NCBI RefSeq assembly: GCF_963921235.1
Contig: NC_086108.1
Location: 88,972,001 to 89,036,000, forward strand
DNA: 64,000 bases
Source: Mobula hypostoma
Taxonomy: Eukaryota
Reading direction: 5' to 3'
Shown one piece after another: positions 1-64,000 of the stretch. Positions within the stretch are counted from its first letter, which is position 1, and the number at the start of each line of letters is the position of its first letter. Below the pieces are notes generated by a model, which was not told the origin of the DNA, made no database searches, and saw only the letters and a list, made by a program, of their open reading frames with translations. A program made the position numbers and the translations under genes.

Positions 1-56
1 TTTCCACGTTCAATGAGCAACTGCGTAGAAAACCACCTATCATTCAAAATCATTTA

Positions 57-1892
57 TAGAAACATAGAAACATAGAAAATAGGTGCAGGAGTAGGCCATT
101 CGGCCCTTCGAGCCTGCACCGCCATTTATTATGATCATGGCTGATCATCCAACTCAGAACCCCGCCCCAGCCTTCCCTCCATACCCCCTGACCCCTTTAG
201 CCACAAGGGCCATATCTAACTCCCTCTTAAATATAGCCAATAAACTGGCCTCAACTGTTTCCTGTGGCAGAGAATTCCACAGATTCACCACTCTCTGTGT
301 GAAGAAGTTTTTCCTAATCTCGGTCCTAAAAGGCTTCCCCTCTATCCTCAAACTGTGACCCCTCGTTCTGGACTTCCCCAACATCGGGAACAATCTTCCT
401 GCATCTAGCCTGTCCAATCCCTTTAGGATCTTATACGTTTCAATCAGATCCCCCCTCAATCTTCTAAATTCCAACTAGTACAAGCCCAATTCATCCAGTC
501 TTTCTTCATATGGAAGTCCCGCCATCCCAGGAATCAATCTGGTGAACCTTCTTTGTACTCCCTCTATGGCAAAGATGTCTTCCCTCAGATTAGGGGACCA
601 AAACTGCACACAATACTCCAGGTGTGGTCTCACCAAGGCCTTGTACAACTGCAGTAGTACCTCCCTGCTCCTGTACTCGAATCCTCTCGCTATAAATGCC
701 AGCATACCATTCGCCTTTTTCACCGCCTGCTGTACCTGCATGCCCACTTTCAATGACTGGTGTATAATGACACCCAGGTCTCGTTGCACCTCCCCTTTTC
801 CTAATCGGCCACCATTCAGATAATAATCTGTTTTCCTATTTTTGCCACCAAAGTGGATAACTTCACATTTATCCACATTAAATTGCATCTGCCATGAATT
901 TGCCCACTCACCCAACCTATCCAAGTCACCCTGCATCCTCTTAGCATCCTCCTCACTGCTAACACTGCCACCCAGCTTCGTGTCATCTGCAAACTTGGAG
1001 ATGCTGCATTTAATTCCCTCATCCAAGTCATTAATATATATTGTAAACAACTGGGGTCCCAGCACCGAGCCTTGCGGTACCCCACTAGTCACCGCCTGCC
1101 ATTCTGAAAAGGTCCCGTTTATTCCCACTCTTTGCTTCCTGTCTGCTAACCAATTCTCCACCCACACCAATACCTTACCCCCAATACCGTGTGCTTTAAG
1201 TTTGCACACTAATCTCCTGTGTGGGACCTTGTCAAAAGCCTTTTGAAAATCCAAATATACCACATCCACTGGTTCTCCCCTATCCACTCTACTAGTTACA
1301 TCCTCAAAAAATTCTATGAGATTCGTCAGACATGATTTTCCTTTCACAAATCCATGCTGACTTTGTCCGATCATTTCACCGCTTTCCAAATGTGCTGTTA
1401 TCACATCCTTGATAACTGACTCCAGCAGTTTCCCCACCACCGATGTTAGGCTAACCGGTCTATAATTCCCCGGTTTCTCTCTCCCTCCTTTTTTAAAAAG
1501 TGGGGTTACATTAGCCACCCTCCAATCCTCAGGAACTAGTCCAGAATCTAACGAGTTTTGAAAAATTATCACTAATGCATCCACTATTTCTTGGGCTACT
1601 TCTTTAAGCACTCTAGGATGCAGACCATCTGGCCCTGGGGATTTATCTGCCCTTCAATTTACCTAACACCACTTCCCTACTAACATGTATTTCGCTCAGT
1701 TCCTCCATCCCACTGGACCCTCTGTCCCTTACTATTTCTGGAAGATTATTTATGTCCTCCTTAGTGAAGACAGAACCAAAGTAACTATTCAATTGGTCTG
1801 CCATGTCTTTGCTCCCCATAATCAATTCACCTGTTTCTGTCTGCAGGGGACCTACATTTGTCTTTACCAGTCTTTTCCTTTTTACATATTTA
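57..1892 (-). mobile_element. CR1 LINE, 5'-truncated young copy (RT domain + 3' UTR)
   Basis: ORFs 475..1611 and 154..474 give CR1 RT motifs (NYRPVSLTS, QHGF, YLDFQKAFDKVPH, GVPQGSVLGP, KFADDTK, RPHLEYCVQFWSP). They are in the same frame, split by a single stop at 475-477, with a frameshift near 1650. The (TTCTATG)n-type tail is at 57-80. Confidence 0.96.
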
Positions 1893-3827
1893 TATTTCAC
1901 AAAGTCCATTCGATCTGTCATTGACTTGAATTTGGCAATTGGAATGAGTCTCAAATGTTCAAATTATCAAGTAATTCAAATGAAATGTCTTAGAATTCAG
2001 ACAAGAAAATTTCAGTGTAATATATCTTTTCCATCATTTCAATACAAGACTATTATACTCTTTGTCTGACTGAAGTGCACTCTGTTTTAATTATGACAGG
2101 CTCTTATTAATTTTTGATGCTTCATCTTCTTCTTACTAACATTATTTATTATATTTTATTAACTAATGCATATCCTAGTGGGGCCCACAGTATGATGTAG
2201 TAGGAGGTAAATTATAGGAATGAAGGCCATTTCTATCTCCCAATTTTGTCTGACAGGAAAATATTTGTCTACTTTTGAATTCATAATTTCACATTCTGCA
2301 GTAATTTGATTATTTGCTTTGAAAAAATGCTTTAACCTTTTATATGTGAAATCTATATTGCAATGCTTTGAGCAGATGTAGGTTTGCTTATTCAGTCTGT
2401 GGTGTGCTTGATAGAGTGTATTGAGAGTTATCAAGGCATAAACTACCTCGCAGACACAGACAATGTAGTTTAATTCGTCTGAAAAAGTGTGCAAAGATTT
2501 ATCACACTAGAATTTATTTATGTGAGATCAAAGTCATTTATATAAAATTGCCAGATAACTTGAGTGGTTGAGATTCATTCCAATTGCTTAATTCAAATTA
2601 TTATACCATTCGAATTAACGAATTGGGAAATAAAATAGTTTTGAATTATTAGTAGACTATATTTTTCTGTATCCACATTGTGCAGAAATTGAATGCATAA
2701 TTGGGAAGCAGTGAAGGCATCTATATTATTCAAAAGTGTGACAAAATTCAATTTTGAATTTAATAGTTAAGCAGAAATATAAAATAAATATTCCCCAATA
2801 TACTTTGTACAAAAAAAGGTCTAGGTAGTAATTTTCTCATGGAAAAGATCACTGCAACTCAATTACGTTTGTGACATTTATTGCCCTTTACTGGTGAAGG
2901 AACCACTAACACCTTTGAGATAGCATGTTAATTATAATTCTCTCACTCTAGTATGGACGATACTGTGGTTGTTCACAGCAGGAAAAGGTCCCTGAATTAA
3001 TGTGATTAATTGACCTACATCTGAATTTACAACGGCTGTGGCAGCTCACAGCTTCACTCAACCAACATGCTGTTCTGGGTTAACTGCAAATTTAGTTAAG
3101 TTAAATAGTAAGTTGCGTATTTATATTTAGACCCTCTGATAGCCTGGCAAAAAGTCAACTACAATAAACCTGAAGAGTTCTCCGCTTCAGACCTAAGAAT
3201 TTCTACACTTAATAGAAGTTTGTAACTCTATTAGAGAGAGAGAAAAAAAAACGTCCAATACATTGGAATAATTTTCACCTTCATTTTGTGGATGGTAATT
3301 GGATGGAAAAATGCACCACTCTCTTGCAGAATCTGACAATCAACGACCTCAAAATGGCGCTTGAAACAAGGTAAGTAATGGAAAAGGGAAGACACATGAT
3401 ATCCTGAGATTCAACTGTGTGAATGTATAAGAGACAGCTGCAGTTTTAGGCGATACCATCAGCTAAAAGTTCTGCATGTAGATGGTTAACTAGCCTGTTC
3501 CCAAGGCAAATCCACAGCAAATTTCCATTACTCCATGTAATGTTCCACAAAACACAACACAGACAATGAGGCACAACACCAATCAAATGACAATGCCTTT
3601 CAGATTACTGTAATTAGACACTTCTCAATAATATTGAAAATGATCTGGGTTATTTTCATTCTATAAAGTGAAGTTAATTAATTCAGCCTCTTACTAACCC
3701 ATATATCCCATCCTATTGGTCTGTAAAGTGGTAAAAGGAGTTATCACTAAGTTTGTGATGCTTGAATTAGATTTCAAACAGCATGAATTAACTTCAGTTT
3801 TCACTTTGTGCATGTGGACTTCAACTT

Positions 3828-3995
3828 GATAGAACATAGAACATAGAACAATTCAGAACAGTACAGTCCATGATGTTGTGCCAACTTTTAACCTAGTCAG
3901 TGATCAATCTAACCCTTCCCCCCGCACAACCCATAACCCTACACTTTACTTTATCTATGTGCCTATCTAAGAGTCTCTTAAATGTCCCTAACGTA
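3828..3995 (-). mobile_element. CR1 3'-end fragment
   Basis: (TAGAACA)n tail followed by typical CR1 3' UTR sequence. Confidence 0.7.
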
Positions 3996-4184
3996 TAGAA
4001 CATTCATAAGGAATGTGAAAGTAGTTGCCCAATATTGGGTGAGTTACTGGCTAAACTGTATTGCTTTGGTTTAAGCCCAAGCTAATAGATTTTTATGGGT
4101 TTGGTCATCTCAATATCTATAAGGGTACAGGCTAATTCAAATACCTCCATTTTCCACAACATCAAGTTAGATAAAATTGTTTTA

Positions 4185-4310
4185 AGATATAGGAGCAGAA
4201 TTAGACTATTTGGCCCATCAAGTCTGTTCCACCATTCAATCAAAGCTGATTCTTTTTTTCTCATATCATTCTCTCACCTTTTCCCCATAACATTTAACAC
4301 TTTCATCAAT
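4185..4310 (-). mobile_element. CR1 3'-end fragment
   Basis: ataggagcagaattag...ggcccatcaagtctg resembles the 3' ends at 80-130 and 19225-19270. Confidence 0.65.
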
Positions 4311-4599
4311 AAATTATGCCTTTCCGTCTTGTTTGTGGATCAGAATATTGTTCTTTTGATAAGTGCCATCATGAGCATTTCTAATCACCTTGAAAGAAGT
4401 GGGATGCATCAAATACAAATTGTTAATCTTCCCTTTTCACAAACAGAAGCAAGCAGATAGAGTTCCAGCCAAAATCAAGAATTTCAATCTGTATTTTTCT
4501 TATACATGACAGAGAAGAAATAAACCACTCATTTTGCTTCCCTTTCAGCCTACTTAATTTTGGCAATAACTTTTTTTTTCCAAATTCGTCCAGCTACAG

Positions 4600-5960
4600 A
4601 CACTAATCCATAGCAGAGGTTATAATCTCAGCCAACTCCATCAAAAGCTCTAGCCTCCACATCATCAACGACATCTTCAAAAGATCCACTCACAAAATGC
4701 TGGAGGAACTCAGCAGGTCCCAGGCAGCATCTATGGAAAAGAGTACAGCTGAGACCTTTCATCAGGAATGGAGAAAAAAGATGAGGTCAGAATAGGAAAG
4801 TGGGGGAGGGGAGGGATGGAAGAAATACAAGGTGATAGGTAAAACAGGGAGAGAGAGGGGAGGAGGCGGAGTAAAGAGCTGAGAAGTGGATTGGTGAAAG
4901 AGATACAGGACTGGAGAAGGGGGAATATGATCAGAGAGGGTAGAGAACCATGGAAGAAAAAGGAGCAGCACTAGAGGGAGCTGATGGGCAAGTAGGAGAT
5001 GTGGCGAGAGAGGGAAACAGGAATGGGAAATGGTGAAAAGGGGTGGGTCAATCACTGGAAGTTTGAGATATCGACATTCATGCCATCAGGTTGGGGGTTA
5101 CCCAGACGTAATATAAGCTGTTGCTTCCCTAACCTGAGTGTGGCCTTATTATGACAGTAGAGAAGGCCACGGACTGACATGTTGGCATGAGAATGGGAAG
5201 TAGAACTAAAATGAGTGGGTACCAGGAGATCCCACTTTTTCCTGATGGGCAGAGAGCAGGTGCTCAGCGAAATGGTCTCCCAATCTACTTCGGGTCTCAC
5301 TGATATACAGGAGGCCACACCGGGAGCACCGGATACAGTAGAAGACCACAACAGACTCACAGGTGAAATGTCGCCTCACCTGGAAGGATTGTTTGGGGCC
5401 CTGAGTGGTAGTGAGGGAGGAGGTATAGGGGGTTGTGAGTCACTTGTTCTACTTGCAAGGATAAGTACCAAGAGCGAGGTCAGTCAGGAGGAACGAATAT
5501 ATAAGGGAGTTGAACAGGGAGTGATCCCTGCAGAAAGTGGAAAGTGGGGGAGGGAATGATGGGCTTAATGGTGGGATTCCATTGGAGGTGGCGGAATTTA
5601 CAACGAATTATGATCTGGACACGGTGGCTAGTGTGGTGGTAGGTGAGGACAAGAGGAACTCTATTCCTGGTGTGGAGGTGGAAGGATGGGGTAAGGGCGA
5701 TGTGCATGAAATGGAAAAGATATGGATGAGGGCAGCGTTGACGGTGGAGGAAGGAAAGCCCTTTCTTTGAAGAAGGAGGACACCTCAGTTGTTCTGAAAC
5801 AAAAAGCCTCATCCTGAGTGCAGATGCAGTGGAAACAGAGGAACTAAGATAATGGGATGACATTGTCACGTGATTTTTACATCTTCAAAAGATGATGCCT
5901 CAGAAAGGTGGCATAAATCATTAAGAAATCCCACCAACCAGAACATACCCTCTTGTCAGC
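4600..5960 (+). mobile_element. Old Rex1/Babar-like 3' fragment interrupted by a PLE (host parts ~4600-4685 and 5879-5960)
   Basis: The joined flanks read as a degenerate Rex-type C-terminus (…DIFKR.CL.K.A.IIK.P..P.H.LFS-like). Confidence 0.55.
4686..5878 (-). mobile_element. Penelope-like element, 5'-truncated, with 15-bp TSD
   Basis: Degenerate linker/GIY-YIG translation (RVPLVLTYH; HFSSTSHSHANMSVRGLLYCHNKATLRLGKQQLILRLG) and pLTR end at 4686-4770. ACATCTTCAAAAGAT occurs at both 4671-4685 and 5879-5893. Confidence 0.88.
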
Positions 5961-6044
5961 ATCACCATAATCGTCATTGCATACATACCATATACGGACG
6001 TGTTTGTGTGTGTTATTTATTTATTATTGTAATTGGCAGTATAT

Positions 6045-6145
6045 TTATGATGAAGGGTCTTGGCTAGAAATGTCAAATGTTGACTATTTATTCATTTCTA
6101 TAGATGTTGCCTGACCTGCTGAGTTCTTCTGGCATTTTGTGTGTC
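6045..6145 (+). mobile_element. PLE terminal (pLTR) fragment with degenerate hammerhead
   Basis: tgatgaagggtcttggctagaaatgtc...gatgttgcctgacctgctgagttc matches other PLE ends in the window. Confidence 0.65.
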
Positions 6146-6244
6146 TTGCTGGGTACATTTTATGCATTGCTCTGTAATGCTGCTATAAAGCAACACATTT
6201 CACAACAGTCAGTGATATAAACCTGATTCTGAAACTGATTCTAT

Positions 6245-6932
6245 TCAAGTAAATGTATTATCAAAGTAGATATGTATCACCATATACAACCCTGAGAATC
6301 AATTTCTTGTGGGCATACTCAATAAATCTATAGAATAATAACCATACCACAATCAGTGAAAAACGACCCAACTTGGGCATCAATCAGAGTGCAGAAGAAA
6401 ACAAACTGCAAATACAAAAAGAAAGAAATAATAATAATAATAAATAAATAAGTAATAAATATCAAGAACATAAAATGAAAGAGTTCTTGAAAGTCAGTCC
6501 ATTGTTTATGGGAACATTTTAATGATGGGACAAGTGAAGTTGAGTAAAGTTACCCCTTTGCTTCAAGAGCCTGATGGGTGAGGGGTAGTAACTGTTCCTG
6601 AACCTGGGGTGTGAGTCCTGATGTCAAGACACCATGTCTTGGGTGATGAGTGTCCTTGATGATGGCTGCTGATTTCTTACGAAAGTGTTTCATGTAGATG
6701 AGCTCAGTGGTGGGAGAAGGCTTTACCCATGGTGGACTGGGCCATATCCACTACTTTTTGTGGAATTTTCCTTCAAGAGCATTGTTACTTCCATGCCAGC
6801 AGTGATGCAGCCAGTGAAAACACTGTATACTAACATCAATAGTAGCTAACCAAAGCTTTAGACGTCATGCTGAATCTTCACAAACTCCTAAGGAAGTATA
6901 GGCACAGCCGTGCTTTTTTCATAATTACACTA
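6245..6932 (-). mobile_element. Rex1/Babar LINE 3' portion, degenerate
   Basis: 3' UTR is homologous to 62247-62580 and 42512-42830, and continues into degenerate C-terminal coding sequence. Confidence 0.75.
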
Positions 6933-7261
6933 GCATCACGTTCCGGCTCATGTACTGCAGTATTTCTTCTCAGACTCTGACTATCGATGGGATTCCTGTA
7001 TTCATGGCCGAGAATGTCAATGATTGTCAAGTCACTGTTCCTTCATCATACCTGTAGAAGGGAAAACTGAAATCACCTGTAAACCAGTCTCCTTCCAACT
7101 TGCAGCCCCTCAGATAATGAAACAATCGATTCCTGAGTGCAGCAAGACCCGGAAAGCCTTCAGACATTTCGCCCAACTGCCGTCTAACTATCTACATTTA
7201 TATTTAATGCCCCAGTAGCAGAACCCTGAGACCCACATTGATTAGAAACAGAGTATCCACA

Positions 7262-7606
7262 GGACATGGTTGGACAATAGTGATGTTACTGGCCTGGCAG
7301 CCACAGTTCTGGATTATTGATCCATGTATTGAATTTCACCATGTCAAATGGGTGGGGGGAGGTGTTTAAGTTCAAATATTGAAGTCAATCTGGAACTAAA
7401 AATAAAGAAAAACTAGTAACAATTACTCTATTATCAGATTACTGTAAATGCCCATCTGCATTGGGAAAAAAAAATCTGCAGTTTTTAGGCATTGGGACTT
7501 TATGTGGCTATAGGTCAGCAGCACCTTCCTCTGTTCAGGACAATGAGGGATGGACATCACTTGCAAGTGTTGTCGGTGAAGTCCCCATACTGTGAGGAAA
7601 TAAACT
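7262..7606 (+). mobile_element. Ancient SINE, probably a tRNA-derived elasmobranch family (name uncertain)
   Basis: Homologous segments at 21490-21840 (+), 27040-27160 (-) and 40690-40779/42104-42300 (-). It ends in gggatgg...cacttgc...cccat...aataaa. Confidence 0.5.
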
Positions 7607-7692
7607 AAAGTCTCAGCACAGGAAACATTTCATCTCTCTGCACAGTACACGCTATCAGTGTAATGGAACAGTTTACACTTACCTAGATGAGT

Positions 7693-8994
7693 GAATTTGA
7701 ATTCATTTATTTAAATCTTACATCCATCCCACAACGTGAGAGAGTAAAAATCTTTGTGTTATGTCTCCGTTACAATGTACTGCCATGTGAATTTATAAGT
7801 CTAATGGCTTGTAGAAAGAAGCTCCCCCCCCCCCCGGTAGCTTGTTGGTCCTTCCTTTAATGTTGAGGTACCGTTTGCCAGACAGAAGCGGCTGAAACAG
7901 TTTATGGTTGGGGTGACTGGTGTCCCTGATGATCTTCCAGGTCTTCTTTATGCACCTGCTGCTATAAATGTCCTCAATGGAGGGAAGTTCATGTCAACAG
8001 ATGTGCTGGGCTGTCCGTAACACTCTCTGCAGTGCCCAGTGATCAAGGTTGGTGCAGTTCCCATACCAGGCGGCGATACAGCCAGTCAGGATGCTCTGAA
8101 TGGTGCCCCTGTGGAAGGTCTTGAGGATTTGGTGGCCAATGCTGAACACCTTCAGTCGCCTATGGTAGAAGAGATGCTGTTGTGCTTTTTTTTTTGCCAG
8201 ACAGTCGGAGAGTACAGTACAGATGGGATCATTGGGGATGTGTATACTGAGGAACTTGAAGCTACTCATCCTCTTAACTGCAGACCCATTGAGCCTGTCT
8301 CCATTACTCCTGTTATCCACAATCAGCTCCTTTGTTTTTTGGACATTGAGGGAGAAGCTGTTATCTTGGCACCACTGTGTCAGGGTGTCAACCTCTCCAC
8401 TGTAGGCTGTCACTGCTAGAAATAAGGCCAATCAATGATGTGTCACCTGCAAATTTGATTAGAAGATTGGAGCTGTGGGAGGCAGCACAGTCGTGGGTGT
8501 AAAGGGAGTAGTGGAGGAGACACAGGACACAACTCTGGGGGGAACCTCCGTTGAGGGTTAGAGGGGCAGAAGTGATGGAGCCCATCCTTACCACCTGTTG
8601 GTGATCCAATAGGAAGTCCACAATCCAGCTGCACAAGACAGAGTGAAAGCTGAGGTCTCTGAGCTTCCTGTCAAGTCTGGAGGGAATTATGGTGTTGAAT
8701 GCTGAACTATAGTCCAGGAACAGCATTCTAATGTATGCATCCCTCTTCTCCAGGTGAGTGAGGATGGTGTGTAGTGCTGTGGCTATGGTGCTGTTGGTAG
8801 ACCGGTTCGTCAGTAGGCAAATTGTAGGGGGTCTAGTGCGGGTGGTAGCATGCTGCAGATGTAGTCTTTAACCAGCCTCTCAAAGTATTTGCTTATTATT
8901 GGGGTTAGTGCTACAAGGCGCCGATCATTCAGGCATGCTACCTTGGTATTCTTAGATACAGGGATAATGATGGATGATTTGAAACAGGAGGCAC
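7693..8994 (-). mobile_element. Rex1/Babar LINE, 5'-truncated, frameshifted RT
   Basis: ORF pieces [82 protein letters not shown]. Confidence 0.9.
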
Positions 8995-10097
8995 TACACA
9001 GTGCAGGCCCAATATAACAAAAACTTGTTATGACCCTGATCAAAACAGTTTCGTCAATTAACATTCCATGTACCATCCTAAGCATTTGCTCCCTCTTCCT
9101 GTAATGCACGTTTTACACAATTCACTGTGGCAAGACACTAAAGACTCTATTCAAGTATGTAACATCTTCCATGAAAGAGCAAGCGAGAGGCAAATGGGTT
9201 CACCAGCTGTAAAACTGTCATCCTGATTTAGTCTCACATTACAGTTCCTTCATTTTTCCCTACGAACTGGTGATCACTATCCAACTGCCATGTTTAGCAT
9301 CAGTAGTTCAAAGAGATAGCTCAACACCATCTTAAAACAATTCTGGTGTGTGATTCATTCTGGGAGGGCACTCAAACCTGAATAAATCTTTTAAATCTGA
9401 GTCATTTTAGTTCAAAGCACAATTCTACTGTACACCAAGATAACCACTGCCATCATGAATGGATGTCTATTAAACAAAATTCAAGGGAATGAGTGTATTT
9501 AGTCATGGGACTTAGAGGAAAGTTAAATATAGAATCGTAGAATAGAAGGGCTGTGCACAGAAGGAGGTAATTTAGCTCACTGAGGCCAAGTTGCTTGTAG
9601 AGAAAGTGCCATTCCTCTGCTATTTCCTTGTAAATTATTTTCCACCAACTATCCAATTACCCCTTGAAATCTCTATGTTTCTGCCTCATTAACAGACAAT
9701 GAGTTCCAGATTATAAGTTATCTCTGTGTAAGCATAAAGTCAAGTAAAATTTGTTTTCAGCACATGGTTGAAGCTACTACCATTTTGAGTATTCTATAAT
9801 TTACTGCTTTAAGGTTCAGTACACTTCCACTACATCCTGTCCTCTAAGTAGCTAGGTGGCAGGAAAATTGGTTGGGGAGAAGGGCAGTTAATGGGCATTT
9901 GAGGGAGCACAGGAAATGGGCTTGTTCTGAGAGCAAGCATAGACTCAAAGAGCTGCATAGCCTCTTTCTGTGTTGTAAGGATGTTCAAAATATGAGGAAG
10001 GATGTGATAGCGCTACAGAGTATGCAGAGGAGATTTCCAAGTGTGCTACAAAGGCTGAAGGGTTACAGTTATGCTGACCATCTTGCACCTATTTATT

Positions 10098-11106
10098 ATA
10101 GAAACATAGAAACGTAGAAAATAGGTGCAGGAGTAGGCCATTCGGCCCTTCGAGCCTGCACTGCCATTCAGTATGATCATGGTTGATCATCCAACTCAGA
10201 ACCCTGTACCTGCCTTCTCTCCATACCCCCTGATCCCTTTAGCCACAAGGGCCATATCTAACTCCCTCTTAAATATAGCCAATGAACTGGACTCAACTGT
10301 TTCCTGTGCCAGAGAATGCCACAGATTCACCACTCTCTGTGTGAAGAAGTTTTTCCTCATCTCAGTCCTAAAAGGCTTCCCCTTTATCCTCAAACTGTGA
10401 CCCCTCGTTCTCGACTTCCCCAACATCGGGAACAATCTTCCTGCATCTAGCCTGTCCAATCCCTTTAGGATTTTATACGTTTCAATAAGATCCCCCCTCA
10501 ATCTTCTAAATTCCAATGAGTATAAGCCTAGTCGATCCAATCTTTCATCATATGAAAGTCCTGCCATCCCAGGAATCAATCTGGTAAACCTTCTTTGTAC
10601 TCCCTCTATGGCAAGAATGTCTTTCCTCAGATTAGGGGACCAAAACTGCACACAATACTCCAGGTGTGGTCTCACCAAGGCCTTGTACAACTACAGTAGT
10701 ACCTCCATGCTCCTGTACTCGAATCCTCCTGCTATGAATGCCAGCGTACCATTCGCCTTTTTCACCGCCTGCTGTACCTGCATGCCCACTTTCAATGACT
10801 AGTGTACAATGACACCCAGGTCTCGTTGCACCTCCCCTTTTCCTAATCGGCCACCATTCAGATAATAATCTGTTTCCCTGTTTTTGCCACCAAAGTGGAT
10901 AACCTCACACTTATCCACATTAAATTGCATCTGCCATGAATTTGCCCACTCACCTAACCTATCCAAGTTACCCTGCATCCTCTTAGCATCCTCCTCACAG
11001 CTAACACTGCCGCCCAGCTTCATGTCATCCATAAACTTGGAGATGCTGCATTTAATTCCCTCGTCTAAGTCATTAATATATATTGTAAACAACTGTGGTC
11101 CCAGCA
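10098..11106 (-). mobile_element. CR1 LINE, 5'-truncated, same subfamily as 57-1892
   Basis: Near-identical to 57-1065; ORFs 10196..10690 and 10799..11107. Confidence 0.96.
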
Positions 11107-11314
11107 TTATATCCTATTTACCGGCACTTGGTCTGTAGCCTACCGATATATTGGAAATTTTGCTGCTCATTTAGATGCCCCTTCAATATTCCAATTGTAT
11201 CTGTCTCCATTTCCTTCTCAGTTCCACACTGCAACACACCTCAGGTGAAAATAATCTTTCATCAGATCTTTGCTGAACTTATCCTGCACTTTAAAGTTAT
11301 CCTGAACTTATCCT

Positions 11315-11348
11315 GTCCTGACGAAGGGTCTCGGCCTGAAACGTTGAC
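11315..11348 (+). ncRNA. Minimal type I hammerhead ribozyme motif
   Basis: GTC-CTGACGA-AGG(GTCTCGG)CCT-GAA-ACGT-T-GAC: both core boxes, stem II, palindromic ACGU in place of stem III, GUU cleavage triplet and a 3-bp stem I. Confidence 0.75.
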
Positions 11349-11408
11349 TGTACCTCTTCCTAGAGATGCTGCCTGGCCTGCTGCGTTCACCAGCAACTTT
11401 GATGTGTG
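11315..11408 (+). mobile_element. Solo PLE 3' end (~95 bp)
   Basis: Almost identical to 31164-31257 and 54388-54478. Confidence 0.9.
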
Positions 11409-11704
11409 CTGTACTTTAAACCTACACCTTCTGGTTTTAGTTATTTCTGCCACAAGAAAAATGTTGCTATTATCCACCTTGTCGATGCTCCCTGTCATAA
11501 TTTTATCAATTAGGTCCACATTTGGACTCCCTCACTCTAAGGAAAACAAACCTAGTCTATACAGAGCTTCCTTGTAACTAAAACATTCCATCTGAAGCAA
11601 CATGCTGGTGAATCTCTCTGCATATTTTTCATTTATGATAGGCCAAGTTGTCTCAAATGCTGCAAAATTCTAAAATTCAACGACATAGATAGGACAGAGC
11701 GATC

Positions 11705-12012
11705 CTTTTGGATCAGGACTACAGACCGTCATGGGAGCTGAATTCTGAAGGAAGGCAGTTTGTTTAAAAACTTCTTCGAGTGCAAGGAGGACGAGACTGC
11801 GCAGGCGCATGACGTCAACAGGACAACGCGGAGGGTTTAAAAAGGAAGGTTGCTACCAACGGCTGTCTTTTGGATTCGGACTACAGAGCGTCGTGGGAGC
11901 TGAATTCTGAAGGAAGGCAGTTTGTTTAAAAACTTCTTTGAGTGCCAGGAGGATGAGACTGCGCAGGCGCGTGACGTCAACAGGGCAGCGCGGAGAGTTT
12001 AAAAAGGAAGGT
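11705..12012 (+). repeat. Two 146-bp direct monomers (11705-11850, 11867-12012) at the CR1 5' end
   Basis: Direct alignment with period 162. Each contains TGCGCAGGCGC, TGACGTCA and TTTAAAAA. Confidence 0.92.
11798..11843 (+). promoter_or_regulatory. Putative promoter module: NRF1-like site, CRE and TATA-like element (second copy 11960-12005)
   Basis: TGCGCAGGCGCA at 11798-11809 abuts TGACGTCA at 11810-11817, with TTTAAAAA ~20 bp downstream. Motif match only. Confidence 0.45.
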
Positions 12013-15000
12013 CTATGTACCAATGACATGGATAGGACAAAGGAGGAGGTCCTGAAGAGAGATTTCTAGGAGTTAGGAAGGAAGCTGAGAAGCAGGACCT
12101 CCAGGGCAGTAATCTCGGGATTGCTACCTGTGCCACGTGCTAGCGAGGGCAAGAATGGTAGGATCAGGCAGATGAATGCGTGGCTGAGAGACTGGTGCAG
12201 GGGGCAGGGCTTCAGATTCTTGGATAATTGGGATCTCTTCTGGGGGAAGTATGACCTGTTCAAAAAGGACAGGTTACACCTGAACCCGAAGGGAACCAAT
12301 GTCCTGGTGGGAAAGTTTAATAGAGCTGTTAAGGAGGGTTTAAACTAATCCGGCAGGGGGATGGGAACCGGAATGACAGAGCGGAGGAAGGGGAAAACAG
12401 AAATAAATCTAAGATAGTGAGCAGTAAAGATGTCAGGAAAGACAGGCAGGTGATGGGGCAAATTTGTAGCCATTGGGATGACTTGCAGTGCAATAAAGTT
12501 GCAGTGAAATCAAAGTGAAAAGTACCAAATACTGGTCTTAAGGTGTTATACTTAAATGCACGCAGCATAAGGAAAAAGGTGGATGATCTTGTCGTACAGC
12601 TACAGATTGGCAGGTATGATATTGTGGCCATCACTGAGATGTGGCTAAAGGATGCATGTCTCTGGGAGCTGAATGTCCAAGGATACATGGTGTATCGGAA
12701 GAATAGGAAGGTAGGCAGAGGGGGAGGCGTGGCTTTATTGGTCAGAAATGATATTAAATCATTAGAAAGAGGTGATATAGGATCGGAAGGTGCAGAATCT
12801 TTATGGGTTGAGCTAAGAAATCGCAGGGATAAAAGGACCCTGATGGCAGTTATTTATAGGCCTCCAAACAGCTGCAGTGATGTGGACTACAAATTACAAC
12901 AGGAAATAGAAAAGGCTTGTCAGAAGGGCAGTGTTATGATAATTGTGGGGGATTTTAACATGTGAGTGGATTGGGAAAATCAGGTCAGCACTGGATCTCA
13001 AGAGAGAGAATTTGTAGAATGTCTGCGAGATGGCTTTTTAGAACAGCTTGTTGTTGAGCCCACTAGGGGATCGGCTGTACTGGATTGGGTATTGTGTAAT
13101 GAACAGAAGGTGATTAGAGAGATTGATGTGAAGGAGCCCTTAGGAGGCAGTGATCATAACATGATTGAGTTCACTGTGAAATTTGAAAAAGAGAAGCTGA
13201 AATCTGATGTGTCGGTATTTCAGTGGAGTAAAGGAAATTACAGTGGCATGAGAGAGGAACTGGCCAAAATTGACTGGAAAGGGACACTGGCGGGAAAGAT
13301 GGCAGAGCAGCAGTGGCTGGAGTTTATGCGAGAAGTGAGGAAGGTGCAAGACAGGTATATTCCAAAAAAGAAGAAATTTTCGAATGGAGAAAGGATGCAA
13401 CCGTGGTTGACAAGAGAAGTCAAAGCCAAAGTTAAAGCAAAGGAGAGGGCGTAGAAGGAAGCAAAAATTAGTGGGAAGACAGAGGATTGGGAAGTTTTTA
13501 AAAGCTTACAAAAGGAAACTAAGAAGGTCATTAAGAGGGAAAAGATTAACTATGAAAGGAAGCCAGCAAATAATATCAAAGAGGATACTAAAAGCTTTTT
13601 CAAGTATATAAAGGGTAAAAGACAGGTGAGAGTAGATATAGGACAGATAGAAAATGATGCTGGAGAAATTGTAATGGGAGATAAGGAGATGGCAGAGGAA
13701 CTGAATGAGTATTTTGCATCAGTCTTCACTGAGGAAGACATCAACAGTATACCGGACACTCAAGGGTGGCAGGGAAGAGAAGTGTGCGCAACCACAATTA
13801 CGACAGAGAAAGTACTCAGGAAGCTGAATAGTCTAACGGTAGATAAATCTCCCGGACCAGATGGAATGCACCCTCGTGTTCTGAAGGAAGTAGCTGTGGA
13901 GATTGTAGAGGCATTAGCGATGATCTTTCAAGAGTCGATAGATTCTGGCATGGTTCCGGAAGACTGGAAGATTGCAAATGTCACTCTGCTATTTAAGAAG
14001 GAGGCAAGGAAGCAAAAAGGAAATTATAGACCTGTTAGCTTGACACTGGTGGTTGGGAAGTTGTTGGAGTCAATTGTCAAGGATGAGGTTACGGAGTACC
14101 TGGAGGCATATGACAAGATAGGCAGAACTCAGCATGGATTCCTTAAAGGAAAATCCTGCCTGACAAACCTATTACAATTTTTGGAGGAAATTACAAGTAG
14201 GCTAGACAAGGGAGATGCAGTGGATGTTGTATATTTGGATTTTCAGAAGGCCTTTGACAAGGTGCCTCACATGAGGCTACTTAACAAGATAAGAGCCCAT
14301 GGAATTACGGGAAAGTTACATATGTGGATAGAGCATTGGCTGGTTGGCAGGAAACAGAGAGTGGGAATAAAGGGATCCTATTCTGGTTGGCTGCCGGTTA
14401 CCAGTGGTGTTCCACAGGGGTCCATTTTGGGGCTGCTTCTTTTTACATTGTACATCAACGATTTGGATTATGGAATAGATGGATTTGTGGCTAAGTTTGC
14501 TGATGATACGAAGATGGGTGGAGGGGCCAGTAGTGCTGAGGAAACGGAGAGTCTGCAGAGAGACTTGGATAGATTGGAAGGATGGGCAAAGAAGTGGCAA
14601 ATGAAATACAATGTTGGAAAGTGTATGGTTATGCACTTTGGCAGAAGAAATAAATGGGCAGACTATTATTTAAATGCAAAAGAATTCAAAGTTCTGAGAT
14701 GCAATGGGACTTGAGAGTCATAGTACAGGATACCCTTAAGGTTAACCTCCAGGTTGAGTCGGTAGTGAAGAAAGCGAATGCAATGTTGGCATTCATTTCT
14801 AAAGTATAGGAGCAGGGATGTGATGTTGATGCTCTATAAGGCGCTGGTGAGATCTCACTTGGAGTACTGTGGGCAGTTTTGGTATCCTTATTTAAGAAAG
14901 GATGTGCTGACGTTGGAGAGGGTACAGAGAAGATTCACTAGAATGATTCTGGGAGTGAGAGGGTTAACATATGTGGAACGTTTGTCCACTCTTGCACTGT

Positions 15001-15689
15001 ATTCCTTGGAGTTTAGAAGAATGAGGGGAGACCTCATAGAAACATTTCAAATGTTGAAAGGCATGGACAGAGTGGATGTGGCAAAGTTGTTTCCCATGAT
15101 GGGGGAGTCTAGTATGAGAGGGCGTGACTTAAGAATTGAAGGGCGCCCATTCAGAACAGAAATGCGAAGAAATTTTTTTAGCCAGAGGGTGGTGAATCTA
15201 TGGAATTTGTTGCCACGGGCGGCAGTGGAAGCCAAGTCATTGGGTGTATTTAAGGCAGAGATTGATAGGTATCTGAGTAGTCAGGGCATCAAAGGTTATG
15301 GTGAGAAGGTGGGGGAGTGGAACTAAATGGGAGAATGGATCAGCTCATGATAAAATGGTGGAGCAGACCCAATGGGCCGAATGGCCGACTTCTGCTCCTT
15401 TGTTTTATGGACTTATGGTCAATAATGAACTGTGATGAAACTCTAACCCTGAATAAGATCAAAGAAAGTAGCGCAGTCCATTGAAAGCTTTGCCTCCTTT
15501 CAATTACATCTTTATGTGTAGGACATCAAATCTCATCCAACAATATTTGCAGTTGAAAAAATCTCTAAGAAGTGCCAGTATTTGATAAATTCAAAATTTT
15601 GCTTTCTTATATATTAAATGCTATCAGATTATCAGATTTTCACGAAGAAAGGAAGTTTAATTTGCTCCTACATTCAGAAAAAGATTATA

Positions 15690-16085
15690 AGTTAGATAAT
15701 AGATCAGCACAAAACAGGAACAGGCCCTTCAGCCCATCAAGATGATGTCAAATTAAAACCAACCAACCTATCTCTTAAGCAAGATCCATATCCCTCCATT
15801 CCCTACATGTTAATATCACTGCTTAAATGCTGTTAAACACCACTCATGCCTCCTTCCATCACCATCCTTGGCAGTGTGTTCTGGGCACCTTAGCACCCTC
15901 AAAGCAAATAAAAAGATAGTCCTGGGGCATATAAAGCTATGTCTTCTAATATTTGACATTTCTATGCTGGGAATAAGACTCTGACTGTAAGGATGCTATC
16001 AATGCTTCTCTTAATTTTATAAACCTCATTTAGGTCTTCCCCCAGCTTTCGACACTCCAGAGAAAACAATCCAAATCGGTCCATA
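15690..16085 (-). mobile_element. Old CR1 3' fragment
   Basis: acaggcccttcagccca, cactccagagaaaacaatcc and similar CR1 3' features. Confidence 0.65.
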
Positions 16086-17597
16086 TAAATGAATGGAGAA
16101 ATAAATACAACCCCTGGTGAGATCTGTGTCTGGCACTACAAACACAGTTCATTTGACATTACATTTCCTCTGTAGTAATGGGTTGATATTTCAATGCAAA
16201 TGGACTGGGAAATGCATACAAAATAAAAACCATACAGCAATATGTTATTCTTATCCTTACCACTTGGCAGTCTTAGACAGATTTATTTTTGTATTCACAA
16301 CGGAAAAGCTGGTAAACAAAACAGGCATTGATTTTACAGAAGCGTGAACTGGTCATTTTTCAGTGAGATTTATCATTTCACACTTGAAAGCAGTTAATCA
16401 TCGGGCAGAGAGGCTTAACTTCTCTAACCGCCAACTGACTTTTGTAAGTTGGTTAAGAATAGTGCACTGTCTGCTCCATGATATGATGGCACTGTCATTT
16501 CAAAGCAAGGTCCTGAAGAGCAATGCTGAAAGAAATTTGCTCTAAGCTTCCATATGAATGAATCCAGAAAAGATCTCATGGTTGCCTAACCTGATATTGG
16601 CCATTCTACATAATCTCTCAGAATCTAATTAACCCTATTGACTCAGAGAAGTAATTGAATCCCATCTCAGCCGTTTTCACAATTGTCATAGATTGCCATG
16701 TAAATAGAAATATTGTCAATTATACAACCAACTGCACATGCATAAAAATATTCACTTTTATGATCTAATCATTGTGCCATTTGGAAGTAAATGCTGAGTA
16801 AATATTATTAAATAAATTCACAATTTTTATGGGAAGCCTTTATGCTATAAAATTAATGAAGCTAATTTCATTTCTTTTCTTTATTCATTCTGTTGAAGCT
16901 TTATCACATGGATCAATTCTTAAGACAATAATATTTTAAATTCATTCTGTTCTAAAGGTCTGTGACAGTGGGTAGAGTACAAATTAGTGCAGACACAGAA
17001 ATGAAATACAGGAGCAGGGAGATTATTCTCATACTGTCAAAAATAAATGATAAGCCATTTAGTACCCTTCTGAGCAGCTCTGTAGGTGGTGTGATGACAT
17101 CAGAGATGATATAGAGATTTATCGGGTTGTTTTCTGGATTGCAGAATTTTATCTAATTGGTAAATTTAGATGGGTTAGGTGAAGAGGAAACTGAGGGGAG
17201 GTTTGGTTAGGGTCCCTAAGTGTAAGGGGCCCAGGCAGACAGTGAGTAATCACAAAAGTTAATAGAATATTATTTGTTGCAAGAGGAATTGAGTGCAAAT
17301 GTACTCAGTTAAGTATCACACCAGTGAGACTGAGTTTGATGCCCTGTGTTCAGAATGGGCCTCTTTATTTAAGGAAAAATGTCGGAACTAGTTCAAAGAA
17401 AGTGTGATTTGGGGGTAATAACTGGAATGGTTGAATTATCTTCTGAGGAAAAGTTATGGTGTTTCACACTTTATAAAATTTTTTATATTGTAAGTACATG
17501 CTGATATTTATGTATTTACGTACATTTAATTTCATCTCCAAACTTTAACCTTTAACTTTATATTTACTCCTTGTAGTTGTTGAATGGCACACCGATC

Positions 17598-18585
17598 AGT
17601 ATCAGAATCGGAATCAGGTTTAATGTTACTGGCATATGTCATGAAATCTGTTGTCTTTGCAGCAGCAGTACAGTGCAGTACATAATAATAAAACAAGTGA
17701 TGACATAGTGTTCATAGGTTCAATGTCCATTCAGAAATTGGATGGCAAAGGGGTAGAAGATATTCCTGAAACATTGAGTGTGTGCCTTCAAGCCTCGGTA
17801 CGTCCTTCCTGATGGTAGCAATGAAAAGAAAGTATGACCTGGGTGATAGGGGTTCTTAATGATGGATGCTGTATTTTTGAGGCATGGCTACTTGCGGATG
17901 TCCTGGATACTACAGAGGCTTGTGCCCATAATGGAACTGACTAAGTTTACAACTCTCTGCAGCTTACCAGATGGTGATGCAGCCACTCAGAATGCTCTCC
18001 ATGGTACATCTATAGAAATTCGTGACAAATATAGTCTTTAGTGACATACCAAATCTCCTCAAACTGCTAATGAAATATGGCCTCTGTTATGCCTTTTTTA
18101 TAGTTGCATTGCTATGTTGGGACCAGGTTAGATCCTCAGAGATCTTGACACCCAGGAACTTGAAGCTGCTCTTTCTTTCCACTTCCGATCCCTCTATGAG
18201 GACTGCTATGTGTTCCTTCATCTTACCATTTCTAGAGTCCTCAATCAGTTCTTTGGTCTTATGTTGAGTTCAAGGTTGTTGCTGTGACACCACTCAACTA
18301 GCTGACCTATCTCACTACTGTACATACTTTGAAATTCTGCCAATAGTTGCATTGTCAGCAACTATAGATGGCATTTGAGCTGTGCCTAGCCACACAGTCC
18401 TAGAGAAAGTAGAGCAGAGGGCTAAGCACACAGTATTGAGGTGGAGATGTTATTTCCAATTTGCACAGATTGTGGTCTTCAGGTTAGGAAGTCAAGGATC
18501 CAGTTGCAGAGGGAGGTACAGAGGCCCAGGTTCTGGAGCTTTTTGATCAGAACTGTAGGAATGATTGTGTTAAGTGCTAAGCCAC
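17598..18585 (-). mobile_element. Rex1/Babar LINE, degenerate, inserted in an older plus-strand CR1 remnant (~17260-17455, 18660-18890)
   Basis: (ATCAGA)n tail; homologous to 62247-63822 and 48067-49350. Confidence 0.8.
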
Positions 18586-19207
18586 AGCAAATTCCAAATG
18601 CATATAAATGTATATATCGAATAAAGTTGATCCTTGATTTAAGACAAAGATGAAGTGAAATATTTTAATTTTAGAGGGTCATAAGTCTTTGAAACTCTTC
18701 CTCAAAGAGCTTGGAAGCAATGTCTGAATAGTTTAAACTTTGATGTAAATACTTAGATACTTGTTAAGCAAGGGTGTGAAAATTAGCACAGGTAGATGGG
18801 AATCAAAATTTAGATTACATTTAAATAAGCCATGATCCTATAAAGAGGCAGAGAAGGCTGAGTGGCCTAATCCCATTCCTAATTATGTCTGTTCAGCTGT
18901 ATAACGTAATTAAAGTTGAGTTGATTTTCAGAAGACTTGGTGGGGGGGGAAACTTGAAAAATATTGCCACTCAGAGGATGATGGGAGTTTATAATGTATA
19001 AGTTACAAAGAAGGCAGAAAAGCTCGTCATATTTAAAAATCACCCGGTGAAACACAAAACCCTAAAGGAGTATGGACCACAAACAGGAAAGTGAAATTAG
19101 GCTGGAAATCTTTTCAGCTGGGATGGTTATAATAAACCAATTATCCACCTTTTCTGTTATAATCATTTATGATTCTACTCCAAAAGAATAGGAATGTCTA
19201 TATTTTT

Positions 19208-21022
19208 GACCATAAGACCATAAGACAAAGGTGCAGAAGTTGGCCATTCGGCCCATCGAGTCTGCTCCTCCATTTTATCATGAGCTGATCCATTCTCACA
19301 TTTAGTCCCACTCCCCCACCTTCTCACCATAACCTTTGATGCTCTGGCTACTCAAATACATTTCAATCTCTGCCTTAAATACACCCAATGGCTTGGCCTC
19401 CACTGCCACCCGTGGCAACAAATTCCATAGATTCACCACCCTCTGGCTAAAAAAATTTCTTCACATCTCTGTTCTGAATGGGCACCCTTCAATCCTTAAG
19501 TCATGCCCTCTCGTACTAGACTCCCTCATCATGGGAAACAACTTTGCCACATTCACTCTGTCCATGCCTTTCAACATTCGAAATGTTTCTATGAGGTCCC
19601 CCCTCATTCTTCTAAACTCCAAGGAATACAGTCCAAGAGTGGACAAACGTTCCTCACATGTTAACCCTCTCATTCCCAGAATCATTATAGTGAATCTCCT
19701 CTGTACCCTCTCCAAAGTCAGCTCATCCCTTCTTAAATAAGGAGACCAAAAATGCCCACAGTACTCCAAGTAAGGTCTCACCAGCGCCTTATAGAGCCTC
19801 AACATCACATCCCTGCTCCTATACTCTATTCCTCTAGAAATGAATACCAACATTGCATTCGCCTTCTTCACTACCGACTCAACCTGGAGGTTAACCTTAA
19901 GGGTATCCTGCACAAGGACTCCCAAGTCCTGTTGCATCTCAGAACTTTGAATTCTCTTCCCATTGAAATAATAGTCTGCCCGTTTATTTCTTCTGCCAAA
20001 GTGCATAACCATACACTTTCCAACATTGTATTTCATTTGCCACTTCTTTACCCATTCTTCCAATCTATCCAAGTCTCTCTGCAGACTCTCTGTTTCCTTA
20101 GCACTACCAGCCCCTCCACCTATCTTTGTATCATCAGCAAACTTAGCCACAAAGCCATCTATTCCATAATCCAAATCGTTGATGTACAACGTAAAAAGAA
20201 GCGGCCCCAACATGGACCCCTGTGGAACACCTTATCCACATATGTAACTTTCCACCAATGCTCTATCCACATATGTAACTTTCCCGTAATTTCACGGGCT
20301 CTTATCTTGTTAAGTAGCCTCATGTGTGGCACCTTGTCAAAGGTCTTCTGAAAATCCAAATATACAACATCCATCACATCTCCCTTGTCTAGCCTACTTG
20401 TAATTTCCTCAAAAAATTGTAATAGGTTTGTCAGGCAGGATTTTCTTTTAAGGAAACCATGCTGAGTTCTGCCTACCTTGTCACATGCCTCCAGGTACTC
20501 CGTAACCTCATCCTTGACAATCGACTCCAACAACTTCCCAACCACCAATGTCAAGCTAACAGGTCTATAATTTCCTTTTTGCTTCCTTGCCCCCTTGTTA
20601 AATAGCGGAGTGACATCTGCAATCTTCCAGTCCTTTGGGACCATGCCAGAATCTATTGACTTTTGAAAGATCATCACTAATGCCTCCGCAACCTCCACAG
20701 CTACTTCCTTCAGAACACGCGGGTGTATTCCATCTGGTCCGGGAGATTTATCTACCTTTAGACTATTCAGCTTCCTGAGTACTTTCTCTGTCGTAATTCT
20801 GACTGCGCACACTTCTCTTCCCTGCCACCCTTGAGTGTCCGGTATACTGCTGATGTCTTCCTCAGTGAAGACTGATGCAAAATACTCGTTCAGTTCCTCC
20901 GCCATCTCCTTATCTCCCATTACAATTTTCCAGCATCATTTTCTATCGGTCCTATATCGACTCTCACCTGTCTTTTACTCTTTATATACTTGAAAAAGCT
21001 TTTAGTATCCTCTTTGATATTA
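19208..21022 (-). mobile_element. CR1 LINE, 5'-truncated, same subfamily as 11678-15420
   Basis: ORFs 20159..20920 and 19461..20213 are near-identical to the 13626..15326 products; (GACCATAA)n tail. Confidence 0.96.
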
Positions 21023-21849
21023 ATTTTGCATTTGTCTCTTCATATATACCAGCATATGCTTAAACTACACTTCATCTTGTAACTGATTTTGAAAAAAAAT
21101 CAAGTCAGCCGTTTAAATAACACCATGACCTTTTAAAATGATTTCAAATTCAAGCTCTTGCTTTATCCATACAAAGTAAAAATGAAGATACTTTTAAAAT
21201 CTAGTCCCCTCATTTAATATTCTGGCCATTGTAAGTAGATGGTACTTAAAAAGAATTATTTTATCATGATTCCATGTGATTGATCCTTGCTATAATTAAC
21301 CACTTGGACTACAATGCAGCTGCTTCAAAAATAAAAAAAAAACATTTTTTTGTGTCTGACATTCTGTGTGCATATATTAATGTGTTTCATTGTAGTGGGC
21401 TTTGCCATGACTGGAGAGGGGTAAGTGCCTGGAACAGGCTGCCGGGATAGTGGTAGTAGCAAATATGATGATAGCTTTGTTCTGCTGACATAATAACTAA
21501 GTTATTGAGCTGGCTGGCAATGTTCTGGGCCATAGATCCAGAGAAACAAGTTTTATTCCACTATGGCATCTTCTTAAGGAGGTCTTTTAAAAAGCACATT
21601 TTTATAAGTGCATAGATATGAGGGTTTTAAAGGGATAAAGTGGACAAATAGGACAAGCTTGGTGGACACGTTGGTCTGGATGGATGAGCTGGGCTGGAGG
21701 GCCTGTTTCCGTGCTTTATTACTTCATAGCTCTATTTGGGGAATTTAAACCTAAATAATGTCCTTTAGGGCGGAAGGCTCTCATCCTTACCAATTTGGTC
21801 TACATTTAACTCCCAAATCGAAGCAATGTGGTTGGGCCTCAAACAAAGC

Positions 21850-23005
21850 CCTTTGGATTAGACATTGGCTTTGTGGGAGACGCCAGGGAGTGGTGGTAGA
21901 TGGTTGCCACTCTGAATGGAGGCCTGTGACTAGTGGAGTGCTGCAAGGATTGATAAAAATTATCTGGATCAGATCTGGATTATGTGGTTAACTGGATCAG
22001 CAAACTTGTGGATGAAGGTTGAAAGTGTAGTTGACAGTGAGGAAGACTATTAGAGCTTTCATGGGGTTCTGGACCAGCTGGAAAAATAGGCTGAAAATGG
22101 CATTTGGAACTTAATGCAGCTGTAAGGGAGTTTCGATTTTTATGTTACTGCGGAGGCTAATTAAAATGGCGTCTTTGTTATGTTAATCTGGGGAATGCGG
22201 CTTTGTTGTGTTAAACGCTGAGAAAGTTTGCGCTAGCAGCTTGTTGTGGTTTAGAGGGTGATAAGAAATATGTTATTAACCAATTGGGATAGTTGTTATG
22301 GTTTTGGTGTATTTGAAGATACTGTATGCGCGGGGTTTTGGGGCAGAAGGCGGGAGAGCGAGACAGAGGATGGACGAGGTGCTGTGAGTCCGCTAACGGG
22401 GTCGGACGTTCGGCGAGGAGATGGAGATGGAGATGGACTCATGCGGAGCGTCTGGTCGACCACCGTTGTTGGTCCCAGGCGGCCGGTCGAGGTGGTCCGA
22501 GGGGGTCGCAGGGTGAAGAAGAAGGTCCTGGGACTGGTGAAGAAGATGTTGCTGGGACTGGAAGACCTGACTTATAAAGAAAGATTGAATAGGTCAGGAC
22601 TTCATTCCTTGGAATGTAGAAGATTGAGGAGAGATTTGATAGAGGTATATAAAATTATGAGGGGTATAGATAGGATAAATGCAAGCTGGCTTTTTCTGCT
22701 GAAGGTGGATGAGACTACAATTGGAGGTTATTTGTTAAGGTGAAATGTTTAAGGGGAACATAAGAGTAACTTCTTCACTCTGAGGGTTGTAACAGTGAGA
22801 AATAAGCTGCAAGTGGAATTGCTGGATGCAACTGCAATTTCAACATCTAAGAGAAGTTTAGATAGGTACTTGGATGGGAGGGACATGGAGGTCTATTGTC
22901 AGGGTGCAGGCCAATGGGACTAGGCAATTTAAGTGGTTCAGCATGGTCTAAGTGGGGCCAAAGGCCTGTTTCTACGCTGTACTTTCCTACGAATCCATGA
23001 CTCTA
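21850..23005 (+). mobile_element. Older CR1 fragment interrupted by an LTR-like piece and a deletion
   Basis: WIRHWLCGRRQGVVVDG..SEWRPVTSGV on the left, MLLGLEDLTYKERLNR.GL.SLE.RRLR.DLIEVYKIM on the right, and a 3' tail near 23000. Confidence 0.85.
22121..22530 (+). mobile_element. Probable LTR fragment (LTR-retrotransposon), 3'-truncated
   Basis: Abrupt start TGTAAG inside a CR1 ORF, CpG-rich, YY1-like AAAATGGCG and CCAAT; no matching terminal CA or TSD seen. Confidence 0.5.
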
Positions 23006-23379
23006 TAAATGGTACTGTGTTGTTTATGGCAGTAAGGATACATGAAGATTAACTAGTATAATCACAGGAGTAAGTGGCCTTTTTCAAGGCTCAGTTTTAC
23101 TTCCTCAGAAGCTGTGGTGCAGCATTGCTTACTGAGGCAGAGTTATATTATACTGACTGTTTTTTGTTCCAACATTAGTTACGTTGAGACAGTTTTTATT
23201 AGTTCTTTCAGTTATGGTTGGATATGTAGGAAGGGTAGAACATAATTTTGCTGCAAATGACATCATGGGGGAGAAGAGAGAACCCACTCTCCCCATGTCT
23301 GTGTCTGCTGGGAGATACGTTGATTAAAAACCTTGCTGGCTGCAGCCAAACCGGCAGGTAAGATATTTGTCCTAGAATG

Positions 23380-23775
23380 ATAGAGAGATACAGCACAGAA
23401 ATAGGCCCTTTAGCCTATCGGGTCGCAACTGGTTATCAACTGCACATTTATCCAAATCCGAAACTGAATCCACTTTGCTTTATTCATTCTCCCCTCTCCT
23501 TCCCCATCAGCTTACCTACCCCACCGCCCCACACCATCCCTGCCAAGTTCAACTGCTCATCTACACACTATGGGAATTTACACTGGCCAATTAACCTAAC
23601 AACCCACAACCCATAGCTTTTGGGACATGGGAGGAAACCAGAAGGCCAGAAGGAAAATGGAGCATCTTGCAATCGTTGGCAGAATGTGCAAACTCCACAC
23701 AGAGAGCATCCTAGGTCAGAGTTCAGGTTGGGTGCTGTGAGGCACTGACTTTACCATCCATGATACAGCATTGCT
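23380..23775 (-). mobile_element. V-SINE (HE1-like) with CR1-type 3' tail
   Basis: V-domain-like sequence on the minus strand (TGTGTGGAGTTTGCACATTCT...GGTTTCCTCCCA) and a tail resembling the CR1 3' end. Confidence 0.7.
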
Positions 23776-24625
23776 TTGCCCAGCTATGCTACTTTGACTA
23801 GTGAACTGGCTGAACAGAAGGCGAGCCTCACTCCCTCATCCTTTGGTCTAGTGCTTCAGCAATCAGTGTCCTAAGGAAATTGTTATAGGCTTTCTACAGT
23901 GAACATCTCCTGCAATCTTTAAGTAAAGTGCACAGGATTCAGAATCACAAATGGACAAAGAAGCAAACTGCTCCAGGAATTGAAAGAGTTGCTGCTACGT
24001 TCAAAAGCCCTTACTTGTAATTAATCTGATGTTGAAGTTTTCTGATGGCATTTGTGTAGTGTGGTCACAATGTATGCAGAACAGAGATATGTATTAGATT
24101 AGGCTCGCTTTTCAAATTACAAGGAAACTCTCACAATTTGGCAATGTATTTTTTTATAATCATTCACACAGTTACAGAGTTCCATAGTAATTGTACGGCA
24201 GGAACTTGTCAACTTCACAAGCCTCTGCATGTATTTTTTTTTGCTGAATCAAATAGTGATGTCTCTAATAGTCTCTCTAGAGTGCAAACATAGGTATTAA
24301 CATTGGCAACATACAATACATTCTGGAGTACAAAAGTGAACACCCCAATCAGAATATGAATGTTCTACATTCGCTGCTGGTTGGTAGCACCTCCATTAAT
24401 ATTGGGGAACAAGTATACAAAGATAACATACAAATAACTACCCCGCTTATTACCTGGATATGATATGATGCTATCTTCACACAGATAAACAAATCACATT
24501 TAGCATTGAAGGCAACCAGAATGTGAAGATGACACAATCGCCACATCTCAAAAAAGGTACAAATAAAGCACCCAGAATGATGCTGATTTTCAGGGATCCA
24601 GGGTGGAGGAACACTTACTGTAAAG

Positions 24626-24704
24626 CAGAGGTTCCAAACCCTTTTTATCGCATGGACCAATACCATTAAGCAAAGGGTCCGCGGACCCCGGTCGGGAACT
24701 CCTG
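24626..24704. mobile_element. hAT (Charlie-like) mini-MITE, 79 bp
   Basis: TIRs CAGAGGTTCCAAACC / GGTCGGGAACTCCTG; 8-bp flanks CTGTAAAG / CTCTGAAG (6/8 match). Confidence 0.75.
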
Positions 24705-24789
24705 CTCTGAAGCGCTTGCATGAAGGACACAGGTAATTCTCACAGCAAGTAAGTTGCTAGGATTTTTGATACCGAAAATACGGAATATG

Positions 24790-25319
24790 CTGTACTGTGC
24801 AGAAGTTTTAGGCATGTATATATAGCTAGGGCGCCCAAAACCTTTACACAGTACTGTATTTATCAACACGGAGCAGAGAATGTGTTTGTAAATTTGGCGG
24901 TAGCGAAGGATGTTGGGAAAGGATGTGGGGCATCACAGGACGGGTGTGTGGCAGGTGGCAGAGAAGGAGTGCTGGGGCAGGGGTGGCGTGGATGCAGACA
25001 CATCCAGCCCTGAGTCACCAGGCAAGGTCATCTGATCACAAACAATTGGTTTATTGACCATTACAGAGTAGTGCTTCCTGCTCCCTCCTCTCTCCCTTTC
25101 CCTTTTCCCAACCACAATTCCCCTCTCCCTGCTCCCTTCCCACTCTCAGTCCGCAATAGGGACCCATGTCAATATCAAAATTATCATCACATATGTCATG
25201 AAATTTGGTTTTATTTTTTGTGACAGAAATAGAGTGCAATACATGAAATTACTACAGTACGGTGCAAGTCTTAGGCACCCTAGCCATATATATTTGCCTA
25301 ATACTTTTGCACAGTACTC
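24790..25319. mobile_element. Tc1/mariner-type MITE (~530 bp) with ~66-bp self-palindromic TIRs
   Basis: Units 24790-24856 and 25255-25319 (consensus CAGTACTGTGCAAAAGTCTTAGGCA...TGCCTAAGACTTTTGCACAGTACTG) are inverted relative to each other. TA flanks three of the four unit ends. Confidence 0.8.
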
Positions 25320-26539
25320 TAAATAGAAACTGCTGCAAATATTCAGCAGGCCATGAGGCAGCTGTAGTGTTAGGGACAGCCCAACAGCCTGTTGTAATAA
25401 TCCCACCCTCTCATGAAACATCAGTTACCAGAAGTATCAAATCTGTAATTTAAAGAAGCTGCAAAGATTGCCGAGGTGATGGAGTGGCATGACTTGGGTT
25501 AAAACAAGGGTGACAATGAGGATAAGCTGTAAACAACATAATCTAGTCATTGGGTGAATTAACAGATACAGGATGAGAACATAGGCCAAAGTCGGTAAGA
25601 TTGCAAAATTCAGGGCAGGAAGACACGCAAGGCAAGTCAGGGTGGACTTGTCCTCTACTCCCAGAGGGAAATAAGAAGAAGAAAATAGAGGAGAACCATA
25701 CAATCTGAGGCAATATTAATATTAGTTGATTTCTTCTACAGGTTGATTATTATTTTGCATGCGAATATTTCTAAATCACATGTCACATGTAACACATTGC
25801 TCAGAGGGTGTGAGACAGAGCTGACTGCCTAACGAGTCCTTGAAGAGTATACAGTGGTGAGCTGTCATACAGAGCAGCAAAAGCTCTCGGTTTATGTCAG
25901 TTTCTTTAAACTGTCTAAGTTACTGAATACTCTCCAAGATGATTAATAGTACATTGACATTATGTTCTATTTCTGCAGCTCTGCATTTAGTATTGCTAAG
26001 TCGTGACAGAAATATTTTAACTGGCAAGTTGTATTGACTGTAATGAAAGCCAGGACCTCAGTGATTTGTTTCAAATTCTGAATTCATTTTGATGGAATCT
26101 TTTGCACATATCTTTTCTGGCTGTGCCAGTATTCTCTCCTAAATGTAGTGAAGCATCCATATCAGAGTATTGTCACCCCAATGGCTATGGTAGGTTTCAT
26201 ACACTGAGTACTGCGAGACTGAAAAGGAGGAACGTATGTTTCAGTTCCAGCAGGTGGTCCCTGCTTGACGATTAGTATCAGGGCTCTTGGCTGATTTCCT
26301 TTTTCTTATAGCTGGTCAACTGGATCATCCAATTCCAATCTGCCTTGTTGGGCTTAGCTTACTGACTACATGCCAACAATCAAACATGAAACTCTCTATA
26401 TGCTGCCCTATGCTTTACTGAATCAATGCTTTAGGGATTAGTGAACTTTGCAAAGCTTCTATCCTATACATCCAGTAGATTGATGGGGACCACATATAAT
26501 ATTGTAGTTACTGTCTCCATGCTGTATAGTCTGTATGAA

Positions 26540-26935
26540 ACATAGAAGCAGAATCAGGCTATTTGGCCCATCAATTCCACTCCCCATTCCATCATGGTTG
26601 ATTTATTATCCCTCTCTGCCCCCCTTCTACTGCTTCTTTGTAACCTTTGACAGCCTTAATAATTAGGAACATATCAACCTCCGCTTTAAATATACCCAAT
26701 GACATGACCTCTACAGCTATCGGTGGCAATAAATTCCATTGATTCATCACCCTCTGGCTAAAGAAATTCCTCCTTCATCTCTGTTCCAAAAGTAAGTCCC
26801 TCTATTCTGAGACTATGCCCTCTGTCCTGGACTCCCACATTATAGAAAACATCTTCTTCACATCCGCTCTTTCTAGGCCTTTCAATATTCAATTGGTTTC
26901 CAAAAGATTCACCCTTCATTTTTTAAACTCCTAAA
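26540..26935 (-). mobile_element. CR1 3' fragment
   Basis: Homologous to 19208-19620. Confidence 0.8.
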
Positions 26936-27169
26936 ATTATTGAAAGAAAAATAGAAAAGTTTATGCAAATATAATAATGCAAACATACACAACAAAATTA
27001 AAAATATTTACAGGAACTTTGAACACACATATATTATCCAGCATTAGTTGCCCCTAAACTGAAGAGGCAGTTAAGAGTCAATTATTCTGATTTGTCTGAA
27101 GTCACATATGGATCAGATGGTTAATAATGGTACATTTTCTGCCCTGAAAAGCATTATAAAACAAGAAAG

Positions 27170-27960
27170 TAAAGTTTAAAAATCTGAAAATACTGGAAAA
27201 CTGACAGAGAAAACAGAAAAAGCTCGATATATATTCAGCAGAACAGGCAGCATCTGTAGAAAGAGAAACATTTTACAATCCAAATCCAGGAGCCTCTGTC
27301 AGAACTGGGCAAGAGGGAAAACAAATCTATTTTAAGTAACAGAGAAAGTTGAGAGAGGTGATGAGTAGAAATAACTCCAGGGGAGACTAAATGACTTGTA
27401 GTTGGCATTTACATAGCTACTAAAATCAGCTTAAACTTCCTTGTCTGTCCAGTGTTTTAATGGTAAGGTTGTGAGGCAACCCTAGCAGGACAGAATCAAG
27501 AATAAAAAAGTAAAACTGACCCAGCGTGACAGATAGAAATGGCCAATTCTGACACACAGAGAGAAAGAGAGTTATCTGATTTGGAGACTTCAGTATTAAG
27601 TCAAAAAGATTATAATGGTAGAGAAAGATGAGGTACAGTTTCCTAAGCTTGCATTGAGCTTTATTGCAACAGTGCAAGATGGCCATGTGTGAATGGGATG
27701 GTGAATTAAAACGCCTGGCAATTGGAAGCTTGGGGTTATTACACAGGTGCTCTGCAGAATGATCACTTAATCTATTTTTTTCTCTCTCCTGTATAAAGGA
27801 GGTCACATTACGAGCAATGACAGCAGTTCACTGGATTGGAAGAAGTGATGATGAATTGAGCTTTACTTGGAAAGACAGCTTGAGTCGCTGGATGATGGGA
27901 AGGGAAGAGAAGAAAAGATAGGCATTTCACCTCATGTGCTTGCATGGCAAGTAGACAAAC
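27170..27960 (-). mobile_element. Old Penelope-like element
   Basis: RLSDHSAEHL...PIARRFNSPSHSH...LHCCNKAQCKL...LIF (GIY-YIG C-terminal part); pLTR end at 27170-27310. Confidence 0.75.
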
Positions 27961-29075
27961 ATGGTAGGTTGGGGAAACATTTGCTGCTGATGTAGAGGGC
28001 AGAGGCAACTTTAAGCAAAGGAGTAGGTTCATGGAGAACATCAAGGGAGGAATCATCTATGAAGATGGTCATCCATCATTTACTATACTTGAGTGTGGGG
28101 AAAGTGTTGGTTACATTGCTGGGGATAAACAAAAGACCTCCTACAGGATTGACAACTTTGACACACTGGCTGTGATTCAGATAAAACTGGCCTTCGTAAT
28201 GAAACAGAAAACTCTCTCCAATTAAGCCCTTATCCTTCATTTGTAGCTATTAGTATTCAGAGGTCTTGGACATCCAAATAGGTTTCATACAATTTTAGTG
28301 AAGATAAATGTTGCACAGGGTCAGATTTGATGGCCAGTGACTTCCATGATCATTTATATCATAACCATGAAGAACTGGAAACAAATGCTCAGAACTATGC
28401 ATGCTGCACAGAAAGGACTTGATTGGAATTTAGACTAATTTTTGAATATATAAAGACAACTTTGTGCTATAATGGTGACATATGTAGATGTAGTTAGATG
28501 CCTTTAGCAAGAAAATGGAACTCCATATGAACAAAATATTGACCAAAATTAAAAAAAAATAGACATTCCTATTGCAAAGTAGTTCAGGGGATTCAATGCC
28601 AGTGCTAAACTTTTTAAACAATCTGTAAGGTGGGAAGGAAATTGTGAGTGTTTATGCAAACACCGGGCTTTCCTCGGCACTCCAGCTATGTGACAATGCC
28701 ACCAACGTAACAAGTCATTGTATAAATAACAAGATTCCTGTGTTTCTAGCTCTGAACTCAAGATGCATTCACAAGTGTAAACATGATGGGAAATAATCAT
28801 TAAGAAGTTTTAGACTGCTGTTATACTTGAACTTTTCCCCATCAAATTATCTCTGTCATTCTAGTGTTTGGGCATCAAATGTTGGACAAAAAGGATGGAG
28901 ACAGTAGAAGTCAAAGTCAAGTTTATTGTCATATTCATAAGTACATGTATGCACAGGTGCAATGAAGAACTTACTTCCATATAACCTATGAGTTCTTCAT
29001 AAATTAATGTAGAGTTAAAGGATTGATAATATTTAGAGTTAATGGAAATGGAACAGAATTGATCACTGTGTGGAA

Positions 29076-29152
29076 CGAGAGACAAAGAGACAGACAGACA
29101 GATGGAGACAGGGACAGACAGAGAGAGAGAGAGATGGACTGACAGACAGACA
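29076..29152. repeat. Compound (GA)n/(GACA)n microsatellite
   Basis: Seen directly in sequence. Confidence 0.85.
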
Positions 29153-30648
29153 CTAGGAGATAGATTAAAGATTTTAAAATGATGTAATATACAGAACACA
29201 GTACACAGAACACAGTATAATTTCATGATTTTAGTAATTTAATATTAAATTTTAAATCCCATTTTTGTCATGTTTGTATTTATAGTATTTTATTTGTGGT
29301 ATTTGGAAAGGTTTCACTAAACTTTTTAAAGGAATGCTGAGTTGTGCTGCTCTGTGAGCCTTAACTGGCTTTCTCAACCCAAGTGAAATTGAAATCCAAA
29401 GAACAATTGTGGGAGAAACTGCCCATGAAGGAATTTAAATTTGCTGAACTTTGGAGGGGCATAGTCATGTATTCTAAACTTTATAAACCAAACATGTAAA
29501 TGTGTTTATGACCTCACTTTACTTATAGTTCTAATGGCAGACTGAGCTCTCCCAAATTACACATGAAATTTGGAACTCACATCTATTTTGAAACATACAG
29601 TGAAATGCACAATTTGCATTAAGAGCCAACACACACAAGGATCTGTTGTTTGGGCAGCCTACAAGTGTCACCAACATTGCATGACCACGGTGTTCAGCAG
29701 AACAAAACAAGCAGGAACAACAGCAACAGAACAAAACAAGATAACAACAGCAGAATAAGCCCCTTCCCCACCCTCCCACCCACTTGCATCCATAGGCAGA
29801 TCTCCAACCCCCGGATAGACTGCCTTCAGGCCTCTAGTCCTTGACCCCGGACTCACAGACTTGCAGTCATTAAGCCTCCAACTTCCTATCCCTGGCCCTG
29901 ACACACAGACTTGACTTTTGGGCCTCAGCCTCTGGACTTACCAACTTCAGACTTTGACCTTGCCTTCTGCCTTTAGATTTTAATATCAATTTAATGAATA
30001 TTGTAACATCTTTAGATCTGAGCCAGAAGGCCTGAACATCAATGTCTTTAGTTATTTATTCAGCAGCATCCAGTTATTTGTCTGTGTGTGTAAACTGGTG
30101 TCAGACAGGGAGTGGAACATTAGCTTCTCTTTCAGTTTATTCAAAACGAGGACAATTCCTTCAAAACCACACAGTGTGAGATGGAGAACTGTGCAAAAGG
30201 AACTTAACTAATATGCATCCAATGAAGGTACCACATTCTTACCATAAATATTTCTGTTACATTGTAACCCAAAGGCTGCAGAGGGTTCTCAATGTATCCA
30301 GAAAGTATTCCTTTATTTATATATGTATGCATATTTTATTTCATGTTTGTACTTTAAACTCTAACTATTATTTCTGTTCATTTTTCTTTGTAATTATTAA
30401 TCAATGTTGTTGATTTTGTTCTATGCCATGCTCTGACCAACACAAAGTAGCAAATTCCTAATTCTTGTAACTGTACATGGCAAATAAAGTGATCCTTGAT
30501 CTTTCAGAAACTACTTTTTGAATTGAATTGTGGTCCATCCCAGAGACAAACTCATTTCCAGATTCAGATTATGTCAGTTCTATGTTTAATTGTTTAGAGG
30601 AAGTTTAGTTAACTATAGTCCTAGTAACAAAGTAACATGCTCTATTAT

Positions 30649-31257
30649 GACCGCTTTGCTGAACACCTACGCTCTGTCCACCAAAGAAAGCAGGATCTCC
30701 CAGTGGCCACATATTTTAATTCCACATCCCATTCCCATTCTGACATGTCTATCCACGGCCTCCTCTACTGTAAAGATGAAGCCACACTCAGGTTGGAGGA
30801 ACAACACCTTATATTCCGTCTGGGTAGCCTCTAACCTGATGGCAAGAACATCGACCTCTAACTTCCACTAATGCCCCACCTCCCCCTCGTACCGCATCCG
30901 TTATTTATTTTTATACACACATTCTTTCTCTCACTCTCCTTTTTCTCCCTCTGTCCCTCTGACTATACCCCTTGCCCATCTTCCGGTTCTCCCTCCGCTT
31001 GTCTTTCTCCCTGGACCTCCTGTCCCATGATCCTCTCATATCCCCTTTGCCAATCACCTGTCCAGCTCTTGGCTCCATCCCTCCCCCTCCCGTCTTCTCC
31101 TATCATTTTGGATCTCCCCCCCTCTCCCACTTTCAAATCTCTTACTAACTCTTCCTTCAGTTAGTCCTGACAAAGGGTCTCGGCCTGAAACGTCGACTGC
31201 ACCTCTTCCTAGAGATGCTGCCTGGCCTGCTGCGTTCACCAGCAACTTTGATGTGTG
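30649..31257 (+). mobile_element. Young Penelope-like element, 5'-truncated, with 12-bp TSD
   Basis: DRFAEHLRSVHQRKQDLPVATYFNSTSHSHSDMSIHGLLYCKDEATLRLEEQHLIFRLGSL; ATGCTCTATTAT at both 30637-30648 and 31258-31269. Confidence 0.93.
31163..31198 (+). ncRNA. Hammerhead motif with a G8-to-A core change
   Basis: AGTC-CTGACAA-AGG...CCT-GAAACGTC-GACT. Confidence 0.65.
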
Positions 31258-31304
31258 ATGCTCTATTATCATCAGACCCATTTAATATTTTATTAAATAT
31301 TAAA

Positions 31305-31572
31305 GTCCTGTTCAGTCCTGATGAAGTGTCTCAGCCTGAAATGTCAACTGTTTATTCACTTGCTGCCTGACCTGCTGAATTCCTTATACATTTGTGTGTG
31401 TTATTCTGAATTTCCAGCATCTGGAGAATCGTAAGCACGAGGAAGTCTGCATATGCTGCAAATACAAACCAACACATACAAAATGCTGGAGGATTCAACA
31501 GGTCAGGCAGCATCTATGGAGAGGAATAAACAGTCGATGTCTTGGGCTGAGACCCTTAGTCAAGATTCCCTT
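31305..31572. mobile_element. Two PLE terminal fragments in tail-to-tail inverted arrangement
   Basis: Plus copy 31313-31430 and minus copy ~31435-31570; each has a degenerate hammerhead. Confidence 0.7.
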
Positions 31573-32410
31573 GTGTTTACTACTTTTATGTCTTTTTCTT
31601 CACTCTCCAGGATTAAACACAATTTGACCACTAGATGGCAATAAATTACAACTTAGCTCTTTGCCACACAACAAAAAATTACATGCTAAGCTTCACTCAA
31701 GGCGAAAGAAGTGACCTTTAAAATATAACCAATAAATTGCTCTTATATGACTGCCCCCTATGTGTAAAAATCTGTTTATGGCATATAAATCAACTCATAG
31801 GTTGAGGCTGAGCAAGGTGACTGACAACCTTATTTCAATTTCAATATGTTGGTAACCTTTAATTGCTAACCGAATAATGTTCTACAAATAGCATTATTTT
31901 TGCTTCAGAACAATTTAGCTTTTTTTTCCCAGCTCATTGTCACTGGCAAGAATGGTACTAGGAGTGATTGAAAAAGGGAGAGAAAAGGCGTCCCTTGTGT
32001 AACATCCAGTAGACCTTGCTAGTTCCTGATTGGAATGCCTAATGATTTTGTTCTTAAATTGCGGGAAGATGCTGAGGGAAAAAAGACTGGCTAAACGTAT
32101 CTGGGGATAGATCATGGGCTGTTTTATTATGCAGTTAGAACACATGTGAAATATAGTTTAGGTACAAATACTACATTTGTTGCTTGTGATATAATGTAAA
32201 CCAATCACTTCTGTCTTAACTCATACCATAATAAGACAATTTTATTTGACGCTGTACATTTATTTAGACTAGTTCAACAAAGAAATCCCCTTTGAAACAA
32301 AGCTCTTGAAATACCTATTTTTTAAAGTTTATAAGTTTATACAAGGTTCATTACTTGTTCCAGCAAGAACACAATACTCTAATCAACAAGATAGTTGTAC
32401 TTGCCTGAGT

Positions 32411-32453
32411 TTACAACCAATAATTCAATTAATAATTGAATTATTGGTTGTAA
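32411..32453. repeat. Perfect AT-rich palindrome, 21-bp arms, 1-nt spacer
   Basis: TTACAACCAATAATTCAATTA-A-TAATTGAATTATTGGTTGTAA. Confidence 0.95.
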
Positions 32454-33134
32454 CCAAACACCCTCCAGTATTGAGTGAATTTGAGGAACAGTAGTTAACA
32501 GATAAATGTATTTCTCATTAAAATATTCTTCAAATGAATGTGCTTTACAGTCTTTATTCAATAAAAGCTTTCATTGATGGTAGAAAATTATATTCTGAGA
32601 CCAGGATTAGCTTTGAATGCTAAACTGACTGAACCACTCACATCATTTACGTCTACTATAAACCAACAGAGATTAAATCTTCTGTTCATGTTTCACTTTC
32701 ATTTTACTGACAGTAGCCCTCTTGACTAGAAAATTAAATAAGCATTTAATATTTTTCATAGCTTTCCCTTTTGGTATCTGCTTGCTTTATCCATGTGGTT
32801 TCAGTCTGCAGTATGACCAGTGCTCTTTCATGAAAACAGTATTATACATTTCATTCCATTTAGAAGCACTATGTTACTTAAAGTGAGCTCTTCTGCTGAC
32901 ATTGACAGAATTAGAAATAATGTGCACGGGGATATGAGCTTGGAAGTGGACTGCAAAGGCATGATCTCCAAACAGTTGATAGGATAGGAATATTGAGTGA
33001 GAGGAATAAATATATTTTAATGGTAGGATGTTACCAAATACACCTGATACCAATATCTGTCCACAAGTGAAACTCTTTTACAGGCTGTGTAAATCATAGA
33101 AAATTGGATCAAGATAACTATTTCCCATCAGATA

Positions 33135-33372
33135 CATAGTCATAGTCATAGTTATACTTTATTGATCCTGAGGGAAATTGGTTTTCGTTACAGTTGCACC
33201 ATAAATAATTAAATAGTAATAAAACCATAAATAATTAAATAGTAATATGTAAATTATGCCAGGAAATAAGTCCAGGACCAGACTATTGGCTCAGGGTGTC
33301 TGACCCTCCAAGGGAGGAGCTGTAAAGTTTGATGGCCACGGGCAGGAATGACTTCCTATGATGCTCAGCGTT
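33135..33372 (-). mobile_element. Rex1/Babar 3' end with (CATAGT)n tail
   Basis: HHRKSFLPVAIKLYSSS C-terminus; the same tail family is inserted at 56347-56403. Confidence 0.8.
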
Positions 33373-33907
33373 GCTGCAATACTGGTGGGAGCATGTGGAT
33401 ACATTAAGCATTAGACTGGGATCTGGAGATTTTTGAATGACCAGCTTGGCTAGAACCTGATGCATTGCCAAGCTTGCCAAAGGGGCAATGTAGTCCCTGC
33501 CTAGAGTTCATTTAAAGAGTTATACAGCATGGAGACAGGAACTTTGGCCCACATAGTCAGCACTGATCAACAAGCACCCATTAACACCGATACTATACTG
33601 ATCCTATTTTTTTCTTTATTCTCTCCATATGAAACCCCATAATGCTGAGACCAATACAAACAGGTTGACACATATGTTGCTGGTGTCAACTCAGGTCCGT
33701 GTGGGGAATAGTCTGTTAGCTTCAAATGATATGGGTGCAGAAGGGGTGAAAAAGGGAAATGAAGAATAGAGGAGAAGTGCAGGAATAGTGAGCAGCTGTT
33801 GTACTTCTCAAGTCAAGCAGCATCCGTGAAGAGAGAAGATTGATGACACTCCTACAGAACTGACCAATTCTGATATGAACTGTGAAGATCAGTGACCTGG
33901 ACATGTT

Positions 33908-34286
33908 GGACCATAAACGTGAGCAGAAATAGGCCATTCAGCCCATTGACTCTGCTCCACCATTCTATCATCACTGAGTTATTATTCCTGTCAAACCCAT
34001 TCTCCTGTCTATCCTCTGTAACCTTAGACCCCTGGAGTAATCAAGAACCTATCAGCCTTCACTTTAAACATATCCAATGACATGGCCTCCACAGATGTCT
34101 GTGGCAATGGATTCCACAGAATCACCACCTAAAAGAATTCCTCCTCAACTCTGTTCTATAGGGACATCCTCGTATTTGAGACTGTGCTCTCTGGTCCTAG
34201 AATCCCTCACTGTAGGAAACATCCTTCATGCCCACTCTATCTAAGCATTTCAATATTCGATAGGTTTCAATGAGACACCCCTTCAT
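33908..34286 (-). mobile_element. CR1 3' fragment
   Basis: Homologous to 19208-19610. Confidence 0.8.
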
Positions 34287-35400
34287 TGAATGTTGAATTT
34301 AATATTCATACACACACACACATAATGTTGGGGGAACTCAGCAAGCCAGGCAGCATCAACGGTGTTGGCATTTATTCCCCTCCTTCGATGCTGCCTGATT
34401 TGCTGAGTTCCTCCAACATGTTGAGTGTGTTGTACAAGATTTCCAGCATCTGCAGAATCTCTTGTGTTTAGAATTTAATATTGAGACCAGAGGGGCTATT
34501 ACATTCCTAATAAAACGTTAAGAAGATTTTCATCAAGTTCAAATTAATTGAGTTTCACCGAGATGTTATCGGGGAGGGGGGTGGGTCAAAGGAAGAGAGG
34601 TCAGAGTAGAAGTGGTATGTAGAGATAAAGTGAGAGGGACTTGGCTCCCCATGGACTGAATGGGAGTATTCAGTGAACTGTCACCCATTTTGTACCTGAT
34701 TACTTCATTGGGGAGGTGCCCATATGGTAAACACCAATCACAATACTTTAAATTGGATGAAGTGCAAATGAGCCACTGCTTCTTTTGGGATGAGTGTTTG
34801 GGTTTCAGAATGGAATTGAAGTAGAGAAGTAAGAGGGCGCCTCTCCTGCAGAAGTATGGGAAGATGCCATCATTTATTGTTGATGGAGATGGAAAAGTAA
34901 AGCAGGGAAACACAGGGAAATTTATTTTTGGAATGCTGAGAAAGGGAATCTTGGGAAAGATGTATCTGATGGTAGCATTGTAAATAATGATCTGTTATAG
35001 AGATATGTGGAGTGGCAAATGACAAGGGGAACACTATTCTTTATCTGAAAGAAAACCAGAAAACAGTGGAAATACTCAGCAGCCAAGGCAGTATCAATAG
35101 AAACAGAAACAGGCTTAACTTTTCAGGTTGAAGACTTCTGATCAGATGTTCTAACAAAAGATCTTCAAAATGAAATGCTAGCTCTGTTTCTTTCTCTACA
35201 TATGCTGCCTGACTTGTTTAATATTTTCATAATTTTCATATTTATTTTGTATTTCTGGCATCTGCAGTTTTTTGATCTCTATCTGGCTTTGGGCGATGAG
35301 AGAAGGACTGAGAGTAGAAATGTGACATGTGGTTGAAAGCCCAATCAACTATAGTAGAGGGAGACCACTGACAGGGATAAATAGACAAAACCCCTGAAGC
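34287..35400 (-). mobile_element. Very old PLE remnant carrying two small nested inverted PLE-end insertions
   Basis: Degenerate ICTSSNLKYCDWC (GIY-YIG start); nested pieces at 34307-34470 and ~35050-35278. Confidence 0.55.
34307..34470. mobile_element. Mini inverted PLE-end insertion with 12-bp TSD
   Basis: Minus arm 34307-34372 and plus arm 34373-34470; GAATTTAATATT at both 34295-34306 and 34471-34482. Confidence 0.8.
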
Positions 35401-35729
35401 ACATGCAAATGATGTTAAATGAGTCACAGAGAGTAGGAGAATGGAGTAGAGTCCTCAGAGCAAGCTGCAGACGTGTAATGAATACTGGCGCAAGTTTAGA
35501 TTCTGAAGTGGGAGATAGAGAAGTCAAGGAATTTAGAAATAGAAGCAGAGTGAAATTGACAGTAAAATGGAAAATAACTTAACAGGTTCAGTTTAACTGT
35601 AGGAAAAAGAAACAGTAATAATCTCTCACGACAAATACCTCTCACTCAATGTCTGTAGAATCAAAGAGCTGATTATTGACTACAGGAAATTTATGAGTAA
35701 CTCCCAATTACGGGTTCAGAGGTGGAGAA

Positions 35730-38700
35730 CTTTAAATTGCTTTAAGAGTCCTCAGAATTCTTAATTGGGAGGGTGAACAGGCAGAAGTTGTGGTCAATGT
35801 AGGTACCAATGACATGGGTAGGATGAGTGATGAGGTTTTGCAAGGGATTTCAGGGAATTAGGTGCTGAGTTAAAGGGCAAGGCATCCAGGATTATGACTT
35901 GAGGATTACTACCCATGTCACGTGCTAGTGAGGCTAGAACTAGGAAGATTATACAGTTTAATTTGCGGCTAAGGAGTTGGTGTTGGAGGGAGGGTGTAAG
36001 ATTTTTGGATCATTGAGTTTTCTTCCAGGGAAGGTGGGACCTGTACAGAAGAGATAGTTTGCACCTGAACTGGAGGGGGACTGATATCCTAGTGGAAGGT
36101 TTGTTAATACTGCATGGTGGGGTTTAAACTAGAGTTGCAGGGTGAAGGAAATCACATTGGCAGAACAATTAGTGGAGAGTTTGTGGAGCCAGATGTTGGT
36201 AAGACCTCAGACAAAGTCAGGAATCAACAGGTTGAGTATGGTGTGACTAGTGTCCTGAGCTGTGTATATTTCAATGCAAGAAGCTTCATAGGAAATGTGG
36301 ATGAGCTCAGGGTATGGATCAACACCTAGAATAATGACATTCTAGCCATTAGTGGGACTTGGTTGCAGAACGGGTAGCACTGGTAGCTTAATATTCCAGG
36401 GTTCTGTTGTTTTAGATGTGATAGATCAGGAGGGGTGATGTTACTAGTTAGGGAAAATGTCATGGTAGCTTCCATCAGGACAGACTGGAAAACTCAATTA
36501 GTGAGGCATTATGGGTGTGACTGTGAAATAAGAAAGGTATAACCACGTTAATGAGGCTATATTACAGATCACCGAACTGTCCTAAGGATTTAGTGGAACA
36601 AATTTGTAAAGAGATCACAGACCATTGCAAGAAACAGAAAGTTGTTATAGCAGGCGAGTTTAACTTTCAACATATTGACTGGGAATCCCATTCGGTAAAA
36701 GCACTAAATGGATAGACTTTATCAGATGTCTTCAGGAAATGTCCCTTCATCCATATGTAGAAGTCCTAATGAGAGAGCATGTGATACTGGATCTGTTATT
36801 AGGGAATGAGACAGGGCTGGTGACAGAAACTTGTGTAGGGAACACTTTGCATCCAGTGACCACATGCCATTAGTTTCAAAGTAAATATGCAAAACAATAG
36901 ATCTGGTCCATGGGTTGAGATTCTAAATTGGAGAAAGACCAGTTTTGATGGTATCAGAAATGATCTGGCAAGTGTCAATTGGGACAAGCAGTTTTCTGGC
37001 AAAGGTGTATTTGGAAAGTGGGAGAACTTCAACATTGAATTTTCTGAGAGCACAAAGCTTGTATGTGCCTGTCAGGATAACAGGTGTAATGAACCTTGGT
37101 TTTCAAGAGATTTTGAGGCCGTGGTTAAGGGGAAAAAAAGAGGTGCCGAGCAAGTATATGCAAGTGGAAACATATGAGGTAGTTATGGAGCACAAGAAAT
37201 GCAAGAGGACACTAAAAAAAGAAATCAATCAGGAAAGCTAGAAGACGGTATGAAGTTGCCCTAGCAGACAAGGTGAAGGAGAATCCTAAGGAGTTCTACA
37301 GATCTGTTAAGATCAAAAAGAATGCAAGACACAAATTTCGTCCTCAGGTAGACCGAAATGGTAATCAATGTGTGGAGCCAAAACAGATGATGATATCTGA
37401 ACTGAATTCTTTGTATCTGTATTTACTCAGAAGGTAGAGAGTCTATGGAGATAAGGGAAAGTGGCATCAACTTCATGGACCCTGTACAGATTACAGAAGA
37501 GGAAGTGTTTGCTATGCTGAGGATAAATCCCAAGGGTCTGACAAGGTTATTCCTCGGATGCTATGAGAGGCAAGTGCAGAAATTGTCGGGGACCTAGCAG
37601 AGATATTTAAAACTTCCTTAGTGACAGGGGATGTACCAGAATATTGGAGGATAGCCAATATTGTTTCGCTGTTTAAAAAGGCACTAAATATAAAGCAGGA
37701 AATTATAGACCAGTGAGTCTGACATCATTTGTTATTGGAAGGTATTCTGAGGGACTGGATATATAGTATTTAGATAGACATAGTCTGATTAATGATAGTC
37801 AGCATGGTTTTGTGTGTGGTAGGTCATGTCTAATCAACCTAATGGAGTTTTTTGAAGAAGTTATCAGGAAAGTGAATGAAGGCAAGGCAGTGGATATTGT
37901 CCATATGGAATTTAGTGAGGCATTTGATAAGGTCATGCATGGGATTAAGATCAAGAAGTTTCAGTTGTTCAGCATTCAGGCTGAGGTAGTAAATTGGAAT
38001 ATGCATTGGCTTTGTGGGAGAAGCCAGAGAGTGGTAGTAGAGGATTGGCTCTCTGAATGGAGGTCTGTGACTAGTGGTGTGCCGCAGGGATCAGTGCTGG
38101 GTCCTTTGCTGTTTGTTATCTATATCAATGATGCAGATAATAAATGGATCAGCAACTTTGCGGATGACACCAAGATTGGGGTAGCATTGGACAGTAAGGG
38201 CAGCTATCATGGCTTGTGGAGGGTTCTAAGAGAGTTGGAAAAATGACAGATAGAATTTAATGCAGACAAGTGCGAGGCTTTACACTCCAGCAGGACCAGC
38301 CAGGGTAGGTCTTTCAAACTGAATGGTAGGGTATTGAGGAGCGTGGTAAAACAAAGGGATTGGGAATGCAGTCCATAATTTGTTGAAAGTGGCATCACAG
38401 ATAGATAGTGTCAGAAAGAAATCTTTTGACACATTAGCCTTCATAAATCTATTTATTGAGTATAGGAGATGGGTTGTTATGTTGAAGTTATAAGACATTG
38501 GTGAGGCCTAATTTGGAGTATTGTGTCACCTACCTACAGGAAAGGTGTAAACAAGGTTGAAAGAGTACAGAGAAAGTTTACAAGGATGTTGCCAGGTCTG
38601 GAGGACCTGAGTCATGAGGAAAAATTGAATAGGTTAGGATTGTGTTCATTAGAACATCGATGATTGAGAGAAAATTTAGTAGAGGTATCCAAAATTATGA

Positions 38701-39046
38701 GGGATATAGATAATGCAAGCAGTCTCTTTCCACTGGGGTTGAGCGGGCATACAACAAGAGGTCATGGGTTAAAGGTGAAAGGTGAGAAGTTTAAGGGGAA
38801 CAGGATGGGAATCTTCTTCACTCAAAGGGTCGTGAGAGTGTGGAATGAGCTGCCAGCACAAGTAGCACATGCGAGCTCGATTTGAACATTTAAGAGAAGT
38901 TTGGATAGATACATGGACAGTAGGGATATGGCGGGCTATGGTCCCAGTGCAGGTCAATGGAGTCGGCAGTTTAAATGGTTTTGGCATGGACTAGATGGGC
39001 TGAAGGGTCTATTTTGGGTGTCCTACTCAATAATTCTATGACTCTA
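35730..39046 (+). mobile_element. Older long CR1 (ORF1 esterase remnant + degenerate ORF2)
   Basis: GTNDMGR at ~35800, YFNARS, GRSCLINLMEFFEEV, GVPQGSVLGP, NFADDTK; tail attctatgactctat. Confidence 0.93.
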
Positions 39047-39321
39047 TATGCTATGGACTCACTTTCAAGGACTCTACAACTCACGTTCTCCATATTATTT
39101 ATGTACATATATTGGTTGTTTGTCAATCTTTTGTTTGTAAATCCCCTTGGTTAAGCTGGGTAGCACCAGGAAACTGTAATGAGTTACAATGATGAAGAGT
39201 CATTAATATCAGTGGAAAGAGAATGAACAAGAGGAGAAAGAAGAGAGTCCATTCAATTCAATTTTAATTGTCATTTAACCATATGTGAATACTCATGAAT
39301 ACAGCCGAATGAGACAGTGTT

Positions 39322-39422
39322 ACTATGGGGTCAAGGAGAAAAGACATTACCACAGTCACACACATATAGGGAACTATGGGGTCAAGGAGAAAAGACATTA
39401 CCAACAATCACACACATATAGG
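39322..39422. repeat. Tandem duplication of ~51 bp
   Basis: ACTATGGGGTCAAGGAGAAAAGACATTACC...CACACACATATAGG x2. Confidence 0.9.
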
Positions 39423-40329
39423 TAAATGTAAGTTTTGGGATCAAGAACTGTCTGAGAGAATGATTCCAGTATGAAATCCTTTATGTGGATCTTGGAGAGG
39501 AAGTAGAAGCCTCCTGCACATGAGTGAGCAACCGTGAATATAAAAGTCGGAGACGGAAATCGTCAGAGAAAATAGGTTAGGAGTTGCTGGAGAGAAAATT
39601 AACCTGATGTTTGTTACTGGACTCATTGGTCTTGTGGAAGAATGAGCTGTGTGCTGCTTGTAAATGCTATTTCAATTCAAAGGTTGGTGGTTCTGGATGG
39701 GCAATGCTTTCCATAATGTTAAGGATGTCCATGCAGAGAAAGGGGTGAAGGGCAGAGGAGTCAAAATGGAAGGTGTGGTTATGAGAGAGTGAGCACAAAG
39801 TGAGATGAACAATAGAAACATTGTTTAATTTGAGTGAACAAAATAGATCCATATAGCATTACCGACACTGAGTTCTAGGGGACAACAGGTCAATCAGCAT
39901 TCAGTGGTGGACAAGTTAGCATTAAGAGTGATTCGGAATCTATTGCAGAGGCAGAGATGGAGTTTATTGTCATTAGCATGAGAAGCTGACTCTTTGCTTG
40001 CAATTAACGACAATTGCTAATTGACCCTGGCAATTAGCATGGGAGGTGATAGGAAATAATGATTATGCATATTAGTATTGAAGATAAAAGAAGACCCGGG
40101 ACGATCTTGTGACAAGAATCAATGAAAACATGACAGAACCATGAAGAGGTAAGAGGGAAAATTGGAATGAAAGTTATTAGTATGATAGTGTCCAAAATGA
40201 CTTAGGAAATAGACAGAAGTACATCAAACTAGAAATAAGCATATGCACATAGCCTCCACACAGGGTTCAGTGATGAATAATTCAATGAGAAATGCTGGTG
40301 AATTTTGCACTAAAACTTAATTAAAAACA

Positions 40330-40415
40330 TACAAATGAAAAAGTAATTTAGCAGGTCGGGCAGCATCCGTGGAAAAGATCAGTCGATGTTTCGGGCCGGA
40401 ACCTTTCGTCAGGAC
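40330..40415 (-). mobile_element. Solo PLE end of a second subfamily with hammerhead motif (40381-40415)
   Basis: Minus strand GTC-CTGACGA-AAGGTTCCGGCCC-GAAACATC-GAC, followed by GGATGCTGCCCGACCTGCT. Confidence 0.7.
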
Positions 40416-40779
40416 CTGAGAAATGAAATTTATAGTGGAATTTTCCTGATAACCACCTTTCATTTAGCCAAAGTAATCAAATTACAATTCCAGAAAGTTT
40501 ATTTTACATAAAATGGGATTTTTGTGTACTGCTTGATTTTTAACAGAGTGGCCTGATGGTGACAGTAGATCTTTAGAATAGAGAAGGAAAAATGTTGTGT
40601 TGGTGGGGCTTACGACTTTGAGCAGTATTGGCTTCTCCTGCAACAAACCACAACCCTCATTAATGCTCTTGATAATTAGTGAGAAATTGCTCCTTTGTTT
40701 ATCCACAGGAATGTGCAAGCTGCCTGCAACAACAGCTTTAAGTGCTCATCCTTGATTGTCTTTGGACTGATTGCTTTAC

Positions 40780-42103
40780 TTACAAAATGCTGTAGGAGCT
40801 CAGCAGGCCAGGCAGCATCTATGGAGAAGAGTAAACGGTGAACATTTCAGGCCGAGACACTTCATCAGGTCTGGAAAAAAGGGATTGGAAGTCAGGATTA
40901 GAAGGTAGGGGGAAGAGGGGAAGAAGTGCAAGGTAGATTGTGATAGGTGAAACAGGAAAAGGGGGATGGGTGAAATAAAGAGCTGGAAAGTCAAATGGTG
41001 AAAGACATTTGGAGGCTACCCAGAGGAATATAAGGTTTTGCTTCTCCAACCTGAGTGTGCCCTCATTGCAGCAATAGAGGAGGCCATGGACTGACATGTT
41101 GGAATGTGAATGGGAAGTAGAAATGAAATGTGTGGCCACCGGGAGATCCTGCTTCTTCTGCTTGATGGACTGTAGGTGCTTGGCGAAGCAGTCTCCCAAT
41201 CTACATTGGGTGTCACCGATACACAGGAGCCCACACTGTAGATGACCTCAACAGACTCACAGATGAAGTGTCACCTCGCTTGGAAGGACTGTTTGGGGCT
41301 CTGAATGGTAATGAGGGAGGAGATGCAGGGGCAGGTGCAGCACTTGTTCTGCTTGCAAGGATAAGTGCCAGGAGGGAGCTCAGTTCCCCTGTGAGTCTGT
41401 TGGGGTCATCTACTGTATCCAGTGCTCCTGCTGTGGCTTTCTGTATGACAGTGAGATCCAAAGTAGACTGGGAGACTGTTTCGTTGAGCACTTTTGTTCC
41501 ATCTGCCAGAAAAAGCAGGTTCTCCCAGTGACAACCCATTTCAATTCTACTTCCCATTCCCATTCTCTCATGTTAGCTCATGGCCTCCTCCAATGCCGCA
41601 ATGAGACCACACTCAGACTGGAGGAGCAGCACCTTCTAGTCCGCCTGGGTAGCCTCTAACCTGATGGCGTGAATATCAATTTCTCGAACTTCTGGTAGTT
41701 GCCACCCCCCACATCTCACTTCTCCTTCACCATTCGCCATTCCCATTTCCCTCTCTCACCTTATCTCCTTACCTTCCTAGCACCTCCCTCTGGTGCTCAT
41801 CCCACTTCCCTTTCTTCCATGGCTTTCTGTCCTCTCCTATCAGATTCCTCCTTCTCCAGCCCTGTATCTGTTTCATCAATTGACTTCCCAGCTCTTTACT
41901 TCACTCCTCCCCCTCTTCTGGGTTTACCTTTTACCTTTTACCTTCCCCCACCTTCTTAGCCTGACTTCTAATCTCTTTGTTCCAGTCCTGGTGAACAGTC
42001 TCAGCCCGAAACTTCGACTGTTTACTCTTTTCCATAGATGCTGTCTGGTCTGTTAAGTTCCTCCAGCATTTTGATTTACAGTCTATAGATTTTCTCTTGT
42101 TTG
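40780..42103. mobile_element. Inverted two-armed PLE insertion (minus arm ~40780-41380, plus arm ~41389-42103)
   Basis: Both arms carry GIY-YIG remnants and pLTR ends. TGATTGCTTTAC at both 40768-40779 and 42104-42115. The flanks rejoin into one old SINE. Confidence 0.88.
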
Positions 42104-42511
42104 TGATTGCTTTACACATCCATTTCAGAAGACTGTTAAGTGTTAGTCAGAATGGTATAAATTTGAAGTTACCCAGACCAGATTGGGGAAGGTGGGCAGA
42201 ATTCCTCTCCTAACTGACATTGGTGAAACAGATAAAGTTATAATGATATTCCAGCATATTCATATCACTATTATTTGCTTATAGGTTCTAAATTCTAGTT
42301 TAGAGTCATGAAAGAAACTATGAATCCTTCAGATTAACAATCCCAATATTTTTCACCAAATCATTCAATGCTATTATGCGCACTAATTCAAGGAACTGTG
42401 ATGGAGGAACATTACAGAGAAACAGGAAATGGAGTATGTTATGGGCTATTTGGGTGTGTTCCATCATTCAGTAAGATTATGACAGATTTGAAGTTGGCTT
42501 CAGCTTACTTT

Positions 42512-42830
42512 TCAAAGTTTGAAGTACAAAGTAAATTTATTATCAAAGTATATATATATGTCACCATATACAACCCCGGGATACATTTTCTTGTTGACAT
42601 ACTCAGTAAATCCAAGAAACATTATAAAATCAATGAAAGACCATACCCGACAGGAAGGACAAACAACCAGTGTGCAAAGACAACAAATTGTGCAAATACA
42701 AAAGAATAAAAAAAGAATTAATAATAATAAATAAATAAGCAATAATTATCAAGAACATGAGATGAAGAGTCATTGAAACTGAGTCCATAGATTGTGGGAA
42801 CAGTTCAGTGATGGGGTGAGCGAAGTTACT
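42512..42830 (-). mobile_element. Rex1/Babar 3' UTR fragment
   Basis: Homologous to 6245-6555 and 62247-62570. Confidence 0.75.
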
Positions 42831-42904
42831 TTCCGTTTAACCATACCCTTGGGTTATCTTTAGCTCAAATATCTACCTGGCTCATCCTTGGATGTATTTA
42901 GTAG

Positions 42905-43755
42905 CTCAGAATTCACCTATTTTTGCTTCAACAAGGTTATCTCTCATTCTTCTAAACTCCAGTAAGCATTGGCCAGTCCACTGCAGCTTCCCTAATTTTC
43001 GATACCCTTTTTGAACTGTTTCCAATATATCCTTCCTAACATAGAGAAACATAGAAAACCTACAGCACAATACAGGCCCTTCAGCCCACAATGCTGTACC
43101 GAACATGTACTTACTTTAGAAATTACCTAGGGTACCCATAGCCCTCTGTTTTTCTAAGCTCCATGTAACATAAATAGATCAAAAAAGCCTAGAGTGCTCA
43201 GGTGTGGTCTCACCAATGCCCTTTAAACTTGATGTATACTCTATCCTCTTTGCAATAGACATATTCCATATGCCTCCCTAAATACTTACTGTTAGCTGCA
43301 TGATAACCTCATGTTTCAGGGAAAAGGGCATCTTGATCCTTCTAGAGAGCAATCTTCTGTAGTCTTCTTTCATTTGAATAATAATATACTGCTTTTCTTT
43401 CCTTCTGAATAAAGTGAATAACCTTATATTTCCCCTCATTATACTCTAACTGCAAATTTTTTACTATGTTATTCGATTTCATTTCATCCCTTTGAAGACC
43501 TTCCATGTTCCCTCAAAACTTACTTACCCACCTTACTTTATCATTGACTACTAATACAATCAAGCTCTTAGATGTTAACATGTTTATCTCTCCCAATGTC
43601 ATGAACTCTTACTTTGTGTATCAACATTTTACTTATCAAATGCCTTTTCAAAATCCAAATATATTATATCTACTGATTTTACTTTATCCACTTTACTCAC
43701 TACATCTTCAAAGAACTCTGATAAACTTAACAAACATAAATTTCCTTCCATAAAA
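42905..43755 (-). mobile_element. Very old CR1 RT remnant with a nested CR1 3' end (43044-43166, TSD TAACATA)
   Basis: LEFRRMRDNLVE; aaatgccttttcaaaatccaaatata (DFxKAFDK); TAACATA at 43037-43043 and 43167-43173. Confidence 0.7.
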
Positions 43756-43859
43756 ATTTAAGGGTATGGATAATTATATTATGATTTTCTATTATCTTAC
43801 TATTATTTTCTATGATAGGGGGCGGGCCCATGATTGACTCCATTTCTTGCCAATTAAAG

Positions 43860-44410
43860 CGTTCGAGGAAGATTGAAATATCAAGGTGAATGCGGAGAAG
43901 AGCGAGTAATCGAGTGGTCACTTTCCTTGGAGGATCACACTGCTGTGTTTGAGCGATCACTTCTCTTGATGCCGTCGGAGGTTGGTATTGAAATTCTGAT
44001 ACGTATGTGATTATTAGTGTGGACTATAGTTCAGACTAACCATAGTTCATATCAGTCTCCAGTTTTCTGTGTTTTCTTTCTTGTTGCCATATGGCATCTT
44101 GGGGGTTTGGGGTTTGATGCCATTGTTGCCATTTTCTGGGTTGGCGATATGTTAGTTTTTTGAGTGAGGGAGGGGTTGAGTTGGACTGTTTAAAATTCTT
44201 GTTGTTGTTTTTCCATCTGGACGATATGTTAGGTTTTTTTGCGAGGGAGGGGATTGGGGGTTTGGGGTTCTGATTTCTTAGCTGGGTGATGTGTTAGCTT
44301 TTGTGTGGGAGAGTAGATGTTCTTTGTTTCGTGATTATCTGGAGAAGACGAATCTCAGAGTTGTATACTGCATATATACTTCAATAATAAAATTAACCTT
44401 TGAACCTTTA
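43860..44410 (+). mobile_element. Non-coding retroelement with Rex/Babar-type 3' tail
   Basis: G/T-rich body related to 61070-61618; ends ...aataaaattaacctttgaaccttt. Confidence 0.55.
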
Positions 44411-45941
44411 ATAACGAATTCAAGCATTTCTTAATATTTCAGTGCATGATCAAGGATTAGAACAATTTCTGATTTATTTTTACTTAGTGAATTGACTTTA
44501 AATTCCAGGCGTCAGGATAATCAACCGAATGTATCTATCACATTAACATGCAAATTCTGAGCTGAGGGCAGATTTGAACCGAGTCTAAGATAAATATTGG
44601 AGAACAACTCTGTTCAGGGTAGATTTCTACAAGAGCACTGAACGCCTTAAATAGAGATTGCTCTTCCCTTAATGAAAACTGTATTTCAAAAGCAAACAAT
44701 AGCAAATAAAAATAAATCAAATTAGAACAAGTAAAGAACTATAAGTATTGAAAAAATGACTAGATTTGATTGTCCTTTGACTTAAATCTGGCAGATCTAT
44801 AGTGGAACTCACAGGAAACAACAAGTGCTTACTCTTCTTGGAAGAGCTGGTCTGTCTAGGGTGAAACTTCTTTTTGACCCATACTTGGCAGCTGTTGTTC
44901 AGGGTGTAGCCAGGTCTTAGGACTTCCTAAGCTGTGAATTTCTAAAACAAATGTCTTTCTTGGTTATAGGGGTTCAGTGAAAGGAAATAGAAGGAACCGA
45001 CATCCGGTGATGTTAGACTATCAAGAGAAATAACTGGTTGACCACCATCAAAGATGGGAGAATGCAACATTTTCTAACTGCACTTCTAATTGGGTCAAAG
45101 TTGGACACATCCCATCCTGTGTATCATTCCTGCACATGACAAGCTCATACACAGAGAGAGAGAGAGAGAGAAGGGTATTGACAACTATTTTCAACTAATT
45201 TTTAGTGGAGGTCATATGTTGCAGAAGTAATACTTTTTCTAAACATCGTTTCATGTGCTATGAGGGAAGAACGGAACAGGGTTGGGAGTTATTGACAAAG
45301 TTTGTATGTTGGTGCTACTTGCATTTCTAAGAACAATTTTGCTTTGGGCCATCTTTCTATAGTCGCAATTTATTTGTATTGTGCTTCCAGTGTCTGTTTA
45401 TTACCAATCAAGTTCACTTTTACAGATGTGGTAAATACTCTTGGCTTTAAAACTTCTCTATCCTCCTTTGAAATAGGTTTTACAAAAGCCCATCATTTTG
45501 ACTGAAGTATACGTCACTCCGAATCTCCCTCTGTGGCTCTCCATTCTTTAACCTTTTTCTTCTACTGATGAAGTACCTTGAGATGTATATTTTACGTTAA
45601 AGCTTCTTTATTAATATATGCTATTTTGCAGAATGAGGTTAATAGTCCCAAACCTCACTGGATTCGTGAATATTTCATTCTTTTTTCTCTTCTGAAGATG
45701 CTCATTTGTTGCTTGGAGGCTAATTTGGAGGCCCTCCACTACTCTTCTTGGGTAATCATTATTCATTCATGAACATTATTTACCATCAATGCAGTGAGTT
45801 GATTCAGCACAGATAACTATTACAACCGGTAGTTTGATTGATGTGTAGCTACTTACTAGTTAAACCCATTAAGTTACCCGGAAGATTGCTTATCTTTTCT
45901 TTCCCTTTGTTCCCAGTCTGATCAGCTACCTCTCTTAGACA

Positions 45942-46230
45942 GCCATAAGAGTATAAGACCATAAGGTAGAGGAACAGAATGAGGACATTTGGCCCATTGT
46001 GTCTGCTCCACTGTTCAATCATGGCTGATTATTTTTCAACCCCCTTCTCCTGCCCCCCCCCTTACCAATCAAGAACCTCTCAATCTCTGCCTTAAATATG
46101 CCAATAGCTTGGTCTCCACAGCTCTATAGCAATGAAATCCACAGATTCACCACCCGCTGACTGAAGCTGTTTCTCCCCATCTTAGTTTTAAAGAGAACTC
46201 CCTTAGATACTGGACTCTTCTACTAATGGG
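45942..46230 (-). mobile_element. CR1 3' fragment
   Basis: (CCATAAGA)n tail plus 3' UTR. Confidence 0.75.
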
Positions 46231-47662
46231 TAACAGCATCAAAACAACTATATCACCCAGTCAGGCTAGTTCTTCACTGTTCCAAGGTCATACCTTTCTA
46301 CTCTGTATCTCCCAACCCCACCCCACTCCCCACTGTAAATCTTAACAAAAGGAACACTTCTTTCCTCATCTTTTCAGTTCTAACAAAGAGGCCTAGACCT
46401 AAAACATTAAATCTCTATCCACAGGTGCAGTCCAGCCTGCTGCATAACTCCAGCACTTTCCTCAAGTATTATATATAATCTTCTATTTTGTTTGAGACTG
46501 ACCAAAGGCAGGTTAAATAAACTGTCCCTCCCATCAGCAATACAGATTATTCATAAGTATGTTAACATTATTGAGTTAACATTGTAGGCCCAATCAAGCC
46601 TTTCCTGTGGTGATAAACTAAAGCTATAGTTTCATCAATTTTTTTGTATAAACACAGTGGATAATTGGCACTTTGCAAATCTAAATTGCACTGGAGTGAT
46701 GAAAATAGGGTAATATTTATTCTTTGGCAGTTGGCTAGGAAAATCATTGAAGCTTTTGCCTTGATTGCATTTAAATTCAAAGCAGGTTCAAGAGACGATG
46801 GAAAAGAAGCAACCAGTTAGTCATTAAAGAGGTGAAAGCAGCTGGTACCATGTTCTGCAATTCTCTCAGCTTTGTTACCATGGTGATTATTTACCAGGAC
46901 TGGGATGGCTGTGAGATCAGAGTTTTTCGTATACTGAAATCAAGCTGCAAGCCATTTCATCTAGAAAACCAAAGCTTTTTATTGCTTCATGCACTCTGAT
47001 GCAGAATATTAAAATCAAATTCCTTTCAATTTACCAAAAGATTTTTTGTGAGTTATCACTAATATATAGTATTCCAAAAGCATGGAGGGGAAGGAATATC
47101 TTAGTTTTACATTATTGCAGATGTAATCCTACGACAAATATATTCTGCAAGAAAATAGAATGCAAACTGCAATACCTGGTCAGACTTTGTAAGTTTTAAC
47201 AGAATATGCCCAAGTGCCTGTTTTACACACAAACACACATATTACCGATGAACTCTGTATAAGTAGGTATAAATAAAAATAAATAAAATCATGAGCATTC
47301 ATTATTAATTAAGCTTAGGAAACTAGCTCTTGAAATGCCTTGAATAGTGTAGATGAAATCAATATTGATGTTATTAACCCACTATGCCTTCTGAAGAAAG
47401 CACGTACACAGAAGAATACATAATTCATTTGAAGCCCCTTCACACGCTTCATAATCATACCATGAAACTAAAAGGGTGGTGGAAACACATTTGATCATGA
47501 CTTTCAAAAATGAATTGTGTAGATTCACAGGGTGGGGATGTGGGTGAAGATGGGGAAGGACATGGATAAGTATGTACATGAGGGGAGGGTCTTGGAGGGT
47601 TATGGGCTGAATGCAGGCAACTGGGACTATCAGGGAGTATGCTGTATTTGGTATGGACCAGA

Positions 47663-48066
47663 CTGCACTGTGCAGAAACCTTAGGCATATATATTTAGCT
47701 AAGGTGCCTAAGACTTTTGCAGAGTACTGTAGTAATTTTATGTATAGCACTGTACTGTTGCTGCAAAACAAAACAAATTTCATGACATAAGGGAGGATGA
47801 TAAACTGGATTCTGATATGAGTCAGAGTGGGAAGGGAGCAGGGAGTGCAGAATCATGGTTGGGAAAAGGGGAAGGGAGAGGGGAGGGAGTGTGAAGCACC
47901 AGAGAGATATTCTATAATGATCAGTAAACCGATTGTTTGGAGTCAAATGTCCTTGTCTCGTGTCTCAGGGTTGGGTGTGTCTACATCTATGCCAATCCCT
48001 GCCCCTGGCACTTCTTCTGTCCCACACCCCTCTCTTTCTGCTCCACCCTCACTATTCTCAACAACG
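47663..48066. mobile_element. Truncated second copy of the hairpin-TIR MITE (opposite orientation to 24790-25319)
   Basis: Hairpin unit at 47663-47729; internal sequence is the reverse complement of ~24910-25254. Confidence 0.8.
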
Positions 48067-49350
48067 TACAATCATCACAGCGATATTTGATTCTGTGCTT
48101 CCTGCTCCCTGGATTACAAATACATAGTAAATATTAAAAAATTTTAATTATAAATCGTAAATAGAAAATAGAAAAATGGAAAGTAAGGTGGTGCAAAAAA
48201 AACGAGAGGCAGGTGCGGATATTTGGAGGGTACGGCCCAGATCCGGGTCAGGATCCGTTCAGCAGTCTTATCACAGTTGGAAAGAAGCTGTTCCCAAATC
48301 TGGCCACATGAGTCTTCAAGCTCCTGAGCCTTCTCCCGGAGAGAAGAGGGACGAAAAGTGTGTTGGCTGGGTGGGTCGTGTCCTTGATTATCCTGGCAGC
48401 ACTGCTCCTACAGCGTGCGGTGTAAAGTGAGTCCAAGGACGGAAGGTTGGTTTGTGTGATGTGCTGCGCCGTGTTCACGATCTTCTGCAGCTTCTTCTGG
48501 TATTGGACAGGACAACTTCCATACCAGGTTGTGATTCTATAAAAATTAGTGAGGGTTTTAGGGGACAGGCCAAATTTCTTTAGTTTTCTCAGGAAGTAAA
48601 GGCGCTGGTGGGCCTTCTTGCCAGTGTACTCTGCTTGGTTGGACCAACTCAGGTCATTTGTGATATTGACCCCAAGGAACTTAAAGTTTTTGACCTGTTC
48701 CACTTGCTCACCACCGATGTAAGTTGGGTCGTGTGGTCCGCTACTCCTTCTGAAGTCAACAACCAATTCCTTTGTCTTGCTGACGTTGAGGGATAGGTTA
48801 TTGTCTTCGCACCATGCCACCAGGTTCTTAATTTCCTCACTGTACTCAAACTCATCATTACCCGAGATATGGCCGACAATTGTTGTGTCATCAGCAAACT
48901 TATATATTGAGTTCAATGGAAACTTGGCTACACAATCATGGGTGTACAGTGAGTACTGCAGGGGGCTGAGTACACAGCCTTGTGGGGCACCGGCGCTCAG
49001 AGTGATTGTAGAGGAGAGCTTGTCCCCTATTTTTACAGCCGGGTCCTGTCTGTGAGGAAGTTGAAGATCCAGCTGCAGATCTGAGTGCTAAGGCCCAGGT
49101 TCTGGAGCTTAGGAATCAGTTTATTTGAAATGATGGTATTAAAGGCAGAGCTGTAGTCAATGAAAAGGAGCCTTACATATGCGTCTTTATTCTCCAGATG
49201 TTCTAAGGAGGAATGTAGGACCAGAGAGATGGCATCTGCCGTTGACCTGTTGCTCCAGTAGGCGAATTGCAAAGCGTCAAGGTTGACCGGTAGGATGTGG
49301 TTGATGTGTGCCATAACCAATCGCTCGAAGCACTTCATAGCAATTGATGA
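48067..49350 (-). mobile_element. Rex1/Babar LINE, 5'-truncated, relatively young
   Basis: ORFs 49033..49359 ([32 protein letters not shown]) and 48248..48916 (YKFADDT, WCEDNNLSLNVSKTKELVVDFR, SFFPTVIRLLN). Confidence 0.94.
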
Positions 49351-51407
49351 AAGAATCAAGATTTCAGTTGAGAAGGAAACTATTTCTCATGATTTGAAAT
49401 AGAACTGTCAAGTATTCAAAACTAAATTAGTTGCTGAGGAAGAGTGAGGTTGTGAACCAAAGGGTAACTCCTCTAAGTATCACAAGCATAATGAAGGGCT
49501 GCCTGGTCATTATGGTTTGATATTGGCAGATAGGGTCATCTCAGTAAGTGAACAGAATCTTAGATTAATATTGTATCCAATTATTTAGCATGTACAAAAT
49601 AAGACAGCACTTCTTTGGCACTGCATTGAGGTGTAAGTCTGCTGCTCTAGCTCATGTCTGGAAGTTGGAATTAATGTAGAATGAAAAGTGTTGGAATCTG
49701 ACCCTAGATGATGCTCTAATTGAAAGAAGAGGAGAATTTCAATAAGGTTCAACAAGGTGAAGGTAGAGTGTGATAACCCACTTGAAATCCAATTAACTTC
49801 TTCCAATCAATTTTGCTGAAATGTGTCATTTTTCATGGCTCTGGCAATGCGTCTCTCCTTTTAAAATAAAACTGTAAACAGCTTTAACATATGCTGAAAC
49901 AAATAGATACTGAAATATGAGTGAAGTGCACAATAAATTGTTTAATAAAAACAAATTAAGGAGCCTGGATATTTCTAGCATGAGTTCAATAATAGCTAAT
50001 GTTACCAATTCTACTGTACATACATTGTCAAATGTAACTGACTCATGAGGCTATGGGATTTGGGCTGTCATCTCAATTAATATTAGTTGAGCCTCTTGGG
50101 ACAAAATCTTTCATTATGACTGCCACATTATTCTGTAAAGTTTTAATAATTTAATAGCATCCATTACTTAAATAGGCTCTTTGTTTAGTTTTATCTGTAT
50201 TTCTGCAGATAATGTACAAATACTCTTGCTGAGTCACAACCTGACTGTAATTAGAGTTCAGCATTCATACAGAATTGTGCAGTTATGTAATTGGAAACAA
50301 CACATATCAACTTGTGTCTAGAATTTTTCCCTTATGCCATCTTTTAATCTACAAGAAGTTGTGGAGAAGATTTCTTCACTCATGGAACATGTGGGATGCA
50401 GGGAATGCAGAAAAGTCAGAAGGGAGGGGCATGTTTGCCATTCTGTCTCTACCTGTTAACATAAGGGTGCAGAAGAACTGGACACAACTGCCCAGGAAAC
50501 AATGAGATTTGTTTCAGATGAGACACTGATCTTTGGTCATCCAGAAGCTGCTTGAGTATATTGAAGACAATGATAAATCCCATCATCTATGTCTCTCTTT
50601 TCTGAATGCTAACTCCCAAGATATGAGAAGTAGTCCATATTTTCCAAGGTACTACCATGGACTGTGTTCTGCTGCCAAACAAGCTTCTGTTCCTGTCTAA
50701 TAGGAAAGTTACTGAATGTTAAACTAAATTCTTAAATTATTAGCTACAGTTTGTCAGTTTTTAACATAAATCACCAATATTCTTGTGTGAATTTTTGGAA
50801 CAAACATTTCAAGAGCTTTATACTGACACTGATGCCAATAGAAATGAATTCAACCTATGTTTTAACCTTTGTACAGAATGAATAGTATGTGCATGCAAAG
50901 AAAACTATCACTGTACACAGATTAGACAAATTAGCTACCAGTAACAAAGCTTGCAAAATTAACTGAAGATATAACAAATTCCATGGTAAAAGTCAAACCT
51001 TATCAGAAGTAATGGACCATGTAAAATGGTGGTTATTTCTACTCTGACATGTAGAGTAAAATATAGAATAATTCATGAATACTAGCATAAATCCAAGATG
51101 CTTCAAAAATGGAATTGGGAAAAGCCTGGAATCCTTTGTGTTACTGGATTCAGAAACTTCAGAGAATTGTTGACTAATTGAATTACAAAATTATATGGAA
51201 TTGCAGAGAAACAGATCTCACTTATCAATGGACCTGGTAGAAAGTATCCTTTTTTATATATTATGAAATTATTAGTTCTGGTAAAGTTGATTTTTACGAT
51301 ACTTTTCACAAATTATTCCATTAAATTTGTCAACTTGAGCAATCTCATTGGGATACATATTAGAGAATTGTTCTTTAGCTGTTAATACTGCTGAAAGGTT
51401 AGAAGTA

Positions 51408-51675
51408 ACACACACAAATGGCAGCATCTATGGAAAGGAACAAACAGTCAATGTTTCAGACTGAGATCCTTCATCAGGACTGGAAAGCGGGGGTGGGGGG
51501 TGGAAGAAGTCTATCAGATTCCTTCCTCTTTGTCCCTCCACCTTTTCCACTCACCCCATCCCTCCCCCACCCCACCCATCCACTTTCCCCCTCACCTGGC
51601 TTCACCCAACATCTGCACTCCTTCCCCTCCTGCCACCCTTTCACTCTGAGCTCCTTCTTCCTCGACCCAATGAAG
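51408..51675. mobile_element. Small inverted PLE-end insertion
   Basis: Minus pLTR arm 51408-51510 and plus pyrimidine-rich arm 51511-51675; TTAGAAGT on both sides. Confidence 0.6.
51445..51482 (-). ncRNA. Hammerhead motif with 5-bp stem I
   Basis: Minus strand CAGTC-CTGATGA-AGG(ATCTCAG)TCT-GAAACATT-GACTG. Confidence 0.6.
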
Positions 51676-52079
51676 ATTAGAAGTCTTTATTATCAACACT
51701 AATGACAACATAGACATTACAGCAATTAATGTTTCAATTCAAACATAATTGTAATTTTTAATAATTTCTGTCAGTGTCTGATCCATTGGGGCTGTTTTCT
51801 TTTCAAAATATTTTTCCTCTCTCCTCATATCTTTCATGACATTTCCCACTCGTATTAACCATGTTTAATCATATCATGCATCAATGTTATGTTATAAATA
51901 AAATGGAAGAAATTTATATAAATTATGAACAGCTTAGCTACACATATCAACTCAAGGACTTTGGTTTTAGCTTTTACACTTCAGTTGTAATCTGTCTAAC
52001 ATACACAAATAGGGATGTGGTGTAGATGAAAGCTGTTTAGTAATTCCTTAAAGGTGAAATGAAGAAAACTAGAGTAATA

Positions 52080-52476
52080 CACTCAGTGACCACTTTATTA
52101 GGTACAGGGAGACTTCTGACACTGTAGCTCATCCACTTCAGGGTTTGATATGTTGTGTATGGTTGGCTTCCTGTCAGCTTGAATAGTCTGGCCATTCACT
52201 ATAAATTCTAGAGACTGTTGTGCATGAAAATCCCAGGAGATCAGCAAGTTCTGAGATACTCAAATCACCCTGTCTGGCACCAACAATCAGTTCACTGTCA
52301 AAGTCACTTCGATCACATTTCTTCCCCATTCTGATGTTTGGTCTGAACAACAACTGAACCTTTTGGCCATGCCTGCATGCCTTTATGCACCGAGTTACAG
52401 TCATGTGATTGGCCAATTAGATATTTGCATTATTGAGCAGCTGTACAGATGTATCTAAAAAAAGTGGCCATGAGTG
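52080..52476 (-). mobile_element. Tc1-like transposon, internal-deletion derivative
   Basis: TIRs CACTCAGTGACCACTTTATTAGGTACA / TGTATCTAAAAAAAGTGGCCATGAGTG; TA TSD at 52078-79 and 52477-78; transposase N-terminus MGKKCDRSDFDSELIVGARQGDLSISELADLLGFSCTTVSRIYSEW from ATG 52329. Confidence 0.92.
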
Positions 52477-54291
52477 TATGATGCATTTCAAAATGGCATA
52501 GCAAGAAGGCTTGTTTAATGTTCCTTTCATTCAGAAGAAGTGTTCTGAACATTAACCTGATTCTTTTACCATAGATGCTGCCTGTCATGTTGAGTGTTTT
52601 CACTATTTCTGGGCTTCATTTCAGATTTACAGCACCTGCAGATTTTTAAATTATCATTTAGTATGTTCTAATTTTTTTTTTGTATTGTCCACGCAGACTC
52701 TAAGATAGAAGATACCAGGTTAGAAATCATTTTATGTGTGAAAGCAAGTATGAAACCAACACTGTTCATGGGAGCCATGCAACATTCTGAGGGCAGAACA
52801 TTTGCTGATGCACTGTCTACTTAAGTGAACCATTCTTGAAATGGAGGTCCAAGGTTACTGTCAAAATCACCACAAGCATCGTGCATCTTGTTATCTGATG
52901 CCCTACTGCAGTGAGAGCTTTAGAAATAATGTGGCGCAATGGGAAACACTACTGTGTTTGGTTATGCGATTCTGAGGGAGGTTTGCCCTTGAATCGTATC
53001 ATTGTAGTCACCTAGATATCCCTAAGTACTGGTGGGAAATTCTCCCTCTAAAGGTGAGCACTTGAACTTATTCAGCCGACCCTACATGAAGGTCAATAGG
53101 CTTGTCCTTGAGAAGGAAAGGAAGATCCAACTCAGCTGAAAATGTCACTACCAGATCAACTCAAGGCCCTATAAGTTTGTTTTATATATTTTTATACAAA
53201 AGATTACCAAGTATCAATTCTTGAGCATTGCCATTTTAGAAAGTGCTCCATTAAATCTAGGCAACAGAGAGAATCTGTCACTCCATGAATATGATATTGG
53301 TTCTTTACAGTACTTCGGTTTAGCATTAATTTGGGATGAATTGTGTACTGTACAAAGGTTTTAATCTTCGAGAACTGATTATTCTTCATAGTTTCTTGAG
53401 CAACAATATGCATCTGTTTCCCCACACTGCACTGAATTTAGATCCACGACCTGGAAGTGAAAATGCAATATCTGATAGACAAGCCTGGTCACTGGATGAA
53501 GCAGAAATACGGTTAAAATAATGTGCAGGGTGTAAAATACACCAGCCTTTCATATAAAGAAACATGAACTTGGGTTTCAGAATTAAAACAGAAAATCAGA
53601 TCAGCTCTGCTTTAGTGTTCGAGTCTAAATATTAACTAGCATCTTCTTTCTAAAATATGTGCCTGTACACTTCCAGCAGAATTCTTCTTTTGTTTAGAGG
53701 TAGGATCTATTTGCAGCTGTAATGCTTACTCATAAAGTAATGGCAAGGAGACTAGAAGTGTCAATTTTCCAATCCAATTCAAATTTAGCCTTCATCTCTG
53801 AGGAGTAATATTCAGTGTGAGGCAAATACATTAAGGACATTTAAGAAACTCTTACATGGACACATGGATGATAGAAAAATGGAGGGCTATGTAGGAGAGA
53901 AGGCTTAGATTGATGCTACAGTAGGTTAAAAGGCAAGCATAACATTGTAGACAAAAGGGCCTGTATTGTGCTATAATGTTCTATGTTCTATATGCAAATA
54001 TCATTGCTTTCTCAGATAAGCTTACACTGGGCAGATTGCTGGCAATTTGCTGTTGAACCATTGACTAACTGGAGGGCACAGTTCAGCAAACTCCATGCTT
54101 CCATGCCTGCACATTGAAACATTTCAATACACAGCATGAGGGATGACAGGTATTGGACATCTGATCCCTTTCACTTTCCCTGGACTTAGCACTGAGAGCA
54201 GGGCTGTTCTACATTTCACACCAATCTGAAATTGGCAAAGAGCTATATGAAAACTGTTCTTTCTTTTTCATTACGGTTGCTTGCTTTGACA

Positions 54292-54313
54292 TCTCTCTCT
54301 CTCTCTCTCTCTC
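54292..54313. repeat. (CT)n microsatellite
   Basis: Seen directly in sequence. Confidence 0.9.
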
Positions 54314-54387
54314 TTCCCCTATCCTCCTCTTAAGTTCAAATCCATTCCAGCTGCAATCTCCAACTGAAGGATTTCCCTTCCCTTCGG

Positions 54388-54478
54388 GACGAAGGGTCTC
54401 GGCCTGAAATGTCGACTGTACCTCTTCCTAGAGATGCTGCCTGGCCTGCTGCGCTCACCAGCAACTTTGATGTGTGTT
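54388..54478 (+). mobile_element. Solo PLE 3' end truncated inside the hammerhead core
   Basis: Starts GACGAAGGGTCTCGGCCTGAAA; near-identical to 11320-11408. Confidence 0.88.
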
Positions 54479-55914
54479 GCACCCTTTCAATTTGGCTGGT
54501 TGTCCACTGAAAAAGAAGAACTTGAGAAAGGGTTCTGGTGTTAAATCTGGCAGACCCTCATTAACTGGAATTTCCAGGCTTCACCACCTAACACTACCTG
54601 ACTGCAACCTCATTCCCCCTCTGCCCCAGTCTATCATGTTTCATATTTACCTTCTGTAATGAGGGCTAATCATGATACTTTCCCAAACTAATGGAGCCAA
54701 TTATCCTATTCATGTTGACAGCCAGCAAAACATCTTTGTAGTTAATATTCTGTATATATTATATATATATTATCTGGCTCTATCAAGGTGTGATGATGTG
54801 TGATGACTAGTGAGACCCTGGGTACTGTATTTACTGACAAACATCTCCTTAACAAATTATGATGGCATTCGGAATGAGGGCTCACTATTGTGGTGAATAA
54901 ATAGGTTGAAATAGTTATACAAGTACGATGAAGAGCAGATTCACAAAGTTGAAAAATAATCACAGCATAAGGTATACTTAATGTATAGGTATTTACCTTC
55001 ACAATTCTGGCAGTGTAATTCTTGTGATAGATATTCACTTCTATCTCATGCTTGCTTTCTAAATAGTAGCTGCCGTTTGAAAGGGCACAAACAGTTGTAA
55101 GAAAACTTCCAACCATATGTCTTTGTTTAACTTCTATTCAGTCTTCAGTTCTTAAAGTGTAAATGGAAAGTACCTTGAAGTTAAAAAAAAACAATCTTTA
55201 TAGAACAGCTTTGCAAACAGACCCTATATTTTGAAGATGCTCTGTCTGTAAAGAGTCACTCACCTGTTTTATTACTACTCAAGAGTGGAATGTAAGGCAA
55301 TGGATTGTGTAATTTGGGTGGTTTCAAACAGACAAGCTGACTCTTAAGTTACTTATTTCAAGGTAGCTTGCAGAACCAGATAGAAAGTATCATTTAGTGT
55401 ATCAATAACTGATGTGCTATAGTTGGAAGAGTTCTATGTACTCAGAAGTTAGCTTTACAACATCAATGGTAGCTAGCTATGATCTATATCTCCAAGAATG
55501 CTTTCAGACTCTTAATGTCTCCTAAGGCTAGCTGAGGAAACATCACATGCTTGTAAAGTCACCCAAGTGGCTGGAAAGGGTATAAATATAGAGAGCAGTT
55601 CATGCTTGTTAGTAATGAGATAAGGAACATTGTGAAACATGGCAGAACTAGAGTCCATTCATCCAGCTTCAGTTTCTGCAATGGACAACTTGTTTGGCTG
55701 CATCTTTGATATGTCATCTGAGTTGATAGGAATTGTACCTGTGTTTTTGAAATCCTTAATCCTTCATGTTTGAGATATGCTTTGTGCTTTGTGCTCTCCA
55801 AATAGCTTCTGTTTTAGAAATGGTTTGTAATTGGAAAATGTTTAAGATAGTAATCCTCGGTGAGGTTTAACTGTGTTTTAAAAGTGGTATGTGGATTTAA
55901 AGATGTATCACTGT

Positions 55915-57595
55915 CTTCTTCATCTTCATGTGCCTTGCACATTACACGCTTGGGCGATCATGGCTCTCCACATTGAACGATCCCATGCAGTGTCAATGAT
56001 ATCTCGCACACTTAGATCTGTTAGTTCTTTCACAGTGTCCATATATTTTCTTCTTTGCCTTCCTCTTCCACGTTTCCCAGGCATTCGGCCTTGTAATGTA
56101 AGATATTCTATTTCTCCCTTTCTGATGACATGGCCCAGGAATTTAAGTTTCCTCTCATTTAATATTCTCATTAAAGATCTTTTTGTATGGGCATGTTGGA
56201 GTACTGTCTCATTAGTTACCCTATCTCTATATGATATTTTCAGCATTCTTCTAAGAAACCACATTTCTGTTGCTTCTAAGTTTCTTTGGAGTTCTGGTGT
56301 TATAGTCCATGTTTTGGAAGCATACAGCAAGATTGACCAGATGTAAACCAATTTCCTCCAGGATCAATAAAGTATGACTATGACTATGGCTATGACTATG
56401 ACTATGTAACATTTTAGTATCCTAAGCCTTGTTGTCATAGAAATGTGTTTATTGGTAAAAATGGGTTTCATTTTTTGGAAATTGGTTTTGGCAATAACAA
56501 TTCTTCTTTTTATTTCTACTTTACTTCTAGCATCTTGTGATATAAAACTACCAAGGTGATTAAAGCTGGACTTTTGTTCAATCTCTTGGTTATCGATGTA
56601 CAATTGGCAGTTGGGAGTATCCTGCTGTTTTGATATTACCATACATTTGGTTTTTTTACAGTTGACGGTTAGACCAAAATCTGCACTTATTTGTACTACT
56701 TTGTCTAGGAGGATTTGTAGGTCTTCTGCAGAACTTACTGTTAGGGTGGTATCATCTGCATATCTTATATTGTTGATGTTAACACCTGCAATTTTTATCC
56801 CATTTAGGTCTTCTATTTCTCTCAGAATCATTTCAGTATAGACATTAAACAATTCTGGTGAGGCAACGCATCCCAGTCTAACTCCTCTTTGAATTTTAGT
56901 CCAACTTTAGCATCAATTTTTACCACCTTCGTTTGGTTCCAATATAAATTTTGAAGCAGTTGTTGGTCCCTTCCGTCAATGTTTAGTTTACCGAGAATTT
57001 GAAATAATTTTTCAAGTTGCACTTTATCGAACGCTTTAGTGAAATCAATAAAACATAAAAAGACATCATTTTGATATTCAATTGCCCTTTCTGAAAGCAT
57101 TCGTAGTATGAAAATTGCGTTCCTAGTTCCTCTATCCTCAATAAACCCATATTGTAGTTTAGAAGTTTCCGGTCTTAACTTGTTTTTAATTCAACTCAGA
57201 ACAATTCTCAACAAAATCTTTATTTTGTGACTCATAAGATTGACTGTTCTATAATTTTCGCAGTCAATAGTTCCAGAAATTTTTGGCAGAGTTATAAATA
57301 CTGATTTCAAGAGATCGTCAGGCAATACACCCGAATCATATACGCCATTAAACAGTTCAAAAAGAATATCTATGCCCAGATCATCATTTCCACTGAAATT
57401 TCATCAGGTCCAGTGGCTTTACCATGTTTCATGCTTTTCATTGCTTTAGTTATTTCTTCTTTGGTAATAGGTGAGCCAGAATTAGGGTGTTTAATATCTG
57501 GGGGTTCCCCTCTGTTATCCTCAAACAGCTGCTCTATATACTGAATCCACTTCTCACATACTTTATCTGGATCTGTTAGTATGGATCCGTCTGCT
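55915..57595 (-). mobile_element. RTE-clade LINE, 5'-truncated
   Basis: FIDFTKAFDKV, FNVYTEMILR, NINNIRYADDT, EIKRRIVIAK, EATEMWFLRRMLKISYRDRVTNE, GKRGRGRQR; GAA-rich tail. Confidence 0.92.
56347..56403 (+). mobile_element. 57-bp Rex/Babar 3'-tail insertion inside the RTE ORF
   Basis: accaatttcctccaggatcaataaag(TATGAC)n; ATGTAA TSD at 56341-56346 and 56404-56409. Confidence 0.88.
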
Positions 57596-58689
57596 CCTGG
57601 GTAGGCTTTAGAATTTGTGATATTATTTCTAAAGCGTTCATTGATGGTAATGAAATCTACTGATTCCTTGTTCTGTCTTGTTGTATCACTGTAAATAAAT
57701 GAATTATGTTTTAAACTACTTTGTTAGCTGAAAGTATCTTCCCCTTGGTAGGGAAAGGGGACCCACAGCTCAAATAGTGGGTATTGGCAGCTAAACCAAA
57801 CTGGAGAATAAGCAGGGAGGTAAGCTAATCTTTGAGGATTAGATAGTTACAGTATAATCTCCCTTTAGTGACAGTACTCATGGCTATTTATATGTGATAG
57901 TCTTTGTTTGAGTTTAGAACTTCATGTAGACAGCAAACCCAATACCATCACAGTCTCCCTTCTGTTCTCAAATCCACTCAATTGTTAGTGCACTTACTTT
58001 TCTCCAAATACTTTTTGCACTTCACATCCCTGGAGTGGCACTTAATAATTATGGCCGATACTCCAATGTCTCACAGGAAAAGAAAACCTGTGGCAGCTCA
58101 ATTCATTTTATTTTTATGGCTTTTTTTTTTAAAGAAAAGATGAACAAAAAAGCTGCCAAACAGTGAAGCTTGTAAGGATGCTAATAGATCCCTGGAATGA
58201 GCTGGCTATCAGTAACAGGAAATGCCTGGGGCTTTCCAAGGTACTGTGTAGAATGAACGGTAACAACTTCCATAAATACAAGTGTAGGCATATGTTAGAT
58301 TTCCTAACTCTGCATAGTCGCTTGATGCCTTTTAAAGGGAGAGATGCAATAACTGTTCCAAATATGATCCTATAACAAGGCAATCTGCTGTTCAAACTGT
58401 TCTCAGGTGGGTGTAGTGCAACTGCTTACAGAAAGTGAAGGATCCAGCAGTAAGAGTGCTTACTGAGGTCCAAGGTAATGATGCCACAAGATTTTGTGAA
58501 TTAAGCTTTAAGAACTCATAATATACAGGTTTGTGAGAAGACACAGGCATGTGTGCTGGGAAAGCCCTCTGGCTGCTGTTGCGAAACAACAAATTTCATG
58601 TCATAATGATAATAAAGTTAATTCTGATTCTGGTTTGGTTGGTGCAGAAACGGGGAGTTAAAGGTTGATCAACTCCAATCCAAACTCTA

Positions 58690-58925
58690 TTATCAATAGG
58701 TACATTTAATGTCAGAGAAATATATACTATATACATCCTGAAGTTCTTCTTTTTTGCAAACGTCCATGAAAACAGAAGAGTGCCCCAAAGAATGAATGAC
58801 GGTTAAGTGTAAGAACCCCAAAGTCACCCCAACACCCCCTCCCACACATGAGCAGCAACAACGCAAAGACCCTTCCCCCTCTTCCACCAGCAAAAAAAGT
58901 ATCGGCACCCCTCACTGAGCACTCA
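58690..58925 (-). mobile_element. LINE 3' UTR fragment (Rex/Babar-like)
   Basis: Tail-like ...gtacatttaatgtcagagaaa...atacatcctgaa, similar to other Rex 3' ends. Confidence 0.5.
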
Positions 58926-59410
58926 AAAGTACAGCAGGCAGTGAAAAAAGCTGATGGCATGCTGGCCTTCATAACAAGGGGAATTGAGTATAAGAGCAAA
59001 GAGGTCCTTCTGCAGCTGTACAGGGCCCTGGTGAGACCACACCTGGAGTACTGTGTGCAGTTTTGGTCTCCAAATTTGAGGAAGGACATTCTTGCTATTG
59101 AGGGAGTGCAGCGTAGGTTCACAAGGTTAATTCCTGGGATGGCGGGACTGTCATATGTCGAAAGATTGGAGCGACTGGGCTTGTATACTTTGGAATTTAG
59201 AAGGCTGAGAGGGGATCTTATTGAAACATATAAGATTATTAACAGATTAGACATGCTGCAGGCAGGAAGCATGTTCCCGCTGATGGGTGAGTCCAGAACC
59301 AGAGGCCACAGTTTAAGAATTAGGGGTAGGCCTTTTAGAATGGAGTTGAGGAAAAACTTTTTCACCCAGAGAGTGGTGGATATATGGAATGCTCTGCTCC
59401 AGAAGGCTGT
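58926..59410 (+). mobile_element. CR1 RT C-terminal fragment
   Basis: VQQAVKKADGMLAFITRGIEYKS...KNFFTQRVVDIWNAL. Confidence 0.92.
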
Positions 59411-59574
59411 GCTGATATCTGGTCTAGGAGATGAGATTTCCTGGAATTATAGTTCTGACGTTTGAACTATAGTCAATAAACAATAGTTTCATAGATGTGC
59501 CTTTATTGTCCGGATGCTCCAGAGATGAAAGTAAGGCATCTACTGTAGACCTGTTTTGCTGGAATGTGACTTGT

Positions 59575-59900
59575 AGTGAGTTCAAGTTGTCTGAGAGGCT
59601 CTAGTTAATACATACCATGAACAGCCTTCCAAACACTTCTTGATGGTAGATATCAAAACTACTGTGAAGTTGTTATTAAGATATGTTTTTCTTAGGTACC
59701 AGCATTTTAGTGGTCTTATTAAAGCAGGTGGGAATCTCAGACTGAAGCAGGGTGAAGTTAAGAGTCTCTGTAAATTCATATTCAGCCGATCTATGCAGGA
59801 TCTAAGGTCACGGCCAGGGGTACCATCGGGACCAAATACTTTCCATGGTTTCATTCTCTGGAAGACTGATCTTATGTATACAATGATGACTGAGGGTTTA
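59575..59900 (-). mobile_element. Old Rex1/Babar RT fragment
   Basis: KVFGPDGTPGRDLRSC..., ISTIKKCLE. Confidence 0.7.
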
Positions 59901-60748
59901 GGTTAATTGTTGGCTGTTGGGGTGGGTGGTGTTATTCCAATCCTCTTCTGTTCAAAATGTGCATAAAACCTGCATCAGGGAGGGATGCACTGTTGTCAGC
60001 AATGGTGCTTGACTCCATTTTTAGCAGATTAGAGCACCTGAAGCACCTGTCATAAAATAGGATTTGTAGAATAGAATAGTACAAGCACAGTATAAAGCTG
60101 TTTTCCAACTGAAGTTTGTCCTGGCTTACTGCAAGTATTCACACTCCTCCACTCGATTCAGAAAATGCTCTGTTGCACATCTATCTCTACTGATTTGTGA
60201 TAAATTTCTAGGCAGTTGTGTTCAGATAGGATGCAGACTGTTGATTCATCTAGCCACTCAGGTAAATGTATCTGAAGAATGGCAAGTAAGTTTCCCCTTG
60301 TTAACAATTAAACAGACCACAAAGCCAAAGGCAAGGTGCAAGATGGCACCGGTGAACCATGGCAACGAGTTGCGGGCTGCTTACAAAACTTCTAAATTTA
60401 CCTCTTTCAAATCACTCTCACTGTAATCTGTAGCTTGTAATTTCTCTTAAAAGATATATTATCACAATTCTTTCTTCATCTTTTGCATTTACATTTCTCT
60501 CTTCTGCTGGGTGCAGTCTTTCATTGGTTCTATTATGTTTCTTGGATTTACTGAGTATGTCTGTAAAAAAGCAAATCTTAGTGTTGTATATACTAACATA
60601 TATATATATTTTTTTTTGATTAAAAAAAACTTTGAACTTTTAACAAGGAACAAGAAATTAAATATATAAAGTCATTGAGTGGTACTGCATGGAAACAACA
60701 GGACTATGCTGACCCATTTATGTTAATTTTATCTTAAAACTCTTCCAG

Positions 60749-61618
60749 TCAAGACGGCGGCAGCGAACAATGATTCCTTAGACGATGTCTTTCAGATAGC
60801 AAATCTATCCAATTATTTCACTTTTTCCTCCGGTTTCTACTTGTTCTTTTTGTTTTGTTTGTGTTACGGAAACTGTCGCAGCCTGTGACATTCAGTTTGG
60901 AATTTGATCGAAGGATTTAGTGTTTGGCTGTGTCAGCTCTTGGAGATCAGAAACATGGGGGGGGGGGTGCAAAATGGAATGAAAGTACAAGCTGACTCGT
61001 GGAAAAGACCAGAGATAAAGCGTGGGTCATGAACGACTCCATCTCAAAGTGGTAAGGAAGACTGAAGCAATGAGGTGAATGTGGATGGGATCACTGTTAG
61101 CTCAACAGAGATAGTCAGCATTTGGATAAGCACATTTGGAACTGGGTCGGCGGTCACTCTTCACAGAAGGAATGAGTTCATGCAGTTGCTCTCCTCATAT
61201 GCAGCCAAAAAGATATTTCTTATATTCTAAGATTTATGTGATTATTGGACTGTACTTTATATTGGTTTGCTTCAGTTTTTTGGTGTTTCCTTTCTTGTGG
61301 ATGATTGGCAGGTGGGTGATCTGTTAATTTTTGTGTGTTGGGGAGGCTGGGGTTTTGGTGCTACTGTCACTGTTCTTTTCTACGACTGAAGAGGTCAGGG
61401 ATTGTTATGTGTAGGGGGTCGGGGATTGTTATTGCAGTTGTTTTTTGCTACGAGGAGGGGATTTTGGGGTTTATGAGTTTTTTTGTGCAGGAGGTGGAGT
61501 TGATGTCTTTTCCTTCATCAACACCCATGATATTTCTCTATTTAATGGCTATCTGGAGTAGACAAATACCAGAGTTGTATTGTACATGCACTTTGACAAC
61601 AAAATTAACCTTTGAACC
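60749..61618 (+). mobile_element. Non-coding retroelement: CAAGA(T/C)GGCGG 5' start and Rex-type tail
   Basis: 5' gtcaagacggcggc; 3' ...aaaattaacctttgaacc; related to 43860-44410. Confidence 0.55.
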
Positions 61619-61684
61619 CATTTTGTTCTTTTCTCAATCTCATTGAAGACTACATCCTAGCACTCAACTACACACTGATGACAA

Positions 61685-61870
61685 CTTATAATGGCCAAGT
61701 AACTTTCCAACGTGCATGTCTTTGAGATGTGGGAGGAAACTGAAGTACTTGGAGGAAAGCCTTACAGGGAGAGGGTATGAATTCCACACAGAGAACATGG
61801 TTGGCTAGGACTGAATGTGGATTAATGGAGCTGTGAATGTACAGCTCTTCTGGCTTTGACACTGTGCTGT
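61685..61870 (-). mobile_element. V-SINE fragment
   Basis: tgtgggaggaaactgaagtacttggaggaaagcc...aattccacacaga. Confidence 0.65.
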
Positions 61871-62246
61871 CCTTTATGTGGAAAGTAGGCAACATATGGA
61901 TAGCAAATGCTGTTTAATAGGTCGGTAGCTGCCAATTCAATCTGTTGGACAGGCCAACCTATTTGCATACTCAAGGTCAGTCTACAGTAAAGAAAGGGAT
62001 TGCCTGATGGACAAAGAAAATGATTTAAGAATGGGTACTAATCTTGCTTGACAAAATGCAATTTCTCCCCTGACTCCTGACTAGCATCAAGTAAAGAAGG
62101 AGCAAAGCTCAAGAAACTTGAGTCCATGCATCAGACATGTTGGAAGGAGTGCATCATGTTGTAAAGTACCCACTCACCCAGGCTGCTGTTAGCTCCCGCC
62201 CACTCCTCTGTACTCATATAACTCAGAGTACCAGAATGGAAGCAAG

Positions 62247-63822
62247 TCCAAAGTTCACTGTAAATTTGTTATCAAAGTGAATACTGTATATGTCACTATA
62301 TACAACCCTGAGATTTATTTTCTTGCAGGCATACTCAATAAATTCATAGAACAATAACCATAGCAGAATCAATGAGACTGCATCAATTTGGGCATTCAAC
62401 CAATGTGCAAAAGACAACAAACTACAAACACAAAAAGAAGGAAATAATAAAAGTAATTAATATGCAATAAATATTGAGAACATGAGATGAAGAGTCCTTG
62501 AAAATGAGTCCAAAGGTTGTGGTATCAGTTCAATGATAGGGCAAGTGAAGTTGAGTGAAGTTATCACCTTTGGTTCAAGAGCATGATGGTTGAGAGATAA
62601 TACCTCAATTCCTGAACCCAAGTTCCTGAACCCAGTCCTAAGGCTCCTGTATCTTCTTCCTGATGGCAACAGTGAGAAGAGAGCTTTACCTGGGTGGGGG
62701 GTTGTGGGTGGCTTGATGATGGAGCTGCTTTCCTGTGGTATTGTTTGGTGTAGATGTGCTCAATGGTGGAAAAGTCTTTACCAGTGATGGACTGGTCTGT
62801 ATTCATTACTATTTATAGGATTTTCTGTTCAAGGACATTGGTGTTTCCCTACCAGAATGTGATGCTGCCTTTTAAAATACTCTTCATTACACATCTATAG
62901 AAGATGACAAAGTTTTAGAAGTCATGCTGAATCTTCGCAAACTCTTAAGGAACTACAGGTGCTACCATGCTTTCTTTGTAAATGCACTTACATGCTGGGC
63001 ACAGGACAGGTCCTCCAAGATAATAACACCTAGGAACTTAAAACTACTGACCCTCTCCACCTCTGATCCTCTGATGAGGACTGGCTCATGGACCTCTAGT
63101 TTTCTTCTCTTGAAGTCAACAATCGACGCCTTGGTCTTGCTGATATTGAGTAAGAACTTGTTGGTATGGCAACAATCAGCCAATTTGTCTCCTATATGCT
63201 GATTCATCACCACCTTTGATTCAGCAAATGACAGTGGTGTTGTCACAGACTTGAAAATGGCATTGGATCTATGCTTAGCCACACAGTCTAAGTGTAAAGT
63301 GAGTAGATCAGAGGGCCAAGCATGCAGCCTTGTGGTGCGCCTGTGCTGATAGAAGTCACGTAGGAGATGCTGTTGTCCATCCAAAGTGACTGGGGTTTGC
63401 AAGTGAGGATGTTACACATCCAGTTGTACAAAGGGGTATTGAAGCCAAGGTTTTGGAGCTTATTGATTAGTTTTGAGGTGATGATAGTATTGAATGCTGA
63501 ATTGTAGTTGATAAAGAGCATCCTGGTGTTTAGACATTCCAGGGTTGAGTGTAGAGCCAATCAGATGGTGTCTGCCGTGGACCTGTTGCTTTGGTAGGAA
63601 AATTGGAGTGGATCTAAGTAATTTCCTAGGCAGGAGTTGATATGCTTCATCATCAACCTCTCAAAACACTTCATCACTCTGGATGTAAGTGCCACGGGAT
63701 GGTAGTCTTTGAGGTAGATCACCATGTTCATCTTAGTCACCAGTATAATTGAAGCCTACTTGAAGCAAGTGGGCACCTCAGACTGCCAAAATGAGAGATT
63801 AAAGATCTTGGTGAACAATGCA
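62247..63822 (-). mobile_element. Rex1/Babar LINE, 5'-truncated, degenerate
   Basis: [57 protein letters not shown]. Confidence 0.9.
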
Positions 63823-64000
63823 GTCATTCTTGCTCCTAGGGCATTGACTAAGAAGAGAATGGAGAAGGATAACCTTCGCAAGGAATTGCGTGAACATTTT
63901 CAAAAGTATTGCAGATATGTGAGAGGGAAAGCAAAAGGTTAGTTTTTGTAAGAATTGTCACAGGTCAATGACCTGAAAAACCTCTTCTGATGTACTGATT

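What the first reader, a model, noticed from the sequence alone, without database searches (positions are those of the whole stretch)
11315..11348. Hammerhead ribozyme motifs in Penelope-like element ends, dispersed across the window
Seen: GTC-CTGACGA-AGG(GTCTCGG)CCT-GAA-ACGT-T-GAC, i.e. a CUGANGA box, stem II, a GAAA box, a self-complementary ACGU and an NUH site, closed by stem I. Related copies are at 31163-31198, 31313-31350, 40381-40415(-), 40838-40872(-), 41983-42020, 51445-51482(-) and 54388-54418, with more decayed ones near 4745, 6050 and 31535. Stem I (CAGTC/GACTG) complementarity is retained in several. Known: PLEs carry minimal type I hammerheads that lack a stable stem III and are reported to cleave as dimers. 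Inference: this genome is seeded with many potentially self-cleaving cassettes, and copies within one pre-mRNA could pair through ACGU.
Basis: partly seen in the sequence, partly recalled or inferred. Interest (0 to 1): 0.75.

Follow-up and report, generated by a model that had tools for sequence, protein, structure and literature searches.

The report
Hammerhead ribozymes in Penelope transposon fragments
These motifs are real copies of a tiny, predicted self-cutting RNA fold already known from Penelope-like jumping genes, left behind in tens of thousands of shortened insertions; in this window only one copy keeps all its parts, so they are likely silent debris rather than a network of RNA cutters.

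Summary
Observation confirmed. 11315-11348 is a minimal type I hammerhead at the 5' end of a 94-bp insertion with a 12-bp target-site duplication. It belongs to an endonuclease-bearing Penelope-like element (RT, C-x4-C-x2-C linker, GIY-YIG; Neptune/Nematis type), probably in a cartilaginous fish. A 34-nt motif has 41,517 exact genomic copies; intact elements carry one per pseudo-LTR, about 3.5 kb apart. Distant relatives keep core and palindrome with changed stems. This is the published PLE minimal hammerhead.

Of eight named copies only 11315 keeps both core and ACGU, with a 3-bp stem I and a GUU site. The family's stem II is GGGU/GCCY after a bulged A. Cores decay at the neutral rate (7/693 versus 19/1848). 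No host transcript was shown.

Extras: 5' ends of young copies pile up at the ribozyme's front edge (2,260 at -3 versus 85-204 at five controls), likely the template's 5' end. A smaller excess at the cut site (536) is partly microhomology and inconclusive. About 85% of exact copies carry G10.1-U11.1. The scan noted this family and the pile-up before, on other DNA of this genome.

The parts
11315..11348 (+). Minimal type I hammerhead: stem I 5' strand GTC (3 bp only), CUGACGA 11318-24, bulged A 11325, stem II GGGU 11326-29 / loop CUCG / GCCU 11334-37 (G10.1-U11.1 wobble), GAAA 11338-41, palindrome ACGU 11341-44, H17 = U 11345 (family C), predicted cut 11345/11346
   Evidence: family base C at 11345
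11315..11408 (+). 94-bp 5'-truncated PLE insertion of the young subfamily (96% identical to a full-length copy), no tail, 5' end at the family's modal position -3
11284..11295 (.). Left target-site duplication copy CTGCACTTTAAA
   Evidence: sequence; similar duplications
11409..11420 (.). Right target-site duplication copy CTGTACTTTAAA (11 of 12 identical)
11296..11314 (.). 19-nt junction filler that repeats the flank at 11275-11286; likely a templated end-joining insertion (inferred)
30649..31262 (+). 614-bp young truncated copy with GIY-YIG C-terminus and 3' UTR; hammerhead 31163-31198 has G8A, stem I 5 bp, ACGU intact
31313..31429 (+). Older copy; core intact, palindrome AUGU, stem I junction pair broken
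31440..31565 (-). Older copy with tail, tail-to-tail with 31313; four core changes
40350..40415 (-). Older copy; core intact, C11.1, ACAU instead of ACGU, stem I 4 bp
40801..41384 (-). Older copy with GIY-YIG remnant; hammerhead 40838-40872 with AUGU and broken stem I; head-to-head with the 41381 copy
41381..42075 (+). Older copy with GIY-YIG remnant; hammerhead 41983-42020 has A6G and ACUU
51420..51482 (-). Older short copy; core intact, stem I 5 bp, ACAU instead of ACGU
54388..54480 (+). Young short copy truncated inside the core (lacks C3, U4 and the stem I 5' strand)
4693..5859 (-). Old 1.1-kb copy with RT-thumb/GIY-YIG remnant; hammerhead near 4745-4790 partly deleted
6045..6150 (+). Old short copy truncated in the core
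27236..27320 (-).
34316..34469 (.). Head-to-head pair of old 3' ends truncated downstream of the hammerhead

Best explanation
The motifs are the minimal type I hammerhead of a very abundant endonuclease-bearing Penelope-like retrotransposon (likely Neptune clade), carried along in 5'-truncated insertions; it is predicted to cut only as a dimer, likely between the two pseudo-LTRs of the element's own RNA and with help from the element's protein, so the lone copies in this window are likely silent. Shown: the full element (pLTR with hammerhead, tail, ORF of about 1,010 aa, about 300 nt of 3' UTR, second pLTR with hammerhead about 3.5 kb on), two alternative 3' ends, target-site duplications, head-to-head inversions, neutral decay of inserted cores, and 5' ends piling up at -7..+7 of C3 whether or not the copy has the tail. 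Inferred: the GIY-YIG domain nicks DNA and the RT starts 70-100 nt 3' of the cut site, as shown in vitro for the Anolis element. When it starts in the 5' pLTR it runs off the nearby 5' end of a mostly uncut RNA, which yields the 95-140-bp copies that begin at the ribozyme's front edge, like 11315. Selection keeps the ribozyme only in the transposing lineage.
For: Whole elements with a hammerhead in both pLTRs (L149, L152, L153, L166). RT and GIY-YIG; homologs in a bamboo shark and marine invertebrates. Minimal hammerheads beside related ORFs in 14 of 80 metagenome loci, with invariant core, bulged base, G10.1, ACGU (once AGCU) and different stems. Core mutation rate equals flank rate, 7/693 versus 19/1848. 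1 of 8 named copies is intact. 5' ends: 44 of 149 young copies at -7..+7; tail and no-tail medians +1 and -1, p=0.70; genome-wide 2,260 at -3 against 204, 85, 199, 166 and 155 at -15, +27, +29, +31 and +44. Papers: monomer inactive and dimer weak (PMC4209133); cleavage needs the PLE protein and is not required for insertion in vitro (PMC11167929).
Against: No cleavage or RNA end was observed; only contigs were available. Stem pairing in the relatives is partly built in, because my descriptor required 3 bp in stems I and II. Four of five full-length copies have 5' pLTRs reaching 245 nt or more upstream of the hammerhead, and some short copies end at -10 to -57, so a single RNA start at the ribozyme edge cannot explain all copies. 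Pfam scores for RT and GIY-YIG are below the curated cut-offs. Neptune was not separated from Nematis by a tree. The neutrality test has low power (26 changes).
Confidence: 0.8

Rival explanations
1. One reading: dispersed copies in host pre-mRNAs pair through ACGU and cut the host transcript at a rate that matters.
For: About 12 exact motifs per Mb, so long genes will often hold two sense copies (inference). 11315 has an intact enzyme half and 31163 an intact substrate half on the same strand, 20 kb apart. In Xenopus, retrozymes are under-represented in introns (bioRxiv 10.64898/2026.07.22.740005, passages read).
Against: The half-dimer has 7 intermolecular bp, -5.5 kcal/mol against an MFE of -9.5; the homodimer -8.1 against -24.3. 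Only 1 of 8 copies is intact. There is no faster loss of core bases. 70 of 149 young copies sit beside an inverted arm that would fold them into a long hairpin (folding inferred). Published dimers are slow or protein-assisted. No host gene was shown.
Confidence: 0.07
2. The ribozyme is a decaying passenger even in the active element: the dominant subfamily has weakened it and transposes from uncut RNA.
For: About 85% of exact copies have G10.1-U11.1 instead of G-C, as do 21 of 21 hammerheads 3' of long ORFs (the query came from such a copy). Its computed dimer is 5 kcal/mol weaker. Few copies start at the cut site. Naiad PLEs multiply without one (PMC8557442).
Against: All core bases, the palindrome and stem I stay intact in the youngest copies, while the 12 nt just 3' of the motif differ between subfamilies. 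G-U still pairs and occurs in a distant relative (L310).
Confidence: 0.15
3. The short units are a separate non-autonomous element (SINE or retrozyme) amplified from its own master.
For: Many copies are 95-140 bp and begin at the ribozyme.
Against: 5' ends are scattered over dozens of positions and continue smoothly into 3' UTR, GIY-YIG and RT sequence. Junctions are all different. Short and long copies share the same diagnostic bases. I saw no tandem arrays in the window.
Confidence: 0.03

Closest known systems
Minimal hammerheads (min-HHR) in pLTRs of metazoan PLEs, including Neptune, Poseidon and Xena of fishes, coelacanth and Xenopus (Cervera and de la Pena 2014, PMC4209133)
   Same: Type I topology, no helix III, palindromic 15.2-16.2, unpaired base between 9 and 10.1, short helix I, location in both pLTRs, mostly single truncated copies.
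   Different: Copy number (41,517 exact matches to one 34-nt motif, against about 4,000 and 9,000 min-HHRs reported for coelacanth and Xenopus); dominant G10.1-U11.1; 4-bp helix II; cartilaginous fish not named in the sections I read.
Poseidon element of Anolis carolinensis, PAc (Frangieh et al. 2024, PMC11167929)
   Same: RT plus C-terminal GIY-YIG, hammerhead in the pLTR, two 3' ends that define a 30-40-bp tail downstream of the ribozyme.
   Different: Here the first in-frame ATG after the tail lies well 3' of the ribozyme instead of in stem II, and there is a Zn-finger-like linker (Neptune/Nematis type).
Neptune/Nematis EN+ PLEs (Craig et al. 2021, PMC8557442; Arkhipova et al. 2013, PMC3846280)
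   Same: CX2-5CxxC linker, partial tandems, inverted 5'-truncated copies, one-sided tail, target-site duplications.
   Different: No (TA)n targeting was evident in the flanks I read; duplications of 9-15 bp were found in 19 of 32 short non-inverted copies.
Non-LTR retrozymes of animals (bioRxiv 10.64898/2026.07.22.740005)
   Same: Type I hammerhead derived from PLE pLTRs; reported in one chondrichthyan.
   Different: Retrozymes are tandem non-autonomous units; these are dispersed truncations of an autonomous element.

Membership tests
PLE minimal type I hammerhead | Core CUGANGA / GAAA / NUH in type I order, closed by stem I | tested here: met
PLE minimal type I hammerhead | No helix III; palindromic A15.1-N-N-U16.1 | tested here: met
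   ACGU in 16 of 17 aligned rows, AGCU in 1; the descriptor allowed 2-8 nt there
PLE minimal type I hammerhead | Unpaired base between 9 and 10.1, and G10.1-C11.1 | tested here: met
   Bulge and G10.1 in all 17 rows; G-C in 14, G-U in 3 including 11315
PLE minimal type I hammerhead | Stem covariation across elements | tested here: met
   7 of 9 pairs change on both sides, 94.8% of cells paired, score 0.79 versus 0.22 shuffled; partly built in by the descriptor; no covariation within this genome's subfamilies
PLE minimal type I hammerhead | Self-cleavage as a dimer | not testable with these tools
   Only folding energies and contigs
EN+ Penelope-like element | Single ORF with RT and C-terminal GIY-YIG | tested here: met
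   1,041-aa open frames with YIDD and GVIYC..LYIGET; Pfam RVT_1 E 1e-5 and GIY-YIG E 8e-4, both under the curated cut-off; homolog annotations
EN+ Penelope-like element | Partial tandem pLTRs, inverted 5' copies, 30-40-bp tail, TSD | tested here: met
EN+ Penelope-like element | Spliceosomal intron in the pLTR (optional; ends at helix I in D. virilis) | tested here: inconclusive
   A branch-point-like sequence, pyrimidine tract and CAG end at -7, but 0 of 30 copies ending at -6..-9 join an upstream exon and no GT-AG joint to this acceptor was among the joints shown
Neptune clade | CX2-5CxxC linker between RT and EN (shared with Nematis) | tested here: met
   CKQNKCYTC; definition from PMC8557442
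Neptune clade | Placement in the RT phylogeny | not tested
   No named reference PLE proteins were at hand
Non-LTR retrozyme | Tandem non-coding units, each with a hammerhead | tested here: not met
   Dispersed truncations continuous with ORF sequence

The most novel reading that the evidence does not exclude
The tens of thousands of insertions are a fossil record of the RNA templates the element copied in the germ line: most began at the ribozyme's front edge, and about 1% began exactly at the scissile bond. That would be genomic evidence that a Penelope hammerhead cuts in vivo and that the cut RNA is still retrotransposed, while the dominant subfamily has tuned the ribozyme down with a G10.1-U11.1 wobble.
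Probability: 0.2. Interest if true: 0.6.

Novelty: new member of a known kind. Interest (0 to 1): 0.3.

Why it matters
The ribozyme-in-Penelope arrangement is published, so the finding itself is ordinary. What is useful is scale: a young family with over 40,000 exact motifs and intact 1,041-aa frames gives statistical power for two open questions. One is whether PLE hammerheads cut in vivo; the other is where PLE reverse transcription ends. If dispersed copies did cut host pre-mRNAs it would be a genome-wide mutagenic load, but the evidence here points against that.

Tried and rejected
Rfam scan of the window: 0 matches at E up to 1, so Rfam neither confirms nor excludes a minimal hammerhead. 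Monomer folding of six copies: z-scores -0.45 to +1.28, and none takes the hammerhead fold; uninformative, as expected for a motif without helix III. Footprint of cleavage in 5' ends: 536 at the scissile bond against 85, 199, 166 and 155 at controls, but in 30 inspected loci 8 are inverted arms joined through GAC/GACT microhomology and, by my reading, only about 4 have a clean genomic flank (about 4, 1-2 and 3 of 15 in three controls). A residual of up to about twofold is not conclusive. Spliced copies: none in 30. Host gene: my exon scan of 214 kb gave only unrecognised candidates, which were not searched against protein libraries. Sequencing runs: no RNA holder listed; the laid contigs cover only the repeat and show no start or end pile-ups, which contigs cannot show. 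The stem I counts printed are distorted by alignment gaps; I used instead. Lunse et al. (RNA Biol, PMC5785218) is not held and is cited only through a review. A search for Penelope + elasmobranch + genome + hammerhead ribozyme gave 0 papers.

Full report
Observation. The motif is at 11315-11348 (+) as described, and the other named copies are where stated. The loose core pattern is not above chance (9 versus 6.1). A strict minimal-hammerhead descriptor gives 5 cores, 3 with stem I of at least 3 bp and 1 also with ACGU, against 0.70, 0.07 and 0 in 200 shuffles. Rfam reports nothing. The window is G000:C50:88972001-89036000 in a 3.48-Gb genome. A 34-nt version of the motif has 41,517 exact matches (reversed control 0), and a 31-nt stretch 3' of it has 63,448.

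What carries it. Loci around the motif run upstream into a pyrimidine-rich 3' UTR, a GIY-YIG domain and an RT. Twenty loci chosen for long frames include two 1,041-aa open frames and four elements with a hammerhead on both sides of the ORF, 3,462-3,728 nt apart. Pfam matches RVT_1 (E 1e-5) and GIY-YIG (E 8e-4), both below the curated cut-offs. Of 796 homologs, the best named are from Chiloscyllium punctatum (71% and 67%), so the host is probably a cartilaginous fish (inference). The linker CKQNKCYTC fits the CX2-5CxxC motif of Neptune and Nematis (PMC8557442, passages). Copies have two 3' ends about 35 nt apart (the PLE tail) and head-to-head inversions (70 of 149 young copies). Duplications of at least 9 bp flank 19 of 32 short non-inverted copies by a simple exact-match search that counts two artefacts. 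The 11315 copy is a 94-bp truncation flanked by a 12-bp duplication (11284-95 and 11409-20) with a 19-nt filler that repeats the flank.

Is it a hammerhead? In 80 metagenome loci encoding related proteins, my descriptor gave 19 rows. Sixteen, in 14 loci, are minimal hammerheads; I dropped 3 as likely chance. One per locus plus three from this genome were aligned. Core bases, the base after A9 and G10.1 are nearly invariant, 7 of 9 pairs change on both sides, and the palindrome changes once to AGCU. Pairing of 3 bp in stems I and II was required by the descriptor, so that part is built in; the bulge, G10.1 and the palindrome were not. This alignment and local folding set stem II as GGGU-CUCG-GCCY after an unpaired A, as in the published consensus (PMC4209133; parts 1-2 of 4 read), not AGG/CCT.

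Are the window's copies active? Only 11315 of the eight keeps both core and ACGU, and it has a 3-bp stem I and GUU from CpG decay (family C). The other seven carry G8A, A6G, loss of C3-U4 or loss of the palindrome. In 264 kb of unselected DNA there are 6 motifs with core and ACGU, 3 of them with a 5-bp stem I; the nearest such one on the plus strand is about 123 kb from 11315. In 77 young copies, non-CpG core positions changed at 7/693 and 3' flank positions at 19/1848 (p = 1.0): no sign of selection for or against, with low power. Computed double-hammerhead energies are -8.1 (11315), -12.9 (young, U11.1) and -17.9 kcal/mol (C11.1), against dimer MFEs of -24.3, -31.7 and -36.5. The 11315/31163 half-dimer is -5.5 against -9.5. 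These models ignore tertiary contacts and proteins. Published PLE minimal hammerheads are inactive as monomers and weak as dimers (PMC4209133). The Anolis one cleaves only with its protein, is dispensable for insertion in vitro, and left no RNA-seq ends at its site (PMC11167929; parts 1-2 of 4 read). A review says they likely work as dimers (PMC6765202, passages). Whether the window is transcribed could not be settled.

Where copies stop. In 149 young copies picked only by their 3' end (of 192; both arms of inverted pairs counted, a few end calls are indel artefacts), 44 have their 5' end at -7..+7 of C3. The rate is 2.6 per 100 nt at 0..-14, 0.3-0.4 at +31..+60 and 0-0.2 at -60..-299. Tail and no-tail copies stop at the same place (medians +1 and -1, p = 0.70; a 35-nt shift is rejected, p = 6e-8), so the stop is set by template position, not cDNA length. 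Genome-wide counts of ends with three non-family flanking bases agree: 2,260 at -3, 204 at -15, 85 at +27, 536 at +28 (the scissile bond), 199 at +29, 166 at +31 and 155 at +44 (pattern bodies differ and were not normalised). I read the front-edge peak as run-off at the RNA's 5' end after internal RT initiation in the 5' pLTR; TCAGTT at -10..-5 resembles an initiator (motif recalled). Against a single start: four of five full-length copies have longer 5' pLTRs. The same stretch resembles a splice acceptor, and the D. virilis intron ends at helix I (PMC4209133; PMC2377424, passages), but 0 of 30 copies ending there carry an upstream exon. The +28 excess is partly explained by microhomology with inverted arms and is left open.

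Subfamily change. About 6,044 exact copies have C11.1 (slightly different pattern), so about 85% of exact copies have G10.1-U11.1, as do 21 of 21 hammerheads 3' of long ORFs (biased by the query). That G10.1-C11.1 is highly conserved is stated in PMC4209133; its effect on rate here is untested.

Comparison and verdict. This works like, and is, a PLE minimal hammerhead: a new member of a known kind. I did not find the cartilaginous-fish family or the 5'-end pile-up in five paper searches; a preprint reports retrozymes in one chondrichthyan (first part and passages read). Also consulted as passages: PMC3846280 and PMC6155905. Supplements were not read and may list shark or ray motifs. Earlier notes of this scan describe the same family, the fold-backs and the pile-up on other DNA of this genome (read after my). 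They are unchecked AI notes, not independent support. Interest 0.3.

Noticed in passing
family positions -23..-7 (e.g. window 31140-31160, L152:4840-4858): Branch-point-like TACTAAC/TACTCAC, pyrimidine tract and CAG just before stem I: looks like a 3' splice acceptor and could act as a cryptic acceptor in host introns.
   Followed up: partly
window 31313-31565: Two old PLE ends lie tail-to-tail, the reverse of the usual head-to-head arrangement; one may have inserted into the other's tail.
   Followed up: no
L052, L068/L069, L074/L075, L077/L078: In head-to-head pairs one arm has the tail and the other does not, which fits two RT starts on the two ends of one break.
   Followed up: partly
window 54-1654, 10096-11106, 13568-15426, 19202-21025: CR1-like LINE copies; 13568-15426 and 19202-21025 form a 1.9-kb inverted pair at 91% identity, and 54-1064 / 10096-11106 a direct pair at 94%.
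   Followed up: no
window 55926-57723 (-), 48248-49386 (-), 7994-9112 (-): Broken RT frames of other LINE types (RTE-like and L2/Rex-like by appearance; names recalled, only RVT_1 tested).
   Followed up: no
window 11705-12012: A 146-bp direct repeat (92%) spaced 162 bp apart, just upstream of a CR1 ORF1-like frame.
   Followed up: no
window 63840-63918 (+): Unique-sequence candidate exon with good splice signals encoding a charged helix-like peptide; not searched.
   Followed up: no
L307:1008-1052 (-): Metagenome PLE hammerhead with the U3-A8 core swap described for Schistosoma elements.
   Followed up: no
runs X1, X3, X5, X9 (coded organisms A, B, C): Near-identical copies of the young subfamily occur in runs of other coded organisms or samples, so the burst may be shared with relatives.
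   Followed up: no
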